DNA of 64,000 nt, taken from positions 110,143 through 174,142 of the forward strand of contig JAFRVB010000008.1 of NCBI GenBank assembly GCA_017441845.1, read 5' to 3'. Below, piece by piece: positions 1-64,000 of this stretch. The position numbers were made by a program, and so were the translations under genes. The notes beneath the pieces were generated by a model, which saw only the letters and a program-made list of their open reading frames with translations, did not search any database and was not told where the DNA came from. Each line of letters opens with the position of its first letter. Position 1 is the stretch's first letter. Source of the DNA: Bacilli bacterium. GTDB lineage: Bacteria > Bacillota_I > Bacilli_A > RF39 > UBA660.

Positions 1-37
1 TTTATAACTATCAGTACTAGTAATATACTCTATTATT

Positions 38-1450
38 TTATTTAACTCTTCCATCTATACTCCAAGTATGAACTTCAGTTATTTCAACATCTACTATATC
101 ACCAAAGTTTAATTCTTTATCACTAGTAAAATTAACTAGTTTATTAGTATCACTATATCCATAATAAATATTCTTCTTATCACTAATACCTTCTACTAAA
201 ACAGGTAATACTTTACCTAATAATTTATTATTATTTTCTAAAAAATATTTATTCACAACTTCATTAAGTCTTTGTAGTCTATCTTCTCTAACTTCCATAG
301 GAATAACTTCTTTCAATCTACAAGCAGGAGTACCTTCTCTTTCACTATAGATAAAAGTAAAAGCATTATCATACTTACAATAATTAACTAAATCGATTGT
401 TTCTTGAAAGTCTTCTTCCTCTTCTCCAGGAAAACCCACAATAATATCAGTAGATATAGTTACTCCAGGTATTTTATTCTTAATTTTATTAAACAATTCT
501 AAATAAGACTCTTTAGTATATCTTCTACCCATAAGTTTTAATATCTTATTAGATCCACTTTGTACAGGTAAATGAACACTAGGCATAATATTATCATATT
601 TCGCAATAACATCTATCATCTTATCAGTAAAATCCCATGGATGAGAAGTCATAAATCTAATTCTAGGAATTTTAGTCTTTGCAATATCTTCAAGTAGTTC
701 TCCCATAAAATAATCATCATATAAGTCTTTTCCATAAGCATTAACATTTTGTCCTAAAATAGTTATTTCTTTATAACCATCTTTAACTAAAGAATCTACT
801 TCTTTTAAAATATCTTCTTTTTTTCTACTTCTTTCTCTACCTCTAGTATATGGAACTATACAATAAGTACAAAACTTATCACAACCATAAATTATGTTAA
901 CATAAGCTTTATATTTATTACTTCTAATTACAGGTAATTCTTCTACTAAATCTTGTTCACGAGAAAATACTTCTATTTGTCTCTCATCATTTTCAAAAGC
1001 TTTATCAACTAATTCAGGTAACTTATCTAAATTATGAGTACCAAATACTAAATTAACAAACTTATAATTCTTTAATAATTCTTCACAAACACCTGTCTCT
1101 TGAGCCATACATCCACATAAACCAATTACTATATCAGGTTTAGTCTCTTTTAAATGTTTAAATCTACCTAACATACCAAATGCTTTATTATGAGCATTCT
1201 CTCTAATACTACAAGTATTAAGTAATAAGAAATCTGCTTTTTTATAATCTTCTACTTCTTCAAACCCTAATTGTTTTAACATCGCAACTAATGTTTCAGA
1301 ATCTCTTTCATTCATCTGACAACCATAAGTCTTTAAATAGAATGTTTTACCTTTATATTTATCAATAAGTTTCTTATCAATAGTATAATCAATAGTCTTA
1401 TATTTTCTCTTATCACGAGAGGCTTCTTCTTTTTTATCAGGTAAAAGCAT
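38..1450 (-). CDS. miaB: tRNA-i6A37 methylthiotransferase MiaB (radical SAM)
   Basis: 470 aa. Has an N-terminal UPF0004 Cys triad region (YGCQMN), the radical-SAM motif 'YGCDKFCTYCIVPYTRGRERSR' and a C-terminal TRAM-like end. Its start overlaps the upstream stop (TAATG). Confidence 0.9.
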   Translation of the reverse strand: MLLPDKKEEASRDKRKYKTIDYTIDKKLIDKYKGKTFYLKTYGCQMNERDSETLVAMLKQLGFEEVEDYKKADFLLLNTCSIRENAHNKAFGMLGRFKHLKETKPDIVIGLCGCMAQETGVCEELLKNYKFVNLVFGTHNLDKLPELVDKAFENDERQIEVFSREQDLVEELPVIRSNKYKAYVNIIYGCDKFCTYCIVPYTRGRERSRKKEDILKEVDSLVKDGYKEITILGQNVNAYGKDLYDDYFMGELLEDIAKTKIPRIRFMTSHPWDFTDKMIDVIAKYDNIMPSVHLPVQSGSNKILKLMGRRYTKESYLELFNKIKNKIPGVTISTDIIVGFPGEEEEDFQETIDLVNYCKYDNAFTFIYSEREGTPACRLKEVIPMEVREDRLQRLNEVVNKYFLENNNKLLGKVLPVLVEGISDKKNIYYGYSDTNKLVNFTSDKELNFGDIVDVEITEVHTWSIDGRVK

Positions 1451-2886
1451 TATCTCACCCCCCTAAAAGTATCCAAATAATACTTACTACGATAAGATAA
1501 CTCTTTATCAAATTTCTTATAACCATACTTTTCCATTAAAGTCTTTTCATTTGAATATAAATTAGTACCCAAAGCTAATCTATTACCTTCAATCTCTACT
1601 CCTAAAGCTGCCAAAGTAGTAGGAAACATATCTAATGTAGAAAACTCTTTATCAGTATTTCTCTTAGTATCTGGACCATTAATAATTAAATTATATATTC
1701 TTCTCTTATCCTTCTTTTTAAAGTAATGATTCTGCATAGTTAAATGATCTCCACTAATCACAATAACAGTATCTTTATAAAAATCTTGTTTTTGTACCCA
1801 TCTTAAGAATTCATTAACTTCTTCTGCATTACAATAAACAGAATTAGAATAAGGATCTTTATATTTTTTCTTACAAGATTTATCAGTATAACCATCTTGT
1901 ACATGAGTATTTGAAGTTAATAAAGTAAAATTAAATGGTTTATCTTTAGAAGATAATTGTTTTAATTCATTTTTAGCTAATTTTAATAATGTTTTATCTT
2001 CAACACCCCACCACTCTTTATAATCTTTATCTATTTTACCTTCATCTTTTAAAGTATAATAATCTTCTATTTTAAAATTACCATGTCTTCTGATAAAACT
2101 CTCTCTATTACCAAATCTCGCATCACTACCCATCATCCATTCTTGGTTATAACCCTCTTTTTCTAAGATGTCTCCAATACCTATCGCATTATCTTCCATA
2201 GTTTTATAACTAATACGTAGTTTTAATGGTATACCACAAGACATAGACATTATAGCCGCACTAGTCCAAGAAGTACCATAAACTCCTCTAGCTCCACCAA
2301 TTTTCTTAGTATCAGAGAAATTAACATTCTCTTTAGTAATCTTAGTCATAGGCTCTAATAAATTAGTATTTTTAACTCCTCCTAAATCTTTAGAAAGAAA
2401 ACTACTCTCATAAGACTCTAAGTATAAGAATATTAAATTCTTTTTCTCTTTAGGGAATTTTATTTCAACATCACTAGGATCAACATAATTTTTCTCAATA
2501 AATTTAGAATTAGTCATTTGTACCTCTAAGTATTGAAAGAAATCAAATTTATTTAAACATACGATAGGTATACATATACTAATAATAATCAAAATAATAA
2601 TAAATATCTTTCTTAAAGTAAATTTCTTCTTTTTAGTTAAAAATTTATATATAAAAACAATCACTATAAAAACAATAATACTAGTAATTATTGCGGGTAC
2701 TAAAGCATTATAAAAGAATACTTTTAATATATTTTCTTCAGTACTTAGAATAGGTGTTCTAAGTTGAAATAATATCTCATCAAAATTAACATTACCAAAT
2801 TGAGCTAAACCCCACCTAGTTAATGTAATAAAGAATGATAATAAAAGTACTAAAATGTATACTAATAAATGTTTAACTATTTTCAT
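1450..2886 (-). CDS. LTA-synthase-family sulfatase-domain membrane protein (LtaS-like phosphoglycerol transferase)
   Basis: N-terminal multi-TM region plus an extracellular sulfatase-like domain ('FLYLESYES', 'VISGDHLTM'). I prefer the internal ATG at 2886 (MKIVKHLL) because AGGAG lies 5 nt upstream and the longer ORF runs into an upstream hairpin. Confidence 0.7.
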   Translation of the reverse strand: MKIVKHLLVYILVLLLSFFITLTRWGLAQFGNVNFDEILFQLRTPILSTEENILKVFFYNALVPAIITSIIVFIVIVFIYKFLTKKKKFTLRKIFIIILIIISICIPIVCLNKFDFFQYLEVQMTNSKFIEKNYVDPSDVEIKFPKEKKNLIFLYLESYESSFLSKDLGGVKNTNLLEPMTKITKENVNFSDTKKIGGARGVYGTSWTSAAIMSMSCGIPLKLRISYKTMEDNAIGIGDILEKEGYNQEWMMGSDARFGNRESFIRRHGNFKIEDYYTLKDEGKIDKDYKEWWGVEDKTLLKLAKNELKQLSSKDKPFNFTLLTSNTHVQDGYTDKSCKKKYKDPYSNSVYCNAEEVNEFLRWVQKQDFYKDTVIVISGDHLTMQNHYFKKKDKRRIYNLIINGPDTKRNTDKEFSTLDMFPTTLAALGVEIEGNRLALGTNLYSNEKTLMEKYGYKKFDKELSYRSKYYLDTFRGVR

Positions 2887-2904
2887 AACTACTCCTAACA
2901 AAAT

Positions 2905-2930
2905 AAAAATGTATTTGAAATACATTTTTA
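2905..2930 (-). terminator. Hairpin terminator downstream of giant prepilin P1
   Basis: Palindrome aaaaatgtattt/aaatacattttt with flanking A/T runs, located between the P1 stop (2962) and the LtaS-like start. Confidence 0.5.
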
Positions 2931-2961
2931 TTATATCATAAATTCTTAATAATAAATTATA

Positions 2962-5022
2962 TTATCTAAAATCCCAAGAAACATATTTTTTTGTACAATT
3001 ATCTAATTTATCACAAATTTTAGATTCAGACTTAACAACATATCTTCCATTTTTACAATCTCTATAGGTTTTAAATTCTAATTCACCATCATTCTCACCA
3101 GAGGCAAAATTATCTTTTATTACAGCTTGTCTTAACCAAATATCTTTAATTCCTTCAAGTGTTCCTCTATAATCATCATTATAATTATGTTGTGATTTTG
3201 AACAACGTCTTGTACATCCAGTATCAGATGCTCCACCATAACAATAATAAACTCTAGATTTATCACCAGTATTAACAGTCGATAAACCACAACCATCATC
3301 TTTCCATGTCATATACCAATAATTTCTATCAGAAGTGTTTTTCTTTCTTTTAGAAACATAATAAGGTGGACTTTTATCTATTCTAATCATTGTAGATGCA
3401 TAATCAGAACAATTATCATTATCAGTTGCAGAAGTTGCAAAAGTACTACAAACTTTAACGTACACATATTGACCTCTCTCAGCTGAGAATGGATAAGTAG
3501 TAAAATTATTTACTCCAACAGCGGCTTTTCCGGCACTATTATTAAATTGAGTAAGAGTTGACTTATTATATGTATAATACCATTTACCTATACTTGAAGC
3601 TGCAGTAGTTGTTTTTAATGTCAAACTAAAGTTGTTTTTAGTCCACTTACCACCAGAAGGATTAGTAATTGTAGGTGTACTTGGTTTAAGAAATAGTTGT
3701 TTCCAAGATGCTTTTACTGTTCTATTTCCTGTTACTGTTGTTGAACTTGTTACCGTAGTAGTTCCATCTTTCCATCCTAAGAATTCATATCCACTTCTCA
3801 ATGGAGTACAAAGATTTCCCCAAGTAGATCCATAATTAGCGGTTTTAGAAGTACATCCACTTCCTCCATTATTATCATAAGTAAGCTTGTATGCATTTAT
3901 CTTCCAGTTAGCTATAACATCTATAGTAATATTTTTAGTAATTAAATCTGAATCATTATAACCAAAATTACTAACTTTATATTTAGTAGCTTGATTATAT
4001 TCCTTTCCACTATATGCCCATTCTTTACCAGACTCCATATGATAGTGACTTCTACCTATATTTATCCAATCAGGATTATTATAATTCCAAAGATCAGCTT
4101 CACTCTTATATTTGATTTTAGATATTACCCTATCATCTGTACCATGATATATGTAATCACTAGAATCGATTTTATAATCTGCATGATGTGGATTAATCAT
4201 TGAAGCTCCATTAGATTTCATTCTTATTAATAATGCTCCAACGAAATAGTTGAATGATTCACTTAAGTTAACAGGTGTATTATTATTATCAATATCATAT
4301 ATTTCACCAGTAACTTTTAAATAATAAGTAACTGGTTCATCTATATTTTCTAAATCATTAGGTACTACTACATCTCTAGTAATAGATCCATCATAATTTT
4401 GATTTTTAAACTCTAATGTTTTTGGATCAGTGAAAGCTTCTGTTCCTTTAAACCATTGATATGTTAATACTTGATTTGCTTTTAAACCTACTCCTTGATC
4501 TGTTAAGATAATTTTTACTTCAAGTTTATCTCCAATATGATAAGGATTTTTATTTGGATTTTTAGAAATTTCAATAGTAGGTCCCATATTATCTTCCAAA
4601 CCACAAGGCTCTACTTCATCTGCTTTTTTACCATTACCATAAATTATTTTAGATCCACTTCTACAAGTTACATTAGTACTATAGTGATAATTCTCATTTT
4701 TATTTTTTCTAACATAAACAAAAGTATCTTCTTCACCACAATCAGTATTTCTAACTTGAATATCTTCGATTAAATCTTTTTCTTTTAAATCATTATAACT
4801 AATAACAGCACAACCAGTATTATCAATACCAAATAAATCTTCATTATAAGCATCTACATAAGCTTTAGCAGCACTATTAATAGCTTTATCATAAGTTCTA
4901 TATTTAGTATCTTTATTATCTCTTTGAATATAATTAACTGCTGGAACAGCCATTATCATAATTACACCTAGTATCGCTATCGCAACAACTAATTCTATTA
5001 AAGTGAACCCTTTATTATTCAT
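2962..5022 (-). CDS. Giant modular type IV prepilin-like protein P1 (N-terminal cleavage/methylation domain + Listeria-Bacteroides repeat + Cys-rich C-terminal region)
   Basis: The N-terminus 'MNNKGFTLIELVVAIAILGVIMIMAVPAV' is a class III signal (G|FTLIE, Glu at +5). A pilin-like head with a Cys pair follows. 'YKLTYDNNGGSG...GYEFLGWKDG...VKASWK' matches the Listeria-Bacteroides repeat (TIGR02543-type). The protein is 686 aa. Confidence 0.75.
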   Translation of the reverse strand: MNNKGFTLIELVVAIAILGVIMIMAVPAVNYIQRDNKDTKYRTYDKAINSAAKAYVDAYNEDLFGIDNTGCAVISYNDLKEKDLIEDIQVRNTDCGEEDTFVYVRKNKNENYHYSTNVTCRSGSKIIYGNGKKADEVEPCGLEDNMGPTIEISKNPNKNPYHIGDKLEVKIILTDQGVGLKANQVLTYQWFKGTEAFTDPKTLEFKNQNYDGSITRDVVVPNDLENIDEPVTYYLKVTGEIYDIDNNNTPVNLSESFNYFVGALLIRMKSNGASMINPHHADYKIDSSDYIYHGTDDRVISKIKYKSEADLWNYNNPDWINIGRSHYHMESGKEWAYSGKEYNQATKYKVSNFGYNDSDLITKNITIDVIANWKINAYKLTYDNNGGSGCTSKTANYGSTWGNLCTPLRSGYEFLGWKDGTTTVTSSTTVTGNRTVKASWKQLFLKPSTPTITNPSGGKWTKNNFSLTLKTTTAASSIGKWYYTYNKSTLTQFNNSAGKAAVGVNNFTTYPFSAERGQYVYVKVCSTFATSATDNDNCSDYASTMIRIDKSPPYYVSKRKKNTSDRNYWYMTWKDDGCGLSTVNTGDKSRVYYCYGGASDTGCTRRCSKSQHNYNDDYRGTLEGIKDIWLRQAVIKDNFASGENDGELEFKTYRDCKNGRYVVKSESKICDKLDNCTKKYVSWDFR

Positions 5023-5070
5023 ATTATCACCTATTATAATTGTATAATATTAAGGCATCAAAGTAAACTA

Positions 5071-5096
5071 AAAAAGATGTATGAAACATCTTTTTT
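5071..5096 (-). terminator. Rho-independent terminator after the ankyrin-like gene
   Basis: Hairpin aaaagatgt-atgaa-acatctttt with a T-run, overlapping the stop codon at 5095. Confidence 0.55.
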
Positions 5097-5787
5097 AAAC
5101 ACTAACTTCTTCAATAGTACTATTAATAATTGCTTCAATTATCTCTATACTATTATTCTCTATATCACTTTTAATCGCATCTTTATTATCATTAATCCTA
5201 TCTACTAGTAATTGCATATTAGGTTGAAGACTCTTCTTAGATAATGATTTTAATATAATATTAAAATTATTAACTTTAGAATAACTACCATAATTATTAT
5301 TAGCTATACTAAGTTTAAATAAATTTCTAAAATCATATAAATCAATACTAGTAAATCTTCTATCTTCTAATATTTTTAATGATGTTATTAAATAGTTATT
5401 ATTAGTAGCCTTATCTAATATAGTTTCTCCTTTATTATTTCTTATATTAGGTAAGAAATTCTTTTTCTTCATCAATGCATCTACTATTTTAATAGAACCT
5501 ACCCCGTTATAACACGCCAGTAAATGTCCAAAAGTATCACCCATATTATTTTGATGATTAACATTCCAATTTCTTTTCTTAATGTAAGTAAGAACTAAAT
5601 TAAATTGGTTAGCTTTCAATAATCTAGCTAAAACATCATTACCATTACAATCAACAGTATTAATATTCACAATATTTTTATCCAATAAATAATTAACAAC
5701 CTCAAATTCCCCTCTACTAATTAAAGGGAAAATCCCGGAAGGATCAACCTCCATATCCCTTATCATGTCTTTATTAATATTTGTCAT
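5095..5787 (-). CDS. Ankyrin-repeat-like protein
   Basis: 230 aa with no signal peptide. Repeated 'N..G.T..H.LA......(I/V)v..Ll' units (for example 'NNMGDTFGHLLACYNG', 'NNKGETILDKATNNN', 'DCNGNDVLARLLKAN'). Confidence 0.5.
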   Translation of the reverse strand: MTNINKDMIRDMEVDPSGIFPLISRGEFEVVNYLLDKNIVNINTVDCNGNDVLARLLKANQFNLVLTYIKKRNWNVNHQNNMGDTFGHLLACYNGVGSIKIVDALMKKKNFLPNIRNNKGETILDKATNNNYLITSLKILEDRRFTSIDLYDFRNLFKLSIANNNYGSYSKVNNFNIILKSLSKKSLQPNMQLLVDRINDNKDAIKSDIENNSIEIIEAIINSTIEEVSV

Positions 5788-5847
5788 AAAACCTCCTAAG
5801 GCGTGTATTACTATGTTACAAAAAAAGAATTATTTTGTCAAATAAAA

Positions 5848-5866
5848 GAGACTTCTAAGAAGTCTC
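5848..5866 (-). terminator. Rho-independent terminator after surface protein 5872..7101
   Basis: gagacttc-taa-gaagtctc hairpin followed on the minus strand by TTTTATTT. Confidence 0.55.
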
Positions 5867-5871
5867 ATGTA

Positions 5872-7101
5872 TTAACTTTTTTTAGGTTTACCTTGTAGTG
5901 CTACAGGATAAATCAAAGCACATGCTGCAATAACTACAGCTATTATTATAAAGGCATTTAATCCAGTATTTGGATTATTAGTATCTGATGAAATATTAGT
6001 AACTCTAAAATTAATAGTATAGTTAATATTATCATATGTAGCAGTAACATCAGTTGATCCTAGTTTTAATGGAACTACTTTTCCATTTTCAATCTTTAAT
6101 ACTGTAGGATCAGCTACTCTCCAACTAATATCTCCAGTATCAACATCTTTTAATTCATCAAAGTAATCTTGTACTGAAACTCTAGAATTTAATTTAATTG
6201 TTTTCTTTTTAGCTAAATCAATTACTACTCTAGAATTAAATTCTTCTACAACATTAGCTTCAGAATTAAATAATGTTCCTTTAACAATAGGTTTAGTCCA
6301 GGTATTATTAGCTGTGAAATAAATTACTGGATTTGATGCAAAATCAACGTTACTAGCTCCATATTTAGCACAGTTAACTTCACTCGAATCAACTTTTATA
6401 GCATATGATTTAACGCTATCTTCACGTTTATCTATAGTATCATTATCACTTTTTATCATTTCTCCAAAATCATATACTGCTAAAGAACAAGCACATTTTC
6501 CTAATTTAGCGTTATTTATATTAATTGATCTATTAGGGAATGATGAATCACCATGACCCATTACTACAATACCATAATTAGGTCCATTGAATGTATAACC
6601 ATTAATTGTATGAGAATAACCTTTTTCTAAACCTAATCCTGAAAAACTACCATTAATAGTAACATTTTCCAACATAGAGTTAGTCTCAATTTTAACAACG
6701 GTACACATACCTTTATTCTCTTCATTACAAATTTCACTTGTACCATACATATTTAAATTTTTTAGTTTAACAAGATTATTATCATCGTCAACAAACAAAG
6801 TAGTGAATGTTAATTTAGTATCATCATTAACTCCACTAACATTTATATTAGAACCATTTCCACTACTAAAACCAATATAGTAATTAAGATTATGATTCTT
6901 AATTATATATTCAGAAGAATCCATGAAGGTAATATCAGCAACTCCTCTACTACCACTATCTTCAAGATAAGTGAACAACTCATCTAAATCATCATAATCA
7001 CAGCCATTCTTACATACGCTATATTGTGTTGCATTTGTACAGAATGGTATTAAAAATAAACATAGTACAAATACAAAGAACAAATTCTTAAAACTTTTCA
7101 T
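5872..7101 (-). CDS. Secreted surface protein with Big_2-like Ig domain and NPNTG-type C-terminal sorting signal
   Basis: Signal peptide MKSFKNLFFVFVLCLFLIPFC. Big_2-like 'VADPTVLKIENGKVVPLKLGSTDVTATY'. C-terminus 'NPNTG' + hydrophobic helix + 'KPKKS', the architecture of a cell-wall sorting signal. Confidence 0.6.
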   Translation of the reverse strand: MKSFKNLFFVFVLCLFLIPFCTNATQYSVCKNGCDYDDLDELFTYLEDSGSRGVADITFMDSSEYIIKNHNLNYYIGFSSGNGSNINVSGVNDDTKLTFTTLFVDDDNNLVKLKNLNMYGTSEICNEENKGMCTVVKIETNSMLENVTINGSFSGLGLEKGYSHTINGYTFNGPNYGIVVMGHGDSSFPNRSININNAKLGKCACSLAVYDFGEMIKSDNDTIDKREDSVKSYAIKVDSSEVNCAKYGASNVDFASNPVIYFTANNTWTKPIVKGTLFNSEANVVEEFNSRVVIDLAKKKTIKLNSRVSVQDYFDELKDVDTGDISWRVADPTVLKIENGKVVPLKLGSTDVTATYDNINYTINFRVTNISSDTNNPNTGLNAFIIIAVVIAACALIYPVALQGKPKKS

Positions 7102-7171
7102 TTCACCATACCTACCTTATTCATATTATTCTAAGTATATTATACCATATAAAATAAAATAAACAACAAAA

Positions 7172-7192
7172 AAAAGCATCATTGATGCTTTT
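7172..7192 (-). terminator. Rho-independent terminator after the SPFH gene
   Basis: aaagcatca-ttg-atgcttt hairpin with an adjacent T-run on the minus strand. Confidence 0.5.
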
Positions 7193-7194
7193 TA

Positions 7195-8391
7195 TTAATC
7201 TAACTTTTCTCCACATTTAGTACAGAAATTTCCATCGTTTTCTGCACCACATTTTGGACAAACTTTAGTACCAGCTGGTGCTTCTTCCTTAGGAGCTTCT
7301 TCTTTAGGTTCTTCAGCTACTTCAGGTGTAGCCTCAGGTGCAGCTTCAGTTCCAGCAACAACTCCTGCTGCAGCAACAGGTTGTGCAAATGGATCAACCG
7401 GAATAGTAGTTCCTGGAGTTTGATTATTAACAGCTCCTTGAATCATACCACCACTGGCCATACCAACCATTCCTACTCCCATCATACCATTCATTACGCC
7501 AGCTTCATTGTTAGCAGCATCTTGAACAGCTTGAGCATATGCTCCAGTAAGAGTACCTTTTTGCATGAATGAGTTTGCAGAAAGTTCATAATTATCAATT
7601 TTAGTTTGACTTTCATCATCTAGAGTAACTGATTCAATAGCAAATCCAACGATAGTTAAACCTCTATCTCTAATTGCTTGATCATATACTCCTTCTTCCA
7701 TAACTTTCTTTATTTCATCAGTTCTACTAGGTAATTCTAATACTGGTACTTTATGATTAACAGTACCTAATTCATTTAATACCTTTTGGAATGCTGAAAT
7801 AACTTCAGTTCTCATTTGTTCATTTAAAGTATCTTTCTTATATTCATCAGCAGTACCTGCGATTTGACTCATAAAGATACATGGATCACTAATCTTAAAA
7901 GTATATTTACCAAAACATTTAACATCTACTCTTAATGGTGTAAGAGAATTAGTCATTTGATTTGGAATTGGATGTGACCAATCTTGGAATGGAACTGGTG
8001 CTGGTGTTCCAAACTTATTATCAATAATTTCTTTAGCATTAATAAAGAATACAGCTTGTTCTTTACTTACTCCACCATTATAAGTAAAACGATTCCACAT
8101 TTCTTTGAATACATCTCCAAATTGTCCAGCAAAGAATGTTGGTGAAGAACTTTCATCAAAAGTATAAATTCCTTCTTCTGCAGTAGCATCTAAAATTTTA
8201 CCACTTTGGAAGATAACTGCTACTTGTCCAGGAGATACCTGAATAGCACTATCCTTAGAAATAATTCCATTAGGAGTAGACATTTTCTTCATTAAAATAT
8301 CATTACCTAAATCTTCACATCTAATATAATCTTTCCATTGATCGTGTAATGTGCTTCCAGCAGCTTCTACAGCAGCTTTAATTAATCCCAT
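7195..8391 (-). CDS. SPFH/band-7-family protein with C-terminal zinc ribbon (COG4260/YdjI-like)
   Basis: N-terminus 'MGLIKAAVEAAGS...', an SPFH-like core, an Ala/Glu/Pro-rich linker, and a terminal 'CPKCGAENDGNFCTKCG'. The start at 8391 has GAGAGGA upstream. Confidence 0.6.
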   Translation of the reverse strand: MGLIKAAVEAAGSTLHDQWKDYIRCEDLGNDILMKKMSTPNGIISKDSAIQVSPGQVAVIFQSGKILDATAEEGIYTFDESSSPTFFAGQFGDVFKEMWNRFTYNGGVSKEQAVFFINAKEIIDNKFGTPAPVPFQDWSHPIPNQMTNSLTPLRVDVKCFGKYTFKISDPCIFMSQIAGTADEYKKDTLNEQMRTEVISAFQKVLNELGTVNHKVPVLELPSRTDEIKKVMEEGVYDQAIRDRGLTIVGFAIESVTLDDESQTKIDNYELSANSFMQKGTLTGAYAQAVQDAANNEAGVMNGMMGVGMVGMASGGMIQGAVNNQTPGTTIPVDPFAQPVAAAGVVAGTEAAPEATPEVAEEPKEEAPKEEAPAGTKVCPKCGAENDGNFCTKCGEKLD

Positions 8392-8483
8392 ATTTTTTCC
8401 TCTCTTTCTAGATATAAAGATATCCTTCATCTATATTATACATTAATTTTTATTAACTATAAAGAAAAAAGTAATGTAAAACA

Positions 8484-9770
8484 TTACTTTATAGGAACTA
8501 TTTTATCTTTACCACCCATATATGGTTGTAAAATCTTAGGTATAGTAACTGAACCATCTTCTTGATAGTTATTCTCAAGTAGAGCAATTAAACCTCTAGG
8601 AGTAGCAACTACTGTGTTATTTAAAGTATGTAAGTAATATGTTCCATTTTCTCCTTTTTTACGAATACCAAGACGTCTTGCTTGAGCATCTCCTAAAGTA
8701 GAACAACTTCCTACTTCGAAATATTTTTGTTGACGAGGAGACCAAGCCTCTACATCACATGATTTAACTTTTAAATCAGCTAAATCTCCAGAACAACATT
8801 CTAATTGTCTTACTGGAATATCCATATTTCTAAATAAATCAACTGTTAATTTCCACATCTTGTTATACCATTCCATTGATTCTTCTGGTTCACATATAAC
8901 AATCATCTCTTGTTTTTCAAATTGATGAACTCTATATAAACCTCTTTCTTCTAAACCATGGCTTCCTCCTTCTTTTCTAAAGCATGGAGAATAACTTGTC
9001 ATATGAATAGGTAATTCTTCATCTTTAATAATTTGACCTTTAAATTTACCAATCATAGAATGTTCAGAAGTACCAATTAAGTATAAATCTTCATTTTCAA
9101 TCTTATACATCATAGCTTCCATCTCAGGGAAAGACATAACTCCAGTAACTACATCAGAGTGAATCATAAATGGAGGAATTGCATAAGTAAATCCAGCATC
9201 TATCATAAAGTCTCTAGCATAAGCGATCATAGCTTCATGAAGTCTAGCGATATCTCCTAATAGAAAATAGAATCCTTCTCCAGATGTTCTACCAGCAGCC
9301 TCTTTATCCATACCACCTAAATTTAAAATAATATCAGCATGATGTGGAATCTCATATTTAGGCACTACTGGATCTCCAAATCTTTCAACCTCAACATTTT
9401 CAGTATCATCATGTCCTAGTGGTACAGACTCATCAATTATTTGAGGTATCTTCATCATTATATCTTTAATTTTATCTTGGATTGCAGGTAATTCTTCATC
9501 AATTTCCGCAATTCTCTTACTCATCTTCGCAACTTCATCTTTTACTTTATCTGCTTCATCTTTTTTACCATCACGCATTAAATTACCAATCTCTTTACTA
9601 ACCTTATTCTTATCAGCTTTTAAAGTATCTCCCTCAACTTGCATCTTTCTAGCTTCTTCATCTAATCTCTTTACTTCATCTACTAAAGGTAATTTATCAT
9701 CTTGAAATTTCTTCTTAATGTTCTCCTTTACTACATCACTATTTTCTCTAATTAAATTAATATCAATCAT
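8484..9770 (-). CDS. serS: Seryl-tRNA synthetase
   Basis: 'MIDINLIRENSDVVKENIKKKF' coiled-coil arm plus class II core motifs ('FRKEGGSHG', 'HTLNNTVVATPR'). AGGAGGG RBS lies before the ATG at 9770. The longer ORF start lies inside the T-box leader. Confidence 0.93.
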   Translation of the reverse strand: MIDINLIRENSDVVKENIKKKFQDDKLPLVDEVKRLDEEARKMQVEGDTLKADKNKVSKEIGNLMRDGKKDEADKVKDEVAKMSKRIAEIDEELPAIQDKIKDIMMKIPQIIDESVPLGHDDTENVEVERFGDPVVPKYEIPHHADIILNLGGMDKEAAGRTSGEGFYFLLGDIARLHEAMIAYARDFMIDAGFTYAIPPFMIHSDVVTGVMSFPEMEAMMYKIENEDLYLIGTSEHSMIGKFKGQIIKDEELPIHMTSYSPCFRKEGGSHGLEERGLYRVHQFEKQEMIVICEPEESMEWYNKMWKLTVDLFRNMDIPVRQLECCSGDLADLKVKSCDVEAWSPRQQKYFEVGSCSTLGDAQARRLGIRKKGENGTYYLHTLNNTVVATPRGLIALLENNYQEDGSVTIPKILQPYMGGKDKIVPIK

Positions 9771-9777
9771 ATTTTCC

Positions 9778-9975
9778 CTCCTAACAAAAAAAGAACAGTA
9801 CAAGGAGCTTAATAAAAGCGGTACCATCCTTTTAAATACTTAATTAGATAACGGTTATCCCGGATATTATTATATCTCTATAGGGTAGATAAATAAGTAT
9901 TTATTATCGTTTCCACCAACCACGACTCTCTTTAAATAAATAATCTTATTATTAGTCCTAATTATCGATCAATTA
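9778..9975 (-). promoter_or_regulatory. T-box riboswitch leader (Ser) with intrinsic terminator, controlling serS
   Basis: The minus strand reads AAAGAGAGTCGTGGTTGGTGGAAAC (stem I), then the T-box core GGATGGTACCGC. A terminator helix AAAAGGAUGGUAC / GUACUGUUCUUUU and a U-run follow. An upstream TGTATAAT is a -10-like element. The candidate specifier is UCU in 'TTATCTACCC' (tentative). Confidence 0.8.
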
Positions 9976-9988
9976 AATTATACAACAA

Positions 9989-10636
9989 TTAATTTGAAAA
10001 AACAAATCGTTTATTACATATCATTTCTGGATGATGTTTCAATGATAAATAAGTAAATAATCTTATATTACTAGGTTTTAATTTAGAATAATTTACTCTA
10101 TCAAATCCAAATAATCCATCAGTAAAAGATACATACACTTCATAATTACCATCTTTTTTAATATCAAACTCTACATATCCTTCTAAAGAATTCTTTAAGA
10201 AAGGAGATTTTATATCTTTCCCAAACATTTCATCAGAATTATTCACTTCAAAATAATAAACATCTTTAGTCTCAGTAGTACATTTTAAACCTTCACTAGT
10301 ATAATAAACAATAACTTGATCTACCATCTTATTAACATTATCAATATATTCTTCTTTACTAGTATTATCATAATGTAATAGTCTTGGTACTACAAATACT
10401 ATAATTACTATGAATATTACAAATATAATAATAGTTCTAAGTATTTTAGTTGTATCACTTTCTTTTTTATTATTATTTAAATACTTATCATTATAATCAA
10501 CTGTATCATCATTATTATAATTATCTATTATCTTCTCTGTTTCAGTTTTTTTCTTTTTAAATAAACTAAATTTCTTTTTCTTGTTATCTTCTACTTCATC
10601 ATCTCTAATACGATTATCATTATCATTAATAAACAT
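9989..10636 (-). CDS. Bitopic membrane protein, paralog of 10645..11382 (unknown function)
   Basis: Lys/Asn-rich N-terminus, one TM helix, and an extracytoplasmic domain ending 'SPFLKNSLEGYVEFDIKKDGNYEVYVSFTDGLFGF...KLKPSNI'. This aligns with the neighbouring gene's C-terminal domain. Confidence 0.5.
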   Translation of the reverse strand: MFINDNDNRIRDDEVEDNKKKKFSLFKKKKTETEKIIDNYNNDDTVDYNDKYLNNNKKESDTTKILRTIIIFVIFIVIIVFVVPRLLHYDNTSKEEYIDNVNKMVDQVIVYYTSEGLKCTTETKDVYYFEVNNSDEMFGKDIKSPFLKNSLEGYVEFDIKKDGNYEVYVSFTDGLFGFDRVNYSKLKPSNIRLFTYLSLKHHPEMICNKRFVFSN

Positions 10637-10644
10637 ATTATCAC

Positions 10645-11382
10645 CTACTTACAATTAGTATTTATAGAAGGATAATTAATTTTATAATACGGTAAAACAT
10701 TACTAGGTTTTAACTCATCAATATTCTTTTCTCTAATACCAAAAGTACCATCTGATAAGGCAATACTATATTGATATTTACCATTTACCTTAGTAACTAA
10801 TACATAACCCTTATATTGATTCTTTAAATATGGAGAAACTATATCTAAATTAAAATCTTTCTTTAATGTATCAGAACTAAATACAAATAAATATTCATCA
10901 CTTTTATTACATTTCTTAAAATTATTATTACCATATTTATATTTAATCTTATTAACAATCTCTTTAGAATGATCAACATATACTTGTTGTTTACCTACTA
11001 AGAATTTATATCCATAAAATACTACAACAACAAATAATACAAATATTATTAATCTATATATACTTTCAAATAATGAATGTGTCTTTTCAAACTTAGTTTT
11101 CTCTACATGTTTACTAACTGTTTCTTTATAATCATCTACAGATTTATAATACTTCTTTTCTTTAGTAGTATCTTTTTTACGCAAATCAAAATTAAAAAAC
11201 TTGTTAGTAGGTTCTTCTTTACCTTCTTTTTTTAATTTCTTTTTAGCTTTTTTATCATATTTAACTAAAAAATCATTACTACTATTATCATAATTAATAT
11301 ATCCACAATGAAAGCAAAATCTATCATTATAATGCATTTCATTACCACATTTAGGACATATCATAACCCCATTGTTTTCCAT
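10645..11382 (-). CDS. Zinc-ribbon / single-TM protein, paralog of 9989..10636
   Basis: N-terminal 'CPKCGNEMHYNDRFCFHCG' zinc ribbon, one TM helix, and the domain 'SPYLKNQYKGYVLVTKVNGKYQYSIALSDGTFGI...ELKPSNV'. Confidence 0.55.
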   Translation of the reverse strand: MENNGVMICPKCGNEMHYNDRFCFHCGYINYDNSSNDFLVKYDKKAKKKLKKEGKEEPTNKFFNFDLRKKDTTKEKKYYKSVDDYKETVSKHVEKTKFEKTHSLFESIYRLIIFVLFVVVVFYGYKFLVGKQQVYVDHSKEIVNKIKYKYGNNNFKKCNKSDEYLFVFSSDTLKKDFNLDIVSPYLKNQYKGYVLVTKVNGKYQYSIALSDGTFGIREKNIDELKPSNVLPYYKINYPSINTNCK

Positions 11383-11383
11383 A

Positions 11384-12208
11384 TTATTCCTCCATATATT
11401 TTTTAAATACTTTAGTTACTACTTTATATCCCTCATCATTTAAATGTAATCCATCATCTGTATATTTCTTATCTAAATAACCATCTTTATCTACTAATTT
11501 AGGATACATATTAATATATTCAATATCATTATTCTTACAATATATTTTTAATGCCGCATTTAATTTCTTAATTGAAGTTAATTTATCTATATCTTTAGCT
11601 TTCTTATTCATATCATAATTAACTGGATATATAGAAACAACTCTTATAGTCGCTAGAGGTCTATTCTTTTCAATCTGATTAATTATAGAAACATAATTAT
11701 CAAATATCTTTTGTAATTCATACTTCTTTTGAATATCATTAGTACCAACTAAAAGAAATACATCAGTAGGATTATATCTATATACTCTATTATACATATC
11801 ATCTAAAATATTATCAGTTGAATTACCATTAATACCAGAATTTACTACTCTATTTTTCATATTAGGATAAAATTTTTCTAAATCATATCCCTTAGTAAGA
11901 GAATCTCCTAAAAATACATAATTCTTTTCTATATTAGGATGTTCACATTCAATTGGTTCATTAAAAGAATTATAATTAATAAAATAAAATAGTAAAAACC
12001 CTGATAATAAAGCAGCCACTACAATAAATATCATATTAGTATATTTAGAATTAAATACACTGCTAATGATATTCTTTTTCTTTGGACTAATATTATCCTT
12101 TATTATCATTGGAGTATTATAATAATCTTTATTTATATTAATATTTCTCTCTACTCTAGTTTTTACATCTTCATCTTTTTTCTTCTTAAAAAAATTTATC
12201 ATGTTCAT
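11384..12208 (-). CDS. Membrane-anchored SGNH/GDSL hydrolase
   Basis: N-terminal TM helix, block I 'VFLGDSLTKGY', block III 'GINGNST', block V 'DGLHLNDEGY'. Confidence 0.7.
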   Translation of the reverse strand: MNMINFFKKKKDEDVKTRVERNININKDYYNTPMIIKDNISPKKKNIISSVFNSKYTNMIFIVVAALLSGFLLFYFINYNSFNEPIECEHPNIEKNYVFLGDSLTKGYDLEKFYPNMKNRVVNSGINGNSTDNILDDMYNRVYRYNPTDVFLLVGTNDIQKKYELQKIFDNYVSIINQIEKNRPLATIRVVSIYPVNYDMNKKAKDIDKLTSIKKLNAALKIYCKNNDIEYINMYPKLVDKDGYLDKKYTDDGLHLNDEGYKVVTKVFKKYMEE

Positions 12209-12256
12209 CCGTTCCTCTAGAACATTATACCAAGATATTGAAAAAAAAAGAAGTTT

Positions 12257-12838
12257 TTAATCATACTTCTTTTTAAAATAACAATATAATCTATAAAAAA
12301 TAGTAAATATAATCCAAATAAGTAATATCAAATTACTAATCTGAACTAAAGATAATATAGTACTATTAGTATATAATTGTTTCATACTATTAAGTTCTAT
12401 TTCATTAGAAGCACTCAATGTAACAAATAATAAGAATAAGAAGTATATTAAACTAAAACATATATAATTAAATATCCTCTTAAACATAGTTATCTTCTTA
12501 TTAAATATCGTATAAATAATCATAATAGATACAAATAACATAATAAAGAAATAAACTATAGTAGATGGAAAATATATATATTGCATAATTCCCTTAATAG
12601 TAGAATTAAAACATAATTTAACATAGTCATTATAACTAACTAATACTCCTAATAATAAACCAATATATATACCAATAAATCCTAAATTAAGTAATATATT
12701 TCTTCTTTTTAAATTAATAATCAATAAAGTAAATAATAGAAGACAAAATATCAATAATTCAACAGTTATAGCAGATGAAAAAATATATTTAAAAATATAT
12801 CCAATTTTATCAAATATTGTCTCCTTCATTTTATTCAC
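12257..12838 (-). CDS. Polytopic membrane protein (unknown), immediately downstream of the sortase-like gene
   Basis: 193 aa, about 5-6 hydrophobic helices, no recognisable motif. There is a 6-nt gap from the sortase-like stop. Confidence 0.45.
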   Translation of the reverse strand: MNKMKETIFDKIGYIFKYIFSSAITVELLIFCLLLFTLLIINLKRRNILLNLGFIGIYIGLLLGVLVSYNDYVKLCFNSTIKGIMQYIYFPSTIVYFFIMLFVSIMIIYTIFNKKITMFKRIFNYICFSLIYFLFLLFVTLSASNEIELNSMKQLYTNSTILSLVQISNLILLIWIIFTIFYRLYCYFKKKYD

Positions 12839-12844
12839 CCCAAA

Positions 12845-13522
12845 TTAATCTGATTCACATATATAAACTGTTTGTTTCTTATCACTACCCTTAGTACAAG
12901 TAATCAATGTAAGAGTAGTTTTTTTATAATTTCTAATTATACTAACATACCCATTCTTAGGTACTGTATATATCTTCTTAATAGTATATTTATATGTATT
13001 ACCTTTATAATCAATATATGCCTTATCTCCTACTTTTAGTTTATAGAGATTAGCAAAATATGATATCCAAGCATCACCAGATTGAGCTATTAATACCAAA
13101 TTACCATGTTTAACATTAGGCATATCTGATCCTTTAATTAAAGTAACATTATACTGAATATTATTATATTTAGAAGTTGTATTAAAGAATCCTCTCTTTA
13201 ATGATATTTTAGGTATTCTTAGAACACCTAAGTATATACTATAATCAATCGGTTTATATTCAACTTTTTTAGGTTTCTTCTTTTTATCCATAGAAACAAC
13301 TTCATTACTAATAGGAGTATCATATTCTTCAACCGCATTAGTATTATCAGAAAAACTAATTAACATATCAGAATATACCTCATCCTTTAAAGACATTAAG
13401 CTATTCCATGATAAAGCAATAATACCTATAAAAATAAGTAAAGAGCCAAATAACAATATCTGGCTCTTCTTTATTTTTTTAATCTTATTGTTGATATTGT
13501 TTTTGATTTTTGATATTAACAT
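12845..13522 (-). CDS. Sortase-like transpeptidase homolog (TLITC motif, non-canonical His/Arg positions)
   Basis: N-terminal TM anchor, 'GVLRIPKISL', 'GNLVLIAQSG', 'KLKVGDKAYIDYKGNTYKYTIKKIY', 'TLTLITCT'. The layout matches the sortase fold order. Confidence 0.65.
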   Translation of the reverse strand: MLISKIKNNINNKIKKIKKSQILLFGSLLIFIGIIALSWNSLMSLKDEVYSDMLISFSDNTNAVEEYDTPISNEVVSMDKKKKPKKVEYKPIDYSIYLGVLRIPKISLKRGFFNTTSKYNNIQYNVTLIKGSDMPNVKHGNLVLIAQSGDAWISYFANLYKLKVGDKAYIDYKGNTYKYTIKKIYTVPKNGYVSIIRNYKKTTLTLITCTKGSDKKQTVYICESD

Positions 13523-14753
13523 ATAATATTCCTAATCCAGATAACAATACAACCATACCAATAATATACATGATTGAAGAAGCATCAGTTCCAGTATCTG
13601 GAGCTTTAGTTATATTAAATGGCATTCCAGCTACTTTAGCATGTGAGAATTTATCAACAGTAGTAACTCTTTGAGCTGTACCACTTGTTGGTTCATAATA
13701 GTAACCAGTATAAACTTCAAAGTTAGCTTGTACTGATAATGTGAAATCAACTTTTCCTTTAACTTCTTTAGCTGGTACATATAAATATAATTGTTGATAT
13801 TTAGAATAACTTACGTTATCTAAATCTTTAATTAATTCTTCTTTTCCACTAGCATTAATTCCATATACTTGTGTTCCCTTAGGAGCATTTCCTAATTTAA
13901 TAGTATAGTTATCAGAGAAGTCAGAAATTAATCCACTAGTTCCAATCTTAACTGTAATCTTATCAGATTTTAATCTATCATTAGCATAAGTAAACTTATT
14001 ACCATTTCCACTAACAGATACATTTAATACATTACCACTATTATGAGATAAAATAGCTTTATCTAAAATGGTATTCATTCCAGAATCTTTATAGAATGAA
14101 GTAGCAGCAGTTATAGTTCCTTTTGGATCCAATCCAAAATCAGTAACTTGCATGTTTTTAATATTGTACATTTCACTCTTACGAGTTGAAACATAAACTT
14201 GAGTACTATCCCCAGCTACAGTTTTTGAATTAGCTGCACCTGTAGAACCTAAATACATCCAGATAGCAGTTTGTCCTAACCAAGATTTAACATAACTCTT
14301 TGCTTGATCAGCAGTAAGAGAACCAGTAGTAGTTAACTTGCTAGAATCAATGTTTAAAGTTTCTATTTTAGTTAATAGATAAATGAATCCTTCATCAGAG
14401 ATTTTTTGTCCTCTCTTTAATGTTGCAGCAGAATACATAATAGCACTTTCAACACAATAAACTGGTTTAGTACCACTACCTACTGTAGCAACATATGGTT
14501 CAACAGCAAAATCACCAGCTCCAGTACTATCTGTAGGTTTTAAACGTATATTTGGATTATCTGCTGGACTAAGTGTTGTAATAGTTGCTGGTAAAGTATC
14601 TACATTTGGTAATGAATATGTAGTACCACTCATACTAATAAATAGTATTGAAACAATTGCAACAAAAGCAACAGCAAATGATAAACCAACAGAAGCAGTT
14701 AATCTTGCACTCATTTTTTTCTTTTGATTTTCTTCAATATAAATTTTTTCCAT
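13485..14753 (-). CDS. Surface adhesin candidate with thioester-domain-like motifs and APDTG sorting signal
   Basis: Signal-peptide/TM N-terminus. 'KPVYCVES' (YC[LIV][EQ]-like) and 'GQTAIWMY' (TQxA[IV]W-like). C-terminus 'APDTG' + TM + 'KNQKQYQQ'. AAGGTGAG RBS at 14753. Confidence 0.55.
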   Translation of the reverse strand: MEKIYIEENQKKKMSARLTASVGLSFAVAFVAIVSILFISMSGTTYSLPNVDTLPATITTLSPADNPNIRLKPTDSTGAGDFAVEPYVATVGSGTKPVYCVESAIMYSAATLKRGQKISDEGFIYLLTKIETLNIDSSKLTTTGSLTADQAKSYVKSWLGQTAIWMYLGSTGAANSKTVAGDSTQVYVSTRKSEMYNIKNMQVTDFGLDPKGTITAATSFYKDSGMNTILDKAILSHNSGNVLNVSVSGNGNKFTYANDRLKSDKITVKIGTSGLISDFSDNYTIKLGNAPKGTQVYGINASGKEELIKDLDNVSYSKYQQLYLYVPAKEVKGKVDFTLSVQANFEVYTGYYYEPTSGTAQRVTTVDKFSHAKVAGMPFNITKAPDTGTDASSIMYIIGMVVLLSGLGILYVNIKNQKQYQQ

Positions 14754-14814
14754 TTTCTCACCTTACCTTGTTAATATCATTATATCATATTTATTAAAAT
14801 AACAACAATATTTT

Positions 14815-16041
14815 TTAATTTATAACAAACATTTCCTTAATATTACTAATTTTTACATTATCTTTGACATACAAAGTAGCTAACAAGTCTCCTTTTCTTA
14901 CTTTATCCCCTAATTGTTTATTTAATTTAATACCTACTCCATAATCAATTTTATCATCTAGTTTTTCTCTTCCAGCACCCAATTTAACAGATAATTTTCC
15001 TACTTCTAAAGCATCTATCTTAGTAAGTTTACCATTTTTGTATGCTCTAATATTTTTGGTTTTATTAGAAATTTTAATCTTATCAAGATTTCCACCTTGA
15101 GCAGTTACTAATTCTTCAAATTTATTATAAGCTTTTCCAGAGCCAATAGAGTCTTTAACTTCTTTTAAAGCCTCTTCTTTACTAATACTTTTACCCATAC
15201 TAATCATTTCAGATGCTAGATCATAACAAACATCTACTAGATGAGTATCAGTCTCTTTACCTTGAATTATATCAATTGCTTCTAAAACTTCTAAAGCATT
15301 ACCAATATTATAACCTAGTGGTGTATTCATATCATTAATAATAACACTAACTTCTCTATTATAAATTTTACCTATTTTAATCATTAAATCTTCTAATTTT
15401 TTAGCATCTTCATGATTATTAATTAAAGCTCCATTACCCATTTTTAAATCGATAACAATCTTATCAGCTCCAGAAGCTATCTTCTTACTCATAATAGATG
15501 AAGCAATTAAACCAATAGAAGAAACAGTGCCTGTAACATCTCTTAAAGCATAAATAACTTTATCCATAGGTACTAAATTAGCTGTTTGAGAACTAATTAC
15601 TACTCCAATATCTTTAACTTGTTTAATTATTTCTTTATCAGTTAAATTAACATTATATCCAGGAATAGATTCCAATTTATCAATAGTTCCTCCAGTATAA
15701 CCAAGACCTCTTCCACTCATTTTAACAACTTTTACCCCACAAGAAGCAACTATTGGTGCAATAACCAAAGTAGTTTTATCACCAATTCCTCCAGTAGAAT
15801 GTTTATCAACTAAGACTTTTATATCCTTAGAGAAATCTAATACATCTCCACTATCAACAAATATCTTAGTTAAACAAAAAGTCTCTTCTTCAGTTAAACC
15901 ATTAATACATATAGCCATCAATAAACTACTCATCTGATAATCTTTAACTTCACCAGATAAATATCCATTAAAGAAATAATCTAATTCTTTATAGTCTAAT
16001 TCTTCTCCTAATCTTTTCTTATTAATGATATCAACAATCAC
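14815..16041 (-). CDS. pdp: Pyrimidine-nucleoside (thymidine) phosphorylase
   Basis: 'VDKHSTGGIGDKTTLVIAP', 'KMSGRGLGYTGGTIDKLESIPG', 'SSIMSKKIASGAD'. Confidence 0.9.
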   Translation of the reverse strand: MIVDIINKKRLGEELDYKELDYFFNGYLSGEVKDYQMSSLLMAICINGLTEEETFCLTKIFVDSGDVLDFSKDIKVLVDKHSTGGIGDKTTLVIAPIVASCGVKVVKMSGRGLGYTGGTIDKLESIPGYNVNLTDKEIIKQVKDIGVVISSQTANLVPMDKVIYALRDVTGTVSSIGLIASSIMSKKIASGADKIVIDLKMGNGALINNHEDAKKLEDLMIKIGKIYNREVSVIINDMNTPLGYNIGNALEVLEAIDIIQGKETDTHLVDVCYDLASEMISMGKSISKEEALKEVKDSIGSGKAYNKFEELVTAQGGNLDKIKISNKTKNIRAYKNGKLTKIDALEVGKLSVKLGAGREKLDDKIDYGVGIKLNKQLGDKVRKGDLLATLYVKDNVKISNIKEMFVIN

Positions 16042-16451
16042 TATATCACCTTCTCATAAACATTAGTTTCTTTAAGACCAAACCCCATACTTTGATACAT
16101 TTTATTAGCAACAACTTTACTAGGTTTAGAAGTTAACTGTATCATACTACAACCATTCTCTTTACAAAGAGAAATAGCTTCTTCCATCATCTTTTTACCA
16201 ATATCGTTTCCACGATAATCTATATCTACACATACATGATTAATTATAGAATACTTAGTATTTTTAATAATATCAGTACAAAAAGTAATATTTAAATAAC
16301 TTACTACTTCATCATCAATTAAACCAACTATTCCTAGTACTCTATCATCTTCTAAAATATCAGTAATATTATGACTAGAAAAAGATTTATTAATTAAATT
16401 AATAACTTTTTCTTTATATTTATTTTCATATTTAACAAAATTAACTTCCAT
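16041..16451 (-). CDS. GNAT family N-acetyltransferase
   Basis: 136 aa. The acetyl-CoA site is 'VCVDIDYRGNDIGKKMMEEA'. Its stop overlaps the pdp start. Confidence 0.7.
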   Translation of the reverse strand: MEVNFVKYENKYKEKVINLINKSFSSHNITDILEDDRVLGIVGLIDDEVVSYLNITFCTDIIKNTKYSIINHVCVDIDYRGNDIGKKMMEEAISLCKENGCSMIQLTSKPSKVVANKMYQSMGFGLKETNVYEKVI

Positions 16452-16478
16452 ATTATCACCTATTATTATTTTATCATA

Positions 16479-17072
16479 TTACTTAGTCAATTTTTTTACT
16501 TTTTTAAAGTAACATTTAGGACACATAGATCTATAAGTAACATTATCAAATCCATCTATCGCAACTTGTTCTCCTTCTATTGTTAATTCTCCATCTACAA
16601 ATCTAGCATTCAAAGTAGCTTTTTTACCACATTCACAGATAGTTTTCATCTCTTCAATAGTAGAAGCAATTTCAAGTAAACGACTGGCTCCTGGAAATCC
16701 TTGTAATTTGAAATCTGTTCTTAGTCCATAACATATTACTGGAATATCCATTTCAGTTGCGAAAAATAGTAGTTCATCGACTTGTTTAGGTTCTAAAAAT
16801 TGTGTTTCATCTACTAATAAGCAGTCGAGCTGATTGTTTTTTTCTAGATATTCTTCAGCAATTTCTATAATTGAATCATCTTCTCCAACTAAATAATCAA
16901 CTTCTCTACTAACACCAAGTCTAGAAACAACTTCTTTTTCACCTTTTTTATCTTTACTTGGTTTCAATAAGAGTATATTCATACCTCTTTCTTCATAGTT
17001 ATGAGCAACTTGTAATAAAGCTGTTGTTTTACCACAATTCATCGCACCATATCTAAAGTATAACTTTGCCAT
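16479..17072 (-). CDS. tdk: Thymidine kinase
   Basis: 'MAKLYFRYGAMNCGKTT' P-loop, 'LVDETQFL', and C-terminal zinc-site Cys pairs 'CECGKKA...CPKC'. Confidence 0.92.
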   Translation of the reverse strand: MAKLYFRYGAMNCGKTTALLQVAHNYEERGMNILLLKPSKDKKGEKEVVSRLGVSREVDYLVGEDDSIIEIAEEYLEKNNQLDCLLVDETQFLEPKQVDELLFFATEMDIPVICYGLRTDFKLQGFPGASRLLEIASTIEEMKTICECGKKATLNARFVDGELTIEGEQVAIDGFDNVTYRSMCPKCYFKKVKKLTK

Positions 17073-17123
17073 AAAACCACCCAATTAAAGTATAACAAAA
17101 AAGAAGAGATTATTCATCACTTC

Positions 17124-18404
17124 TTAGGCTAATTTTTTTTCTTTATCTTCTAAAGTATCATAGTTGGTAGAATCTTTTAATATCTCTTCTAACTCATTAT
17201 TAGTATTTTGTTCCTTATTACTTATATTACTAATTTTATTATCTAATAATTTGCCTTCATCATTTAATACCTTATGCTTTCTATCTTTTTCTCTAATTTC
17301 ATTAACCTTCATTTCCATTTTAGCAAGCTCTCTGCACACATCTAATCTCAAATTAACCATATTATCTGTATCTTGACCAAAAGTATTTTGATCTTGATTA
17401 ATTATGGCTTTACTACGTTCCATATAAGTATTTAATAATTGTTTTGCTTTCTCCAACATAATCTCTCTATCCTGTGGATTAATTAATGAAACTTTATCAA
17501 CAATAGAGTTTATTTCATTCATAATTTTATCTTCTAAGTTAAGAGATTTAGTTGGTTCTTCTTCTACAGTAAAACCATCAGGCATTACTATCTTATCAAC
17601 ATAATCAATTTGTCTTAAATGATTTTCTTTAACTTTATTAACTTTTATTTCACTTATCTTTTCTTTAATTTCTTCTATTGCTTCCTTAACAAAACCAAAA
17701 GCATTTCCTCCAAAATATGATGCTTCATCATTTTTAAACATAGCCACAAGTTCTTCTACCATTGCTATAGTAGCAGTAGTTATTGCTCCAATAGCAATGG
17801 CTGGAATTAAACCAAATGCTGTAGTTGCTGCAGAAATACCCATTGCTGTTGCTGCAACACCACTAGCTAAAGGTATTCCAGTAATAGCTGCAACTTTAGA
17901 AGATTGTTTAGCAACCACTTTAGCATTACTTCTATCAATGCCCTCTAAATAATCTAAATATATTCTAGCTTCTAAAGGAGTCAATTCATCATGAGAATTT
18001 CTAGTTTTAACTATTACTTGATTTCTTAAATCTTCATTTTTATTTTCAATTAAATCATTTTCATTTTTATCTTCACTTTTTAATAATAAATCATGCATTT
18101 TAAAAGTAGTATTATCATACATACCAAAAGCATAATCTTTCATATCATTATCATTAATATCTATCATATGAGCTACTCTATTATTTTTTTCAACAAGAAA
18201 AAATCTATTAGTTTCTTTATCATACTTAACTAGATTATTGCCATTACTAATATTTAAATCTACTTCTTTAACAAAGTTATCAAAAGTAGTTTCTTTATCA
18301 CCCATAGATACAGTTCCTAATTCTGAAACAAAAATATCTTTATCTAAAGATGAAATATTAAGTCTTTGTTTTAAAGAATTCATCTCTTCTTCGCTCATAC
18401 CCAT
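17124..18404 (-). CDS. Hypothetical protein: coiled-coil with central Gly/Ala-rich hydrophobic hairpin
   Basis: 426 aa. The central segment is 'AAITGIPLASGVAATAMGISAATTAFGLIPAIAIGAITTATIAMV', with Lys/Glu/Asn-rich helical flanks. An alternative start two codons in has better RBS spacing. Confidence 0.5.
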   Translation of the reverse strand: MGMSEEEMNSLKQRLNISSLDKDIFVSELGTVSMGDKETTFDNFVKEVDLNISNGNNLVKYDKETNRFFLVEKNNRVAHMIDINDNDMKDYAFGMYDNTTFKMHDLLLKSEDKNENDLIENKNEDLRNQVIVKTRNSHDELTPLEARIYLDYLEGIDRSNAKVVAKQSSKVAAITGIPLASGVAATAMGISAATTAFGLIPAIAIGAITTATIAMVEELVAMFKNDEASYFGGNAFGFVKEAIEEIKEKISEIKVNKVKENHLRQIDYVDKIVMPDGFTVEEEPTKSLNLEDKIMNEINSIVDKVSLINPQDREIMLEKAKQLLNTYMERSKAIINQDQNTFGQDTDNMVNLRLDVCRELAKMEMKVNEIREKDRKHKVLNDEGKLLDNKISNISNKEQNTNNELEEILKDSTNYDTLEDKEKKLA

Positions 18405-18447
18405 CCCTCTAGTCTAGTTATATCATATTTTTAATAAAAAAAGAAGA

Positions 18448-26463: not shown

Positions 26464-27642
26464 TTAAATTATCTCCCTCAAAATATTATCATTATCTAAA
26501 ACTTTAACTAATTTATCAATCTCTTCCTTAGTATTATAAAAATATAAACTAACTCTAACAGTATTAGAAATACCTATCTCTTCATCTAATAACTTAGCAC
26601 AATGATTACCTGCTCTAACACAGATATTATGTTTACTAAGATAGATTGCTACATCTTGAGCAAACACACCATCTACATTAAATGATAATATTCCACTATT
26701 ACTATTCTTATTATAGAAAATTATTCTTTTATTTTTCTCTAACTTAGATACTAAGTATTTTTTTAACTCTACTTCATATTCATGAATCTTATCCATACCT
26801 ATTTTTTCTAAATAAAGACAAGCTTCTCTAAGTCCAATAACTTCTGCTATAGGGGGAGTGCCTGCTTCAAACTTAGATTCATCAGTATGTAATTCATAAC
26901 TTCCATCATTATAAAAATCTAAGTTCATTCCTCCACCTAGATATAAAGGTTCCATCTCTTTAAATAATTCTTCTTTAACAACTAAACACCCTACTCCAGT
27001 AGGTCCAGTCATCTTATGAGCTGAAAATGATAAAAAATCCATTCCCATACCATCAAAATCAACTTTCATATGAGGAACACTTTGAGCTCCATCAACACAT
27101 AAATAGATATTATTCTTCTTACAAATATCACTAATCTTTTTAATATCTCTAACATCACCAATAACATTACTAACCTGAGCTATACTAATAACTTTAACCT
27201 TATTAGTATCTATATTATCTATATCTATTTCAAAATTCTTATTTAAAGGAATATAGTCTATCTCAATACCAATTTCCTCTTTTAATTTAAACCAAGGTAA
27301 TATATTAGAAGCATGTTCTGCTTTATTTAATAAAACTATATCTCCTTTTTTTAACTTCTTTTTCATGAATCCAAATACTATCATATTAATACTCTCAGTA
27401 GTACCAATAGTAAAAATAACTTTACTATTTTTACCATTAATAAAACTTTTAACTATATGTCTAGTACCATCATATAATTCATTAGTCATTAAAGAGAATT
27501 CATAATCCCCTCTATGAATATTAGAAGTATACTCAGTATAATAACGATTCATACTATCAATAACATGTTTACTTTTTAAAGTAGTAGCTCCATTATCAAA
27601 ATAAATTGTCTTACCTATCATAGGAAAATCTTCTCTATTCAT
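26464..27642 (-). CDS. sufS: Cysteine desulfurase SufS (class V aminotransferase)
   Basis: PLP-Lys motif 'SFSAHKMTGPTGVG', 'VRAGNHCA' active-site Cys loop, 392 aa. Confidence 0.9.
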   Translation of the reverse strand: MNREDFPMIGKTIYFDNGATTLKSKHVIDSMNRYYTEYTSNIHRGDYEFSLMTNELYDGTRHIVKSFINGKNSKVIFTIGTTESINMIVFGFMKKKLKKGDIVLLNKAEHASNILPWFKLKEEIGIEIDYIPLNKNFEIDIDNIDTNKVKVISIAQVSNVIGDVRDIKKISDICKKNNIYLCVDGAQSVPHMKVDFDGMGMDFLSFSAHKMTGPTGVGCLVVKEELFKEMEPLYLGGGMNLDFYNDGSYELHTDESKFEAGTPPIAEVIGLREACLYLEKIGMDKIHEYEVELKKYLVSKLEKNKRIIFYNKNSNSGILSFNVDGVFAQDVAIYLSKHNICVRAGNHCAKLLDEEIGISNTVRVSLYFYNTKEEIDKLVKVLDNDNILREII

Positions 27643-27651
27643 GACTACCTC

Positions 27652-28233
27652 CTATATTTTATTTATTTCATCTACAAAATCTTTAATCTTTTCTCTATCA
27701 ACACTATCAGTATTTAATAAGAATCCCTCAAGTAGTAATTTATAACTATCTTTTCTACTAATACCTCTACTCATTAAATAGAATAACAAACTCTCTTTAA
27801 ACTTACCTATATAAGCACTATGATTCGCATTAACATCATAGTTATCTACTAATAAATTAGGCCATATCTTACTTTTACCATTCTTAATATTAATAATTTG
27901 ATTATCTTGATTACAATCACAATTCTCACTCTTTTTAGGTATAACTCCATCTACCCAATAATGTAATTTATTATCAGATACATTAACTCCATGATTATAA
28001 ACAAAACTATTAGTATTACTCTTATTATGATTAATTCTAATCTTATAAGTATTATCATCATAATTAATATTATTATAATAATAATTTAATGTAATATCTT
28101 CTTTATTTAAATTAACTTCTACATCATAACTTTTATTAATACTATAATGATAAATTATAGTATCTTCTTCTAAATCAAATTTATAAGTATCTTTATTTTC
28201 ATCTATATAAATAACCTTACTCATCTTTACCAT
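27652..28233 (-). CDS. Truncated SufD-like protein
   Basis: Only 193 aa. The C-terminal 'HSAYIGKFKESLLFYLMSRGISRKDSYKLLLEGFL' matches the SufB/D C-terminal helix region. The position between sufC and sufS is where sufD normally sits. Confidence 0.6.
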   Translation of the reverse strand: MVKMSKVIYIDENKDTYKFDLEEDTIIYHYSINKSYDVEVNLNKEDITLNYYYNNINYDDNTYKIRINHNKSNTNSFVYNHGVNVSDNKLHYWVDGVIPKKSENCDCNQDNQIINIKNGKSKIWPNLLVDNYDVNANHSAYIGKFKESLLFYLMSRGISRKDSYKLLLEGFLLNTDSVDREKIKDFVDEINKI

Positions 28234-28966
28234 CCACTATCTCATAACCATTCTTCTCTATATCATGAGCTAATTTAATATCACCAGTTTTCTTGATATT
28301 ACCATCTACTAAGACATGTACAAAGTCTGGTTTAATATACTCAAGTATTCTAGGATAATGAGTAATTATTAATACTGAAGTTTTAGGATTATCTTTTAAA
28401 TAATTATTAATATTTTTACTAACTATCTTCAAACTATCTACATCTAATCCAGAATCTAATTCATCTAAAATAATAAATTTAGGTTTAATCATCTTTAATT
28501 GAAGAATCTCATTCTTTTTCTTTTCTCCACCACTAAAATCTTTATTTAGAGATCTATGAGTCATCTTACTATCTAATTTTAAATCTTTCATATTAGATTC
28601 CATATCTTTAATAAACTGATATAAATTAGTCTTTTCTCCATTAATAGAATTAATAGCTGTTCTAATGAATTCACTATTACTTACACCATCTATCACTGTA
28701 GGATCCTGCATAGAAAGAAAGATACCTAGTTTAGCTCTTTCATCTACACTAAGCTTTAATAAATCATTATTATCAAAATTAATCTTACCTTTAACTACTT
28801 CATATTGATAATTACCCATAATAGTTTTAGCTAAAGTACTTTTACCAGTACCATTAGGTCCCATTATCGCATGAATCTCTCCATCACCAATCTCTAAATT
28901 AAATTTATCTAAAATATTAATATCACTATCTACCACTCTAGTAGATAAATTAGTAATTTTTAACAT
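28217..28966 (-). CDS. sufC: Fe-S assembly ATPase SufC
   Basis: 'MLKITNLS...', Walker A 'GPNGTGKST', signature 'FSGGEKKK', Walker B 'FIILDELDSGLD'. The start is moved to the internal ATG at 28966. Confidence 0.92.
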   Translation of the reverse strand: MLKITNLSTRVVDSDINILDKFNLEIGDGEIHAIMGPNGTGKSTLAKTIMGNYQYEVVKGKINFDNNDLLKLSVDERAKLGIFLSMQDPTVIDGVSNSEFIRTAINSINGEKTNLYQFIKDMESNMKDLKLDSKMTHRSLNKDFSGGEKKKNEILQLKMIKPKFIILDELDSGLDVDSLKIVSKNINNYLKDNPKTSVLIITHYPRILEYIKPDFVHVLVDGNIKKTGDIKLAHDIEKNGYEIVDGKDE

Positions 28967-29044
28967 AAAACCACTCCTATAAACCATATATATAATAACA
29001 TAAAAATTACAAATAATAAAAAAAATCAACATAAGTTGATTTTC

Positions 29045-30862
29045 TTATTCTACAACATATGGATCATCTTTACTACCTGTACCTGATACATATTCGGTTC
29101 CTGGTTTAAGAGAAATAGAAGGGCGAACACCAGAAGTAGCACTTATACTAAGGCAAGAAAAACCTCCCAAAGTGTCGATTGTACATCCATAAGAATGGGA
29201 GTTATGATACATACTAAAAGAACCAATCCAGTAACTAGCACCTGTTTTTCTAGTTAACTTAACTGTATGATTCAATAAAGCTAACTCTTTATAAGTCGCT
29301 AAACCAACTGGATAATCTAGTCTAGCTTTATTATTAGATAAGCTAAATTTATCTGTATCCTTTTCACAAGTTAAGGATAGACTAACAAACTCCAAATACT
29401 TACTTACACTTCCACCATTTGGATTCCATCCATTTGTACTTGAATTTATTTGAATTCTATTATAACAAAAAATTGTATCTTCTAAGTATGTTGTATAATT
29501 TGTCATATTGCTTTCATACCAATCATCTATATATGTTTTTATTGTAGAATTAGTTTGATTTACATTATCACTATAAAGCATTTCATCGATAGCATCTTCA
29601 ATACTATTCCCATTTGTTAGATCAATGTAGTAAATATATGATGAAATACTAGGTGTTTCAGCAAAATATACATATGATAGTGTTTCACACTCACCTGTAT
29701 TATTAAAACATGTATAATGATGTGTGTTCAAATTACTTTTATCATTATCTGTCATATTCCATGTTTCATATCTATCACTACCTAAAGTATATATACCCGT
29801 TGCGCTATTATACACAAAATCTTTCGCATATTTATAATTGTTTGATAAAAAAAGTGAATAATAGTAATAACTACCTGTAGAAGTGATATATTTCAAATCT
29901 GTACATGTTATTGAATCACTTCCACAAGTATAATAGTTTTTATACGGAGAATAATTACTAAACCAATCTAATTTTGAAATTGTAATGGAATCTGTTAATG
30001 TATATATACCATTATCTTCAGTATAATCAGTTCCAAGTAATATATTAGTATTATAATAATTTAATAAATTACCTTCAGTCATACTAAATCCATAAATGCG
30101 ATCACTTCTTCCACCTGCAATATAATAAACAGTAGAACATGTTGTCTCGGTTGTAGATCTACAGGTATATAAATTACCAGATGAAGAATATGTATTTGTC
30201 CATGTGTCTTGCGTTATGTCGGTTAATATATATTTTTTAGTATCACTATCATATATTACTCCCGTTCCATAATAATAATTGAATGATCCTGCCATATATA
30301 TTGTATCAAAAAGTTTATTAGAATCTGGTTTTATTGTATTTTCGATGTATCTTATATTATTCATATATGATGCATCGGCTAGTGAAGCAGAATTTGCATT
30401 AAATTGAGTTCTTCCTATTTGTTGGGCAGTACCTTCATTATTACATTTCCCTTCATTTGGTATACCATTGTATATTAATTTCACTCCACCAGTATCTGTA
30501 GTTCTAATCATTTGCCAACAAAACTCCCCAAATATTACATTCCATTTATCCAGTATCGTATTAGCGTTTGAATCGTTTGATGCATACCAATGATATATAT
30601 TTTGCGTTGGTTCAGCTATAAAAGAATCTTGATGATTATCAGTAAACTGTTTGGCGTATGTTCCTATATCTGCTTCCTTCTTTAACACATTATATAAAGT
30701 AGGACTATATTTTTCATAATCAATATCTCCAGCAATACTTAAATCTTTATTCAAAGCAGAAAAACCAACACTTATTGTTAGTAGTGTTGTCCCAAGTAAT
30801 GATAAGAATACTGTTATAAAGAATCTTACCTTGTTATTTCTTTTTAGATTGAAATTCGACAT
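29045..30862 (-). CDS. Secreted Tyr/Thr/Asn-rich surface protein with shared N-terminal leader and DUF6273-like C-terminal domain
   Basis: Leader 'FFITVFLSLLGTTLLTISVGFSALNKDLSIAGDIDYEK'. Repeated 'Y(Y/T)C...C' modules. C-terminal 'YWIGS...SGVRPSISLKPG...GSKDDPYVVE'. Confidence 0.6.
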   Translation of the reverse strand: MSNFNLKRNNKVRFFITVFLSLLGTTLLTISVGFSALNKDLSIAGDIDYEKYSPTLYNVLKKEADIGTYAKQFTDNHQDSFIAEPTQNIYHWYASNDSNANTILDKWNVIFGEFCWQMIRTTDTGGVKLIYNGIPNEGKCNNEGTAQQIGRTQFNANSASLADASYMNNIRYIENTIKPDSNKLFDTIYMAGSFNYYYGTGVIYDSDTKKYILTDITQDTWTNTYSSSGNLYTCRSTTETTCSTVYYIAGGRSDRIYGFSMTEGNLLNYYNTNILLGTDYTEDNGIYTLTDSITISKLDWFSNYSPYKNYYTCGSDSITCTDLKYITSTGSYYYYSLFLSNNYKYAKDFVYNSATGIYTLGSDRYETWNMTDNDKSNLNTHHYTCFNNTGECETLSYVYFAETPSISSYIYYIDLTNGNSIEDAIDEMLYSDNVNQTNSTIKTYIDDWYESNMTNYTTYLEDTIFCYNRIQINSSTNGWNPNGGSVSKYLEFVSLSLTCEKDTDKFSLSNNKARLDYPVGLATYKELALLNHTVKLTRKTGASYWIGSFSMYHNSHSYGCTIDTLGGFSCLSISATSGVRPSISLKPGTEYVSGTGSKDDPYVVE

Positions 30863-30950
30863 TTTTGTTTATACCTCTCGAAATTACACATTCTTATCAT
30901 GATATTATTATACATTTATACAAAAAAAATAACAAGCAATGCTTGTTATT

Positions 30951-32711
30951 TTAATATCTATCATTACCAAGTATACTTTGAGCATCTTCTAAGATCTTAG
31001 CTAAGTTGTTACTTCCTTCTACTTGGCTTCTTAAATCAGTTAATTCAGCTGATTGAGAATTGATAATTCTTTCTTTATCTCTCACTCTATCTTCTAAACT
31101 ATCCATTTGAGCTTTTAATCTATCAATTTGATCTTCATAGTTTTGAATAGATGATCTAATTCTTTCTCTATCTTCTTTAGCTCTATCTACTACTTTTCTA
31201 TTTAGATCAGTTAATTCTTGAACTTGATTCTTATATTCATCTAATTCATTCATTTGATTCTTATTAGCTTCAATTAATTTAGAAATAGTTAAAGCAGCAC
31301 TATCCATAATACTTGTTCCACTCTTAGGAGCAGAATAACTATAAGAATCATTATAATTATGACTTCTAACATCTAGATTTCTAACATCATCTTTCTTAGT
31401 CAAGTCATTTAAGAAGTCATCAAACTTATCTCTTGGTTCTTCTTTAATAGCGTTATCTAAGTCTCCAAATAGATTATCTGATTCTTGAGTTTCAAATTTA
31501 TGATCAAAGTTAACTTCATCTAATAGATTATCATCTTCTATTTTTTCAACCTTTTCTTCTTCCTCATCAACTACATTAAATTTATCATAATTAATAGTAG
31601 GAATAGTAATTGGCTCTTCTTCAGTAACAATACTATCTGTAGTTACTGCAGAGAAGTTAGCTTCTTCCTCTTCTTCAACTGGTGGAGTATCTACTACTTC
31701 ATAAGGTGATGGAACTTCAGTAACTGGAGAAACATAATCAGTATCTTCTACTGGTGCTTCAACTACATCATATGGTGTAGGAATTTCAGCTTCACCTGCG
31801 ACAGCAGCAACTTCTTGTGCTGGTACCTCACTTATTGGAACTTGAGGAGCTTCAACTTCAGGTGTAACTGGAACTTCTGGTGCTCCTTCAGGAACTTGAA
31901 CTGCATCTTCTTGAGCAACTGGAGCAGTTACATCAACTGGAGTTTCTGAAGTTGCTTCTTGAGAAACTTCTGCATTTTCCTCTACTCCATCTTCAGGAAG
32001 TTTAGGTATTTCTTCACCATTCATAGCAGTATCTATTTCTTCTTTAGTTACATTTGCATCATTAACATCAATATCAGTAAATCCAGCATTCTCAGGTACT
32101 TCTCCTTGAGGTACATTAGTTGTATCATTTAAAGTCATTGTTGTTAATGAGAATTTATCAACTGGGCTTTCTTTAGTATTATCACTTAAGAAAATAGTAT
32201 CTGAATTCTTATTAATAGCAATAAAACTATAAAATTTATCTTCTACTAAGTTTTTACCATCTAAATCATATAAACTTGCTTCACTGAATTGATCATTGAA
32301 TAAGAATCTACCATCAGTTCCCATCTCTGAGAATACTTTATCTTTAACTAAAGCAGTAGTGCTGACTAATTTAGTAGCAGCTAAAGGATCTTTTCTAGTT
32401 TCGCAAGCATCTATAACACACTGAGATACTGGAGTTGATTTTTCTACTAATAAAATATCTTTAGTGATTAGTTTAATATTCTTGTTCTCACAAGGTATAA
32501 CAATATTACCTTCCGCATCAATTAATCCAACATTCGCATGTACTACAGAAGAATCTATTGCTTCAACTAATGTAGATGTAACAATAATATTATTATTAGA
32601 TAATTTTGAGTCATTCAAAAAGTAGAATTGACGACCATCATCCGTAATCCCATAAGTACAAACTATATCACTACGATCCTTATATTTCACTAACCCCTTT
32701 TGTATTTTCAT
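30951..32711 (-). CDS. Hypothetical protein: N-terminal beta-rich domain, acidic Pro/Glu/Val-rich spacer, C-terminal coiled coil
   Basis: 586 aa. 'GLIDAEGNIVIPCENK' resembles a WG-repeat strand. The centre is 'PEVPVTPEVEAPQVPISEVPAQEV'. The C-terminal heptad-like stretch is 'DRLKAQMDSLEDRVRDKERI'. Confidence 0.45.
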   Translation of the reverse strand: MKIQKGLVKYKDRSDIVCTYGITDDGRQFYFLNDSKLSNNNIIVTSTLVEAIDSSVVHANVGLIDAEGNIVIPCENKNIKLITKDILLVEKSTPVSQCVIDACETRKDPLAATKLVSTTALVKDKVFSEMGTDGRFLFNDQFSEASLYDLDGKNLVEDKFYSFIAINKNSDTIFLSDNTKESPVDKFSLTTMTLNDTTNVPQGEVPENAGFTDIDVNDANVTKEEIDTAMNGEEIPKLPEDGVEENAEVSQEATSETPVDVTAPVAQEDAVQVPEGAPEVPVTPEVEAPQVPISEVPAQEVAAVAGEAEIPTPYDVVEAPVEDTDYVSPVTEVPSPYEVVDTPPVEEEEEANFSAVTTDSIVTEEEPITIPTINYDKFNVVDEEEEKVEKIEDDNLLDEVNFDHKFETQESDNLFGDLDNAIKEEPRDKFDDFLNDLTKKDDVRNLDVRSHNYNDSYSYSAPKSGTSIMDSAALTISKLIEANKNQMNELDEYKNQVQELTDLNRKVVDRAKEDRERIRSSIQNYEDQIDRLKAQMDSLEDRVRDKERIINSQSAELTDLRSQVEGSNNLAKILEDAQSILGNDRY

Positions 32712-32890
32712 ATCAACACCACCTAATTATTCTACTATATCATATATGTTTACTATTTTATTTTAACACATTCAAAGTCAATACGCAATTAAAAATATAA
32801 AAAAATTTTTACATTTTTTTACAACAAAATCAAGTAACTTAATAATTGAATTATTTCCTTATTTTAGATACAATAAATATAGGTGATTAT

Positions 32891-33616
32891 ATGCAAAAAC
32901 TCAAAATCCAATATGCCATATTTGTCTTTATAGTATTTATGATTTTAGGTATAGTTGTAATTAATCAAAAAATGACACCTATCTTTGAAAAGAAAGCTGA
33001 TCAAAAGATAAATGATTATATCAATGAAAAATATAATGATTTAAAAGATGTTAAGAAATCTAAAACTAAATTTAAAAATAATAAATATGAAAAGATAATA
33101 ACTAATAAAAATAATGATAATTATTACTTTAAAATTTATTATCATAATAAAAAAATAACTGATACATATAAAAAAGATTATTTAGAGGGAGCCACTCTAC
33201 TTAATCACATATCTAAAAAGATTCAAAAAGATATAGAAAATAAAATAGATAAAAAATATAAAGTAATAATAGATAAAAAGTTAAATAAATTTTCTGAAAA
33301 GAGTAGAGAATCTATTATTAAAGAAAAAGACTTATTATCTTCAGAAATATATGTTTTAGAAATAAAACTAAATATTAAAGCAGATAAATCTACTATTACT
33401 GATACTATTTATCAAGTAGATAAAAAATTAAAGAAAGAAAACATTAAATCTAAAGCATATAACTTTATAGTAAAAGATACTGATAGTACTAATGAAATAA
33501 TAATTAATAATTTAACAGTAAATAAAGATTTAAAATTAATAATTAATGATATAATTAATAATAAGAATAGTAATTATTTAAGAGAAAATAATATTACATT
33601 TGAGAAAATAGATTAG
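32891..33616 (+). CDS. Lys/Asn-rich membrane-anchored hypothetical protein
   Basis: The ATG at 32891 is preceded by TAGGTGAT. One TM helix (IFVFIVFMILGIVVI), and the rest is low-complexity K/N/I-rich. Confidence 0.45.
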   Translation: MQKLKIQYAIFVFIVFMILGIVVINQKMTPIFEKKADQKINDYINEKYNDLKDVKKSKTKFKNNKYEKIITNKNNDNYYFKIYYHNKKITDTYKKDYLEGATLLNHISKKIQKDIENKIDKKYKVIIDKKLNKFSEKSRESIIKEKDLLSSEIYVLEIKLNIKADKSTITDTIYQVDKKLKKENIKSKAYNFIVKDTDSTNEIIINNLTVNKDLKLIINDIINNKNSNYLRENNITFEKID

Positions 33617-33625
33617 GAGGTTTTT

Positions 33626-34015
33626 ATGAACGATTGTATTTTTTGTAAGATTATTAATGGAGATATTCCATCAAACACTGTATATGAAGATGAAACTATT
33701 AAAGTAATTACAGATATTAATCCTGTTACTAATGGACATTTATTAGTATTACCAAAAGAACATTATGTTAATATATTTGATTTAGATGATGCAGTATTAT
33801 TAAAGATAATATATTATGTTAGAGAGACATATCCTGTTTTAAAGGAAAAACTTGGATGTATTGGTTTAACTCTAGCTCAAAATAATGGACATGGACAAGA
33901 TGTGAAACATTTTCATTTGCACCTAATACCTAGATATCAAAATGATAATGTTGATCTAACTAGATATGAAAAAATAATTGATCCAGAAGAAATATATAAC
34001 AAATTAATGGACTAA
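33626..34015 (+). CDS. HIT-family (histidine triad) nucleotide hydrolase
   Basis: 'CIFCKII', 'GHLLVLPKEH', triad 'HFHLHLIP', AGGAGG RBS. Confidence 0.85.
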   Translation: MNDCIFCKIINGDIPSNTVYEDETIKVITDINPVTNGHLLVLPKEHYVNIFDLDDAVLLKIIYYVRETYPVLKEKLGCIGLTLAQNNGHGQDVKHFHLHLIPRYQNDNVDLTRYEKIIDPEEIYNKLMD

Positions 34016-34069
34016 ATCGAATAAATTTGTTAGTATATTATGTAGCGAAACGGGAGAGTGAGGAAGAAA

Positions 34070-35050
34070 ATGAAGAAAAAACTAGTTATGGCATTAGCTT
34101 TAGTTGCCGCAATTACTACATTAACTGCTTGTAAATCATCTAAAGTAGATGGAATGCTTGTTAGTATGAAAGGTGCTAAAGTAACTGCTCAAAAATATTA
34201 TGATGAAATAAAAGAAGATAGAATTTCAACATTAGTAGATATGATTGATCATCAATTATTCGATGAAAAATATAAAACTACTGATGCTGAAACTAAATAT
34301 GTTGATGAAAAAGTTGAAGAGTTAAAAGAACAATATTCTAATGGTAACGATGAACAATTTGAATCATTATTACCAGCATATTTCGGTGTAGATAGTATTA
34401 AAGAACTTAGAGCTCAATATGCTTTAGAATATAAAAGACAAAAAGCTGTAGAAGATTATTTAGAAGATCATTTAACTAAAGGAGAAATAAATAGTTACTA
34501 TAATAATTATATTACTGGTGATGTTAAAGCTTCTCATATCTTAATTTCTTCTAAAGTAAGTGATAAAGCATCTAAAACAGAAAAAGAAAAAGCAGAGAAA
34601 GCTGCTAAGGCTAAAGCAGAAAAAATAATTAAAGAATTAAAAGCTGGAGCTGATTTTGCTGAATTAGCTAAGAAATATTCAGATGATGATGCTACTAAAG
34701 CTAAAGGTGGAGATCTAGGATACTTTGATGTTAACGATATGGAAGAAGCCTTTGCTGATGCTTGTAGAGATCTAAAGAAAAATGAATATACTAAAAAACC
34801 AGTTAAAACATCTTATGGATATCACATTATCTTAAAGAAAGCAGAGAAAAAGAAACCTAAATTAGATGATGTTAAAGATGATATTAAAGAAACTCTTGCT
34901 AAAGATAAATTAGATAAAGATGATAAACTAATCTATTCAACATTAATTGAATTAAGAAAAGATAAAAAGATTAAATGGAATGATTCTAAGATGAAAAAAG
35001 CTTATGAAGAATATACAAATAAATTAGCTGGAAATACTGAAGATGAATAA
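34070..35050 (+). CDS. prsA: Foldase lipoprotein PrsA (parvulin-type PPIase)
   Basis: Lipobox 'LTAC', parvulin core 'VKASHILI...GGDLGYF...SYGYHII'. Confidence 0.8.
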   Translation: MKKKLVMALALVAAITTLTACKSSKVDGMLVSMKGAKVTAQKYYDEIKEDRISTLVDMIDHQLFDEKYKTTDAETKYVDEKVEELKEQYSNGNDEQFESLLPAYFGVDSIKELRAQYALEYKRQKAVEDYLEDHLTKGEINSYYNNYITGDVKASHILISSKVSDKASKTEKEKAEKAAKAKAEKIIKELKAGADFAELAKKYSDDDATKAKGGDLGYFDVNDMEEAFADACRDLKKNEYTKKPVKTSYGYHIILKKAEKKKPKLDDVKDDIKETLAKDKLDKDDKLIYSTLIELRKDKKIKWNDSKMKKAYEEYTNKLAGNTEDE

Positions 35051-35059
35051 AAAAAGAAG

Positions 35060-36475
35060 TTAAACTTCTTTTTTTATTTTCTTATAAAAGTAATACTCTT
35101 TTTCTTTATATATAAGTTTATATGATTTATTATCTTTTAAATAATAATATAGTGGATATTTACTGGATACTAAGTAATAATCAAAATCATATTTCTTCAT
35201 TATCTTTTTAAAATCTTTAGATAAGAAAGTTAAATCTAAACTATCATTATAATTCTTTTTAGAATAGAGATCTGCTCTACCATCTATAAATACTTCTATA
35301 TCATTATAGATTAATTCTCCTCCTAGATTATATAAATTATATAACTTATTTGGATTTTCTTTCTTAATAGTATTAATAAACTTATCACTTAACTCAGTTT
35401 TAGTAGTATCAACCATAATATTTTTATTAAATGAATAACCAAATATAAATATAAAGAGACATGATGCTAGTATTAATATAATATTAGTACCCTTATCATC
35501 TTTTCTATCAGGAATATAATAGAATACTACTAAACTCATAATAATATATGTATATATCCAAAATCTAATACTTTTAAGACCTAAGAATAAACAAAATAGA
35601 AATAAAATTCCATCTATAAATCTAATCTTCTTTTTACTTAAAGTAAATATAAGTACTATGATAAATGCTAAAACAAAGTACATTAGATGAGTTCCATTAT
35701 TTAAAACAGTAGGTTGCCATTCTGATATAGTAGCTAACATAGTAGAATTAAGCATATTCTCATATGGATAAAATATCATCTTTATACCATGAGGATTTAT
35801 ATTTAAACATAAGAAACTAATACACATAATTAAAATATAAGTATTTATTTGTTTTAAACTAAGTCTATTTGCTTCTACTTTACTAAAATTAAACTTACAT
35901 ACACTAGCTATTATAAATATAAGTGGTATTAAATATACTAAGTTACTAGATCCCCCATGTATATTAGCCCATAATATAGCTATTATTGGTAAAAAGAATA
36001 TCTTTTTAGAATCTTCATTATTATATAAGTCATAACAGAAATAACAAGTTAATAATAAGAATATACTACTAAGCATATGAGGTCTAGCTAGCATAACAGT
36101 AGATGTTATAAAACCTAAACATAACCAAATAATTCCAAATAACTTATTTCTTTCAATATTCTCTCTATTAATAAAATATATAATTAAAAATAATAATAAT
36201 GAACATACTAATCCATATACAAATATATTGTATTTAGAAAACAATAAATATAAACCATATATTATTACTTCAAAACCCCATTCATGACTCATCCAATATG
36301 TTCCTGGAATAGTCCAAGAAAAGATATCATGAGTTAGAATAGAATGATTAGAAAACATGTATTCTCCTGCTTTAATATGCCATAGATAATCACTATCTAT
36401 TCTCATAAAAACCATTAAGAATAATACAAAAGAAATAGTAAAAATTAAGAATATTAATCTACTTTTATTCTTCAT
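35060..36475 (-). CDS. Polytopic membrane protein (possible GT-C-type glycosyltransferase; unknown)
   Basis: At least 10 predicted TM helices and an N-terminal loop 'WHIKAGEYM...DIFSWTIPGTYWMSHEWGFE'. The function is not established from the sequence. Confidence 0.4.
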   Translation of the reverse strand: MKNKSRLIFLIFTISFVLFLMVFMRIDSDYLWHIKAGEYMFSNHSILTHDIFSWTIPGTYWMSHEWGFEVIIYGLYLLFSKYNIFVYGLVCSLLLFLIIYFINRENIERNKLFGIIWLCLGFITSTVMLARPHMLSSIFLLLTCYFCYDLYNNEDSKKIFFLPIIAILWANIHGGSSNLVYLIPLIFIIASVCKFNFSKVEANRLSLKQINTYILIMCISFLCLNINPHGIKMIFYPYENMLNSTMLATISEWQPTVLNNGTHLMYFVLAFIIVLIFTLSKKKIRFIDGILFLFCLFLGLKSIRFWIYTYIIMSLVVFYYIPDRKDDKGTNIILILASCLFIFIFGYSFNKNIMVDTTKTELSDKFINTIKKENPNKLYNLYNLGGELIYNDIEVFIDGRADLYSKKNYNDSLDLTFLSKDFKKIMKKYDFDYYLVSSKYPLYYYLKDNKSYKLIYKEKEYYFYKKIKKEV

Positions 36476-37211
36476 AATATAATCCTTTCTGATATAGTTT
36501 ATTCTTAATAACATATTCTAATTCTTTATCTTTATATTTCTTACTATATCTTTTATATAACTTATCATATTCTTTCTTTACTATATCTTTATCAACACTA
36601 ATAGTAGTTTTATCTAATACATCATTAATTAAAGATATATCATATCCTAGATTAATAATATTATTTTTAATTTTATTTTTTAAAACAATACCACCAGTAC
36701 TCTTATTACTTTTAATCATCTTATCAACTAATTTTTCTATTCTTATTAATTCTTCTTCAGAAGAAAATACTTCTAAATTATTATTAATTATCTCTTCATC
36801 TACTTTATGTTTTAATAATTCTCCTCTTATCTTATATGGTCCCCAATTGGTAGTAATCATCTTATCGTTGATAAAACTATAAGCATAACTATCATCATTT
36901 AAATAACCTTGTTTTTCTAATAAACTAATAACATCAATAACATACTTATTATCATATTCTTTATTTAATAACAATTTTTTCATATCATATTTAGATTTAG
37001 ATCTACTATTAATACTTTTTAAAGCATAATAGTAACACTCATAATACTCATTATCTTTTTTTATCTTTTTAAGTAATTTATCATCAATACTTTTTTTAAT
37101 TAATAATTCATATTTTAATATGATATCTTCATATAAAGTTAATTCTATATTGTTATCTAAAATAACTTTATATCTGTTATCTCTTAGTTTTTTATACTTA
37201 ATTATATTCAT
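36465..37211 (-). CDS. recX: RecX-like regulatory protein
   Basis: 'MNIIKYKKLRDNRYKVILDN...' N-terminus and repeated three-helix RecX-type units ('ALKSINSRSKSKYDMKKLL', 'VISLLEKQGYLNDDSYAYSFI'). GGAGTGG RBS. Confidence 0.65.
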   Translation of the reverse strand: MNIIKYKKLRDNRYKVILDNNIELTLYEDIILKYELLIKKSIDDKLLKKIKKDNEYYECYYYALKSINSRSKSKYDMKKLLLNKEYDNKYVIDVISLLEKQGYLNDDSYAYSFINDKMITTNWGPYKIRGELLKHKVDEEIINNNLEVFSSEEELIRIEKLVDKMIKSNKSTGGIVLKNKIKNNIINLGYDISLINDVLDKTTISVDKDIVKKEYDKLYKRYSKKYKDKELEYVIKNKLYQKGLYYEE

Positions 37212-37258
37212 AGAACCACTCCAATTAAAGTATAACATAAAAAAAAGAAATTAATATC

Positions 37259-37459
37259 TTAACTTCTTTTAACTTCAATCATACCAGCACTAACTTCTTC
37301 TAAAGCTCTACCAATATTCTTCTTACTCTTATATTTATCCTCAGGCATTTGTAGAAAGCCAGTTTGAGATATTTCTTTACTCCTACGAGCCGCAATTAAA
37401 ACTAACTCATATTTTGAATTAATAACATTTAATAGTTTATCTATAGATGGAAATATCAT
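37259..37459 (-). CDS. rpoZ: RNA polymerase omega subunit
   Basis: 'PSIDKLLNVINSKYELVLIAARRSKEI', 66 aa. Confidence 0.85.
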   Translation of the reverse strand: MIFPSIDKLLNVINSKYELVLIAARRSKEISQTGFLQMPEDKYKSKKNIGRALEEVSAGMIEVKRS

Positions 37460-37480
37460 AATATCACACTCCCTACCTTA

Positions 37481-37509
37481 AGAATAAATGTTAAAAATTG
37501 TATAGTCAA
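37481..37509 (-). promoter_or_regulatory. Candidate sigma-A promoter for rpoZ
   Basis: The minus strand reads TTGACT-17 nt-TATTCT, about 20 nt upstream of the rpoZ RBS. Confidence 0.4.
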
Positions 37510-37554
37510 CAGATTAGACAAATCTTTACAAAAATAATTTACAATTAAATATAC

Positions 37555-37580
37555 AAAAAAGAACTAATATAGTTCTTTTT
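37555..37580 (-). terminator. Rho-independent terminator after ffh
   Basis: aaaaagaact-aatat-agttcttttt hairpin overlapping the ffh stop. Confidence 0.6.
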
Positions 37581-38886
37581 AAAAAGGCATCTTCAAGTTT
37601 CCATTTCTAAACTGTTTTAACATCTTTTTCATTTGTTCAAATTGTTCTAATAACTTATTTACTTCTTGTACAGAAGTACCGCTACCTTTAGCTATTCTAG
37701 TTTTGCGAGAAGCTTTAATAATATTAGGATTTCTTCTCTCTTTAGGTGTCATAGATAAAACAATTGCTTCTATTCTAGCTATTTGTTTAGGATCAACTTT
37801 AATCTTATCTAAACCAGCTTTCTTAGCTCCAGGCATTAATTTTAATAGGTTTTCAAGTGGACCTAGTTTTCTCATTTGTTTCATACTAGATAAGAAGTCC
37901 TCTAAATCAAACTTACCTTCTTGCATTCTCTTAGCAGTCTTTTCAGCTTCCTCTTCATCTATAGCTTCTTGAGCTTTTTCAACTAATGAGATAACATCTC
38001 CCATACCTAGAATTCTACCAGCCATTCTTTCAGGATCAAATGAATCTAATCCATCCATTTTCTCACTAACACCGATGAATTTAATAGGTACATTAGTTAA
38101 ATGTCTAACAGATAAAGCAACTCCACCTCTAGTATCTCCATCTAATTTAGTTAAAATAACTCCAGTTAAGTTTAATTTATCATTAAATCCATTAATAACA
38201 TTAATAGCATCTTGTCCCATCATAGAGTCTATTACTAATAAAGTTTCATCAATCTTAACAGCGTTAGATATATTTTCTAACTCATTCATTAATTCTTCAT
38301 CTATTTGAAGTCGACCAGCAGTATCTATTAATACATAATCATGTTTATTTTCTTTAGCAAACTCCAAAGCATTTTTAACTATCTCAACAGGATCTTTTTT
38401 ACCTTCATCATATACAGCTATATTAAGTTCTTTACCAAGTTGTTTTAATTGATCAATAGCAGCTGGTCTATATACATCTCCAGCTACCATTAAAGGATTC
38501 TTTTTCTCTTTTTTTCTTAAATAATTAGCTAATTTCGCAATAGTAGTAGTTTTACCAGATCCTTGAAGACCAACTAACATTAAAACAGATGGTTTACCAC
38601 TTACATATAAAGGAGATGCTTCTCCTCCAAGTAATTCAACTAATTCATCTTTAACTATCTTAACGAACATATCTCCAGGATTAATACTTTTCTTAACTTC
38701 AGTACCTAGAGCTTTCTCTTTAACATTATTAGTAAATTCTTTTACTACTTTATAGTTAACATCAGCTTCTAATAAAGCTAATCTAATCTCCCTCATCATG
38801 GAATCAATATTATCTTCAGTAATCATTCCATAACCTTTAATTTTATTAATCGCGTTTTGTAATCTATCTCCTAAATCTTCAAACAT
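37579..38886 (-). CDS. ffh: Signal recognition particle protein Ffh
   Basis: 'MFEDLGDRLQNAINKIKG', 'GLQGSGKTTT', 'DTAGRL', 'TKLDGDTRGG' and a Met-rich M domain. The start at 38886 lies 6 nt after AGGTG. Confidence 0.95.
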   Translation of the reverse strand: MFEDLGDRLQNAINKIKGYGMITEDNIDSMMREIRLALLEADVNYKVVKEFTNNVKEKALGTEVKKSINPGDMFVKIVKDELVELLGGEASPLYVSGKPSVLMLVGLQGSGKTTTIAKLANYLRKKEKKNPLMVAGDVYRPAAIDQLKQLGKELNIAVYDEGKKDPVEIVKNALEFAKENKHDYVLIDTAGRLQIDEELMNELENISNAVKIDETLLVIDSMMGQDAINVINGFNDKLNLTGVILTKLDGDTRGGVALSVRHLTNVPIKFIGVSEKMDGLDSFDPERMAGRILGMGDVISLVEKAQEAIDEEEAEKTAKRMQEGKFDLEDFLSSMKQMRKLGPLENLLKLMPGAKKAGLDKIKVDPKQIARIEAIVLSMTPKERRNPNIIKASRKTRIAKGSGTSVQEVNKLLEQFEQMKKMLKQFRNGNLKMPF

Positions 38887-38948
38887 TGTCATCACCTACT
38901 ACATATTATACAAGATATTACAAAGAAAAAATAGTCTTACGACTATTT

Positions 38949-41231
38949 TTAACTAAAATCTTCCGGATCAGATGAATCATCATCATCATCTAATTTTAAT
39001 TCATCGATTCCTTTATCTTCACTACTTTCAGTAAAAGCAGTATTATCAATTAACTCAGGTACAGCGAAACCATCTGATTCTTTTTCTTCTTCTATAACTG
39101 GTTCAGAGATTGCACTTTCCTCTTGAACTAATTCAGGTTCTTCTGTTTTAGCATTATTATCTAATACATCAACAAGTGGTTTACCTTCATCAGTCTTAGG
39201 AATATCCGGTCCTTTATCTTCATCAACAATACCTACTAAAGGTACTCCTGTATCAGTTTTAGGAACATCTTCCTCAACTGGTTTAGAACTCATTAATTCA
39301 GCAATATCATTATCAAATGATCCCGACTCAGTAGGTTTAGCTTCTTGAGACACTTCTTTAATACCTTCAGTTCCCATGTCAGCTTTCATAGCTTCATTAA
39401 TTGAACTAACATTTTGAACAACATTCAAACTATCATCATTAGGAGCAGTTCTAGTATTATCAACACCCTTACTATGACCATTCCAAATCTGAACAACATC
39501 AGCATTTCCACTCCAAGGAGCTGGATCAGGCATTTCCATTCTAATGATTAAAGGTATTCTAAATCCTAAACCGAATCCTAAACAAGTACCAGCTTGTAAT
39601 GTTTTCTGTTTCTCAACAATTTCTTCACTAATATTAGGAACCATCTTTCTAATATATTCAACGTCTACTGGGTGGTTCATCTTAAATATTAAGAAATTAG
39701 TACATTGAGAAATAACAGTATCAGATAATTCAACAGGTCTTTGTGTAATAAGTCCTAGAATAACACCATATTTACGACCCTCTTTAGCAATTCTTTCAAA
39801 GATATTATATCCAATCAAGAATCTATCTGTATCATTTTGAATATATCTATGTGCTTCTTCACAAACTATATGGAAAGGTATACTACCTCTATTTTTTAAT
39901 CCTTTAGCAAATTCAAATACTAATCTAGAGAATATTTTAACTATAACTTTAGCAAAATCATCATCTACATCATCTAAATTAATATTAATAATTTGATACT
40001 TTCTTCCACTATCTAATATTAATCCACTTAAGAATTCTTCTAAAGAAATATAATTATCTACATCAAAGTATTTAGCATTATCTCCAACTATTAAAGCATG
40101 TAATCTAACTCTTATAGTAACCGCATCACCATAAGTATTAGTATTTCTTAACCAACCTTCACTAATCAAAGTAAAGTTTAATGCTTTCTCTAAAGTATCT
40201 AAATTATAATAAACTCCACCCTTAGGTTCATAACTATCAAATTTCTCATCTATAAATGAAGTAACATATTCAGTTAATAATACACTTTCACTAAATTGTC
40301 CTTCTGAATCTATTAAGAAACATTCTCTAAATTTTCTAGTATATCCAATACCTTGTACTGGAGCTTCTAAATTAAATTGAGCTGTAGAACAACTAGCTAA
40401 AATAGAGAAAATCTCATTTCTTTTATTAGGACTAGTCTCATTTGTATATAAAATAGTCATAATAGCTTTAGCAATCAAATGATTTTTATAAGCATTCGCA
40501 TCAACATCATCTTGTGAAAAGATTAATGCTAACTTCAACATTCTTTCAATAATAGGTAATTGAGAATGTGAATCACATTGTAGTAATAAAGCTAAATCTT
40601 GTACATTTAATAAATATATAGGTAATCTTAATTTCTCTCCTAACCCTTCTGCTTCATTAGTAGATATAAATCTATAATGATAATTAGGATTAATAGTATT
40701 TAAATTACTAAAAGCATTATAATACTCACCTGAAGAATCAAATAACAAGATATTTGCTTTATAAGGGTATAATCTCTCATCATGAAACATATTTTGGAAT
40801 AATCTAGTAACACCACAAGATTTACCTGATCCAGTATTACCCATTATCGCAAAGTGATTACTAAAGAAATTATTAACGTCTAAGTATATAGGGAATCCAT
40901 CATAGAAAGGACTAGTACCAAGATTCATGAACCCTTCTGTATCAGTACCACAAATCATTGGAATTTCACTCTCTTCAACAACTCTAACTTTCGCATCAAT
41001 CTTAGGTTTTCTTAAAGTTCCAGGTATAACTTTATTATCAACTATTTCACCCAAAAATCTGGCCTTAACTAATTCTCCATCAAGGTCATCAACTTCTCCT
41101 AATACTTTTTTAGTGTCGTCTTCAAATATAAGATGCAAGTTCATTAAATTCATACTGATATTTTCAGCATCTTTTAACTTAATATTACACCCCTTATCGC
41201 TAATATAAACAATTTTATCAAACATAGACAT
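38949..41231 (-). CDS. HerA/DUF87-type (FtsK-HerA superfamily) ATPase with ~170-aa acidic disordered C-terminal tail
   Basis: N-terminal HAS-barrel-like region, Walker A 'FAIMGNTGSGKS', Walker B/'FHIVCEEAHRYI', 'RKYGVILGLITQRPVELSDTVISQCTNFLIFKMN'. The tail has a duplicated 'PKTD(T/E)G(V/K)PLV' motif and a terminal poly-Asp. Confidence 0.75.
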   Translation of the reverse strand: MSMFDKIVYISDKGCNIKLKDAENISMNLMNLHLIFEDDTKKVLGEVDDLDGELVKARFLGEIVDNKVIPGTLRKPKIDAKVRVVEESEIPMICGTDTEGFMNLGTSPFYDGFPIYLDVNNFFSNHFAIMGNTGSGKSCGVTRLFQNMFHDERLYPYKANILLFDSSGEYYNAFSNLNTINPNYHYRFISTNEAEGLGEKLRLPIYLLNVQDLALLLQCDSHSQLPIIERMLKLALIFSQDDVDANAYKNHLIAKAIMTILYTNETSPNKRNEIFSILASCSTAQFNLEAPVQGIGYTRKFRECFLIDSEGQFSESVLLTEYVTSFIDEKFDSYEPKGGVYYNLDTLEKALNFTLISEGWLRNTNTYGDAVTIRVRLHALIVGDNAKYFDVDNYISLEEFLSGLILDSGRKYQIININLDDVDDDFAKVIVKIFSRLVFEFAKGLKNRGSIPFHIVCEEAHRYIQNDTDRFLIGYNIFERIAKEGRKYGVILGLITQRPVELSDTVISQCTNFLIFKMNHPVDVEYIRKMVPNISEEIVEKQKTLQAGTCLGFGLGFRIPLIIRMEMPDPAPWSGNADVVQIWNGHSKGVDNTRTAPNDDSLNVVQNVSSINEAMKADMGTEGIKEVSQEAKPTESGSFDNDIAELMSSKPVEEDVPKTDTGVPLVGIVDEDKGPDIPKTDEGKPLVDVLDNNAKTEEPELVQEESAISEPVIEEEKESDGFAVPELIDNTAFTESSEDKGIDELKLDDDDDSSDPEDFS

Positions 41232-41294
41232 CCCCTCTATTTACCCTATATAAATTATATCTAAAAAAAAAGAAATATACAAGCAATATTTCTT

Positions 41295-41606
41295 TTAATT
41301 CTTAAATGTATTATTCAACATCTCTTTCAATTCTTCTTTTAATTTTTTATCATCAATTTTATCTATTCCATTTTCTATTTTCTTTAAATTATCATATATA
41401 TGTAATTTACTTTCTAATTCTTCTAATTTATCAGTACCCATTTTTAATTGTTTAAATACAGCATTTCTACTAACAGAATACTTTTCTCCTATTTCACCAT
41501 AACTAAGATTATCAAAGTAATAATCTTTAAAATAATCTTTTTGCTTATCTGTTAATAATTCTCCATAAATATCAAATAAATCATTATAATAAAATACCTC
41601 ATTCAT
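41295..41606 (-). CDS. ylxM: YlxM/UPF0122 putative DNA-binding protein of the SRP operon
   Basis: 'LFDIYGELLTDKQKDYFKDYYFDNLSYGEIGEKYSVSRNAV' (sigma-70 region-4-like HTH). Confidence 0.85.
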   Translation of the reverse strand: MNEVFYYNDLFDIYGELLTDKQKDYFKDYYFDNLSYGEIGEKYSVSRNAVFKQLKMGTDKLEELESKLHIYDNLKKIENGIDKIDDKKLKEELKEMLNNTFKN

Positions 41607-41615
41607 AATAAACTC

Positions 41616-41846
41616 CTATAATAATATAACAAATATAATTAAAAATAATAATCCAAATACAAAGTATGTAATAGCCCAACCCATCTTTTTCTTATTATAA
41701 CTATTAATAAACATTTCAAAGAAAGATAAAGCTAAAAAGAATATAAATAAGTATTTAAACCAATTATTAAAGAAATAAAGTATTCCAAAAATAATTGTTA
41801 AAAATATTATTGATACTTGAAAATAAGCCCAAATTCTTTTAAACAT
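41616..41846 (-). CDS. Small two/three-TM membrane protein (unknown)
   Basis: 76 aa and hydrophobic, abutting the ftsY stop (41847). Confidence 0.4.
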   Translation of the reverse strand: MFKRIWAYFQVSIIFLTIIFGILYFFNNWFKYLFIFFLALSFFEMFINSYNKKKMGWAITYFVFGLLFLIIFVILL

Positions 41847-43061
41847 CTACATCATATCCTTAAATAATCCATAAATATATTTCTCAATATCAAAACTAAC
41901 TAAGTCTTCCATTCGCTCACCTAGTCCGATAAACTTAACTGGTATTCCTACTTCTTCTTTAATAGCTAATACTATTCCACCTTTAGCAGTACCATCCATC
42001 TTAGTCAAAACTATACCAGTAATATTAGTAATCTCCTTAAAAGCTTTAGCCTGATTAATACCATTTTGACCGGTACCCGCATCAATAACCAACAGAGTCT
42101 CCGAGCACCCGCCCTCTACTAGTTTAGATACAACATTATTCATCTTTTCTAACTCATTCATCAAGTTAACTTTATTTTGTAAACGACCTGCCGTATCAAC
42201 AAGTACCACATCACAACCAATTTCTTTAGCCTTTTCTATACCATCATATAAAACAGATGAAGGATCAGTATTTTCTTCTTTTCCATAGAACTCAACACCT
42301 GCTCTATCAGCCCATTCATGAAGTTGTTCTATGGCTCCAGCTCTAAAGGTATCTCCGGCTACCATCATAACTTTTTTACCTTCAGATTTTAACTTATTTG
42401 CTATTTTCGCAATAGTAGTAGTCTTACCTACTCCATTAACACCAACAAATAAGATGACACTGATATCCTCTTCATTAAAATTAATTTTATTAGTTAAAAT
42501 CTCATCATTAACATAAATAATAAATAATTCATCAACAATTATCTCTTTTAATTCAGATGGATCATCTAAATGTTCTTTTCTGACTCTATCTCTAAGTCTA
42601 TCAATAAAATCCATAACAGTATTAACACCAATATCTGCCATGATTAATATTTCTTCTAATTCCTCAAAGTATTCATCTGTTACTTTTTTATATTTATTAG
42701 TTAAATTAGCTAATTTAGATACAAAACCTTCTCTAGATTTAGATAATCCCTTTTCATATATCTTAATATCTTTCTTCTTATCTTCTTTTTTCTTTTCTTT
42801 TTTTACTTTTTTCTTCTCAACAGGTTTCTCTTCAACAACTTCTTCAATAACAGGTTCTGGCTTTTCTTCAGTTTTTTCTTCTACTTCAGGTTCCTCTTCT
42901 ACTTCTTCCTCTGAAGTTTCTTCTGCTTCAGTCTCTTCTTCAACTATCCCCTCAGGTTCTTCCTCTGAAACTTCATCATCTTCTTGAACTTCTTCTTCAA
43001 TGATTTCTTCTTCATCTTCAGAAGATTTAAACATTTCTTTTATTTTGCTAAATAATCCCAT
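41847..43061 (-). CDS. ftsY: SRP receptor FtsY
   Basis: Acidic Glu-rich N-domain, 'GVNGVGKTTT', 'DTAGRLQ', 'TKMDGTAKGG'. The start at 43061 lies 6 nt after AGGTG. Confidence 0.93.
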   Translation of the reverse strand: MGLFSKIKEMFKSSEDEEEIIEEEVQEDDEVSEEEPEGIVEEETEAEETSEEEVEEEPEVEEKTEEKPEPVIEEVVEEKPVEKKKVKKEKKKEDKKKDIKIYEKGLSKSREGFVSKLANLTNKYKKVTDEYFEELEEILIMADIGVNTVMDFIDRLRDRVRKEHLDDPSELKEIIVDELFIIYVNDEILTNKINFNEEDISVILFVGVNGVGKTTTIAKIANKLKSEGKKVMMVAGDTFRAGAIEQLHEWADRAGVEFYGKEENTDPSSVLYDGIEKAKEIGCDVVLVDTAGRLQNKVNLMNELEKMNNVVSKLVEGGCSETLLVIDAGTGQNGINQAKAFKEITNITGIVLTKMDGTAKGGIVLAIKEEVGIPVKFIGLGERMEDLVSFDIEKYIYGLFKDMM

Positions 43062-43181
43062 TGTCATCACCTGCCTTTATTATAACATATCAATATAAAA
43101 TATCTCTCAAATAATTTACAAATCATGAAAAATATAGTATAATTTCATAGTTAGTTCTTACGTTAAAAGAAAGGAGAAAAC

Positions 43182-44852
43182 ATGAAAGAAAACACTGAAA
43201 CAAAAGTAATTGTTTTAGGTGGTTTGGGAGAAATTGGTAAGAATATGTATTGTGTAATGCATAATGATGCCATTGTTATTATTGATGCCGGAGTAAGTTT
43301 TCCTGAAAATGATTTAATGGGAGTAGACTATGTTCTACCTGATTTTACGTTCTTAAAGGAAAATGAAGATAAAATTCAAGCTTTATTAATTACCCATGGA
43401 CATGAAGATCATATAGGTAGTATTCCATTTTTGATTCAACAAGTGAATATACCTGCGATTTATGCTCCTAATCACGCTAAACAATTAATAGCTAAAAAAC
43501 TAGAAGATAGAAATTTAAGATTTGATAATTTATTTGTTTATGACGAAAAAACTAGATTGAAATTCAAAGATATAGAAGTAGAATTCTTTGTAATGACTCA
43601 CTCTATACCAGATTCTCATGGTATAAGTTTAAAAACACCAGATGGAAGAATTATAACTACAGGAGATTATAAATTTGATTTAACTCCTATAGGTCCAATG
43701 TCTAATCTACATAAGATGACTACTCTAGGAGAAGATGGAGTAGATTTACTTATATCTGATTCCACTAATGCTTTAAATGAAGGTTTTTCTTCATCTGAAT
43801 CAGTAGTAGATGAAACTTTAGGAGAAATGTTTGATAGATTTAGTGAAAATAGAATAATTATCGCAACATTTGCTTCAAACATTTATAGAATTAAACATAT
43901 CTTTGAAACATGTTATAAACATAATAGAAAAATATGTATCTTTGGTAGAAGTATGGAAAATAATATTTCCATATCTATAGATGGAGGATATATTGATCAT
44001 AAAGAGATATTAATAACTCCAGAAGAAGCAAAGAATTTAAGACCAAAAGAAGTAGCTATTCTTTGTACAGGTACTCAAGGAGAACCTTTAGCCGCACTTT
44101 CTAGAATGTCTTCTGGTACACATAAACAAATTAAGTTAATACCAGATGATATAGTAATATTCTCATCAAGTGCGATACCTGGAAATGTATTAAGTATATC
44201 TAGAACTATTAATCAACTATATCTACAAGGAGTAAAAGTTTATACTTCTTCATCTCTAGTAGATCTACATACTTCAGGGCACGCTAACGAAGAAGAAATT
44301 AAATTATTATTTAGATTATTAAAACCTAAATACTTAATGCCATTCCATGGAGAATATAGAATGTTAAAAAAACAAGCTAATATCGGAATAGCTTGTGATA
44401 TACCAAAAGAGAACACCTTTATCTTAAGCAATGGTGACTCACTAATATTAAAAGACCATGTTGTAACAAAAGGGCCTGAATATCCAGGACAAGATATCTA
44501 TGTAGACGGATCACGTGTAGGACAAATTGGTGGAGCTGTTTTAAAAGATAGAAAAATAATGGCTAGTGATGGAATCTTAGTAGTAATAATTAATCTTAAT
44601 ATGAAAGAAAGAAAATTATTAATTAAACCTAATATTACTACTAGAGGATTCATACTTGTTAATGAAAACGAAGAACTAATTAAAAAGATAGAAAATAAAG
44701 CAGAACAAGTAATAAATGAATCGCTACAAGATCCAAAAACTAACTTTATTACATTAAAAGGTAATCTAACAGAAGCTCTATATCCATTTATAAATAATTT
44801 AACAGGTAGAAAACCAATAATCCTACCAATAATACAAGATATAAAGAAGTAG
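43182..44852 (+). CDS. rnj: Ribonuclease J (beta-CASP metallo-beta-lactamase)
   Basis: 'VLGGLGEIGKNMY', 'THGHEDHIG', 'HTSGHA', 556 aa, GAAAGGAG RBS. Confidence 0.92.
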   Translation: MKENTETKVIVLGGLGEIGKNMYCVMHNDAIVIIDAGVSFPENDLMGVDYVLPDFTFLKENEDKIQALLITHGHEDHIGSIPFLIQQVNIPAIYAPNHAKQLIAKKLEDRNLRFDNLFVYDEKTRLKFKDIEVEFFVMTHSIPDSHGISLKTPDGRIITTGDYKFDLTPIGPMSNLHKMTTLGEDGVDLLISDSTNALNEGFSSSESVVDETLGEMFDRFSENRIIIATFASNIYRIKHIFETCYKHNRKICIFGRSMENNISISIDGGYIDHKEILITPEEAKNLRPKEVAILCTGTQGEPLAALSRMSSGTHKQIKLIPDDIVIFSSSAIPGNVLSISRTINQLYLQGVKVYTSSSLVDLHTSGHANEEEIKLLFRLLKPKYLMPFHGEYRMLKKQANIGIACDIPKENTFILSNGDSLILKDHVVTKGPEYPGQDIYVDGSRVGQIGGAVLKDRKIMASDGILVVIINLNMKERKLLIKPNITTRGFILVNENEELIKKIENKAEQVINESLQDPKTNFITLKGNLTEALYPFINNLTGRKPIILPIIQDIKK

Positions 44853-44872
44853 TAAAAACTACTTCTTTTTTT
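44845..44872. terminator. Bidirectional terminator between convergent rnj and the LRR gene
   Basis: agaagtagt-aaaa-actacttct hairpin flanked by A-run/T-run. Confidence 0.6.
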
Positions 44873-47192
44873 AAACTAAAGTTAAATATCCTCCTTGAGT
44901 AGTTGGTTTAGCCATACTTACATCAACATGACTAGAATTAAAATTTGGTAATTTAGTTGCCCCAGTAAACATATTATCACCCATAGTTATAGTTACATTA
45001 GCTACACTCCATAATGAGGATATTCTTATTTGAGATAGTTTTGAACAATCACGAAACATAGATGAAATTTTTGTAACTTTTGATGTATCAAAAGACACTA
45101 GATTTAATGATGTTAAATTAATACAATTATAAAACATAAAAGACATTAAAGTTGTGTTGGATGTATTGAAATTTGTTAGATTTAAGCTAGTTATGGCTGT
45201 ACACCCTTCAAACATACCTGCCATATTAGTTACTTTTGATGTATCAAAACCACTGACATTTATACTTGACAATTTAGAACAATAACCAAACATATCTCTC
45301 ATATTTGTAACATTGGATGTATCAAAACTACTTATGTTTAAACTTGTTAAATGATTACAATTATAAAATATCATATCCATACTAGTTACTTGAGAAGTGT
45401 CAAAATGGCTTAAATTTAGACTTGTTAAACTGCTACAATTATCAAACATCCTTTCCATATTTGTCACTTTAGAAGTATTAAAATTTGATATAGCTAATGA
45501 TGTTAAAGCGTTGCAACCACAGAACAAATATCTCATATCGGTTACATTGGATGTGTCAAAGTGGTTCAAATTTAAAGATGATAGTTTTTTACAATTACGA
45601 AAAACAAATGCCAAATCTTTTACCAATGATGTGTTAAAATTTGCAATAGATAAACTAGTCATATTACTACAATCATCAAACATAGCAGCCATATCATTAC
45701 AATTAGGAGTATAAAAACTATTTAGATTCAAAGATGCAAGAGTAATGCAATTGGAAAACATATTATTCATTGTTGTGACTTTTGAAGTATCAAAATTACT
45801 CAAAGATAAGCTTGTTAACACTTCACAATGACTAAACATAGATGACATATCCGTTACATTTGATGTATCAAAACTACTCACATTTAAACTTGTTAATTTA
45901 GCACAAAATTCAAACATACATGACATATTTGTTACTTGAGAAGTATTAAAACGAGTAACATTTAAACTGGTTATATTTTGACAATAAGAAAACATATCTT
46001 CCATATTTGTTACTTGAGAGGTATTAAAATTAGTTACATTTAAACTGGTTAAAGTACTACATTGGCGAAACATACCACTCATATTTGTCACTTTACTAGT
46101 ATTAAAATTGGTTACATTTAAACTAGTTAGTTTTCTACAATAACCAAACATATATGTCATATTTGTTACATTGCTTGTATCAAAATTAGTTACATTTAAT
46201 CCAGTTAAATTGCTACACCAGAAAAACATATATGACATATTTGTTACTTGGGTAGTGTTGAAATTATTAATTGTTAGAGTTGTTAACTCATCACATTCAC
46301 CAAACATATATGACATATTTGTTACTTGAGATGTATTGAAATTATTAACATTTAAACTGGTTAAACTATAACAATAATAAAACATATATGACATATTGGT
46401 TACCTGAGTAGTGTCAAAATTAGTTAAACTAATACTAGTTAACGCTTTACAATTACTAAACATATATGACATATTGGTTACTTGGGAAGTGTTGAAATTA
46501 TTTATATTTAAACTTGTTAATTTAGTACAATTGTAAAACATTTTATTCATATCTGTAACTTGAGAAGTATTAAAACTAGTAATATTTAAACTTGCCAAAC
46601 TAGTACAATCATAAAACATATTATTCATATCTATTACAAGAGATGTATCAAAATCACTTAAATTCAAACTGGTTAAACTACTATTACGACTAAACATATA
46701 TGACGTGTTTTCTACTTTTGAAGTATCAAAATTGTTATTAAAATTAATTGCTTCAACTTTACTTAAATTATAAAATGCATATTTTGAGTTAGGATTACCT
46801 ACCACATCTCCATCTGCACCTATATAAAGTTTATAATATCCAGAATTATTTGGATCATCTATTATCCAAGCCATTACCTTTTGAGTTCCAGAATTTACTG
46901 ATATATCCCAAGTTTTTACTACCTCTTCAGGGATGCTTTTATTATCTAAAAAGTCTATTGTTTTAATTTTTGATCTATAAGATGAAGAATGAAAATCTGA
47001 TGATGAGTTTGACGCATATGACTTAATCATATTACCAGCATCTTGTACATAATCTACATCTCCAGCAATGCTTAAATTTTTATTTAAAGCACCAAAACCT
47101 ACACTTGTTAGTGTAGTTATCATTAGTAATACAGCTATCGCTGTAGTTATATAGAACTTATAACTATTTAAAAATTTGTCTATTATCTTCAT
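44871..47192 (-). CDS. BspA/DUF285-type leucine-rich-repeat surface protein (paralog A)
   Basis: 773 aa. More than 20 tandem ~25-26-aa units 'F(N/D)TS(Q/K/N)VTNMSYMFxxCxxLTSLN(L/V)xN'. Leader 'ITTLTSVGFGALNKNLSIAGDVDYV'. Conserved tail 'KPTTQGGYLTLV'. Confidence 0.85.
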   Translation of the reverse strand: MKIIDKFLNSYKFYITTAIAVLLMITTLTSVGFGALNKNLSIAGDVDYVQDAGNMIKSYASNSSSDFHSSSYRSKIKTIDFLDNKSIPEEVVKTWDISVNSGTQKVMAWIIDDPNNSGYYKLYIGADGDVVGNPNSKYAFYNLSKVEAINFNNNFDTSKVENTSYMFSRNSSLTSLNLSDFDTSLVIDMNNMFYDCTSLASLNITSFNTSQVTDMNKMFYNCTKLTSLNINNFNTSQVTNMSYMFSNCKALTSISLTNFDTTQVTNMSYMFYYCYSLTSLNVNNFNTSQVTNMSYMFGECDELTTLTINNFNTTQVTNMSYMFFWCSNLTGLNVTNFDTSNVTNMTYMFGYCRKLTSLNVTNFNTSKVTNMSGMFRQCSTLTSLNVTNFNTSQVTNMEDMFSYCQNITSLNVTRFNTSQVTNMSCMFEFCAKLTSLNVSSFDTSNVTDMSSMFSHCEVLTSLSLSNFDTSKVTTMNNMFSNCITLASLNLNSFYTPNCNDMAAMFDDCSNMTSLSIANFNTSLVKDLAFVFRNCKKLSSLNLNHFDTSNVTDMRYLFCGCNALTSLAISNFNTSKVTNMERMFDNCSSLTSLNLSHFDTSQVTSMDMIFYNCNHLTSLNISSFDTSNVTNMRDMFGYCSKLSSINVSGFDTSKVTNMAGMFEGCTAITSLNLTNFNTSNTTLMSFMFYNCINLTSLNLVSFDTSKVTKISSMFRDCSKLSQIRISSLWSVANVTITMGDNMFTGATKLPNFNSSHVDVSMAKPTTQGGYLTLV
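44990..46745 (-). repeat. Coding tandem-repeat array (~75-78 bp period) of LRR units in paralog A
   Basis: Recurring DNA words are visible throughout (for example catatttgttacttgag / gtattaaaatt / tttaaactggttaa). Boundaries are approximate. Confidence 0.7.
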
Positions 47193-47285
47193 AGTTATAA
47201 TCTCCTAGTTTAATTATAATATATTGTTCTTTTTATTTATATAAATATACTTTAATTTATTTTTTACTTTACAAAAAAAGAAGCA
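47040..47285 (-). repeat. Dispersed repeat copy A: conserved promoter/5'UTR + leader-coding module of the LRR paralogs
   Basis: About 95 bp upstream of the ATG (catagttataatctcctagtttaattataata...ttttattt.tataaatatactttaatt.attttttactttacaaaaaaag) and about the first 55 codons are near-identical to 62550..62795. Confidence 0.75.
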
Positions 47286-48839
47286 TTATTTTGCTTCTTC
47301 TTGAACTCTTGTTTCTCTAACAACAGTAATTTTGATAGTACCAGGATATTTCATGTTTTCTTCAATCTTTTCTTTAACTTCACGAGCTATTTTATATATC
47401 TCACTATCATCAACTGCTTCAGGTTTAACTATTACACGTAATTCTCTACCTGCTTGTAGAGCATAAGCAGTATCAACACCATTGATATTATTACCAACTT
47501 CTTCTAATTGAGATAGACGTTGAATATAATTTTCTAATGAATCATTTCTAGCTCCTGGACGTGATGCGCTTAATGCATCAGCTATCGCTACTATTGAAGA
47601 TATTACTGAATTTACTTGAGTGTCTCCATGATGTGAAGCTATTGAATTTACTACCACTTCATTTTCATGGAATTTTTTAGCTATATCGATACCAATATCA
47701 ACATGGCTTCCTTCTATTTCATGATCTATTGCTTTACCAATATCATGAAGTAAACCAGCTCTTTTAGCTAATTGAACATTTTCACCCATTTCTCCAGCTA
47801 GTAATCCAGATAGATTAGCAACTTCAATTGAGTGATTTAATACATTTTGACCATAACTAGTTCTAAAATGTAATTTACCAATTAATTCTAATAATTCTGA
47901 ATCAAATTTAGTAAGTCCTAATTCAAATATAGCATCTTGTCCATATTGAATAATCTTACTCTTCATATCTTTACATACTTTATCATATACTTCTTCAATT
48001 CTAGTTGGATGGATTCTTCCATCTTTGATTAAAGTATCTAATGTTACTCTAGCCATCTCTCTACGTAGAGGGTCAAAACTAGATAATACTACTGCCTCAG
48101 GTGTATCATCAATAATTAAATCTACACCCGTAACAGCTTCAATAGATCTAATATTTCTTCCTTCTCTACCAATTAATCTACCTTTCATTTCATCATTAGG
48201 TAAATCAACTACAGTAACAGTTTGATCATTAGCTATATCAGAAGCATATCTTTGCATTGAAGTAACAATATACTCTCTCGCAGTCTTATCTGCTTCTAAT
48301 TTTGCTTCATCCTCTCTCTCGTGAATATATTCAGCTATCTCTTTATTCATATTTTCTTTAACGATAGCCATTACTTTTTCACGAGCTTTTTCCCTACTAA
48401 ATCCTGAGATTTTTTCAAGTTCATCCAGTTGTTGTTTAATAATTTCGTCCACTTTACTTTTTTCTTCTTGAATCTCAGTAAGACGCACACTAAGTTTTTC
48501 TTCTTTATCATCTAAAGATTTTTCTCTTTTTTGAATTAATTCATCTCTTTTATCAATATTTGCTTCTCTTTGCATTAATCTATCTTCAGAAGCCTTAATT
48601 TCTGTTTTCTTTTCACGAATCTCTTTATCAAGATCCATTTTAGCTTTATGTGCCTCTTCCTTTAATTGAATTGCAGAATCTCTTTTAAGCTTTTCAATCT
48701 CTTTATTAGCTTTATCAATTAGTTTTTCTGCTTTCTTTTCTGCTTTATTAACTTTTAAAATATTTATAACAATAGCTATAAAAAAGCCAACAATTAAGCC
48801 TATACAAACAAGTAAAATGGAGAATACTGTATTATTCAT
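47286..48839 (-). CDS. rny: Ribonuclease Y
   Basis: N-terminal TM helix, coiled coil, KH domain ('GRLIGREGRNIR'), HD domain ('LLHDIGKA'), 517 aa. Confidence 0.93.
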   Translation of the reverse strand: MNNTVFSILLVCIGLIVGFFIAIVINILKVNKAEKKAEKLIDKANKEIEKLKRDSAIQLKEEAHKAKMDLDKEIREKKTEIKASEDRLMQREANIDKRDELIQKREKSLDDKEEKLSVRLTEIQEEKSKVDEIIKQQLDELEKISGFSREKAREKVMAIVKENMNKEIAEYIHEREDEAKLEADKTAREYIVTSMQRYASDIANDQTVTVVDLPNDEMKGRLIGREGRNIRSIEAVTGVDLIIDDTPEAVVLSSFDPLRREMARVTLDTLIKDGRIHPTRIEEVYDKVCKDMKSKIIQYGQDAIFELGLTKFDSELLELIGKLHFRTSYGQNVLNHSIEVANLSGLLAGEMGENVQLAKRAGLLHDIGKAIDHEIEGSHVDIGIDIAKKFHENEVVVNSIASHHGDTQVNSVISSIVAIADALSASRPGARNDSLENYIQRLSQLEEVGNNINGVDTAYALQAGRELRVIVKPEAVDDSEIYKIAREVKEKIEENMKYPGTIKITVVRETRVQEEAK

Positions 48840-48941
48840 ATATTTCCTCCATCTAGATTATTTAGATTAACTAATAATCTAAGTTTATTGTAAGTTTAAA
48901 ACGATACTTTGTCAAGTTCAGAAACCATTAAAAAAGAGTGA

Positions 48942-49961
48942 TTATTTACTACTCTTTTTATTATCTTTATTAAGACTAATTCCAAAGTATTCACGTACTT
49001 TATCTTCCAATTCTTGCGTTAATTCTGCATTATCTTTAAGAAGAAGTTTAACATTTTCTTTTCCTTGTCCAAGTTTTTCTCCTTGGTAAGCAAACCATGC
49101 TCCACTCTTTTCTAAGATACCACATTCAGAAGCAAGATCTATTAATTCTCCTTCTCTAGATACTCCTTCTCCATACATGATATCTACTTCACAAGATCTA
49201 AATGGAGGAGCAACTTTGTTTTTAACAACTTTAATACTTGTTCTATTACCTACTACACCTTCACCTAATTTGATTTGTTCTTTTCTTCTAATCTCTAATC
49301 TAATAGTTGAATAGAACTTTAAGGCTCTACCACCAGTAGTAGTTTCAGGATTACCAAACATTACTCCAACTTTTTCTCTTAATTGGTTAATAAATATAAC
49401 AGTAGTATTAGTTTTACTAATAGTACCAGATAATTTTCTTAAAGCTTGTGACATAAGTCTAGCTTGAAGTCCTACATGAGAGTCTCCCATCTCACCATCT
49501 ATTTCAGCTTGAGGAACAAGTGCAGCTACTGAGTCTATTACTACAATACTAAGTGCTTTACTCTTAACTAAAGCATCACATATTTCTAAAGCTTGTTCTC
49601 CAGTATCTGGTTGAGAAAGTAATAATTCATCTATATTAACTCCCAACTTTTTAGCATATACAGGATCAAGAGCATGCTCAGCATCGATAAAGGCAGCTCT
49701 ACCACCTAATTTTTGATGTTCTGCGATAGCTTGTAAGGCAAAAGTAGTTTTACCACTTGATTCAGGTCCAAATATTTCAATTATTCTACCTCTAGGGTAT
49801 CCTCCTACTCCTAATGCAATATCTAGTGATAAACATCCACTACTTACTGCATCAACATTCATATGAGCATTCTCACCTAACTTCATAATAGAACCTTTAC
49901 CAAATTGTTTTTCTATATCATTTAATACTTGTTCTAAAGCTTTATCTTCATTCTTTTTCAT
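48942..49961 (-). CDS. recA: Recombinase RecA
   Basis: 'GPESSGKTT', 'FIDAEHALD', 'VVIDSVAAL', '[23 protein letters not shown]'. Confidence 0.97.
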
Positions 49962-49988
49962 AAATCCTCCTTAAGTAATTACAATTCC

Positions 49989-50017
49989 ATTGTACATTAT
50001 TTTTTAACACAATGCAA
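49989..50017 (-). promoter_or_regulatory. Candidate sigma-A promoter of recA
   Basis: The minus strand reads TTGCAT-17 nt-TACAAT, about 25 nt upstream of the AAGGAGG RBS. Confidence 0.45.
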
Positions 50018-50025
50018 CATTTTTT

Positions 50026-50039
50026 CGAACTTTTGTTTT
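50026..50039. promoter_or_regulatory. Weak LexA/Cheo-box-like half-palindrome upstream of the recA promoter
   Basis: CGAAC-TTTT-GTTTT compared with the Firmicute consensus CGAAC-N4-GTTCG. One half is perfect and the other matches 3 of 5. Confidence 0.25.
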
Positions 50040-50077
50040 ATATGTACTTTTCTTTACACTTTTATTGAAATAAATAA

Positions 50078-50103
50078 AAAGTTCTTACGAATAAGAACTT
50101 TTC
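50078..50103 (-). terminator. Rho-independent terminator after pgsA
   Basis: aaaagttctta-cgaa-taagaactttt hairpin. Confidence 0.6.
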
Positions 50104-50124
50104 AAATACTATTTAACTTCAATT

Positions 50125-50727
50125 TTATTTATTTTGTAAAATATACTTTTTATTCATATTGAAATATTGAACTCCACTGATTATAGACATAATACAAGCA
50201 AAATATAATAAGAAGTCAGAGATATTTAATCCTGTAAATAATGAGAATGGTAAATTATAGAAGAACGCTAGAACAAGTCCAACCATCAATGATGCTGTTT
50301 TTAATTTACCAGACCATATAGCTGCAACTACATCTCCTTTAGAAGCAGCTTGCATCTTAATAGCATCTACACATGTATCTCTTAAAACAATAATAACTGC
50401 TACAACTGCAGGAACAAATCCAGCAACTGCAAGAATAATTAAAGATGAATTTACTAAGATCTTATCAGCAATAGCATCTAACATCTTACCTAAATTAGTA
50501 ACTTGATTATTCTTACGAGCAAGATATCCATCTAAGAAATCAGTTAAAGAAGCAATAATAAATATAACTCCTGCTATTAAGTATTGTAATCCAACTGGTT
50601 CACTAACACCATCAATATTATATTGAGGAATGTTAATACCAATAGTATGGAATGGAAATAGTAATAATATGATTACTACTAAAGTTAAAAAGATTCTTAA
50701 AAAAGTTAATTTAGTAGGTGTATTCAT
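50125..50727 (-). CDS. pgsA: CDP-diacylglycerol--glycerol-3-phosphate 3-phosphatidyltransferase
   Basis: CDP-alcohol transferase motif 'DFLDGYLARKNNQVTNLGKMLDAIADK'. I prefer the ATG at 50727. Confidence 0.9.
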   Translation of the reverse strand: MNTPTKLTFLRIFLTLVVIILLLFPFHTIGINIPQYNIDGVSEPVGLQYLIAGVIFIIASLTDFLDGYLARKNNQVTNLGKMLDAIADKILVNSSLIILAVAGFVPAVVAVIIVLRDTCVDAIKMQAASKGDVVAAIWSGKLKTASLMVGLVLAFFYNLPFSLFTGLNISDFLLYFACIMSIISGVQYFNMNKKYILQNK

Positions 50728-51199
50728 CAACACTCCACTCTCCTCTCAATTCTTTAGTAATATTAGGAACTTTCTTAACACTAGTAAAGATAATATAAAT
50801 AATTAAGAATAATGCTAATACTATACATATAAATATAATTACAGGCATAAAATTTATCTTAGGCTTCTTCATCAAAGTATAAGGAGAAATAATTTTTTTG
50901 TTATCTGTATTATCTTTTTCTATTTGAGCTTGTTTTATATCTTCTACAGATATTTTAGAAGTTTTCTCAAACAAAAAATCATTAAATTGATCGTTTACTT
51001 TTTCTAAATCAGCTCCTAAGTACTTAGCATATCTCTTAATATACTCTTTTAACTCATAAACATCTTTAAAAGCTCTAACATTACCACTTTCTATATTTTC
51101 AAGTAAGGTAGTAGAAAGTTCTAAGTCTTCAGAAACTTCAGTTAAACTAACTCCATTTTTTATTCGAGCAGTTTTTAAATAATTACCTAGTTCTTTCAT
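50711..51199 (-). CDS. RodZ-like HTH (XRE) membrane protein
   Basis: 'LGNYLKTARIKNGVSLTEVSEDLELSTTLLENIESG' HTH plus a single TM helix. It sits upstream of pgsA, as ymfM/rodZ does in Bacillus. Confidence 0.6.
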   Translation of the reverse strand: MKELGNYLKTARIKNGVSLTEVSEDLELSTTLLENIESGNVRAFKDVYELKEYIKRYAKYLGADLEKVNDQFNDFLFEKTSKISVEDIKQAQIEKDNTDNKKIISPYTLMKKPKINFMPVIIFICIVLALFLIIYIIFTSVKKVPNITKELRGEWSVDEYTY

Positions 51200-51223
51200 A
51201 AACACCTTCTTTTCTTAAAAAAA

Positions 51224-51563
51224 ATAATATAAATAAGCCATGTTCTGTACCTATAAAGGTGACAAACATTTATCTACCATAATGGTCCCTGTTTTTATTC
51301 ATTTCTAAAAACAGAACTCCCCTACCAAATTTGGGTTTCTCGTTCATGGGGTTTACCTCGTTTCATTCCTCCATTTCTAGAGGATTCGTCACTGTGGCAC
51401 TTCAGTATTCCTCATATCCGAAGACTTAGATTCCTACTGCCGTCAGTCAAAGACTGCCTAAGGTTATTTATTCCCTTAGCATGATCACTACTACCGTCGC
51501 AGGTAGTACGAGCATGGACTTTCCTCAAGAGTTTTACCACTCCAGCGTTTGTCTATATATTAT
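51224..51563 (-). ncRNA. rnpB: RNase P RNA, bacterial type B (compact)
   Basis: The minus strand reads ...GAGGAAAGTCCATGCTCG...GGCAGTCTTTGACTGACGGCAG...GTGCCACAGTGACGAA...GGTAAACCCC...GAGAAACCCAAATTTGGTAGGGG...ACAGAACATGGCTTA. G+C is locally elevated. The ends are approximate, set by an ATAATATA/TATATTAT P1-like pairing. Confidence 0.9.
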
Positions 51564-51901
51564 TTTTCTTCTTTATTATTTAGATTTTCATATACAACTT
51601 TTTCTAATTGAGATAATCTCTTAATAATATCAACATTAGAAACATCATTATTCTCATTACTTTTAGCAATTTCCATACTCATTTGAGAATTTCTTAATTC
51701 TTGTTTCAAACTCATAATTTCTGCCAAAAGATCAGCTTTTTCTTTTTCTAAACCATTAATAATATTAAGAAATTTTTCATAATCTTCAATTACAATATCT
51801 AAGAATTGATCAACTTCTTTTAATCTGTATCCACGAGTATCTATTTTAAATTCTTTAACATAGATATCATGTGGAGTAAAAGTAATCTTATTCTGATACA
51901 T
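51560..51901 (-). CDS. gpsB: GpsB/DivIVA-domain cell-cycle protein
   Basis: 'FTPHDIYVKEFKIDTRGYRLKEVDQFLDIVIEDYE' plus a coiled coil. The ATG at 51901 has a GGTGAT RBS. It is adjacent to rnpB, as in B. subtilis. Confidence 0.8.
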   Translation of the reverse strand: MYQNKITFTPHDIYVKEFKIDTRGYRLKEVDQFLDIVIEDYEKFLNIINGLEKEKADLLAEIMSLKQELRNSQMSMEIAKSNENNDVSNVDIIKRLSQLEKVVYENLNNKEEK

Positions 51902-52035
51902 AATTATCACCAATCCCTTACTAAAATATATTATCACATTATTAAATATTTTTGTCAATTTAATATATCCAAAATAGAATTAAAAATTATAGCAAATCAC
52001 TAAATATTATTGTATAATAAATAATAGGTGATGAG

Positions 52036-52614
52036 ATGAAGTATCCTAGTGGAATAAAACCTAAAAATATCACTAAAGATATTAAATATGATAATAGAGG
52101 TATGACTCTAGAAAAAGAGATTAATTCTGCGAATGAATATTATAGGTCTATGGATATTGCTTATATTTATAAGAAACCTACTCCTATAAAAATAGTTAAA
52201 ACAGATTATCCTTCTAGAGATAAAGCTGTAATTAAAGAAGCTTATTTCACTATACCATCTACTACAGATTATAATGGTTTATATAAAGGATATTATATTG
52301 ATTTTGAAGCTAAAGAGACTAAAAATAAAACATCGTTTACTCTTAGTAATATTCATTCTCATCAAATAAAACATCTAGAAAATATAGATAGACATGATGG
52401 AATAGCCTTTATTATAGTTAGATTTACTACTATTAATAAGACTTATATTCTTTTTATTAAAGATTTATTAGACTTTATTAATTCTAATGAAAGAAAATCT
52501 ATACCGATTGATTTTTTTGATAAAAAGGGATATATTATAAAGGATAGTTTAAAACCTACTATAGATTATTTAAAAATAATAGATAAAGTATTGGAGGGGA
52601 ACAATGGCAACTAA
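52036..52614 (+). CDS. recU: Holliday junction resolvase RecU
   Basis: 'NRGMTLEKEIN', 'YKKPTPIKIV', 'STTDYNGLYKGYYIDFEAKETKNKTSF'. Confidence 0.92.
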   Translation: MKYPSGIKPKNITKDIKYDNRGMTLEKEINSANEYYRSMDIAYIYKKPTPIKIVKTDYPSRDKAVIKEAYFTIPSTTDYNGLYKGYYIDFEAKETKNKTSFTLSNIHSHQIKHLENIDRHDGIAFIIVRFTTINKTYILFIKDLLDFINSNERKSIPIDFFDKKGYIIKDSLKPTIDYLKIIDKVLEGNNGN

Positions 52615-55093
52615 AAATAATGTAAAAAAAAGAGTTTCTAGAGGTAAAAAAGCCGCTAAAAAGAATGTATTATTAATACCATTTATATTAATGGCTATAG
52701 CAATAATGTTATTAGTATATTTAATGTTAGGAATAGATTTCACTATATTAACAGGTCTTATTCTAGCAATTATTTTACTATTAATAAGTATGCTTAATAA
52801 TATTAGGAATAATAAACGTAGAAAGAAATTAATTAGTTTTGTACTAATAGTAATTCTAACTCTAGCAATCTTAGGAGTAGCTGGATTCTGTGCTTTTATT
52901 ATTTATATTAAGACTATTGCTGATCCTAGATTTAAAGTTAGTAAATTAAATACACCTGAGATTACTATTCTTTATGATAAAGATGATAAGATGATTACTA
53001 AATTAGGTTCAGAACAAAGAGAAAAAGTTAATTATGACGAATTACCTGAAGTATTAGTAGACGCTATTGTTGCTACTGAGGACTCAAGATTCTTCCAACA
53101 TAATGGATTTGATGCTCCACGTTTCTTAAAAGCAAGTATTGGTCAAGTAATGGGTAATGCTGATGCCGGAGGAGCTTCTACATTATCAATGCAAGTTGTT
53201 AAGAATAGTTTTACTGATGCTAAGATAGATTCTGGTGTTGCTGGAATTATTCGTAAATTTGAAGATATTTATTTATCTGTATATAAGTTAGAGAAGAAAT
53301 ATACTAAAGAAGAAATAATTGAATATTATGTTAATAACCACTTCTTAGGTGGAAATATCTATGGAGTTGAAGAAGCTGCTCAAACTTATTTTGGTAAGAG
53401 TGTTTCTGACTTAAACTTATCAGAAGCAGCAACTATAGCTGGTATGTTTAAATCACCTAACTTCTATAGACCAAATGCTAATCCTAAGAATGCTACTGCT
53501 CGTAGAGCTAGTGTGTTGTATTTAATGAAACGACATGGATATATTACTGAAGAGCAAGAGAGAATGGCTAATGCTATTCCTATGGAATCATTAACTCAAG
53601 AAAATGTTAAGAAAGATAGTAAGTATCAAGGATATATAGATACTGTAGTTGAAGAGATTAAAGATACATATGGTGTTAATCCTTATACTACTTCATTAAA
53701 GATATATACTAACTTAGATAGAAAGAAACAAGATGCTGTAGATAGAGTATTAAGTGGAAAAGCATACACTTGGAAAGACAAAAAATTAGATACTGGTGTT
53801 GCTGTATTAAATGTTGAAACTGGTGCTGTACAAGCTATTGGTGCCGGTAGACACAGAAGTAAAGCTGCTAGTACATGGAATAATGCTACAGATATTAAGA
53901 GACAACCTGGATCTACTGCTAAACCATTATTTGATTATGGACCAGGAATAGAATTTAATGATTGGTCTACTGGTAAGATGTTTAATGATGCTCCATACTC
54001 TTATTCTAATGGAACACCTATTCATAACTGGGATAATGGTTATTATGGAAATATTACTTTAAGAAGAGCATTATCTGCTTCTAGAAATATACCTGCTCTT
54101 AAAGCCTTCCAACAAGTAGATAACAAGAAAGTAATTGAATTTGTACAAAGTTTAGGTATTGAACCTGAGATAGAAAATGGTTATATCCATGAAGCACATG
54201 CGATTGGAGCCTTTACTGGAGTTAATCCATTACAAATGGCTGCTGCATATTCAGCATTTGCTAATGGTGGATATTACAATAAACCATATTCTGTAAGAAA
54301 AATTGAATTTAGATTATCTGGTAAAGTTGAAGAACATAAGAAAGACAGAAAGAAAGTTATGTCTGATGCTACTGCCTTTATGATTGCTGATGTACTTCAA
54401 GATGTTAATTTAAACGGTGGTACTCCATATAATGTTGCTGTTAAAACAGGAACTACAAACTTTGATGAAGCTACTAAAGCTAAATATGGATTACCTGGAG
54501 ATGCTATCAGAGACTCATGGGCAATTGGTTTCTCAACTAAGACTGCTATTGGTATGTGGTATGGATATGACTCAATCGATAAGAATTATGTTTCTCATAA
54601 CATTCCAGCCAGTATCGCTAAAGACCATGAATTTATCGCTTTAGTAAATGCTGGAGCTATGGAATCAAATAGAGGTACTTTCAAACAACCTAACAGTGTA
54701 TTAAAAGCTGGTGGAGAGTATTACAAGAAAGGAACTAAACCTCCAAAAACTGAAGCACCTTCTGCATTACAAGCTCCTGGAAACTTAAGAGTTTCTTATA
54801 ACCCATCAAGTCAAACATTATCATTATCATGGGGCGCAGTAAAACGTGTTAAAGATGATTCATCATATGGAGAATTTGGTTATCGTATCTATCGTAATGG
54901 TGCCTTAATTGGATGGACAACTGGAACATCTTATTCAATCTCAACTAGTGAACCTAGTGGTACATATAAAGTACAAGCTGGTTATAAAGGATATAGTGGA
55001 ATTCAGGCAGGAAGTGCGACGAATAAGTTTACTTATAAAGTCGAAGAACCTGATCCGGAACCTGAGCCTGAACCAGAACCAGAAACGCCATAA
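52604..55093 (+). CDS. ponA: Bifunctional class A penicillin-binding protein PBP1A (glycosyltransferase/transpeptidase) with FN3-like C-terminal domain and (PE)n tail
   Basis: GT51 'ATEDSRFFQHNGFD', 'GGSTLSMQVVKN'. Transpeptidase 'QPGSTAKP', 'SASRN', 'KTGTT'. C-terminal 'LRVSYNPSSQTLSLSWGAV...YRIYRNG' and 'EPDPEPEPEPEPE'. Confidence 0.92.
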   Translation: MATKNNVKKRVSRGKKAAKKNVLLIPFILMAIAIMLLVYLMLGIDFTILTGLILAIILLLISMLNNIRNNKRRKKLISFVLIVILTLAILGVAGFCAFIIYIKTIADPRFKVSKLNTPEITILYDKDDKMITKLGSEQREKVNYDELPEVLVDAIVATEDSRFFQHNGFDAPRFLKASIGQVMGNADAGGASTLSMQVVKNSFTDAKIDSGVAGIIRKFEDIYLSVYKLEKKYTKEEIIEYYVNNHFLGGNIYGVEEAAQTYFGKSVSDLNLSEAATIAGMFKSPNFYRPNANPKNATARRASVLYLMKRHGYITEEQERMANAIPMESLTQENVKKDSKYQGYIDTVVEEIKDTYGVNPYTTSLKIYTNLDRKKQDAVDRVLSGKAYTWKDKKLDTGVAVLNVETGAVQAIGAGRHRSKAASTWNNATDIKRQPGSTAKPLFDYGPGIEFNDWSTGKMFNDAPYSYSNGTPIHNWDNGYYGNITLRRALSASRNIPALKAFQQVDNKKVIEFVQSLGIEPEIENGYIHEAHAIGAFTGVNPLQMAAAYSAFANGGYYNKPYSVRKIEFRLSGKVEEHKKDRKKVMSDATAFMIADVLQDVNLNGGTPYNVAVKTGTTNFDEATKAKYGLPGDAIRDSWAIGFSTKTAIGMWYGYDSIDKNYVSHNIPASIAKDHEFIALVNAGAMESNRGTFKQPNSVLKAGGEYYKKGTKPPKTEAPSALQAPGNLRVSYNPSSQTLSLSWGAVKRVKDDSSYGEFGYRIYRNGALIGWTTGTSYSISTSEPSGTYKVQAGYKGYSGIQAGSATNKFTYKVEEPDPEPEPEPEPETP

Positions 55094-55094
55094 T

Positions 55095-55120
55095 AAAAAG
55101 GAAGTATTTACTTCCTTTTT
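55095..55120. terminator. Bidirectional terminator between convergent ponA and nth
   Basis: Perfect 12-bp stem aaaaaggaagta-tt-tacttccttttt. Confidence 0.65.
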
Positions 55121-55725
55121 TCTTTGCATAAATCTTTTAACTTACAAGTATCACATTCTGGTTTAATAGCCTTACAATGATATCTTCCAAATAATACTAA
55201 TTGTAAATGTCTCTTAGCCCATTCTTCTTTAATAAAGAACTTCTCCAACTTTTTTTCTACTTTTAACACATCATCTTTTTTAGAAGCTAGTCCTAGTCTT
55301 TTAGATACTCTTTCTACATGAGTATCTACTCCTATATAAGGATAATTATAATATTCAGCTAAAAACACATTAGCTGTTTTTCTTCCTACTCCTGGTAATT
55401 TAGTTAATAAACTATGATCTCTAGGTACTTTAGAATCATATTCATCTACTAATATTCTAGATATTTCTTTAATATATTCACTTTTCTTTCTAAAAGATCC
55501 TATACTTCTAATAATAGATTCTAAATCACTCAAATTTGCCTCTTTTAAGGCCTCTAGAGACTTATATTTATCAAATAGTATACTAGTAACCATATTAACC
55601 CTTTTATCAGTAGTTTGGGCACTTAATACTATAGATATTAATAATTCATAATCAGTATTATAATTTAATTCACATTTAGGATTAGGAAATAATTCATCTA
55701 AATAAGTATTAATCCTCTCCTTCAT
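55108..55725 (-). CDS. nth: Endonuclease III
   Basis: HhH-GPD 'LPGVGRKTANV', 'VDTHV', and a C-terminal [4Fe-4S] cluster 'CKAIKPECDTCKLKDLC'. The start is uncertain (55725 or 55743). Confidence 0.9.
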   Translation of the reverse strand: MKERINTYLDELFPNPKCELNYNTDYELLISIVLSAQTTDKRVNMVTSILFDKYKSLEALKEANLSDLESIIRSIGSFRKKSEYIKEISRILVDEYDSKVPRDHSLLTKLPGVGRKTANVFLAEYYNYPYIGVDTHVERVSKRLGLASKKDDVLKVEKKLEKFFIKEEWAKRHLQLVLFGRYHCKAIKPECDTCKLKDLCKEKRK

Positions 55726-56368
55726 CAAACCAATTCCAATCAATATCTATATCAACTTTTTCTTTATTTTTCTTACTATTATGTTTCTTCCTATTCTTTT
55801 CAACATCTTCCTTAGTCTTAATACCCAATTTACCCCATTCATATAATATCTTATCTATATATCTTAAATTAGATACTCCATTAAATACAGCCTCTTTTAA
55901 AGCTTCTCTTATTAATTCTTCACTAATATTATTATTTAACCAAGCTTTAATAATCTCATATTCCATAGAACTTAAAGTCCTACCAAACTCTTTTTCAATT
56001 AATTCATATACATTAGAATTATCTACATCTTTAGAATTAACCTTATCTTTAACAATACCCCCTAATTTAGAATAAAACCCATCTAAATTAATAATATCAA
56101 TAATATTCTTATCAACTTTCTTAGTATCAATAGATACTAATTTCTTATCACTTAAAATACCAATATAATTCATTACCTCAGTATTTTTAATATCTAAATC
56201 ATCACTAATACTTTTAGGATCAAAAATCCTATCTTTTAAACTATCTAAGTACATTAAAAATACAAATTCATCTATATTAATACCTAACTTCTTATAATTT
56301 CTCAATAAATATATAGGTATTACTACATTACCTGTCTTTAATAATTCTACTAAATTGTCATTCTTCAT
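55709..56368 (-). CDS. dnaD: DnaD-domain replication initiation/membrane attachment protein
   Basis: N-terminal winged-helix-like 'IPIYLLRNYKKLGINIDEFVFLMYL' and DnaD domain 'YELIEKEFGRTLSSMEYEIIKAWL...YIDKILYEW'. The dnaD-nth order matches Bacillus. Confidence 0.75.
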   Translation of the reverse strand: MKNDNLVELLKTGNVVIPIYLLRNYKKLGINIDEFVFLMYLDSLKDRIFDPKSISDDLDIKNTEVMNYIGILSDKKLVSIDTKKVDKNIIDIINLDGFYSKLGGIVKDKVNSKDVDNSNVYELIEKEFGRTLSSMEYEIIKAWLNNNISEELIREALKEAVFNGVSNLRYIDKILYEWGKLGIKTKEDVEKNRKKHNSKKNKEKVDIDIDWNWFDEGED

Positions 56369-56384
56369 ACCTATACACTTCCTT

Positions 56385-57476
56385 TCATTTATATTTCTTT
56401 TCTATGTACTTACAAATATCTTCTTTATTATTCTTTAATTTTCTATATAAAACATTATACTCTATATCACCAAGAATCTCATTAATATAAGAACCAGGTT
56501 CTTTACCCATCATATCAATAATATCTTGAGCAGTAATATCTAACTCTTTTCTACTTCTAATAGGTAAATTCTGATACCTAGAACTAATCTCTTTTAAATC
56601 AATACCCTTTATCTCTCCAGCTACACTATTAACATATAAACCATATTTATATAAGTTATAGGGATCTAAATTATTCTTATCTAATACAGTATTAATATTC
56701 TTAATTAAACTCTTCTCATTACTAGTAAAAGGATATTTATCTTCTACTTTTAATACTGTCCATACACCAATTAAATTATTAGCACTTTTAACATCTTTTA
56801 AATTCTCTATCTCTAATTCTTTATCTAATCCATATTTTAATAATAATCTAACTCCACGACATACATTTTTACTAGTAAATATCTTATCTAATTCTTCTTT
56901 TTTACGATAATAAGATAAATTCTTTAATAAATGCTTCTGATTATTAATAGCTTTACTTGTATTCTCTTCTATATCAAAATCTAATACTGTAGCGAATCTA
57001 ATCGCTCTAAGTATTCTAAAAGCATCTTCACTAAATTTATGATCTGGATCTCCAATACATTTAATAACTTTATTTTCAATATCTTTTCTACTACCAAGTA
57101 GATCTATAATATTACCCTTATTATCCATACATAAACTATTAACAGTAAAATCTCTTCTTATAATATCTTCATATAAATCATCAATATATTCTATTCTATC
57201 AGGTTTTCTGTTAGAAATATAACCTATTTCTTTTCGATAAGTAGTAATCTCATATCTAACATTATTAAACATAACAGTAACAGAACCATAATCTTCTTGT
57301 GGAGATACACTATCTTTAAATATTTCTCTTAAATCTTTAGGTTTAGCATTAGTAGTAACATCTATATCATTAGATTCAATACCCATAATATAGTCTCTAA
57401 CAAAACCCCCAACAATGTATGCATCAAATCCAGAATCTGTAATCATAGTAATAAGTTTTAATGCATCATTAAGCAT
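56385..57476 (-). CDS. cca: CCA-adding tRNA nucleotidyltransferase
   Basis: 'AYIVGGFVRDYIMG...DIDVTT', 'RRDFTVNS', 'DAFRILRAIRF'. I prefer the ATG at 57476 (MLNDALKL). Confidence 0.85.
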   Translation of the reverse strand: MLNDALKLITMITDSGFDAYIVGGFVRDYIMGIESNDIDVTTNAKPKDLREIFKDSVSPQEDYGSVTVMFNNVRYEITTYRKEIGYISNRKPDRIEYIDDLYEDIIRRDFTVNSLCMDNKGNIIDLLGSRKDIENKVIKCIGDPDHKFSEDAFRILRAIRFATVLDFDIEENTSKAINNQKHLLKNLSYYRKKEELDKIFTSKNVCRGVRLLLKYGLDKELEIENLKDVKSANNLIGVWTVLKVEDKYPFTSNEKSLIKNINTVLDKNNLDPYNLYKYGLYVNSVAGEIKGIDLKEISSRYQNLPIRSRKELDITAQDIIDMMGKEPGSYINEILGDIEYNVLYRKLKNNKEDICKYIEKKYK

Positions 57477-57566
57477 CCCGATCACTTCCCTAACAATATT
57501 ATACACTATAAAAGAATTTTTCCCACAAAAAAGTCCACCTAAGTGGACTCAAAATATTTATTCAAA

Positions 57567-57839
57567 TTAATTAACTGAATCTTTTAATGCACTTCCAGCT
57601 TTGAAAGTAACAGCATTTCTAGCAGCAATCTTAACAGTTTCTCCAGTTCTTGGATTTCTTCCTTCTCTTGCAGCTCTTCTAGTAACTCCAAAAGTACCAA
57701 ATCCTACAACAGGAACTCTGTCTCCTTTCTTTAATGCTCCAGTAATTGCAGCAAAAGTAGCGTCGATTGCTTTAGTAGCATCAGTCTTAGTTAATCCAGC
57801 AGCTTCAGCAACTGCTTCAACTAATTCAACTTTTTTCAT
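57567..57839 (-). CDS. hup: Nucleoid protein HU
   Basis: 'MKKVELVEAVAEAAGLTKTDATKAIDA...GFGTFGVTRRAAREGRNPRTGE', 90 aa. Confidence 0.95.
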   Translation of the reverse strand: MKKVELVEAVAEAAGLTKTDATKAIDATFAAITGALKKGDRVPVVGFGTFGVTRRAAREGRNPRTGETVKIAARNAVTFKAGSALKDSVN

Positions 57840-57966
57840 AAATATTTACCTCCCTATAGTTAAGCATTATAATACGTATGCTTACAAGTAAAATGTATCA
57901 TATTTACTATGAAAAATCAACTAATTTGTACATTTTTTACTACATTTATCAAAACTATGTCAAATT

Positions 57967-58299
57967 TTACTTCTTCAATTTATTAGAAATATCATTAAGC
58001 AAATATACAATATGTCCCATTCCAAAGAATAAGAATCCTACCATAATACCCGCAAACCATACTTCCAGCATCAAAGAAAAGTCAAATTGAGAAATACAAT
58101 TCTCACTACCATAAGTAATAGAAGGAGTACAAGTATTATAACTATTACCAAGTATTATACCAACTACAATTGCTATAAATAGAATTAAAACACCAAACTT
58201 TTGATAAATATTCAAATCATATTTTTGAACTTCATTAGTTAAAGACTTAATTCTAGGTAAATCTTTCTTTTGTTTTTCAATCTCTTCAAACATATCCAT
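57967..58299 (-). CDS. Small membrane protein (unknown)
   Basis: 110 aa with two hydrophobic helices. Its start overlaps the stop of the upstream membrane-protein gene. Confidence 0.4.
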   Translation of the reverse strand: MDMFEEIEKQKKDLPRIKSLTNEVQKYDLNIYQKFGVLILFIAIVVGIILGNSYNTCTPSITYGSENCISQFDFSLMLEVWFAGIMVGFLFFGMGHIVYLLNDISNKLKK

Positions 58300-59177
58300 T
58301 ACTCTTCACCCCCATTATTATCTTTATTTTTCTTCTTTTTCTTTTTAACAGCTTTAATCTCACTCTTATCTAAAGAAACTTCTTTATGTCCACTATCTTT
58401 ACCCATACCTTCAATCTTCTCTGTAACATCATCAATAACATTATCTATTTTATCTCTAGTATTATCAACAAAGTTATCTATCTTTTCACCATTAATACTC
58501 TCATTAACACTATTAACGATTCTATCTTTAACTTCATCAAAATTACCACTATTATCTTTATCTTTATCAATACTATCTAAATATACTGAGTATAAATAAA
58601 TATATCTACTAAAGAATATATAGTATAGAGATATAAATAAAGTTAATACAACACCACTAAATTCCCCAGAACTAATTAAATTAATAACTAAATATAAAGC
58701 ACTAAGTATAAATACTATCGCAAAATAACTACTAGCTTTAATCTCATTAAAAGGACTTCTCTCCATCTTAAACTCTTTCCATGAAACTGTTCCTCTTAAG
58801 AAAGTATGACTCATTTGAATAAATAAAGTAATATTAATTAATAATACTAAGAATAATAATAAATCAAATGAACTAATAATACTTAATAGAGATGTCATAG
58901 TAACAAAGAAATATAAAAGTATTAAGAATAAATTACAATAATTGAAATATTTCTTTCCAAACTTAAATCTAATTATTATGAAATATAAAAGTATAATTAC
59001 ATACAAAATATTAACATTCATAATATTTCTAAATAATTCCCAACCAGTTAGATTAGAAGTACTACTAATAGATTGAGAATATACTAATATTCCAAACAAT
59101 AACAATGTAACAATATTAACTACAAATCTAGGTTTATCATACCAAGATCTAACTTCTTTTTTCTCTTCTAAATTCAT
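58299..59177 (-). CDS. Polytopic membrane protein with Lys-rich C-terminal tail (unknown)
   Basis: 292 aa, about 6 TM helices, and a C-terminal soluble Asp/Asn/Lys-rich segment ending 'KKKKKKNKDNNGGEE'. Confidence 0.45.
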   Translation of the reverse strand: MNLEEKKEVRSWYDKPRFVVNIVTLLLFGILVYSQSISSTSNLTGWELFRNIMNVNILYVIILLYFIIIRFKFGKKYFNYCNLFLILLYFFVTMTSLLSIISSFDLLLFLVLLINITLFIQMSHTFLRGTVSWKEFKMERSPFNEIKASSYFAIVFILSALYLVINLISSGEFSGVVLTLFISLYYIFFSRYIYLYSVYLDSIDKDKDNSGNFDEVKDRIVNSVNESINGEKIDNFVDNTRDKIDNVIDDVTEKIEGMGKDSGHKEVSLDKSEIKAVKKKKKKNKDNNGGEE

Positions 59178-59283
59178 ATAACCACCTTCTATTTAAATTA
59201 TATCATAGAACTTTAAAAATACTTTTATAAAATTTAAAAAGATGTAAATGTATGTTATAATTACATTGATTGGAGGGATGTTT

Positions 59284-60585
59284 ATGAATTTACCTACCGT
59301 CGCAATTCTAGGAAGACCTAATGTTGGTAAAAGTACTCTATTTAATAAAATAGTAGGTAAAAAAATATCAATAATAGAAGACATTCCCGGAGTAACAAGA
59401 GACAGAATTTATGAGAAAGCAACTTATCAAAATAAATCTTTTTATCTAATAGATACTGGAGGTATAGATGCATCTAATTTAGATTTCAATGATGAAATAA
59501 AGATGCAAGCAGAATTAGCTATCGAAGAAGCAGATGTAATTATCTTCATGGTAGATGGAAAAGAAGGACTAACTTCAAATGATCTAGTGGTTAGAGATAT
59601 GTTAAGAAAGTCAAAGAAAAAAATAATAGTTGCAATAAACAAATCAGATGTTAAAGAATCAAAGAATAATCTATATGATTTCTATGAACTAGGATTTGAT
59701 GATTATATAGAAATATCTAGTATTCATAATCTAGGTTATATAGAATTAATGGATAAAGTCACAGAAGACTTTAAAGAAAAAGAATTAGTAGAAGATAATA
59801 CAACAAAAATATCAGTAATAGGAAGACCTAATGTAGGTAAATCTTCTCTAGTAAATGCCCTTCTAAATGAAGAAAGAATGGTCGTATCAGATATAGCTGG
59901 TACTACAAGAGATTCAGTAGATACAAAATTTAAATATATGAATAAAGATTATATTTTAATAGATACTGCTGGTATGAGAAAAAAGGGTAAAATATATGAA
60001 AATATAGAAAAATATTCTTTATTTAGATCAATGAAAGCAATAGAACGTTCAGATATTTGTTTATTAGTAATTAATGCTGAAGAAGGTATCAAAGAACATG
60101 ATAAACATATCGCAGGCTATGCTATCGAAGAAGGAAAAGGTCTAATCATCGTAGTAAATAAATGGGATAAATCAGAAGAATCTATCAAGGATTACAAAGA
60201 CTTAGTTAGAGCCGAATTCCAATTCGCAACATACGCCCCAGTAGTATTCTTATCTGCTTTAACTAAGAAAAGAATATCTACTCTAATGCCAGAAGTAGAA
60301 AAAGTAGAAGGATCAATTACTAAAGAAATACCTACATCACTATTAAACAATGTTGTTGGAAATGCTCAAATACTAAATCAAGCTCCTTCATATAAAGGAA
60401 AAAGATTAAGAATCTACTTTGTAAGTCAAACAGGTATTAAACCACCTAAATTTACTTTAAGAGTAAATGATAAAGGATTAGTACATTTCTCTTATGAAAG
60501 GTATATAGAAAATACTTTAAGACAAAATTTCAACCTAGAGGGAACTCCAATAATAATACAATGGAAGAATCGAGGTAATGAATAA
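59284..60585 (+). CDS. der: Ribosome-associated GTPase Der/EngA (tandem G domains + KH-like)
   Basis: Two P-loops, 'GRPNVGKST' and 'GRPNVGKSS', with 'DTGG'/'DTAG' and 'NKSD'/'NKWD'. The ATG at 59284 follows GGAGGG. Confidence 0.93.
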   Translation: MNLPTVAILGRPNVGKSTLFNKIVGKKISIIEDIPGVTRDRIYEKATYQNKSFYLIDTGGIDASNLDFNDEIKMQAELAIEEADVIIFMVDGKEGLTSNDLVVRDMLRKSKKKIIVAINKSDVKESKNNLYDFYELGFDDYIEISSIHNLGYIELMDKVTEDFKEKELVEDNTTKISVIGRPNVGKSSLVNALLNEERMVVSDIAGTTRDSVDTKFKYMNKDYILIDTAGMRKKGKIYENIEKYSLFRSMKAIERSDICLLVINAEEGIKEHDKHIAGYAIEEGKGLIIVVNKWDKSEESIKDYKDLVRAEFQFATYAPVVFLSALTKKRISTLMPEVEKVEGSITKEIPTSLLNNVVGNAQILNQAPSYKGKRLRIYFVSQTGIKPPKFTLRVNDKGLVHFSYERYIENTLRQNFNLEGTPIIIQWKNRGNE

Positions 60586-60848
60586 TGATAATAGATGGTA
60601 ATAATTTCAATTCAAATCAAAATAAATTTCAAGATAAAATGAACACTATTAAAGAAAATGGTGAACTATATAAAGATAACACAGTTAATCCCTTCGTAGA
60701 AGATGTTAATTCTATGGAATATGCCAATGCATTAGATACAAAAAACATGAAAAATAAAAGTCTTTCAATGTTAAATGAAAGACTTAAAGCAGGATTAATC
60801 ACAACAGAAGAGTTTCACAGAGAAGTAGATAAACTAAATAAGAAGTAA
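60585..60848 (+). CDS. Small hypothetical protein coupled to der
   Basis: 87 aa, hydrophilic. The ATG overlaps the der stop (TAATG). Confidence 0.4.
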   Translation: MIIDGNNFNSNQNKFQDKMNTIKENGELYKDNTVNPFVEDVNSMEYANALDTKNMKNKSLSMLNERLKAGLITTEEFHREVDKLNKK

Positions 60849-60861
60849 TCTTCTTATTTTT

Positions 60862-62703
60862 TTATACCAAAGTCATATATCCTCCTTGTGTTGTTGGTAT
60901 AGCCATACTTACATCATAAGCACCTGTAGTGAAATTAGGTAATACTGTACTTCCATAAAACATATAAGTAGAAGCAGTAACACCCGAAACAGTCCACAAC
61001 GAAGATATTTTTATTTCAGATAAAGTCGTACATTGATAAAACATATAAGACATATTTGTGACTTGTGATGTGTTCAAATTGGTTAAATCGATAGTTGTAA
61101 GCTTTGTACAACTTCTAAACATCCCTGACATATTTGCAACTTGTGAAGTATCAAAAGAAGATATATCTACACTCGATAACTTTATACAATTATAGAACAA
61201 ATTGGACATATCAGTTACTCGCGTTGTGTTAAAGGCACTTAAATCCAATTCTTCTAGAGCAGTGCATCCATAAAACATATTACTTAAACTGGTTAATCTA
61301 CTAGTATTAAATCCACTTAAATCTAAATGTTTTATTTGCCCACAACCTCTAAAAATTTCGTTCATACTTGACACTGTGCTTGTATTAAAACTACTAACAT
61401 TTAAATTTACTAAATCTACACAATTACTAAACATATTGTTCATATTTGTTACCTTAGTAGTATTAAAACTACTTAAATTTAAAGATGATAAGCTTCTTAA
61501 ATTTCTAAATGCTCTTTCCATATTAGTTACATTAGAAGTATTAAAGTTACCTACATTTAGTGATAATAAATTAACGCAACCATCAAACAAACCAAACATA
61601 GTACTGACTTTCGATGTATCAAAACTAGATATGTTTATAGTTTGTAATCTATCACAGTTATAAAAAGTTTGAGCCATAGATGACAATTTTGGTGTAGAAA
61701 AATGAGATAAATCAAGTGAGGTTAAATAATCACACCCAGAAAACATACCTTGCATCGTTTTTACCTCAGAGGTATTAAAATTACTTATATCAAAAGTGTG
61801 AAGACTTTCACAAAAACAGAACATAAAACTCATGTCTGTAACATTCGATGTATCAAACGTGCTCAAATTTAAACTTGTTATTGCATTACAATCCATAAAC
61901 ATATAGTACATTGCGTTAACCTGTGAAGTATTAAAACTACTAAAATCCAAACTTGTTAAAAGTCTACAACCAGCAAACATTGAATTCATACTTTCCACTT
62001 TTGAAGTGTTGAAATTACTAATATCAATACTCGTTAATTTTTGACAACCAGTAAACATATAAGACATATTAGTAGCATTGGAAGTATCAAAATATTCCAA
62101 GCCATTTATTGTAGACAAAGAACTATTATAATCTGTACTACTTCCATATGTATTACCTCTATACATGCGAAACATACTTGCAAAACTAGTTACTTTTGAA
62201 GTATCAAAATCATCATAAAAATTAATTGTTTCTAAATTCTTCATTCCATAAAATATATAACCAGAATCATAATTGGCCGTTACCCCGCCATCAGCCCCTA
62301 TAAAAAGTTCATAATATGTTTCATCTGGATCTGGATCATCTGGATCTGGATCATCAGGCTCATCAGATATTTCAATCAACCAAGCTAAGACTTTTCCATC
62401 GTTATTCACAGATACGTCCCAAGAAGCAACTGCATTTGCTGGTACATCTTTATCATCCCCAAAATATATGTTTTTTATATTTTCCTTATAAGCAGAATTG
62501 TGAAAGTCATCAGCAGCTGAATAATCCCAAGCCCTAATCATATTCCCCACATCTTGAACATACTCTACATCTCCTGCTATATTTAAATTTTTATTTAAAG
62601 CACCAAAACCCACACTTGTTAGTGTAGTTATCATTAATAATACAGCTATCGCTGTAGTTATGTAGAATTTATAACTATTTAAGTACTTATTTAATTGCTT
62701 CAT
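60862..62703 (-). CDS. BspA/DUF285-type leucine-rich-repeat surface protein (paralog B)
   Basis: 613 aa. It has the same leader ('ITTLTSVGFGALNKNLNIAGDVEYV') and tail ('IPTTQGGYMTLV') as paralog A. LRR units are 'FNTS.V..M..MF..C..L.SL(D/N)(L/I)S.F'. Confidence 0.85.
   Translation of the reverse strand: MKQLNKYLNSYKFYITTAIAVLLMITTLTSVGFGALNKNLNIAGDVEYVQDVGNMIRAWDYSAADDFHNSAYKENIKNIYFGDDKDVPANAVASWDVSVNNDGKVLAWLIEISDEPDDPDPDDPDPDETYYELFIGADGGVTANYDSGYIFYGMKNLETINFYDDFDTSKVTSFASMFRMYRGNTYGSSTDYNSSLSTINGLEYFDTSNATNMSYMFTGCQKLTSIDISNFNTSKVESMNSMFAGCRLLTSLDFSSFNTSQVNAMYYMFMDCNAITSLNLSTFDTSNVTDMSFMFCFCESLHTFDISNFNTSEVKTMQGMFSGCDYLTSLDLSHFSTPKLSSMAQTFYNCDRLQTINISSFDTSKVSTMFGLFDGCVNLLSLNVGNFNTSNVTNMERAFRNLRSLSSLNLSSFNTTKVTNMNNMFSNCVDLVNLNVSSFNTSTVSSMNEIFRGCGQIKHLDLSGFNTSRLTSLSNMFYGCTALEELDLSAFNTTRVTDMSNLFYNCIKLSSVDISSFDTSQVANMSGMFRSCTKLTTIDLTNLNTSQVTNMSYMFYQCTTLSEIKISSLWTVSGVTASTYMFYGSTVLPNFTTGAYDVSMAIPTTQGGYMTLV
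60981..62211 (-). repeat. Coding tandem-repeat array of LRR units in paralog B
   Basis: Periodic ~75-78 bp units, more diverged than in paralog A. Boundaries are approximate. Confidence 0.65.
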
Positions 62704-62795
62704 AGTTATAATCTCCTAGTTTAATTATAATACAGAGTATTTTTTATTTGTATAAATATACTTTAATTAATTTTTTACTTTACAAAAAAAGATGC
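62550..62795 (-). repeat. Dispersed repeat copy B: conserved promoter/5'UTR + leader-coding module of the LRR paralogs
   Basis: Near-identical to 47040..47285 (see that entry). The similarity ends at the upstream gene's terminator hairpin (atgcataagcat). Confidence 0.75.
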
Positions 62796-62803
62796 ATAAG
62801 CAT

Positions 62804-63487
62804 CTATTTTAATTTCTTTAAATAAGCATTATATTTATTTAAATATTTATAATTATTAAACTTTATCTTATTACCATCTATCTTCCATTGTTTATGATTA
62901 TCTCTTAAAAACTCTAATGTTGCGATAGATACAGTAATTGTAGTATCAATATTCTTCTTATTTACTTTTAATTCGTTTATATTATCTACTTTTTCATATA
63001 CATCTTCTTCATCGATAATCTTTTTATATAAATCAATATATTTATGACTATTAGTATAATTCTTAATATAATTATTTAAGTATTTCTTATCACTCATTTT
63101 AATTAAAGAATCTACATCTTTATCATAAGAAGTTACTGTATCATTTAAATACTTAATAGATTTTTCAAATTTAGGACCATCTTCTTTATAATTAGATATA
63201 GTTAATACATTAGATAATTTCTTATCATTAGGTACTTCTTTTATCTTATTTAATTTAATAGAATAGTCACTCATATAATTCTTTATAGCTTCTTCTATAT
63301 CACAGTATCCAAAAAAACTCTTACAACTTGTTTTATAATCAGAATCTATCTTCATATTAACTACTTCATTTACTTCTTTTCTTAATACTTTTTCACTATA
63401 TCTACAAAGAACTACATATATACCAAATATTATTAATATTACTAATAATAATAGAATTATATATACTTGTTTACTCTTTTTATTCAT
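62804..63487 (-). CDS. Membrane-anchored Lys/Asn/Tyr-rich hypothetical protein
   Basis: 227 aa, N-terminal TM helix (VYIILLLLVILIIFGIYVVL), no recognisable domain. Confidence 0.45.
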   Translation of the reverse strand: MNKKSKQVYIILLLLVILIIFGIYVVLCRYSEKVLRKEVNEVVNMKIDSDYKTSCKSFFGYCDIEEAIKNYMSDYSIKLNKIKEVPNDKKLSNVLTISNYKEDGPKFEKSIKYLNDTVTSYDKDVDSLIKMSDKKYLNNYIKNYTNSHKYIDLYKKIIDEEDVYEKVDNINELKVNKKNIDTTITVSIATLEFLRDNHKQWKIDGNKIKFNNYKYLNKYNAYLKKLK

Positions 63488-63489
63488 AA

Positions 63490-64000
63490 TTACCCCTCAG
63501 TTAAAATATCTTCTATTCTTTTTAATACTTCTTTTACCCCTAATTTAGTAACAGAAGAGAATACTACTAAATCATCTCCTACTACTAAGTCTAAAGTATC
63601 AATAATTGTCTTTAGATTTTTTTGTTTCTTAGAACCAGTTACTTTATCTGCTTTAGTAGCAATTATAGTAACAGGAACATTATAATACTTTAAAAAATTA
63701 TACATTAATAGATCATCTTCAGTAGGTTTAATCTTAAAATCTACTAACATAAATACTCTTTTTAATTGTTCTCTTGTTTCTAAATATTCTTCTATCATCA
63801 TACCAAATTTTTGCCTATTTTCTTTTGATGTTTGAGCATATCCATATCCTGGAACATCTATTAAATAGAATTCATCATTTATACCATAAAAGTTTAATGT
63901 TTGAGTTTTACCAGGTTTAGAACTAGTATAAGCAAGATTCTTTCTACCTAAAATAGAATTAATAAAACTACTCTTACCTACATTACTTCTACCTACTAGT
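63490..64000 (-). CDS. engB: Ribosome biogenesis GTPase EngB/YsxC (5' end truncated by the window edge)
   Basis: The frame stays open to the window edge. Translation reads '..LVGRSNVGKSSFINSILGRKNLAYTSSKPGKTQTLNFY...IDVPGYGYA...MLVDFKI...ATKADKV'. Confidence 0.85.
   Translation of the reverse strand, partial: LVGRSNVGKSSFINSILGRKNLAYTSSKPGKTQTLNFYGINDEFYLIDVPGYGYAQTSKENRQKFGMMIEEYLETREQLKRVFMLVDFKIKPTEDDLLMYNFLKYYNVPVTIIATKADKVTGSKKQKNLKTIIDTLDLVVGDDLVVFSSVTKLGVKEVLKRIEDILTEG

Follow-up and report, generated by a model that had tools for sequence, protein, structure and literature searches.

A conserved HerA-clade ATPase with an acidic tail between ylxM and ffh in uncultured gut and rumen Bacilli, a candidate housekeeping DNA motor

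Introduction

What is a HerA-type ATPase doing between ylxM and ffh in the SRP locus of a Bacilli genome, and with which partner, if any, would it work? Bacterial HerA is currently seen as one half of a two-gene machine, either NurA-HerA in repair or SIR2/DUF4297-HerA in anti-phage defence. The initial annotation of the 64,000-nt stretch of DNA analysed here (the window) described such a gene as an unusual, partner-less insertion into the SRP operon and viewed it against the background of repair and anti-phage systems. In the literature on HerA, including stand-alone HerA and HerA together with ylxM/ffh, no paper was found for the clade of this protein, hereafter X.

Organization of the SRP locus and transcription signals

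The 760-aa gene reported between ylxM and ffh, co-directional with both, was found as an open reading frame on the minus strand. The locus comprised the following elements:

37579..38895, minus strand: ffh, SRP54 homologue, likely ATG start at 38886 (Pfam SRP54, SRP_SPB and SRP54_N; RBS position)
38921..38950, minus strand: terminator-like hairpin and U-run across the X stop codon, then TATAAT and the RBS of ffh (-9.4 kcal/mol, z = -4.9)
38949..41231, minus strand: gene X, HerA-clade ATPase, 760 aa (ORF list, Pfam DUF87, PADLOC HerA, Foldseek)
41262..41296, minus strand: AT-rich hairpin and U-run just 3' of the ylxM stop, then TATAAT and the RBS GAGGGG (-7.4 kcal/mol, z = -2.6)
41295..41606, minus strand: ylxM, UPF0122 HTH protein, immediately 5' of X (Pfam PF04297, 4e-24, 85 bits; NCBIfam YlxM, 87.3 bits against a cutoff of 80)
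41616..41846, minus strand: small membrane ORF of 76 aa in the ftsY/ylxM interval (TM segment; matches neither Pfam nor NCBIfam)
41847..43070, minus strand: ftsY, SRP receptor with an acidic N-terminal A-domain (Pfam SRP54, 1e-76, and SRP54_N)

The measured gaps matched those given before, namely 63 nt between ylxM and X and, between X and ffh, 53 nt for the GTG start or 62 nt for the ATG at 38886. As homologues of X begin with MFDKIV and the RBS spacing fits, M3 at 41225 is the probable true start, giving a product of 758 aa. The genes ftsY, small membrane ORF, ylxM and X were all co-directional, with rpoZ and recX located 3' of ffh. At least 14 related loci likewise had a small TM ORF, homologous or equivalent, between ftsY and ylxM. 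The composition of X was not anomalous (GC 0.27-0.34 compared to 0.22-0.35 in the flanks), and its surroundings within the window corresponded to core chromosome, including recA, rny, recU, ponA, dnaD, suf genes and serS.

Regarding transcription, a terminator scan was negative in both gaps around X because it required at least three G-C pairs, and direct folding gave the AT-rich hairpins listed above. Of 16 close loci, no more than 5 had a hairpin like that between ylxM and X; a hairpin with a U-run in the gap from X to ffh was found in most close loci. In tailless relatives, the gaps from ylxM to X measured 2-22 nt. Given these short gaps and the widespread X/ffh hairpin, X apparently ends an ftsY-ylxM-X unit, probably as its last gene, rather than being co-transcribed with ffh.

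Domain architecture and catalytic residues

Profile searches and structure prediction bore out the assignment of X to the HerA/DUF87 ATPases and its proposed HAS barrel. X scored 76.3 bits against Pfam PF01935 (DUF87; gathering cutoff 23.2), a domain also present in every listed homologue. Its best PADLOC match was the HerA model PDLC04102 (1e-103), an HMM that does not define a system by itself, and its PDB sequence matches were HerAs (7e-46 to 2e-19). The AF2 model of the core (md97757557666), built from 68 sequences of three subfamilies and covering the core only, reached a pLDDT of 85.6 and a pTM of 0.82. When this model was submitted to Foldseek, each of the top 50 matches was to a HerA chain (TM up to 0.72, approximately 600-660 aligned columns), the best PDB folds corresponding to DUF4297-HerA, SIR2-HerA and archaeal HerA. 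The core was divided into the following parts:

40932..41231, minus strand: N-terminal HAS beta-barrel, approximately aa 1-100 (AF2 strands 4-10, 14-19, 33-37, 42-51, 54-64, 67-71 and 81-84; pLDDT 70-87)
40560..40931, minus strand: RecA-like core, N-terminal half (Walker A GNTGSGKS, aa 131-138, 40818-40841, K137)
40005..40559, minus strand: helical insertion or helix-bundle domain, approximately aa 225-409 (AF2 helices 224-405)
39537..40004, minus strand: RecA-like core, C-terminal half (Walker B FHIVCEEAH, 39849-39875; arginine finger EGRKYG, 39765-39782; QRP, 39735-39749)
39477..39536, minus strand: C-terminal 'hook' MPDPAPWSGNADVVQIW, aa 567-583 (in the alignment, at the C-terminal end of the 9c1m and 8ziq HerA chains)

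AF2 strands within aa 4-118 (pLDDT 70-90) preceded the ATPase, as expected of a HAS barrel. The motifs quoted earlier (GNTGSGKS, FHIVCEEAH and ITQRP) were all located, the latter two at aa 453-461 and 495-499. Across the 68 sequences of the three subfamilies, invariant residues included G131, G134, G136 and K137 of Walker A, the Walker B pair E458/E459, R486/K487, and Q497-R498-P499; R271 and R299 in the helical insertion were likewise invariant across subfamilies. In the alignment to 8xau, R486/K487 fall on R455/K456, which form the trans R-finger of that protein (PMC11291478). The hook, which in HerA has a role in docking of the neighbouring subunit (PMC11291478), bears the conserved segment PxPxPWS...IW with the invariant residues P568, P570, P572 and W583. 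In terms of invariant columns, the core reached 56-65% (30 sequences), the helical insertion 61%, on par with the ATPase core, and the HAS barrel 39% inside the subfamily. X is thus a bona fide HerA-clade ATPase with intact Walker A, Walker B and arginine finger. It is predicted to be a catalytically competent, ring-forming P-loop motor, with hexamer formation and DNA translocation inferred from family membership.

The acidic tail

Beyond the hook, X continues into a region that matched no Pfam domain and contained these elements:

38952..39476, minus strand: predicted acidic, intrinsically disordered tail, aa 586-760, 175 aa (AF2 pLDDT below 50; composition)
39222-39266, minus strand: short linear motif (SLiM) copy VPKTDTGVPLVGIVD, aa 656-670
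39159-39203, minus strand: SLiM copy IPKTDEGKPLVDVLD, aa 677-691
39048-39071, minus strand: GFAVPELI motif
38952-38993, minus strand: acidic C-terminal tip LDDDDDSSDPEDFS

A full-length AF2 model including the tail, for which the alignment was shallow and comprised 30 closely related sequences, had an overall pLDDT of 48 and was discarded. The tail had been characterized as Asp/Glu/Pro-rich and disordered; its acidity and disorder hold (D+E 29%, K+R 8%, net charge -36), but with 7% Pro it does not qualify as proline-rich. The duplicated motif was recovered in the two copies listed above, and a sequence check revealed no tandem repeat at the DNA level. In its general form, G-x-P-L-V-x-[IV], the motif occurred in 122 copies compared to 1.65 expected, in 101 of 107 unique tails, with zero copies in the cores. 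These statistics, together with the absence of DNA-level repeats, show that the peptide motif is under selection. The tail motifs are not known to fit the beta-clamp motif QL[SD]LF, the SSB motif DDDIPF, the FtsZ C-terminal peptide or the sortase signal LPxTG, and the acidic-aromatic tip seems to bear a generic resemblance to SSB-type tips. The acidic tail was restricted to the X subclade, and tailless relatives, both in the SRP slot and at other loci, retained the same core.

Conservation and gene order

The order ftsY-(small TM)-ylxM-X-ffh recurred in 33 related loci, with X being 50-100% identical, so that the view of X as an unusual insertion into the SRP operon does not hold. At 66% identity or above, the SRP slot held X in 21 of 23 loci; the close relatives L008 and L038, with X 66-77% identical, lie outside the slot. 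The arrangement is common among MAGs, but it cannot be called already annotated, the homologues being labelled only 'ATP-binding protein' or 'hypothetical' in the source annotation. In L028, a TraG-like gene was located past ffh, inside an inserted element.

When compared by tblastn to GTDB species representatives, X showed 71-79% identity. The corresponding values were 80-82% for Ffh (91% in L001), 73-78% for FtsY (91% in L001), 79-82% for RNase J, 56-60% for YlxM (70% in L001) and 47-50% for RecX. By this measure, the conservation of X is close to that of Ffh, FtsY and RNase J. Across a large radiation of uncultured, low-GC Bacilli from gut and rumen, X appears to have become established as a single core gene passed on by vertical descent, and ylxM-X-ffh is an ancient, lineage-wide gene order. 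Conservation on a level with Ffh and FtsY argues against the anti-phage framing under which X was first described and for a housekeeping role.

Sister subfamilies and search for a partner

The sister subfamilies of X are each very large in gut metagenomes and were situated in core loci other than the SRP locus. For example, one clade showed the order X->sepF->divIVA (13 loci) and another rnpA<>X->dnaA-dnaN (10 loci), while further contexts included yqeG-yqeH before X, with yqeH->X-..-comEA-comEC, a clade adjoining ileS, and a clade with rmuC->X, seen in no more than 2 loci that trace to a single protein. These contexts seem to lean to DNA and the cell cycle. As the neighbourhoods differ among clades, they constitute weak evidence on function, and since the SRP locus is one of several core sites of the wider family, X need not be linked functionally to SRP.

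The earlier remark that no effector partner adjoins X was confirmed, its neighbours being ylxM and ffh. Among the 51 window ORFs analysed under Pfam, which included 45 of the 56 of at least 110 aa, no NurA, SIR2 or DUF4297 was identified. Neighbour clustering of 111 loci, combined with Pfam tables, revealed no recurring nuclease, SIR2, DUF4297 or NurA neighbour, and NurA (PF09376), Mre11 and Rad50 were absent from approximately 110 X neighbourhoods and from the scanned window ORFs. The neighbour clusters that did recur across contexts corresponded to DUF285 surface proteins, small TM proteins and housekeeping enzymes. A shared small partner was considered and rejected: the small unassigned ORFs beside sister-clade X (among them ones of 171, 181 and 144 aa) had no Pfam match, were mutually unrelated and did not occur in the window. 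Plasmid relatives with SIR2 immediately 5' were about 28% and at most 32% identical to X, and phage sequences contained essentially no relative and no close one. A phage or plasmid origin of X was discarded on the basis of this near-absence in phages and the low identity of the plasmid relatives.

Comparison with known HerA systems

Anti-phage HerAs were the best matches of X both in sequence (7e-46) and in fold (1e-29, TM 0.6-0.72). With these HerAs of the DUF4297-HerA and SIR2-HerA (Nezha) systems (9c1m, 8ziq, 8xau, 8wld, 8j4u, 8sub), X shares a fold made up of HAS barrel, RecA core and an inserted helix bundle, as well as the hook, Walker A/B and the R-K arginine finger, at approximately 17-23% identity in structural alignments and 28% to plasmid SIR2-linked HerAs. 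In contrast, X has no adjoining effector, occupies a core syntenic site, evolves very slowly and carries the SLiM-bearing acidic tail. Defence genes are typically patchy and fast-evolving; X displayed core synteny and normal GC rather than a patchy, mobile or defence-island distribution. X matched the PADLOC HerA model, but the NCBIfam anti-phage equivalogs remained far under their cutoffs (HerA_antiphage, 145.7 against 800; HerA_antiphage_2, 168.7 against 850). Anti-phage HerAs need their effector to be bound for ATPase activity (PMC11291478); X may therefore still rely on a partner whose gene lies elsewhere.

With the archaeal and Deinococcus-Thermus HerA-NurA machines (4d2i, 9x1m; PMC9960219, PMC3326311), X shares family and fold, and their non-defence, housekeeping DNA role provides a precedent for the role proposed below. 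Their structures were more distant by sequence than the anti-phage HerAs (3e-30 for 4d2i, 2e-19 for 9x1m), and the NCBIfam repair-HerA models scored under cutoff (NF040937, 115.6 against 800; NF040819, 87.8 against 970). Unlike these systems, X lacks linkage to nurA, mre11 or rad50 and belongs to another phylum, low-GC Bacilli with reduced genomes.

Possible functions of X

The explanation that we favour, if tentatively, is that X may be a domesticated housekeeping HerA, an ATP-driven dsDNA translocase for chromosome maintenance, probably in segregation or repair. Most likely it would act as a soluble, FtsK/SftA-like motor that moves or clears chromosomal DNA in segregation and division; alternatively, it could feed DNA ends to an unlinked nuclease in recombination repair. 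FtsK, SpoIIIE and SftA are hexameric dsDNA pumps tied to division, SftA being soluble, and they combine the motor with a long low-complexity linker bearing protein-interaction sites. X and these pumps belong to a common FtsK-HerA superfamily, and sister clades of X adjoin sepF-divIVA and dnaA. The likeness is one of role analogy, not of membership: PF01580 (FtsK_SpoIIIE) scored 18.4 bits against a cutoff of 24 over a single short stretch at the P-loop, and X has neither an N-terminal membrane anchor nor a gamma (winged-helix) domain, with the HAS barrel in place. In the proposed mechanism, all six subunits would have a tail projecting from the hook, and its G-x-P-L-V-x-[IV] motifs and acidic-aromatic tip could form a multivalent tether to a partner or, alternatively, the tail could serve as a DNA-mimicking autoinhibitor. 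It would be an accessory in either case, the same core being kept in tailless relatives. Among the points against such a role, the strongest and deepest linkage of X is to ylxM and SRP genes, which segregation would not explain, and a net charge of -36 per tail would fit poorly with a ring that binds DNA if the tail were not sequestered. If X is a housekeeping motor, it would represent a so far unstudied and probably important component of the cell cycle or of repair in abundant uncultured gut bacteria and a natural system for HerA ring activation without an effector cap, with the tail motifs as concrete handles for a partner search.

A more far-reaching version, possible but somewhat doubtful, is that X represents a new housekeeping branch of HerA, a partner-less core DNA motor that gut Bacilli with reduced genomes, as an entire radiation, employ for a cell-cycle task, for instance segregating or clearing chromosomes during division or handling DNA near the origin. 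It might substitute for FtsK/SpoIIIE or act beside it, and its lineage-specific disordered SLiM tails would link it to the divisome or nucleoid. A substitution would presuppose that FtsK/SpoIIIE or AddAB are missing from these genomes. The X family breaks the two-gene picture of bacterial HerA, having no linked effector and conservation at the level of SRP proteins, and its core-locus setting (SRP operon, oriC, sepF-divIVA) extends over thousands of gut and rumen MAG sequences. An older proposal considered HerA a chromosome pump; the new-branch reading, if true, would provide a bacterial case and would mean that a defence-type HerA was domesticated, or that the change ran in the reverse direction.

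X could also be the motor of a HerA-NurA-like machine for break-end resection with its nuclease (NurA, RmuC-like or another PD-(D/E)xK) encoded elsewhere, which we consider unlikely. The match to Sulfolobus HerA 4d2i (5e-23 in fold), the presence of T. kodakarensis HerA-NurA 9x1m among the matches, rmuC directly 5' of X in one sister clade, and recX, recA and recU near X in the window are consistent with it, as is the strong conservation of the HAS barrel, the partner-binding face in known HerA complexes (PMC11291478). Against this stand the absence of NurA (PF09376) from the approximately 110 neighbourhoods and scanned window ORFs, the repair-HerA scores given above, and an rmuC linkage that amounts to one and the same protein.

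It is less probable still, and on balance improbable, that X is tied to the SRP/YlxM pathway as a HerA-derived motor acting on a non-chromosomal substrate, for example in membrane-protein biogenesis or in RNA or protein remodelling, with YlxM as an adaptor. If true, this would explain the deep ylxM-X linkage. The adjacency is kept from 100% down to approximately 52% X identity, with the short gaps noted above in tailless relatives, and the ftsY-ylxM-X unit likewise retains the small membrane ORF. The FtsK-HerA superfamily, moreover, takes in protein-translocating ATPases such as VirB4, VirD4 and EssC. However, sister clades lie beside dnaA, sepF-divIVA, yqeH and ileS without any SRP gene, the close relatives L008 and L038 have left the SRP slot with X still 66-77% identical, and gene order in reduced genomes is often merely inherited. 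X also has no TM segment and no secretion-system neighbours, T4SS and T7SS genes being absent beside X in the SRP-slot loci, and scored under threshold against the Pfam FtsK and secretion or conjugation models (TrwB_AAD_bind, 16.7 against 20.5; conju_CD1110, 18.6 against 325).

That X is the ATPase of a SIR2-HerA or DUF4297-HerA anti-phage system with an unlinked or lost effector is very unlikely: its top PADLOC match, its best PDB matches in sequence and fold, and the SIR2 genes adjoining plasmid relatives point that way, but the equivalog scores, the low identity to SIR2-linked HerAs, the synteny of X in core loci across species with Ffh-like conservation, and the lack of an effector in any examined neighbourhood and of a close relative in phages all argue against it.

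Finally, HerA/VirB4-like rings also act outside classical repair or defence, for example in DNA donation or import, as reported for Thermus HepA and TdtA and archaeal CedB/CedD (PMC5365140, PMC5448004). X gave weak NCBIfam matches to the Ced ATPases, far under the cutoffs (CedD 1e-11, CedB 1e-3), and differs from these systems in having no ICE, pilus or Ced neighbours; those systems are not known from Bacilli. One sister clade of X lies next to comEA-comEC.

Genomic organization of the ATPase locus

The initial annotation placed a HerA-type ORF between ylxM and ffh. This gene (hereafter X) was confirmed as a 760-aa ORF, and every motif named for its product was found. The genes of the locus are arranged as follows.

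Gene order around X in the window
41847-43070, ftsY, upstream of X and co-directional with it
41616-41846, minus strand, 76-aa membrane ORF upstream of X and co-directional with it, predicted membrane helices
41295-41606, minus strand, ylxM, upstream of X (PF04297; NCBIfam YlxM above cutoff)
38949-41231, minus strand, X
37579-38895, ffh, downstream of X

The genes rpoZ and recX are also situated downstream, beyond ffh. The reported spacing held as well, with 63 nt between ylxM and X and either 53 nt (GTG start) or 62 nt (ATG at 38886) between X and ffh, the ATG having the better-placed ribosome-binding site (RBS). Since X homologues begin with MFDKIV and the RBS spacing in the window favours M3 as the start, the true length of X is probably 758 aa. 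Its GC content carries no foreign signature, and the surrounding window is ordinary core chromosome. The 76-aa ORF matched no Pfam or NCBIfam family; because equivalent small transmembrane (TM) ORFs (84-109 aa, one of 173 aa) recur in the ftsY-ylxM slot of many related loci, it seems to be a conserved component of this lineage's SRP gene cluster that lacks annotation. Beyond ffh, the recX ORF (36465-37238) and the next ORF, a 484-aa multi-pass membrane protein (35060-36514), share 50 nt as called (36465-36514), and the same pair was found again in two related loci, L002 and L007.

Identity and fold of the ATPase

The HerA/DUF87 assignment was upheld by Pfam (DUF87/"HerA central domain", 76 bits), by PDB sequence searches and by structure prediction. 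Matches to Pfam FtsK_SpoIIIE and TrwB remained below threshold, and PADLOC HerA models matched strongly (best 1e-103, across aa 99-591). X missed the NCBIfam HerA equivalogs widely, both anti-phage (169 against a cutoff of 850; 146 against 800) and repair (116 against 800; 88 against 970). The PDB search returned HerAs only, led by the DUF4297-HerA 9c1m (7e-46), 8ziq and 8xau, then the SIR2-HerAs 8wiv and 8j4u, and more weakly the Sulfolobus (4d2i, 3e-30) and T. kodakarensis (9x1l) HerAs.

With a shallow alignment, AlphaFold2 (AF2) at first gave a poor model (pLDDT 48). Modelling of the core (aa 1-601) with 68 sequences from three subfamilies reached a pLDDT of 85.6 and a pTM of 0.82; this model comprises a beta-barrel at the N-terminus, a RecA-like core, inserted helices at approximately aa 224-405 and a C-terminal segment. 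The top 50 Foldseek matches in the PDB were exclusively HerA chains, anti-phage HerAs ranking first (1e-29; TM up to 0.72), followed by Sulfolobus and Thermococcus HerA. In the 68-sequence alignment, Walker A K137, Walker B E458/E459 and QRP 497-499 were invariant in all three subfamilies, as were R486/K487, which align with the trans arginine finger R455/K456 of 8xau (PMC11291478). The profile, fold and invariant residues together identify X as a HerA-clade ATPase whose catalytic apparatus is complete; by family analogy, it would form a ring and translocate DNA.

Conservation and synteny

A protein search retrieved approximately 8000 relatives, the best 120 being 66-85% identical, 666-843 aa long and unnamed. 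X was present in ten GTDB species representatives from gut and rumen, labelled as uncultured Bacilli, Mycoplasma, Erysipelotrichaceae or Firmicutes. In seven of the ten both flanks were kept, with ftsY and ylxM preceding X and ffh following it; in another two, truncated on the upstream side, ffh likewise follows X. Additional locus look-ups gave the same synteny. With the window as reference, X was 71-79% identical among these species, a level that matches Ffh (80-82%; 91% in the related locus L001), FtsY (73-78%; 91% in L001) and RNase J (79-82%) and far exceeds YlxM (56-60%; 70% in L001) and RecX (47-50%). Within the X subfamily, 56-65% of columns were invariant in the RecA core and helical insertion, and none in the tail.

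Scanning metagenomes with the family alignment yielded 80 further loci (85% down to 32% identity), and ORF calling and neighbour clustering were applied to 111 chromosomal loci. The SRP context was found in 33 of the 111, with X 50-100% identical, including tailless versions (580-588 aa, 52-59% identical) in which only 2-22 nt separate ylxM from X. Among loci with X at least 66% identical, 21 of 23 held the SRP slot, the exceptions (L008 and L038) lying elsewhere on the chromosome. What had been described as an insertion inside the operon is thus not local; X is a lineage-wide core gene. In two species (L006, 110-1348; L009, 4642-5889), ylxM and X are separated by an ORF of 412-415 aa with unknown function, which shows that this slot takes insertions while X stays beside ffh. 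The L028 locus has a block resembling a conjugative element (DUF6017, DUF3801, TraG-like) after ffh.

A consensus terminator scan, which requires G-C-rich stems, returned none in the ylxM-X or X-ffh gaps. Folding placed an AT-rich hairpin with a U-run immediately after ylxM (-7.4 kcal/mol, z = -2.6) and a stronger one over the X stop codon (-9.4 kcal/mol, z = -4.9), each followed by TATAAT. The hairpin after X is nearly always kept across close loci, and the one before X in only 5 of 16. This conservation, together with the short ylxM-X gaps of the tailless relatives, suggests that X is the last gene of an ftsY-(TM)-ylxM-X unit; the signals also suggest a promoter of its own for ffh, with read-through possible.

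The acidic tail

The tail (aa 586-760) had been described as acidic and proline-rich; the first holds (Asp+Glu 29%, net charge -36), the second does not (Pro just 7%). Tails of 143-272 aa are restricted to the subclade at approximately 66% identity or above and are alignable in short motifs only. The tail is disordered and carries a selected motif, G-x-[PA]-[LIVM]-[LIVM]-x-[LIVMF], typically (V/I)P(K/T)TD-x-G-x-PLV-(D/S/T)-(I/V). Of 107 unique tails, 101 contain it. The total is 122 copies, where shuffled tails predict 1.65 and never exceeded 6, and the cores have none. A copy lies inside the last 20 residues of 82 tails (...NG(S/T)PLVSITPxDMLE), and 23 tails, including that of the window, end instead in an acidic-aromatic tip (...FDP(V/E)D(F/Y)S or ...FD(D/E)FN). 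The two copies in the window are not repeats at the DNA level, indicating that the peptide motif is what is maintained. Tails of the sister subfamily at the sepF locus are Gln/Pro-rich with another conserved motif (SV..IM.QQ), with none in the other subfamilies. Given these differences, the tail appears to be an accessory specific to the lineage, extending from the C-terminal hook. A ring would present six tails, which may serve as a multivalent tether, as a polyanionic regulator that mimics DNA, or as both.

Neighbours and sister subfamilies

No nuclease, SIR2, DUF4297 or NurA neighbour recurred across the 111 loci, in agreement with the initial annotation, which saw no adjacent effector partner. 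Clusters shared between contexts were rejected as partners, being DUF285 surface proteins or small membrane proteins. Two large DUF285/BspA-like leucine-rich-repeat surface proteins are encoded in the window (44871-47192 and 60862-62703, both minus strand), and the same repeat family beside X in the unrelated loci L038, L053 and L090 at first mimicked a conserved partner. Unknown small ORFs beside the gene in sister subfamilies were not related to each other. Plasmid relatives were at most 32% identical, each one inspected directly following a SIR2 gene; phages gave two weak, partial, terminase-like matches only.

Library-wide, 4155 relatives passed E<1e-3, and 222 of them also passed E<1e-30. 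The clade of the window forms two clusters at 50%, the next tier shares 39-45% identity along its full length, and searches seeded from that tier reached additional MAG protein groups of very large size, labelled "Bacilli bacterium". Relatives outside the SRP slot occupied the following contexts.

Chromosomal contexts of sister subfamilies (H, HerA-like gene)
PP2C - lipoprotein - H - sepF - divIVA ... ileS, 13 loci
rpmH-rnpA <> H -> dnaA-dnaN-comK-recF-gyrB, at the replication origin, 10 loci
H next to ileS or HIT, 8 loci
yqeG-yqeH-H-(171 aa)-comEA-comEC, or yqeH-H, 6 loci
H upstream of an ABC-FtsX pair, 6 loci
H next to ltaS, 5 loci
rmuC-H, 2 loci

The dnaA-locus subfamily (47-51% identical to X; L020-L022, L025, L058, L061-L064, L071; e.g., L020 5734-9675) lies between rpmH-rnpA and dnaA-dnaN within the canonical origin region, with a comK-like gene between dnaN and recF. 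The sepF-locus subfamily (41-44%; L014-L016, L074, L078, L080, L083, L084, L090, L095, L112) immediately precedes sepF-divIVA, at the distal end of the division cluster. In L023/L024 (4875-5942), rmuC is co-directional and 58 nt upstream of a HerA-like gene from one distant subfamily (39% identical). The rmuC product is a DNA recombination protein that contains a nuclease-like domain, and this was the sole nuclease-type neighbour seen at any locus.

Possible function

X is vertically inherited at a syntenic core locus under strong purifying selection, with no linked effector, and we infer that it is a housekeeping dsDNA motor. A role in chromosome segregation or linked to division is favoured by superfamily logic and by the sister contexts (sepF-divIVA, dnaA, the ileS region); the FtsK linker and soluble SftA offer analogies. 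The main alternative is repair with a nuclease encoded elsewhere. An SRP- or YlxM-related role would account for the deep linkage to ylxM and has a low probability, and a defence role is unlikely. Our literature search found nothing on this clade, and databases name the family "ATP-binding protein" or "hypothetical". X belongs to a known fold family, yet is unlike both known bacterial modes of HerA use; a demonstrated housekeeping DNA-motor role or FtsK substitution would make it clearly more interesting.

Other features of the window

Two proteins of unusual size (664 and 620 aa; 19342-21336 and 21829-23691, both minus strand) bear a prepilin-type N-terminal methylation motif (PF07963) and are surrounded by ORFs without Pfam match (17124-18404, 18931-19338, 21416-21841, 23761-24219); together these genes may represent an atypical cluster for a type IV pilus or competence pseudopilus. 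Adjacent large ORFs of 605 and 586 aa (29045-30862 and 30951-32711, both minus strand) matched no Pfam family at E<=1e-8 and adjoin an ABC ATPase gene (28217-29032). A single Rfam family passed its gathering score in the window, a complete class B bacterial RNase P RNA (51229-51561, minus strand, 275 bits), which fits a low-GC Bacilli host.
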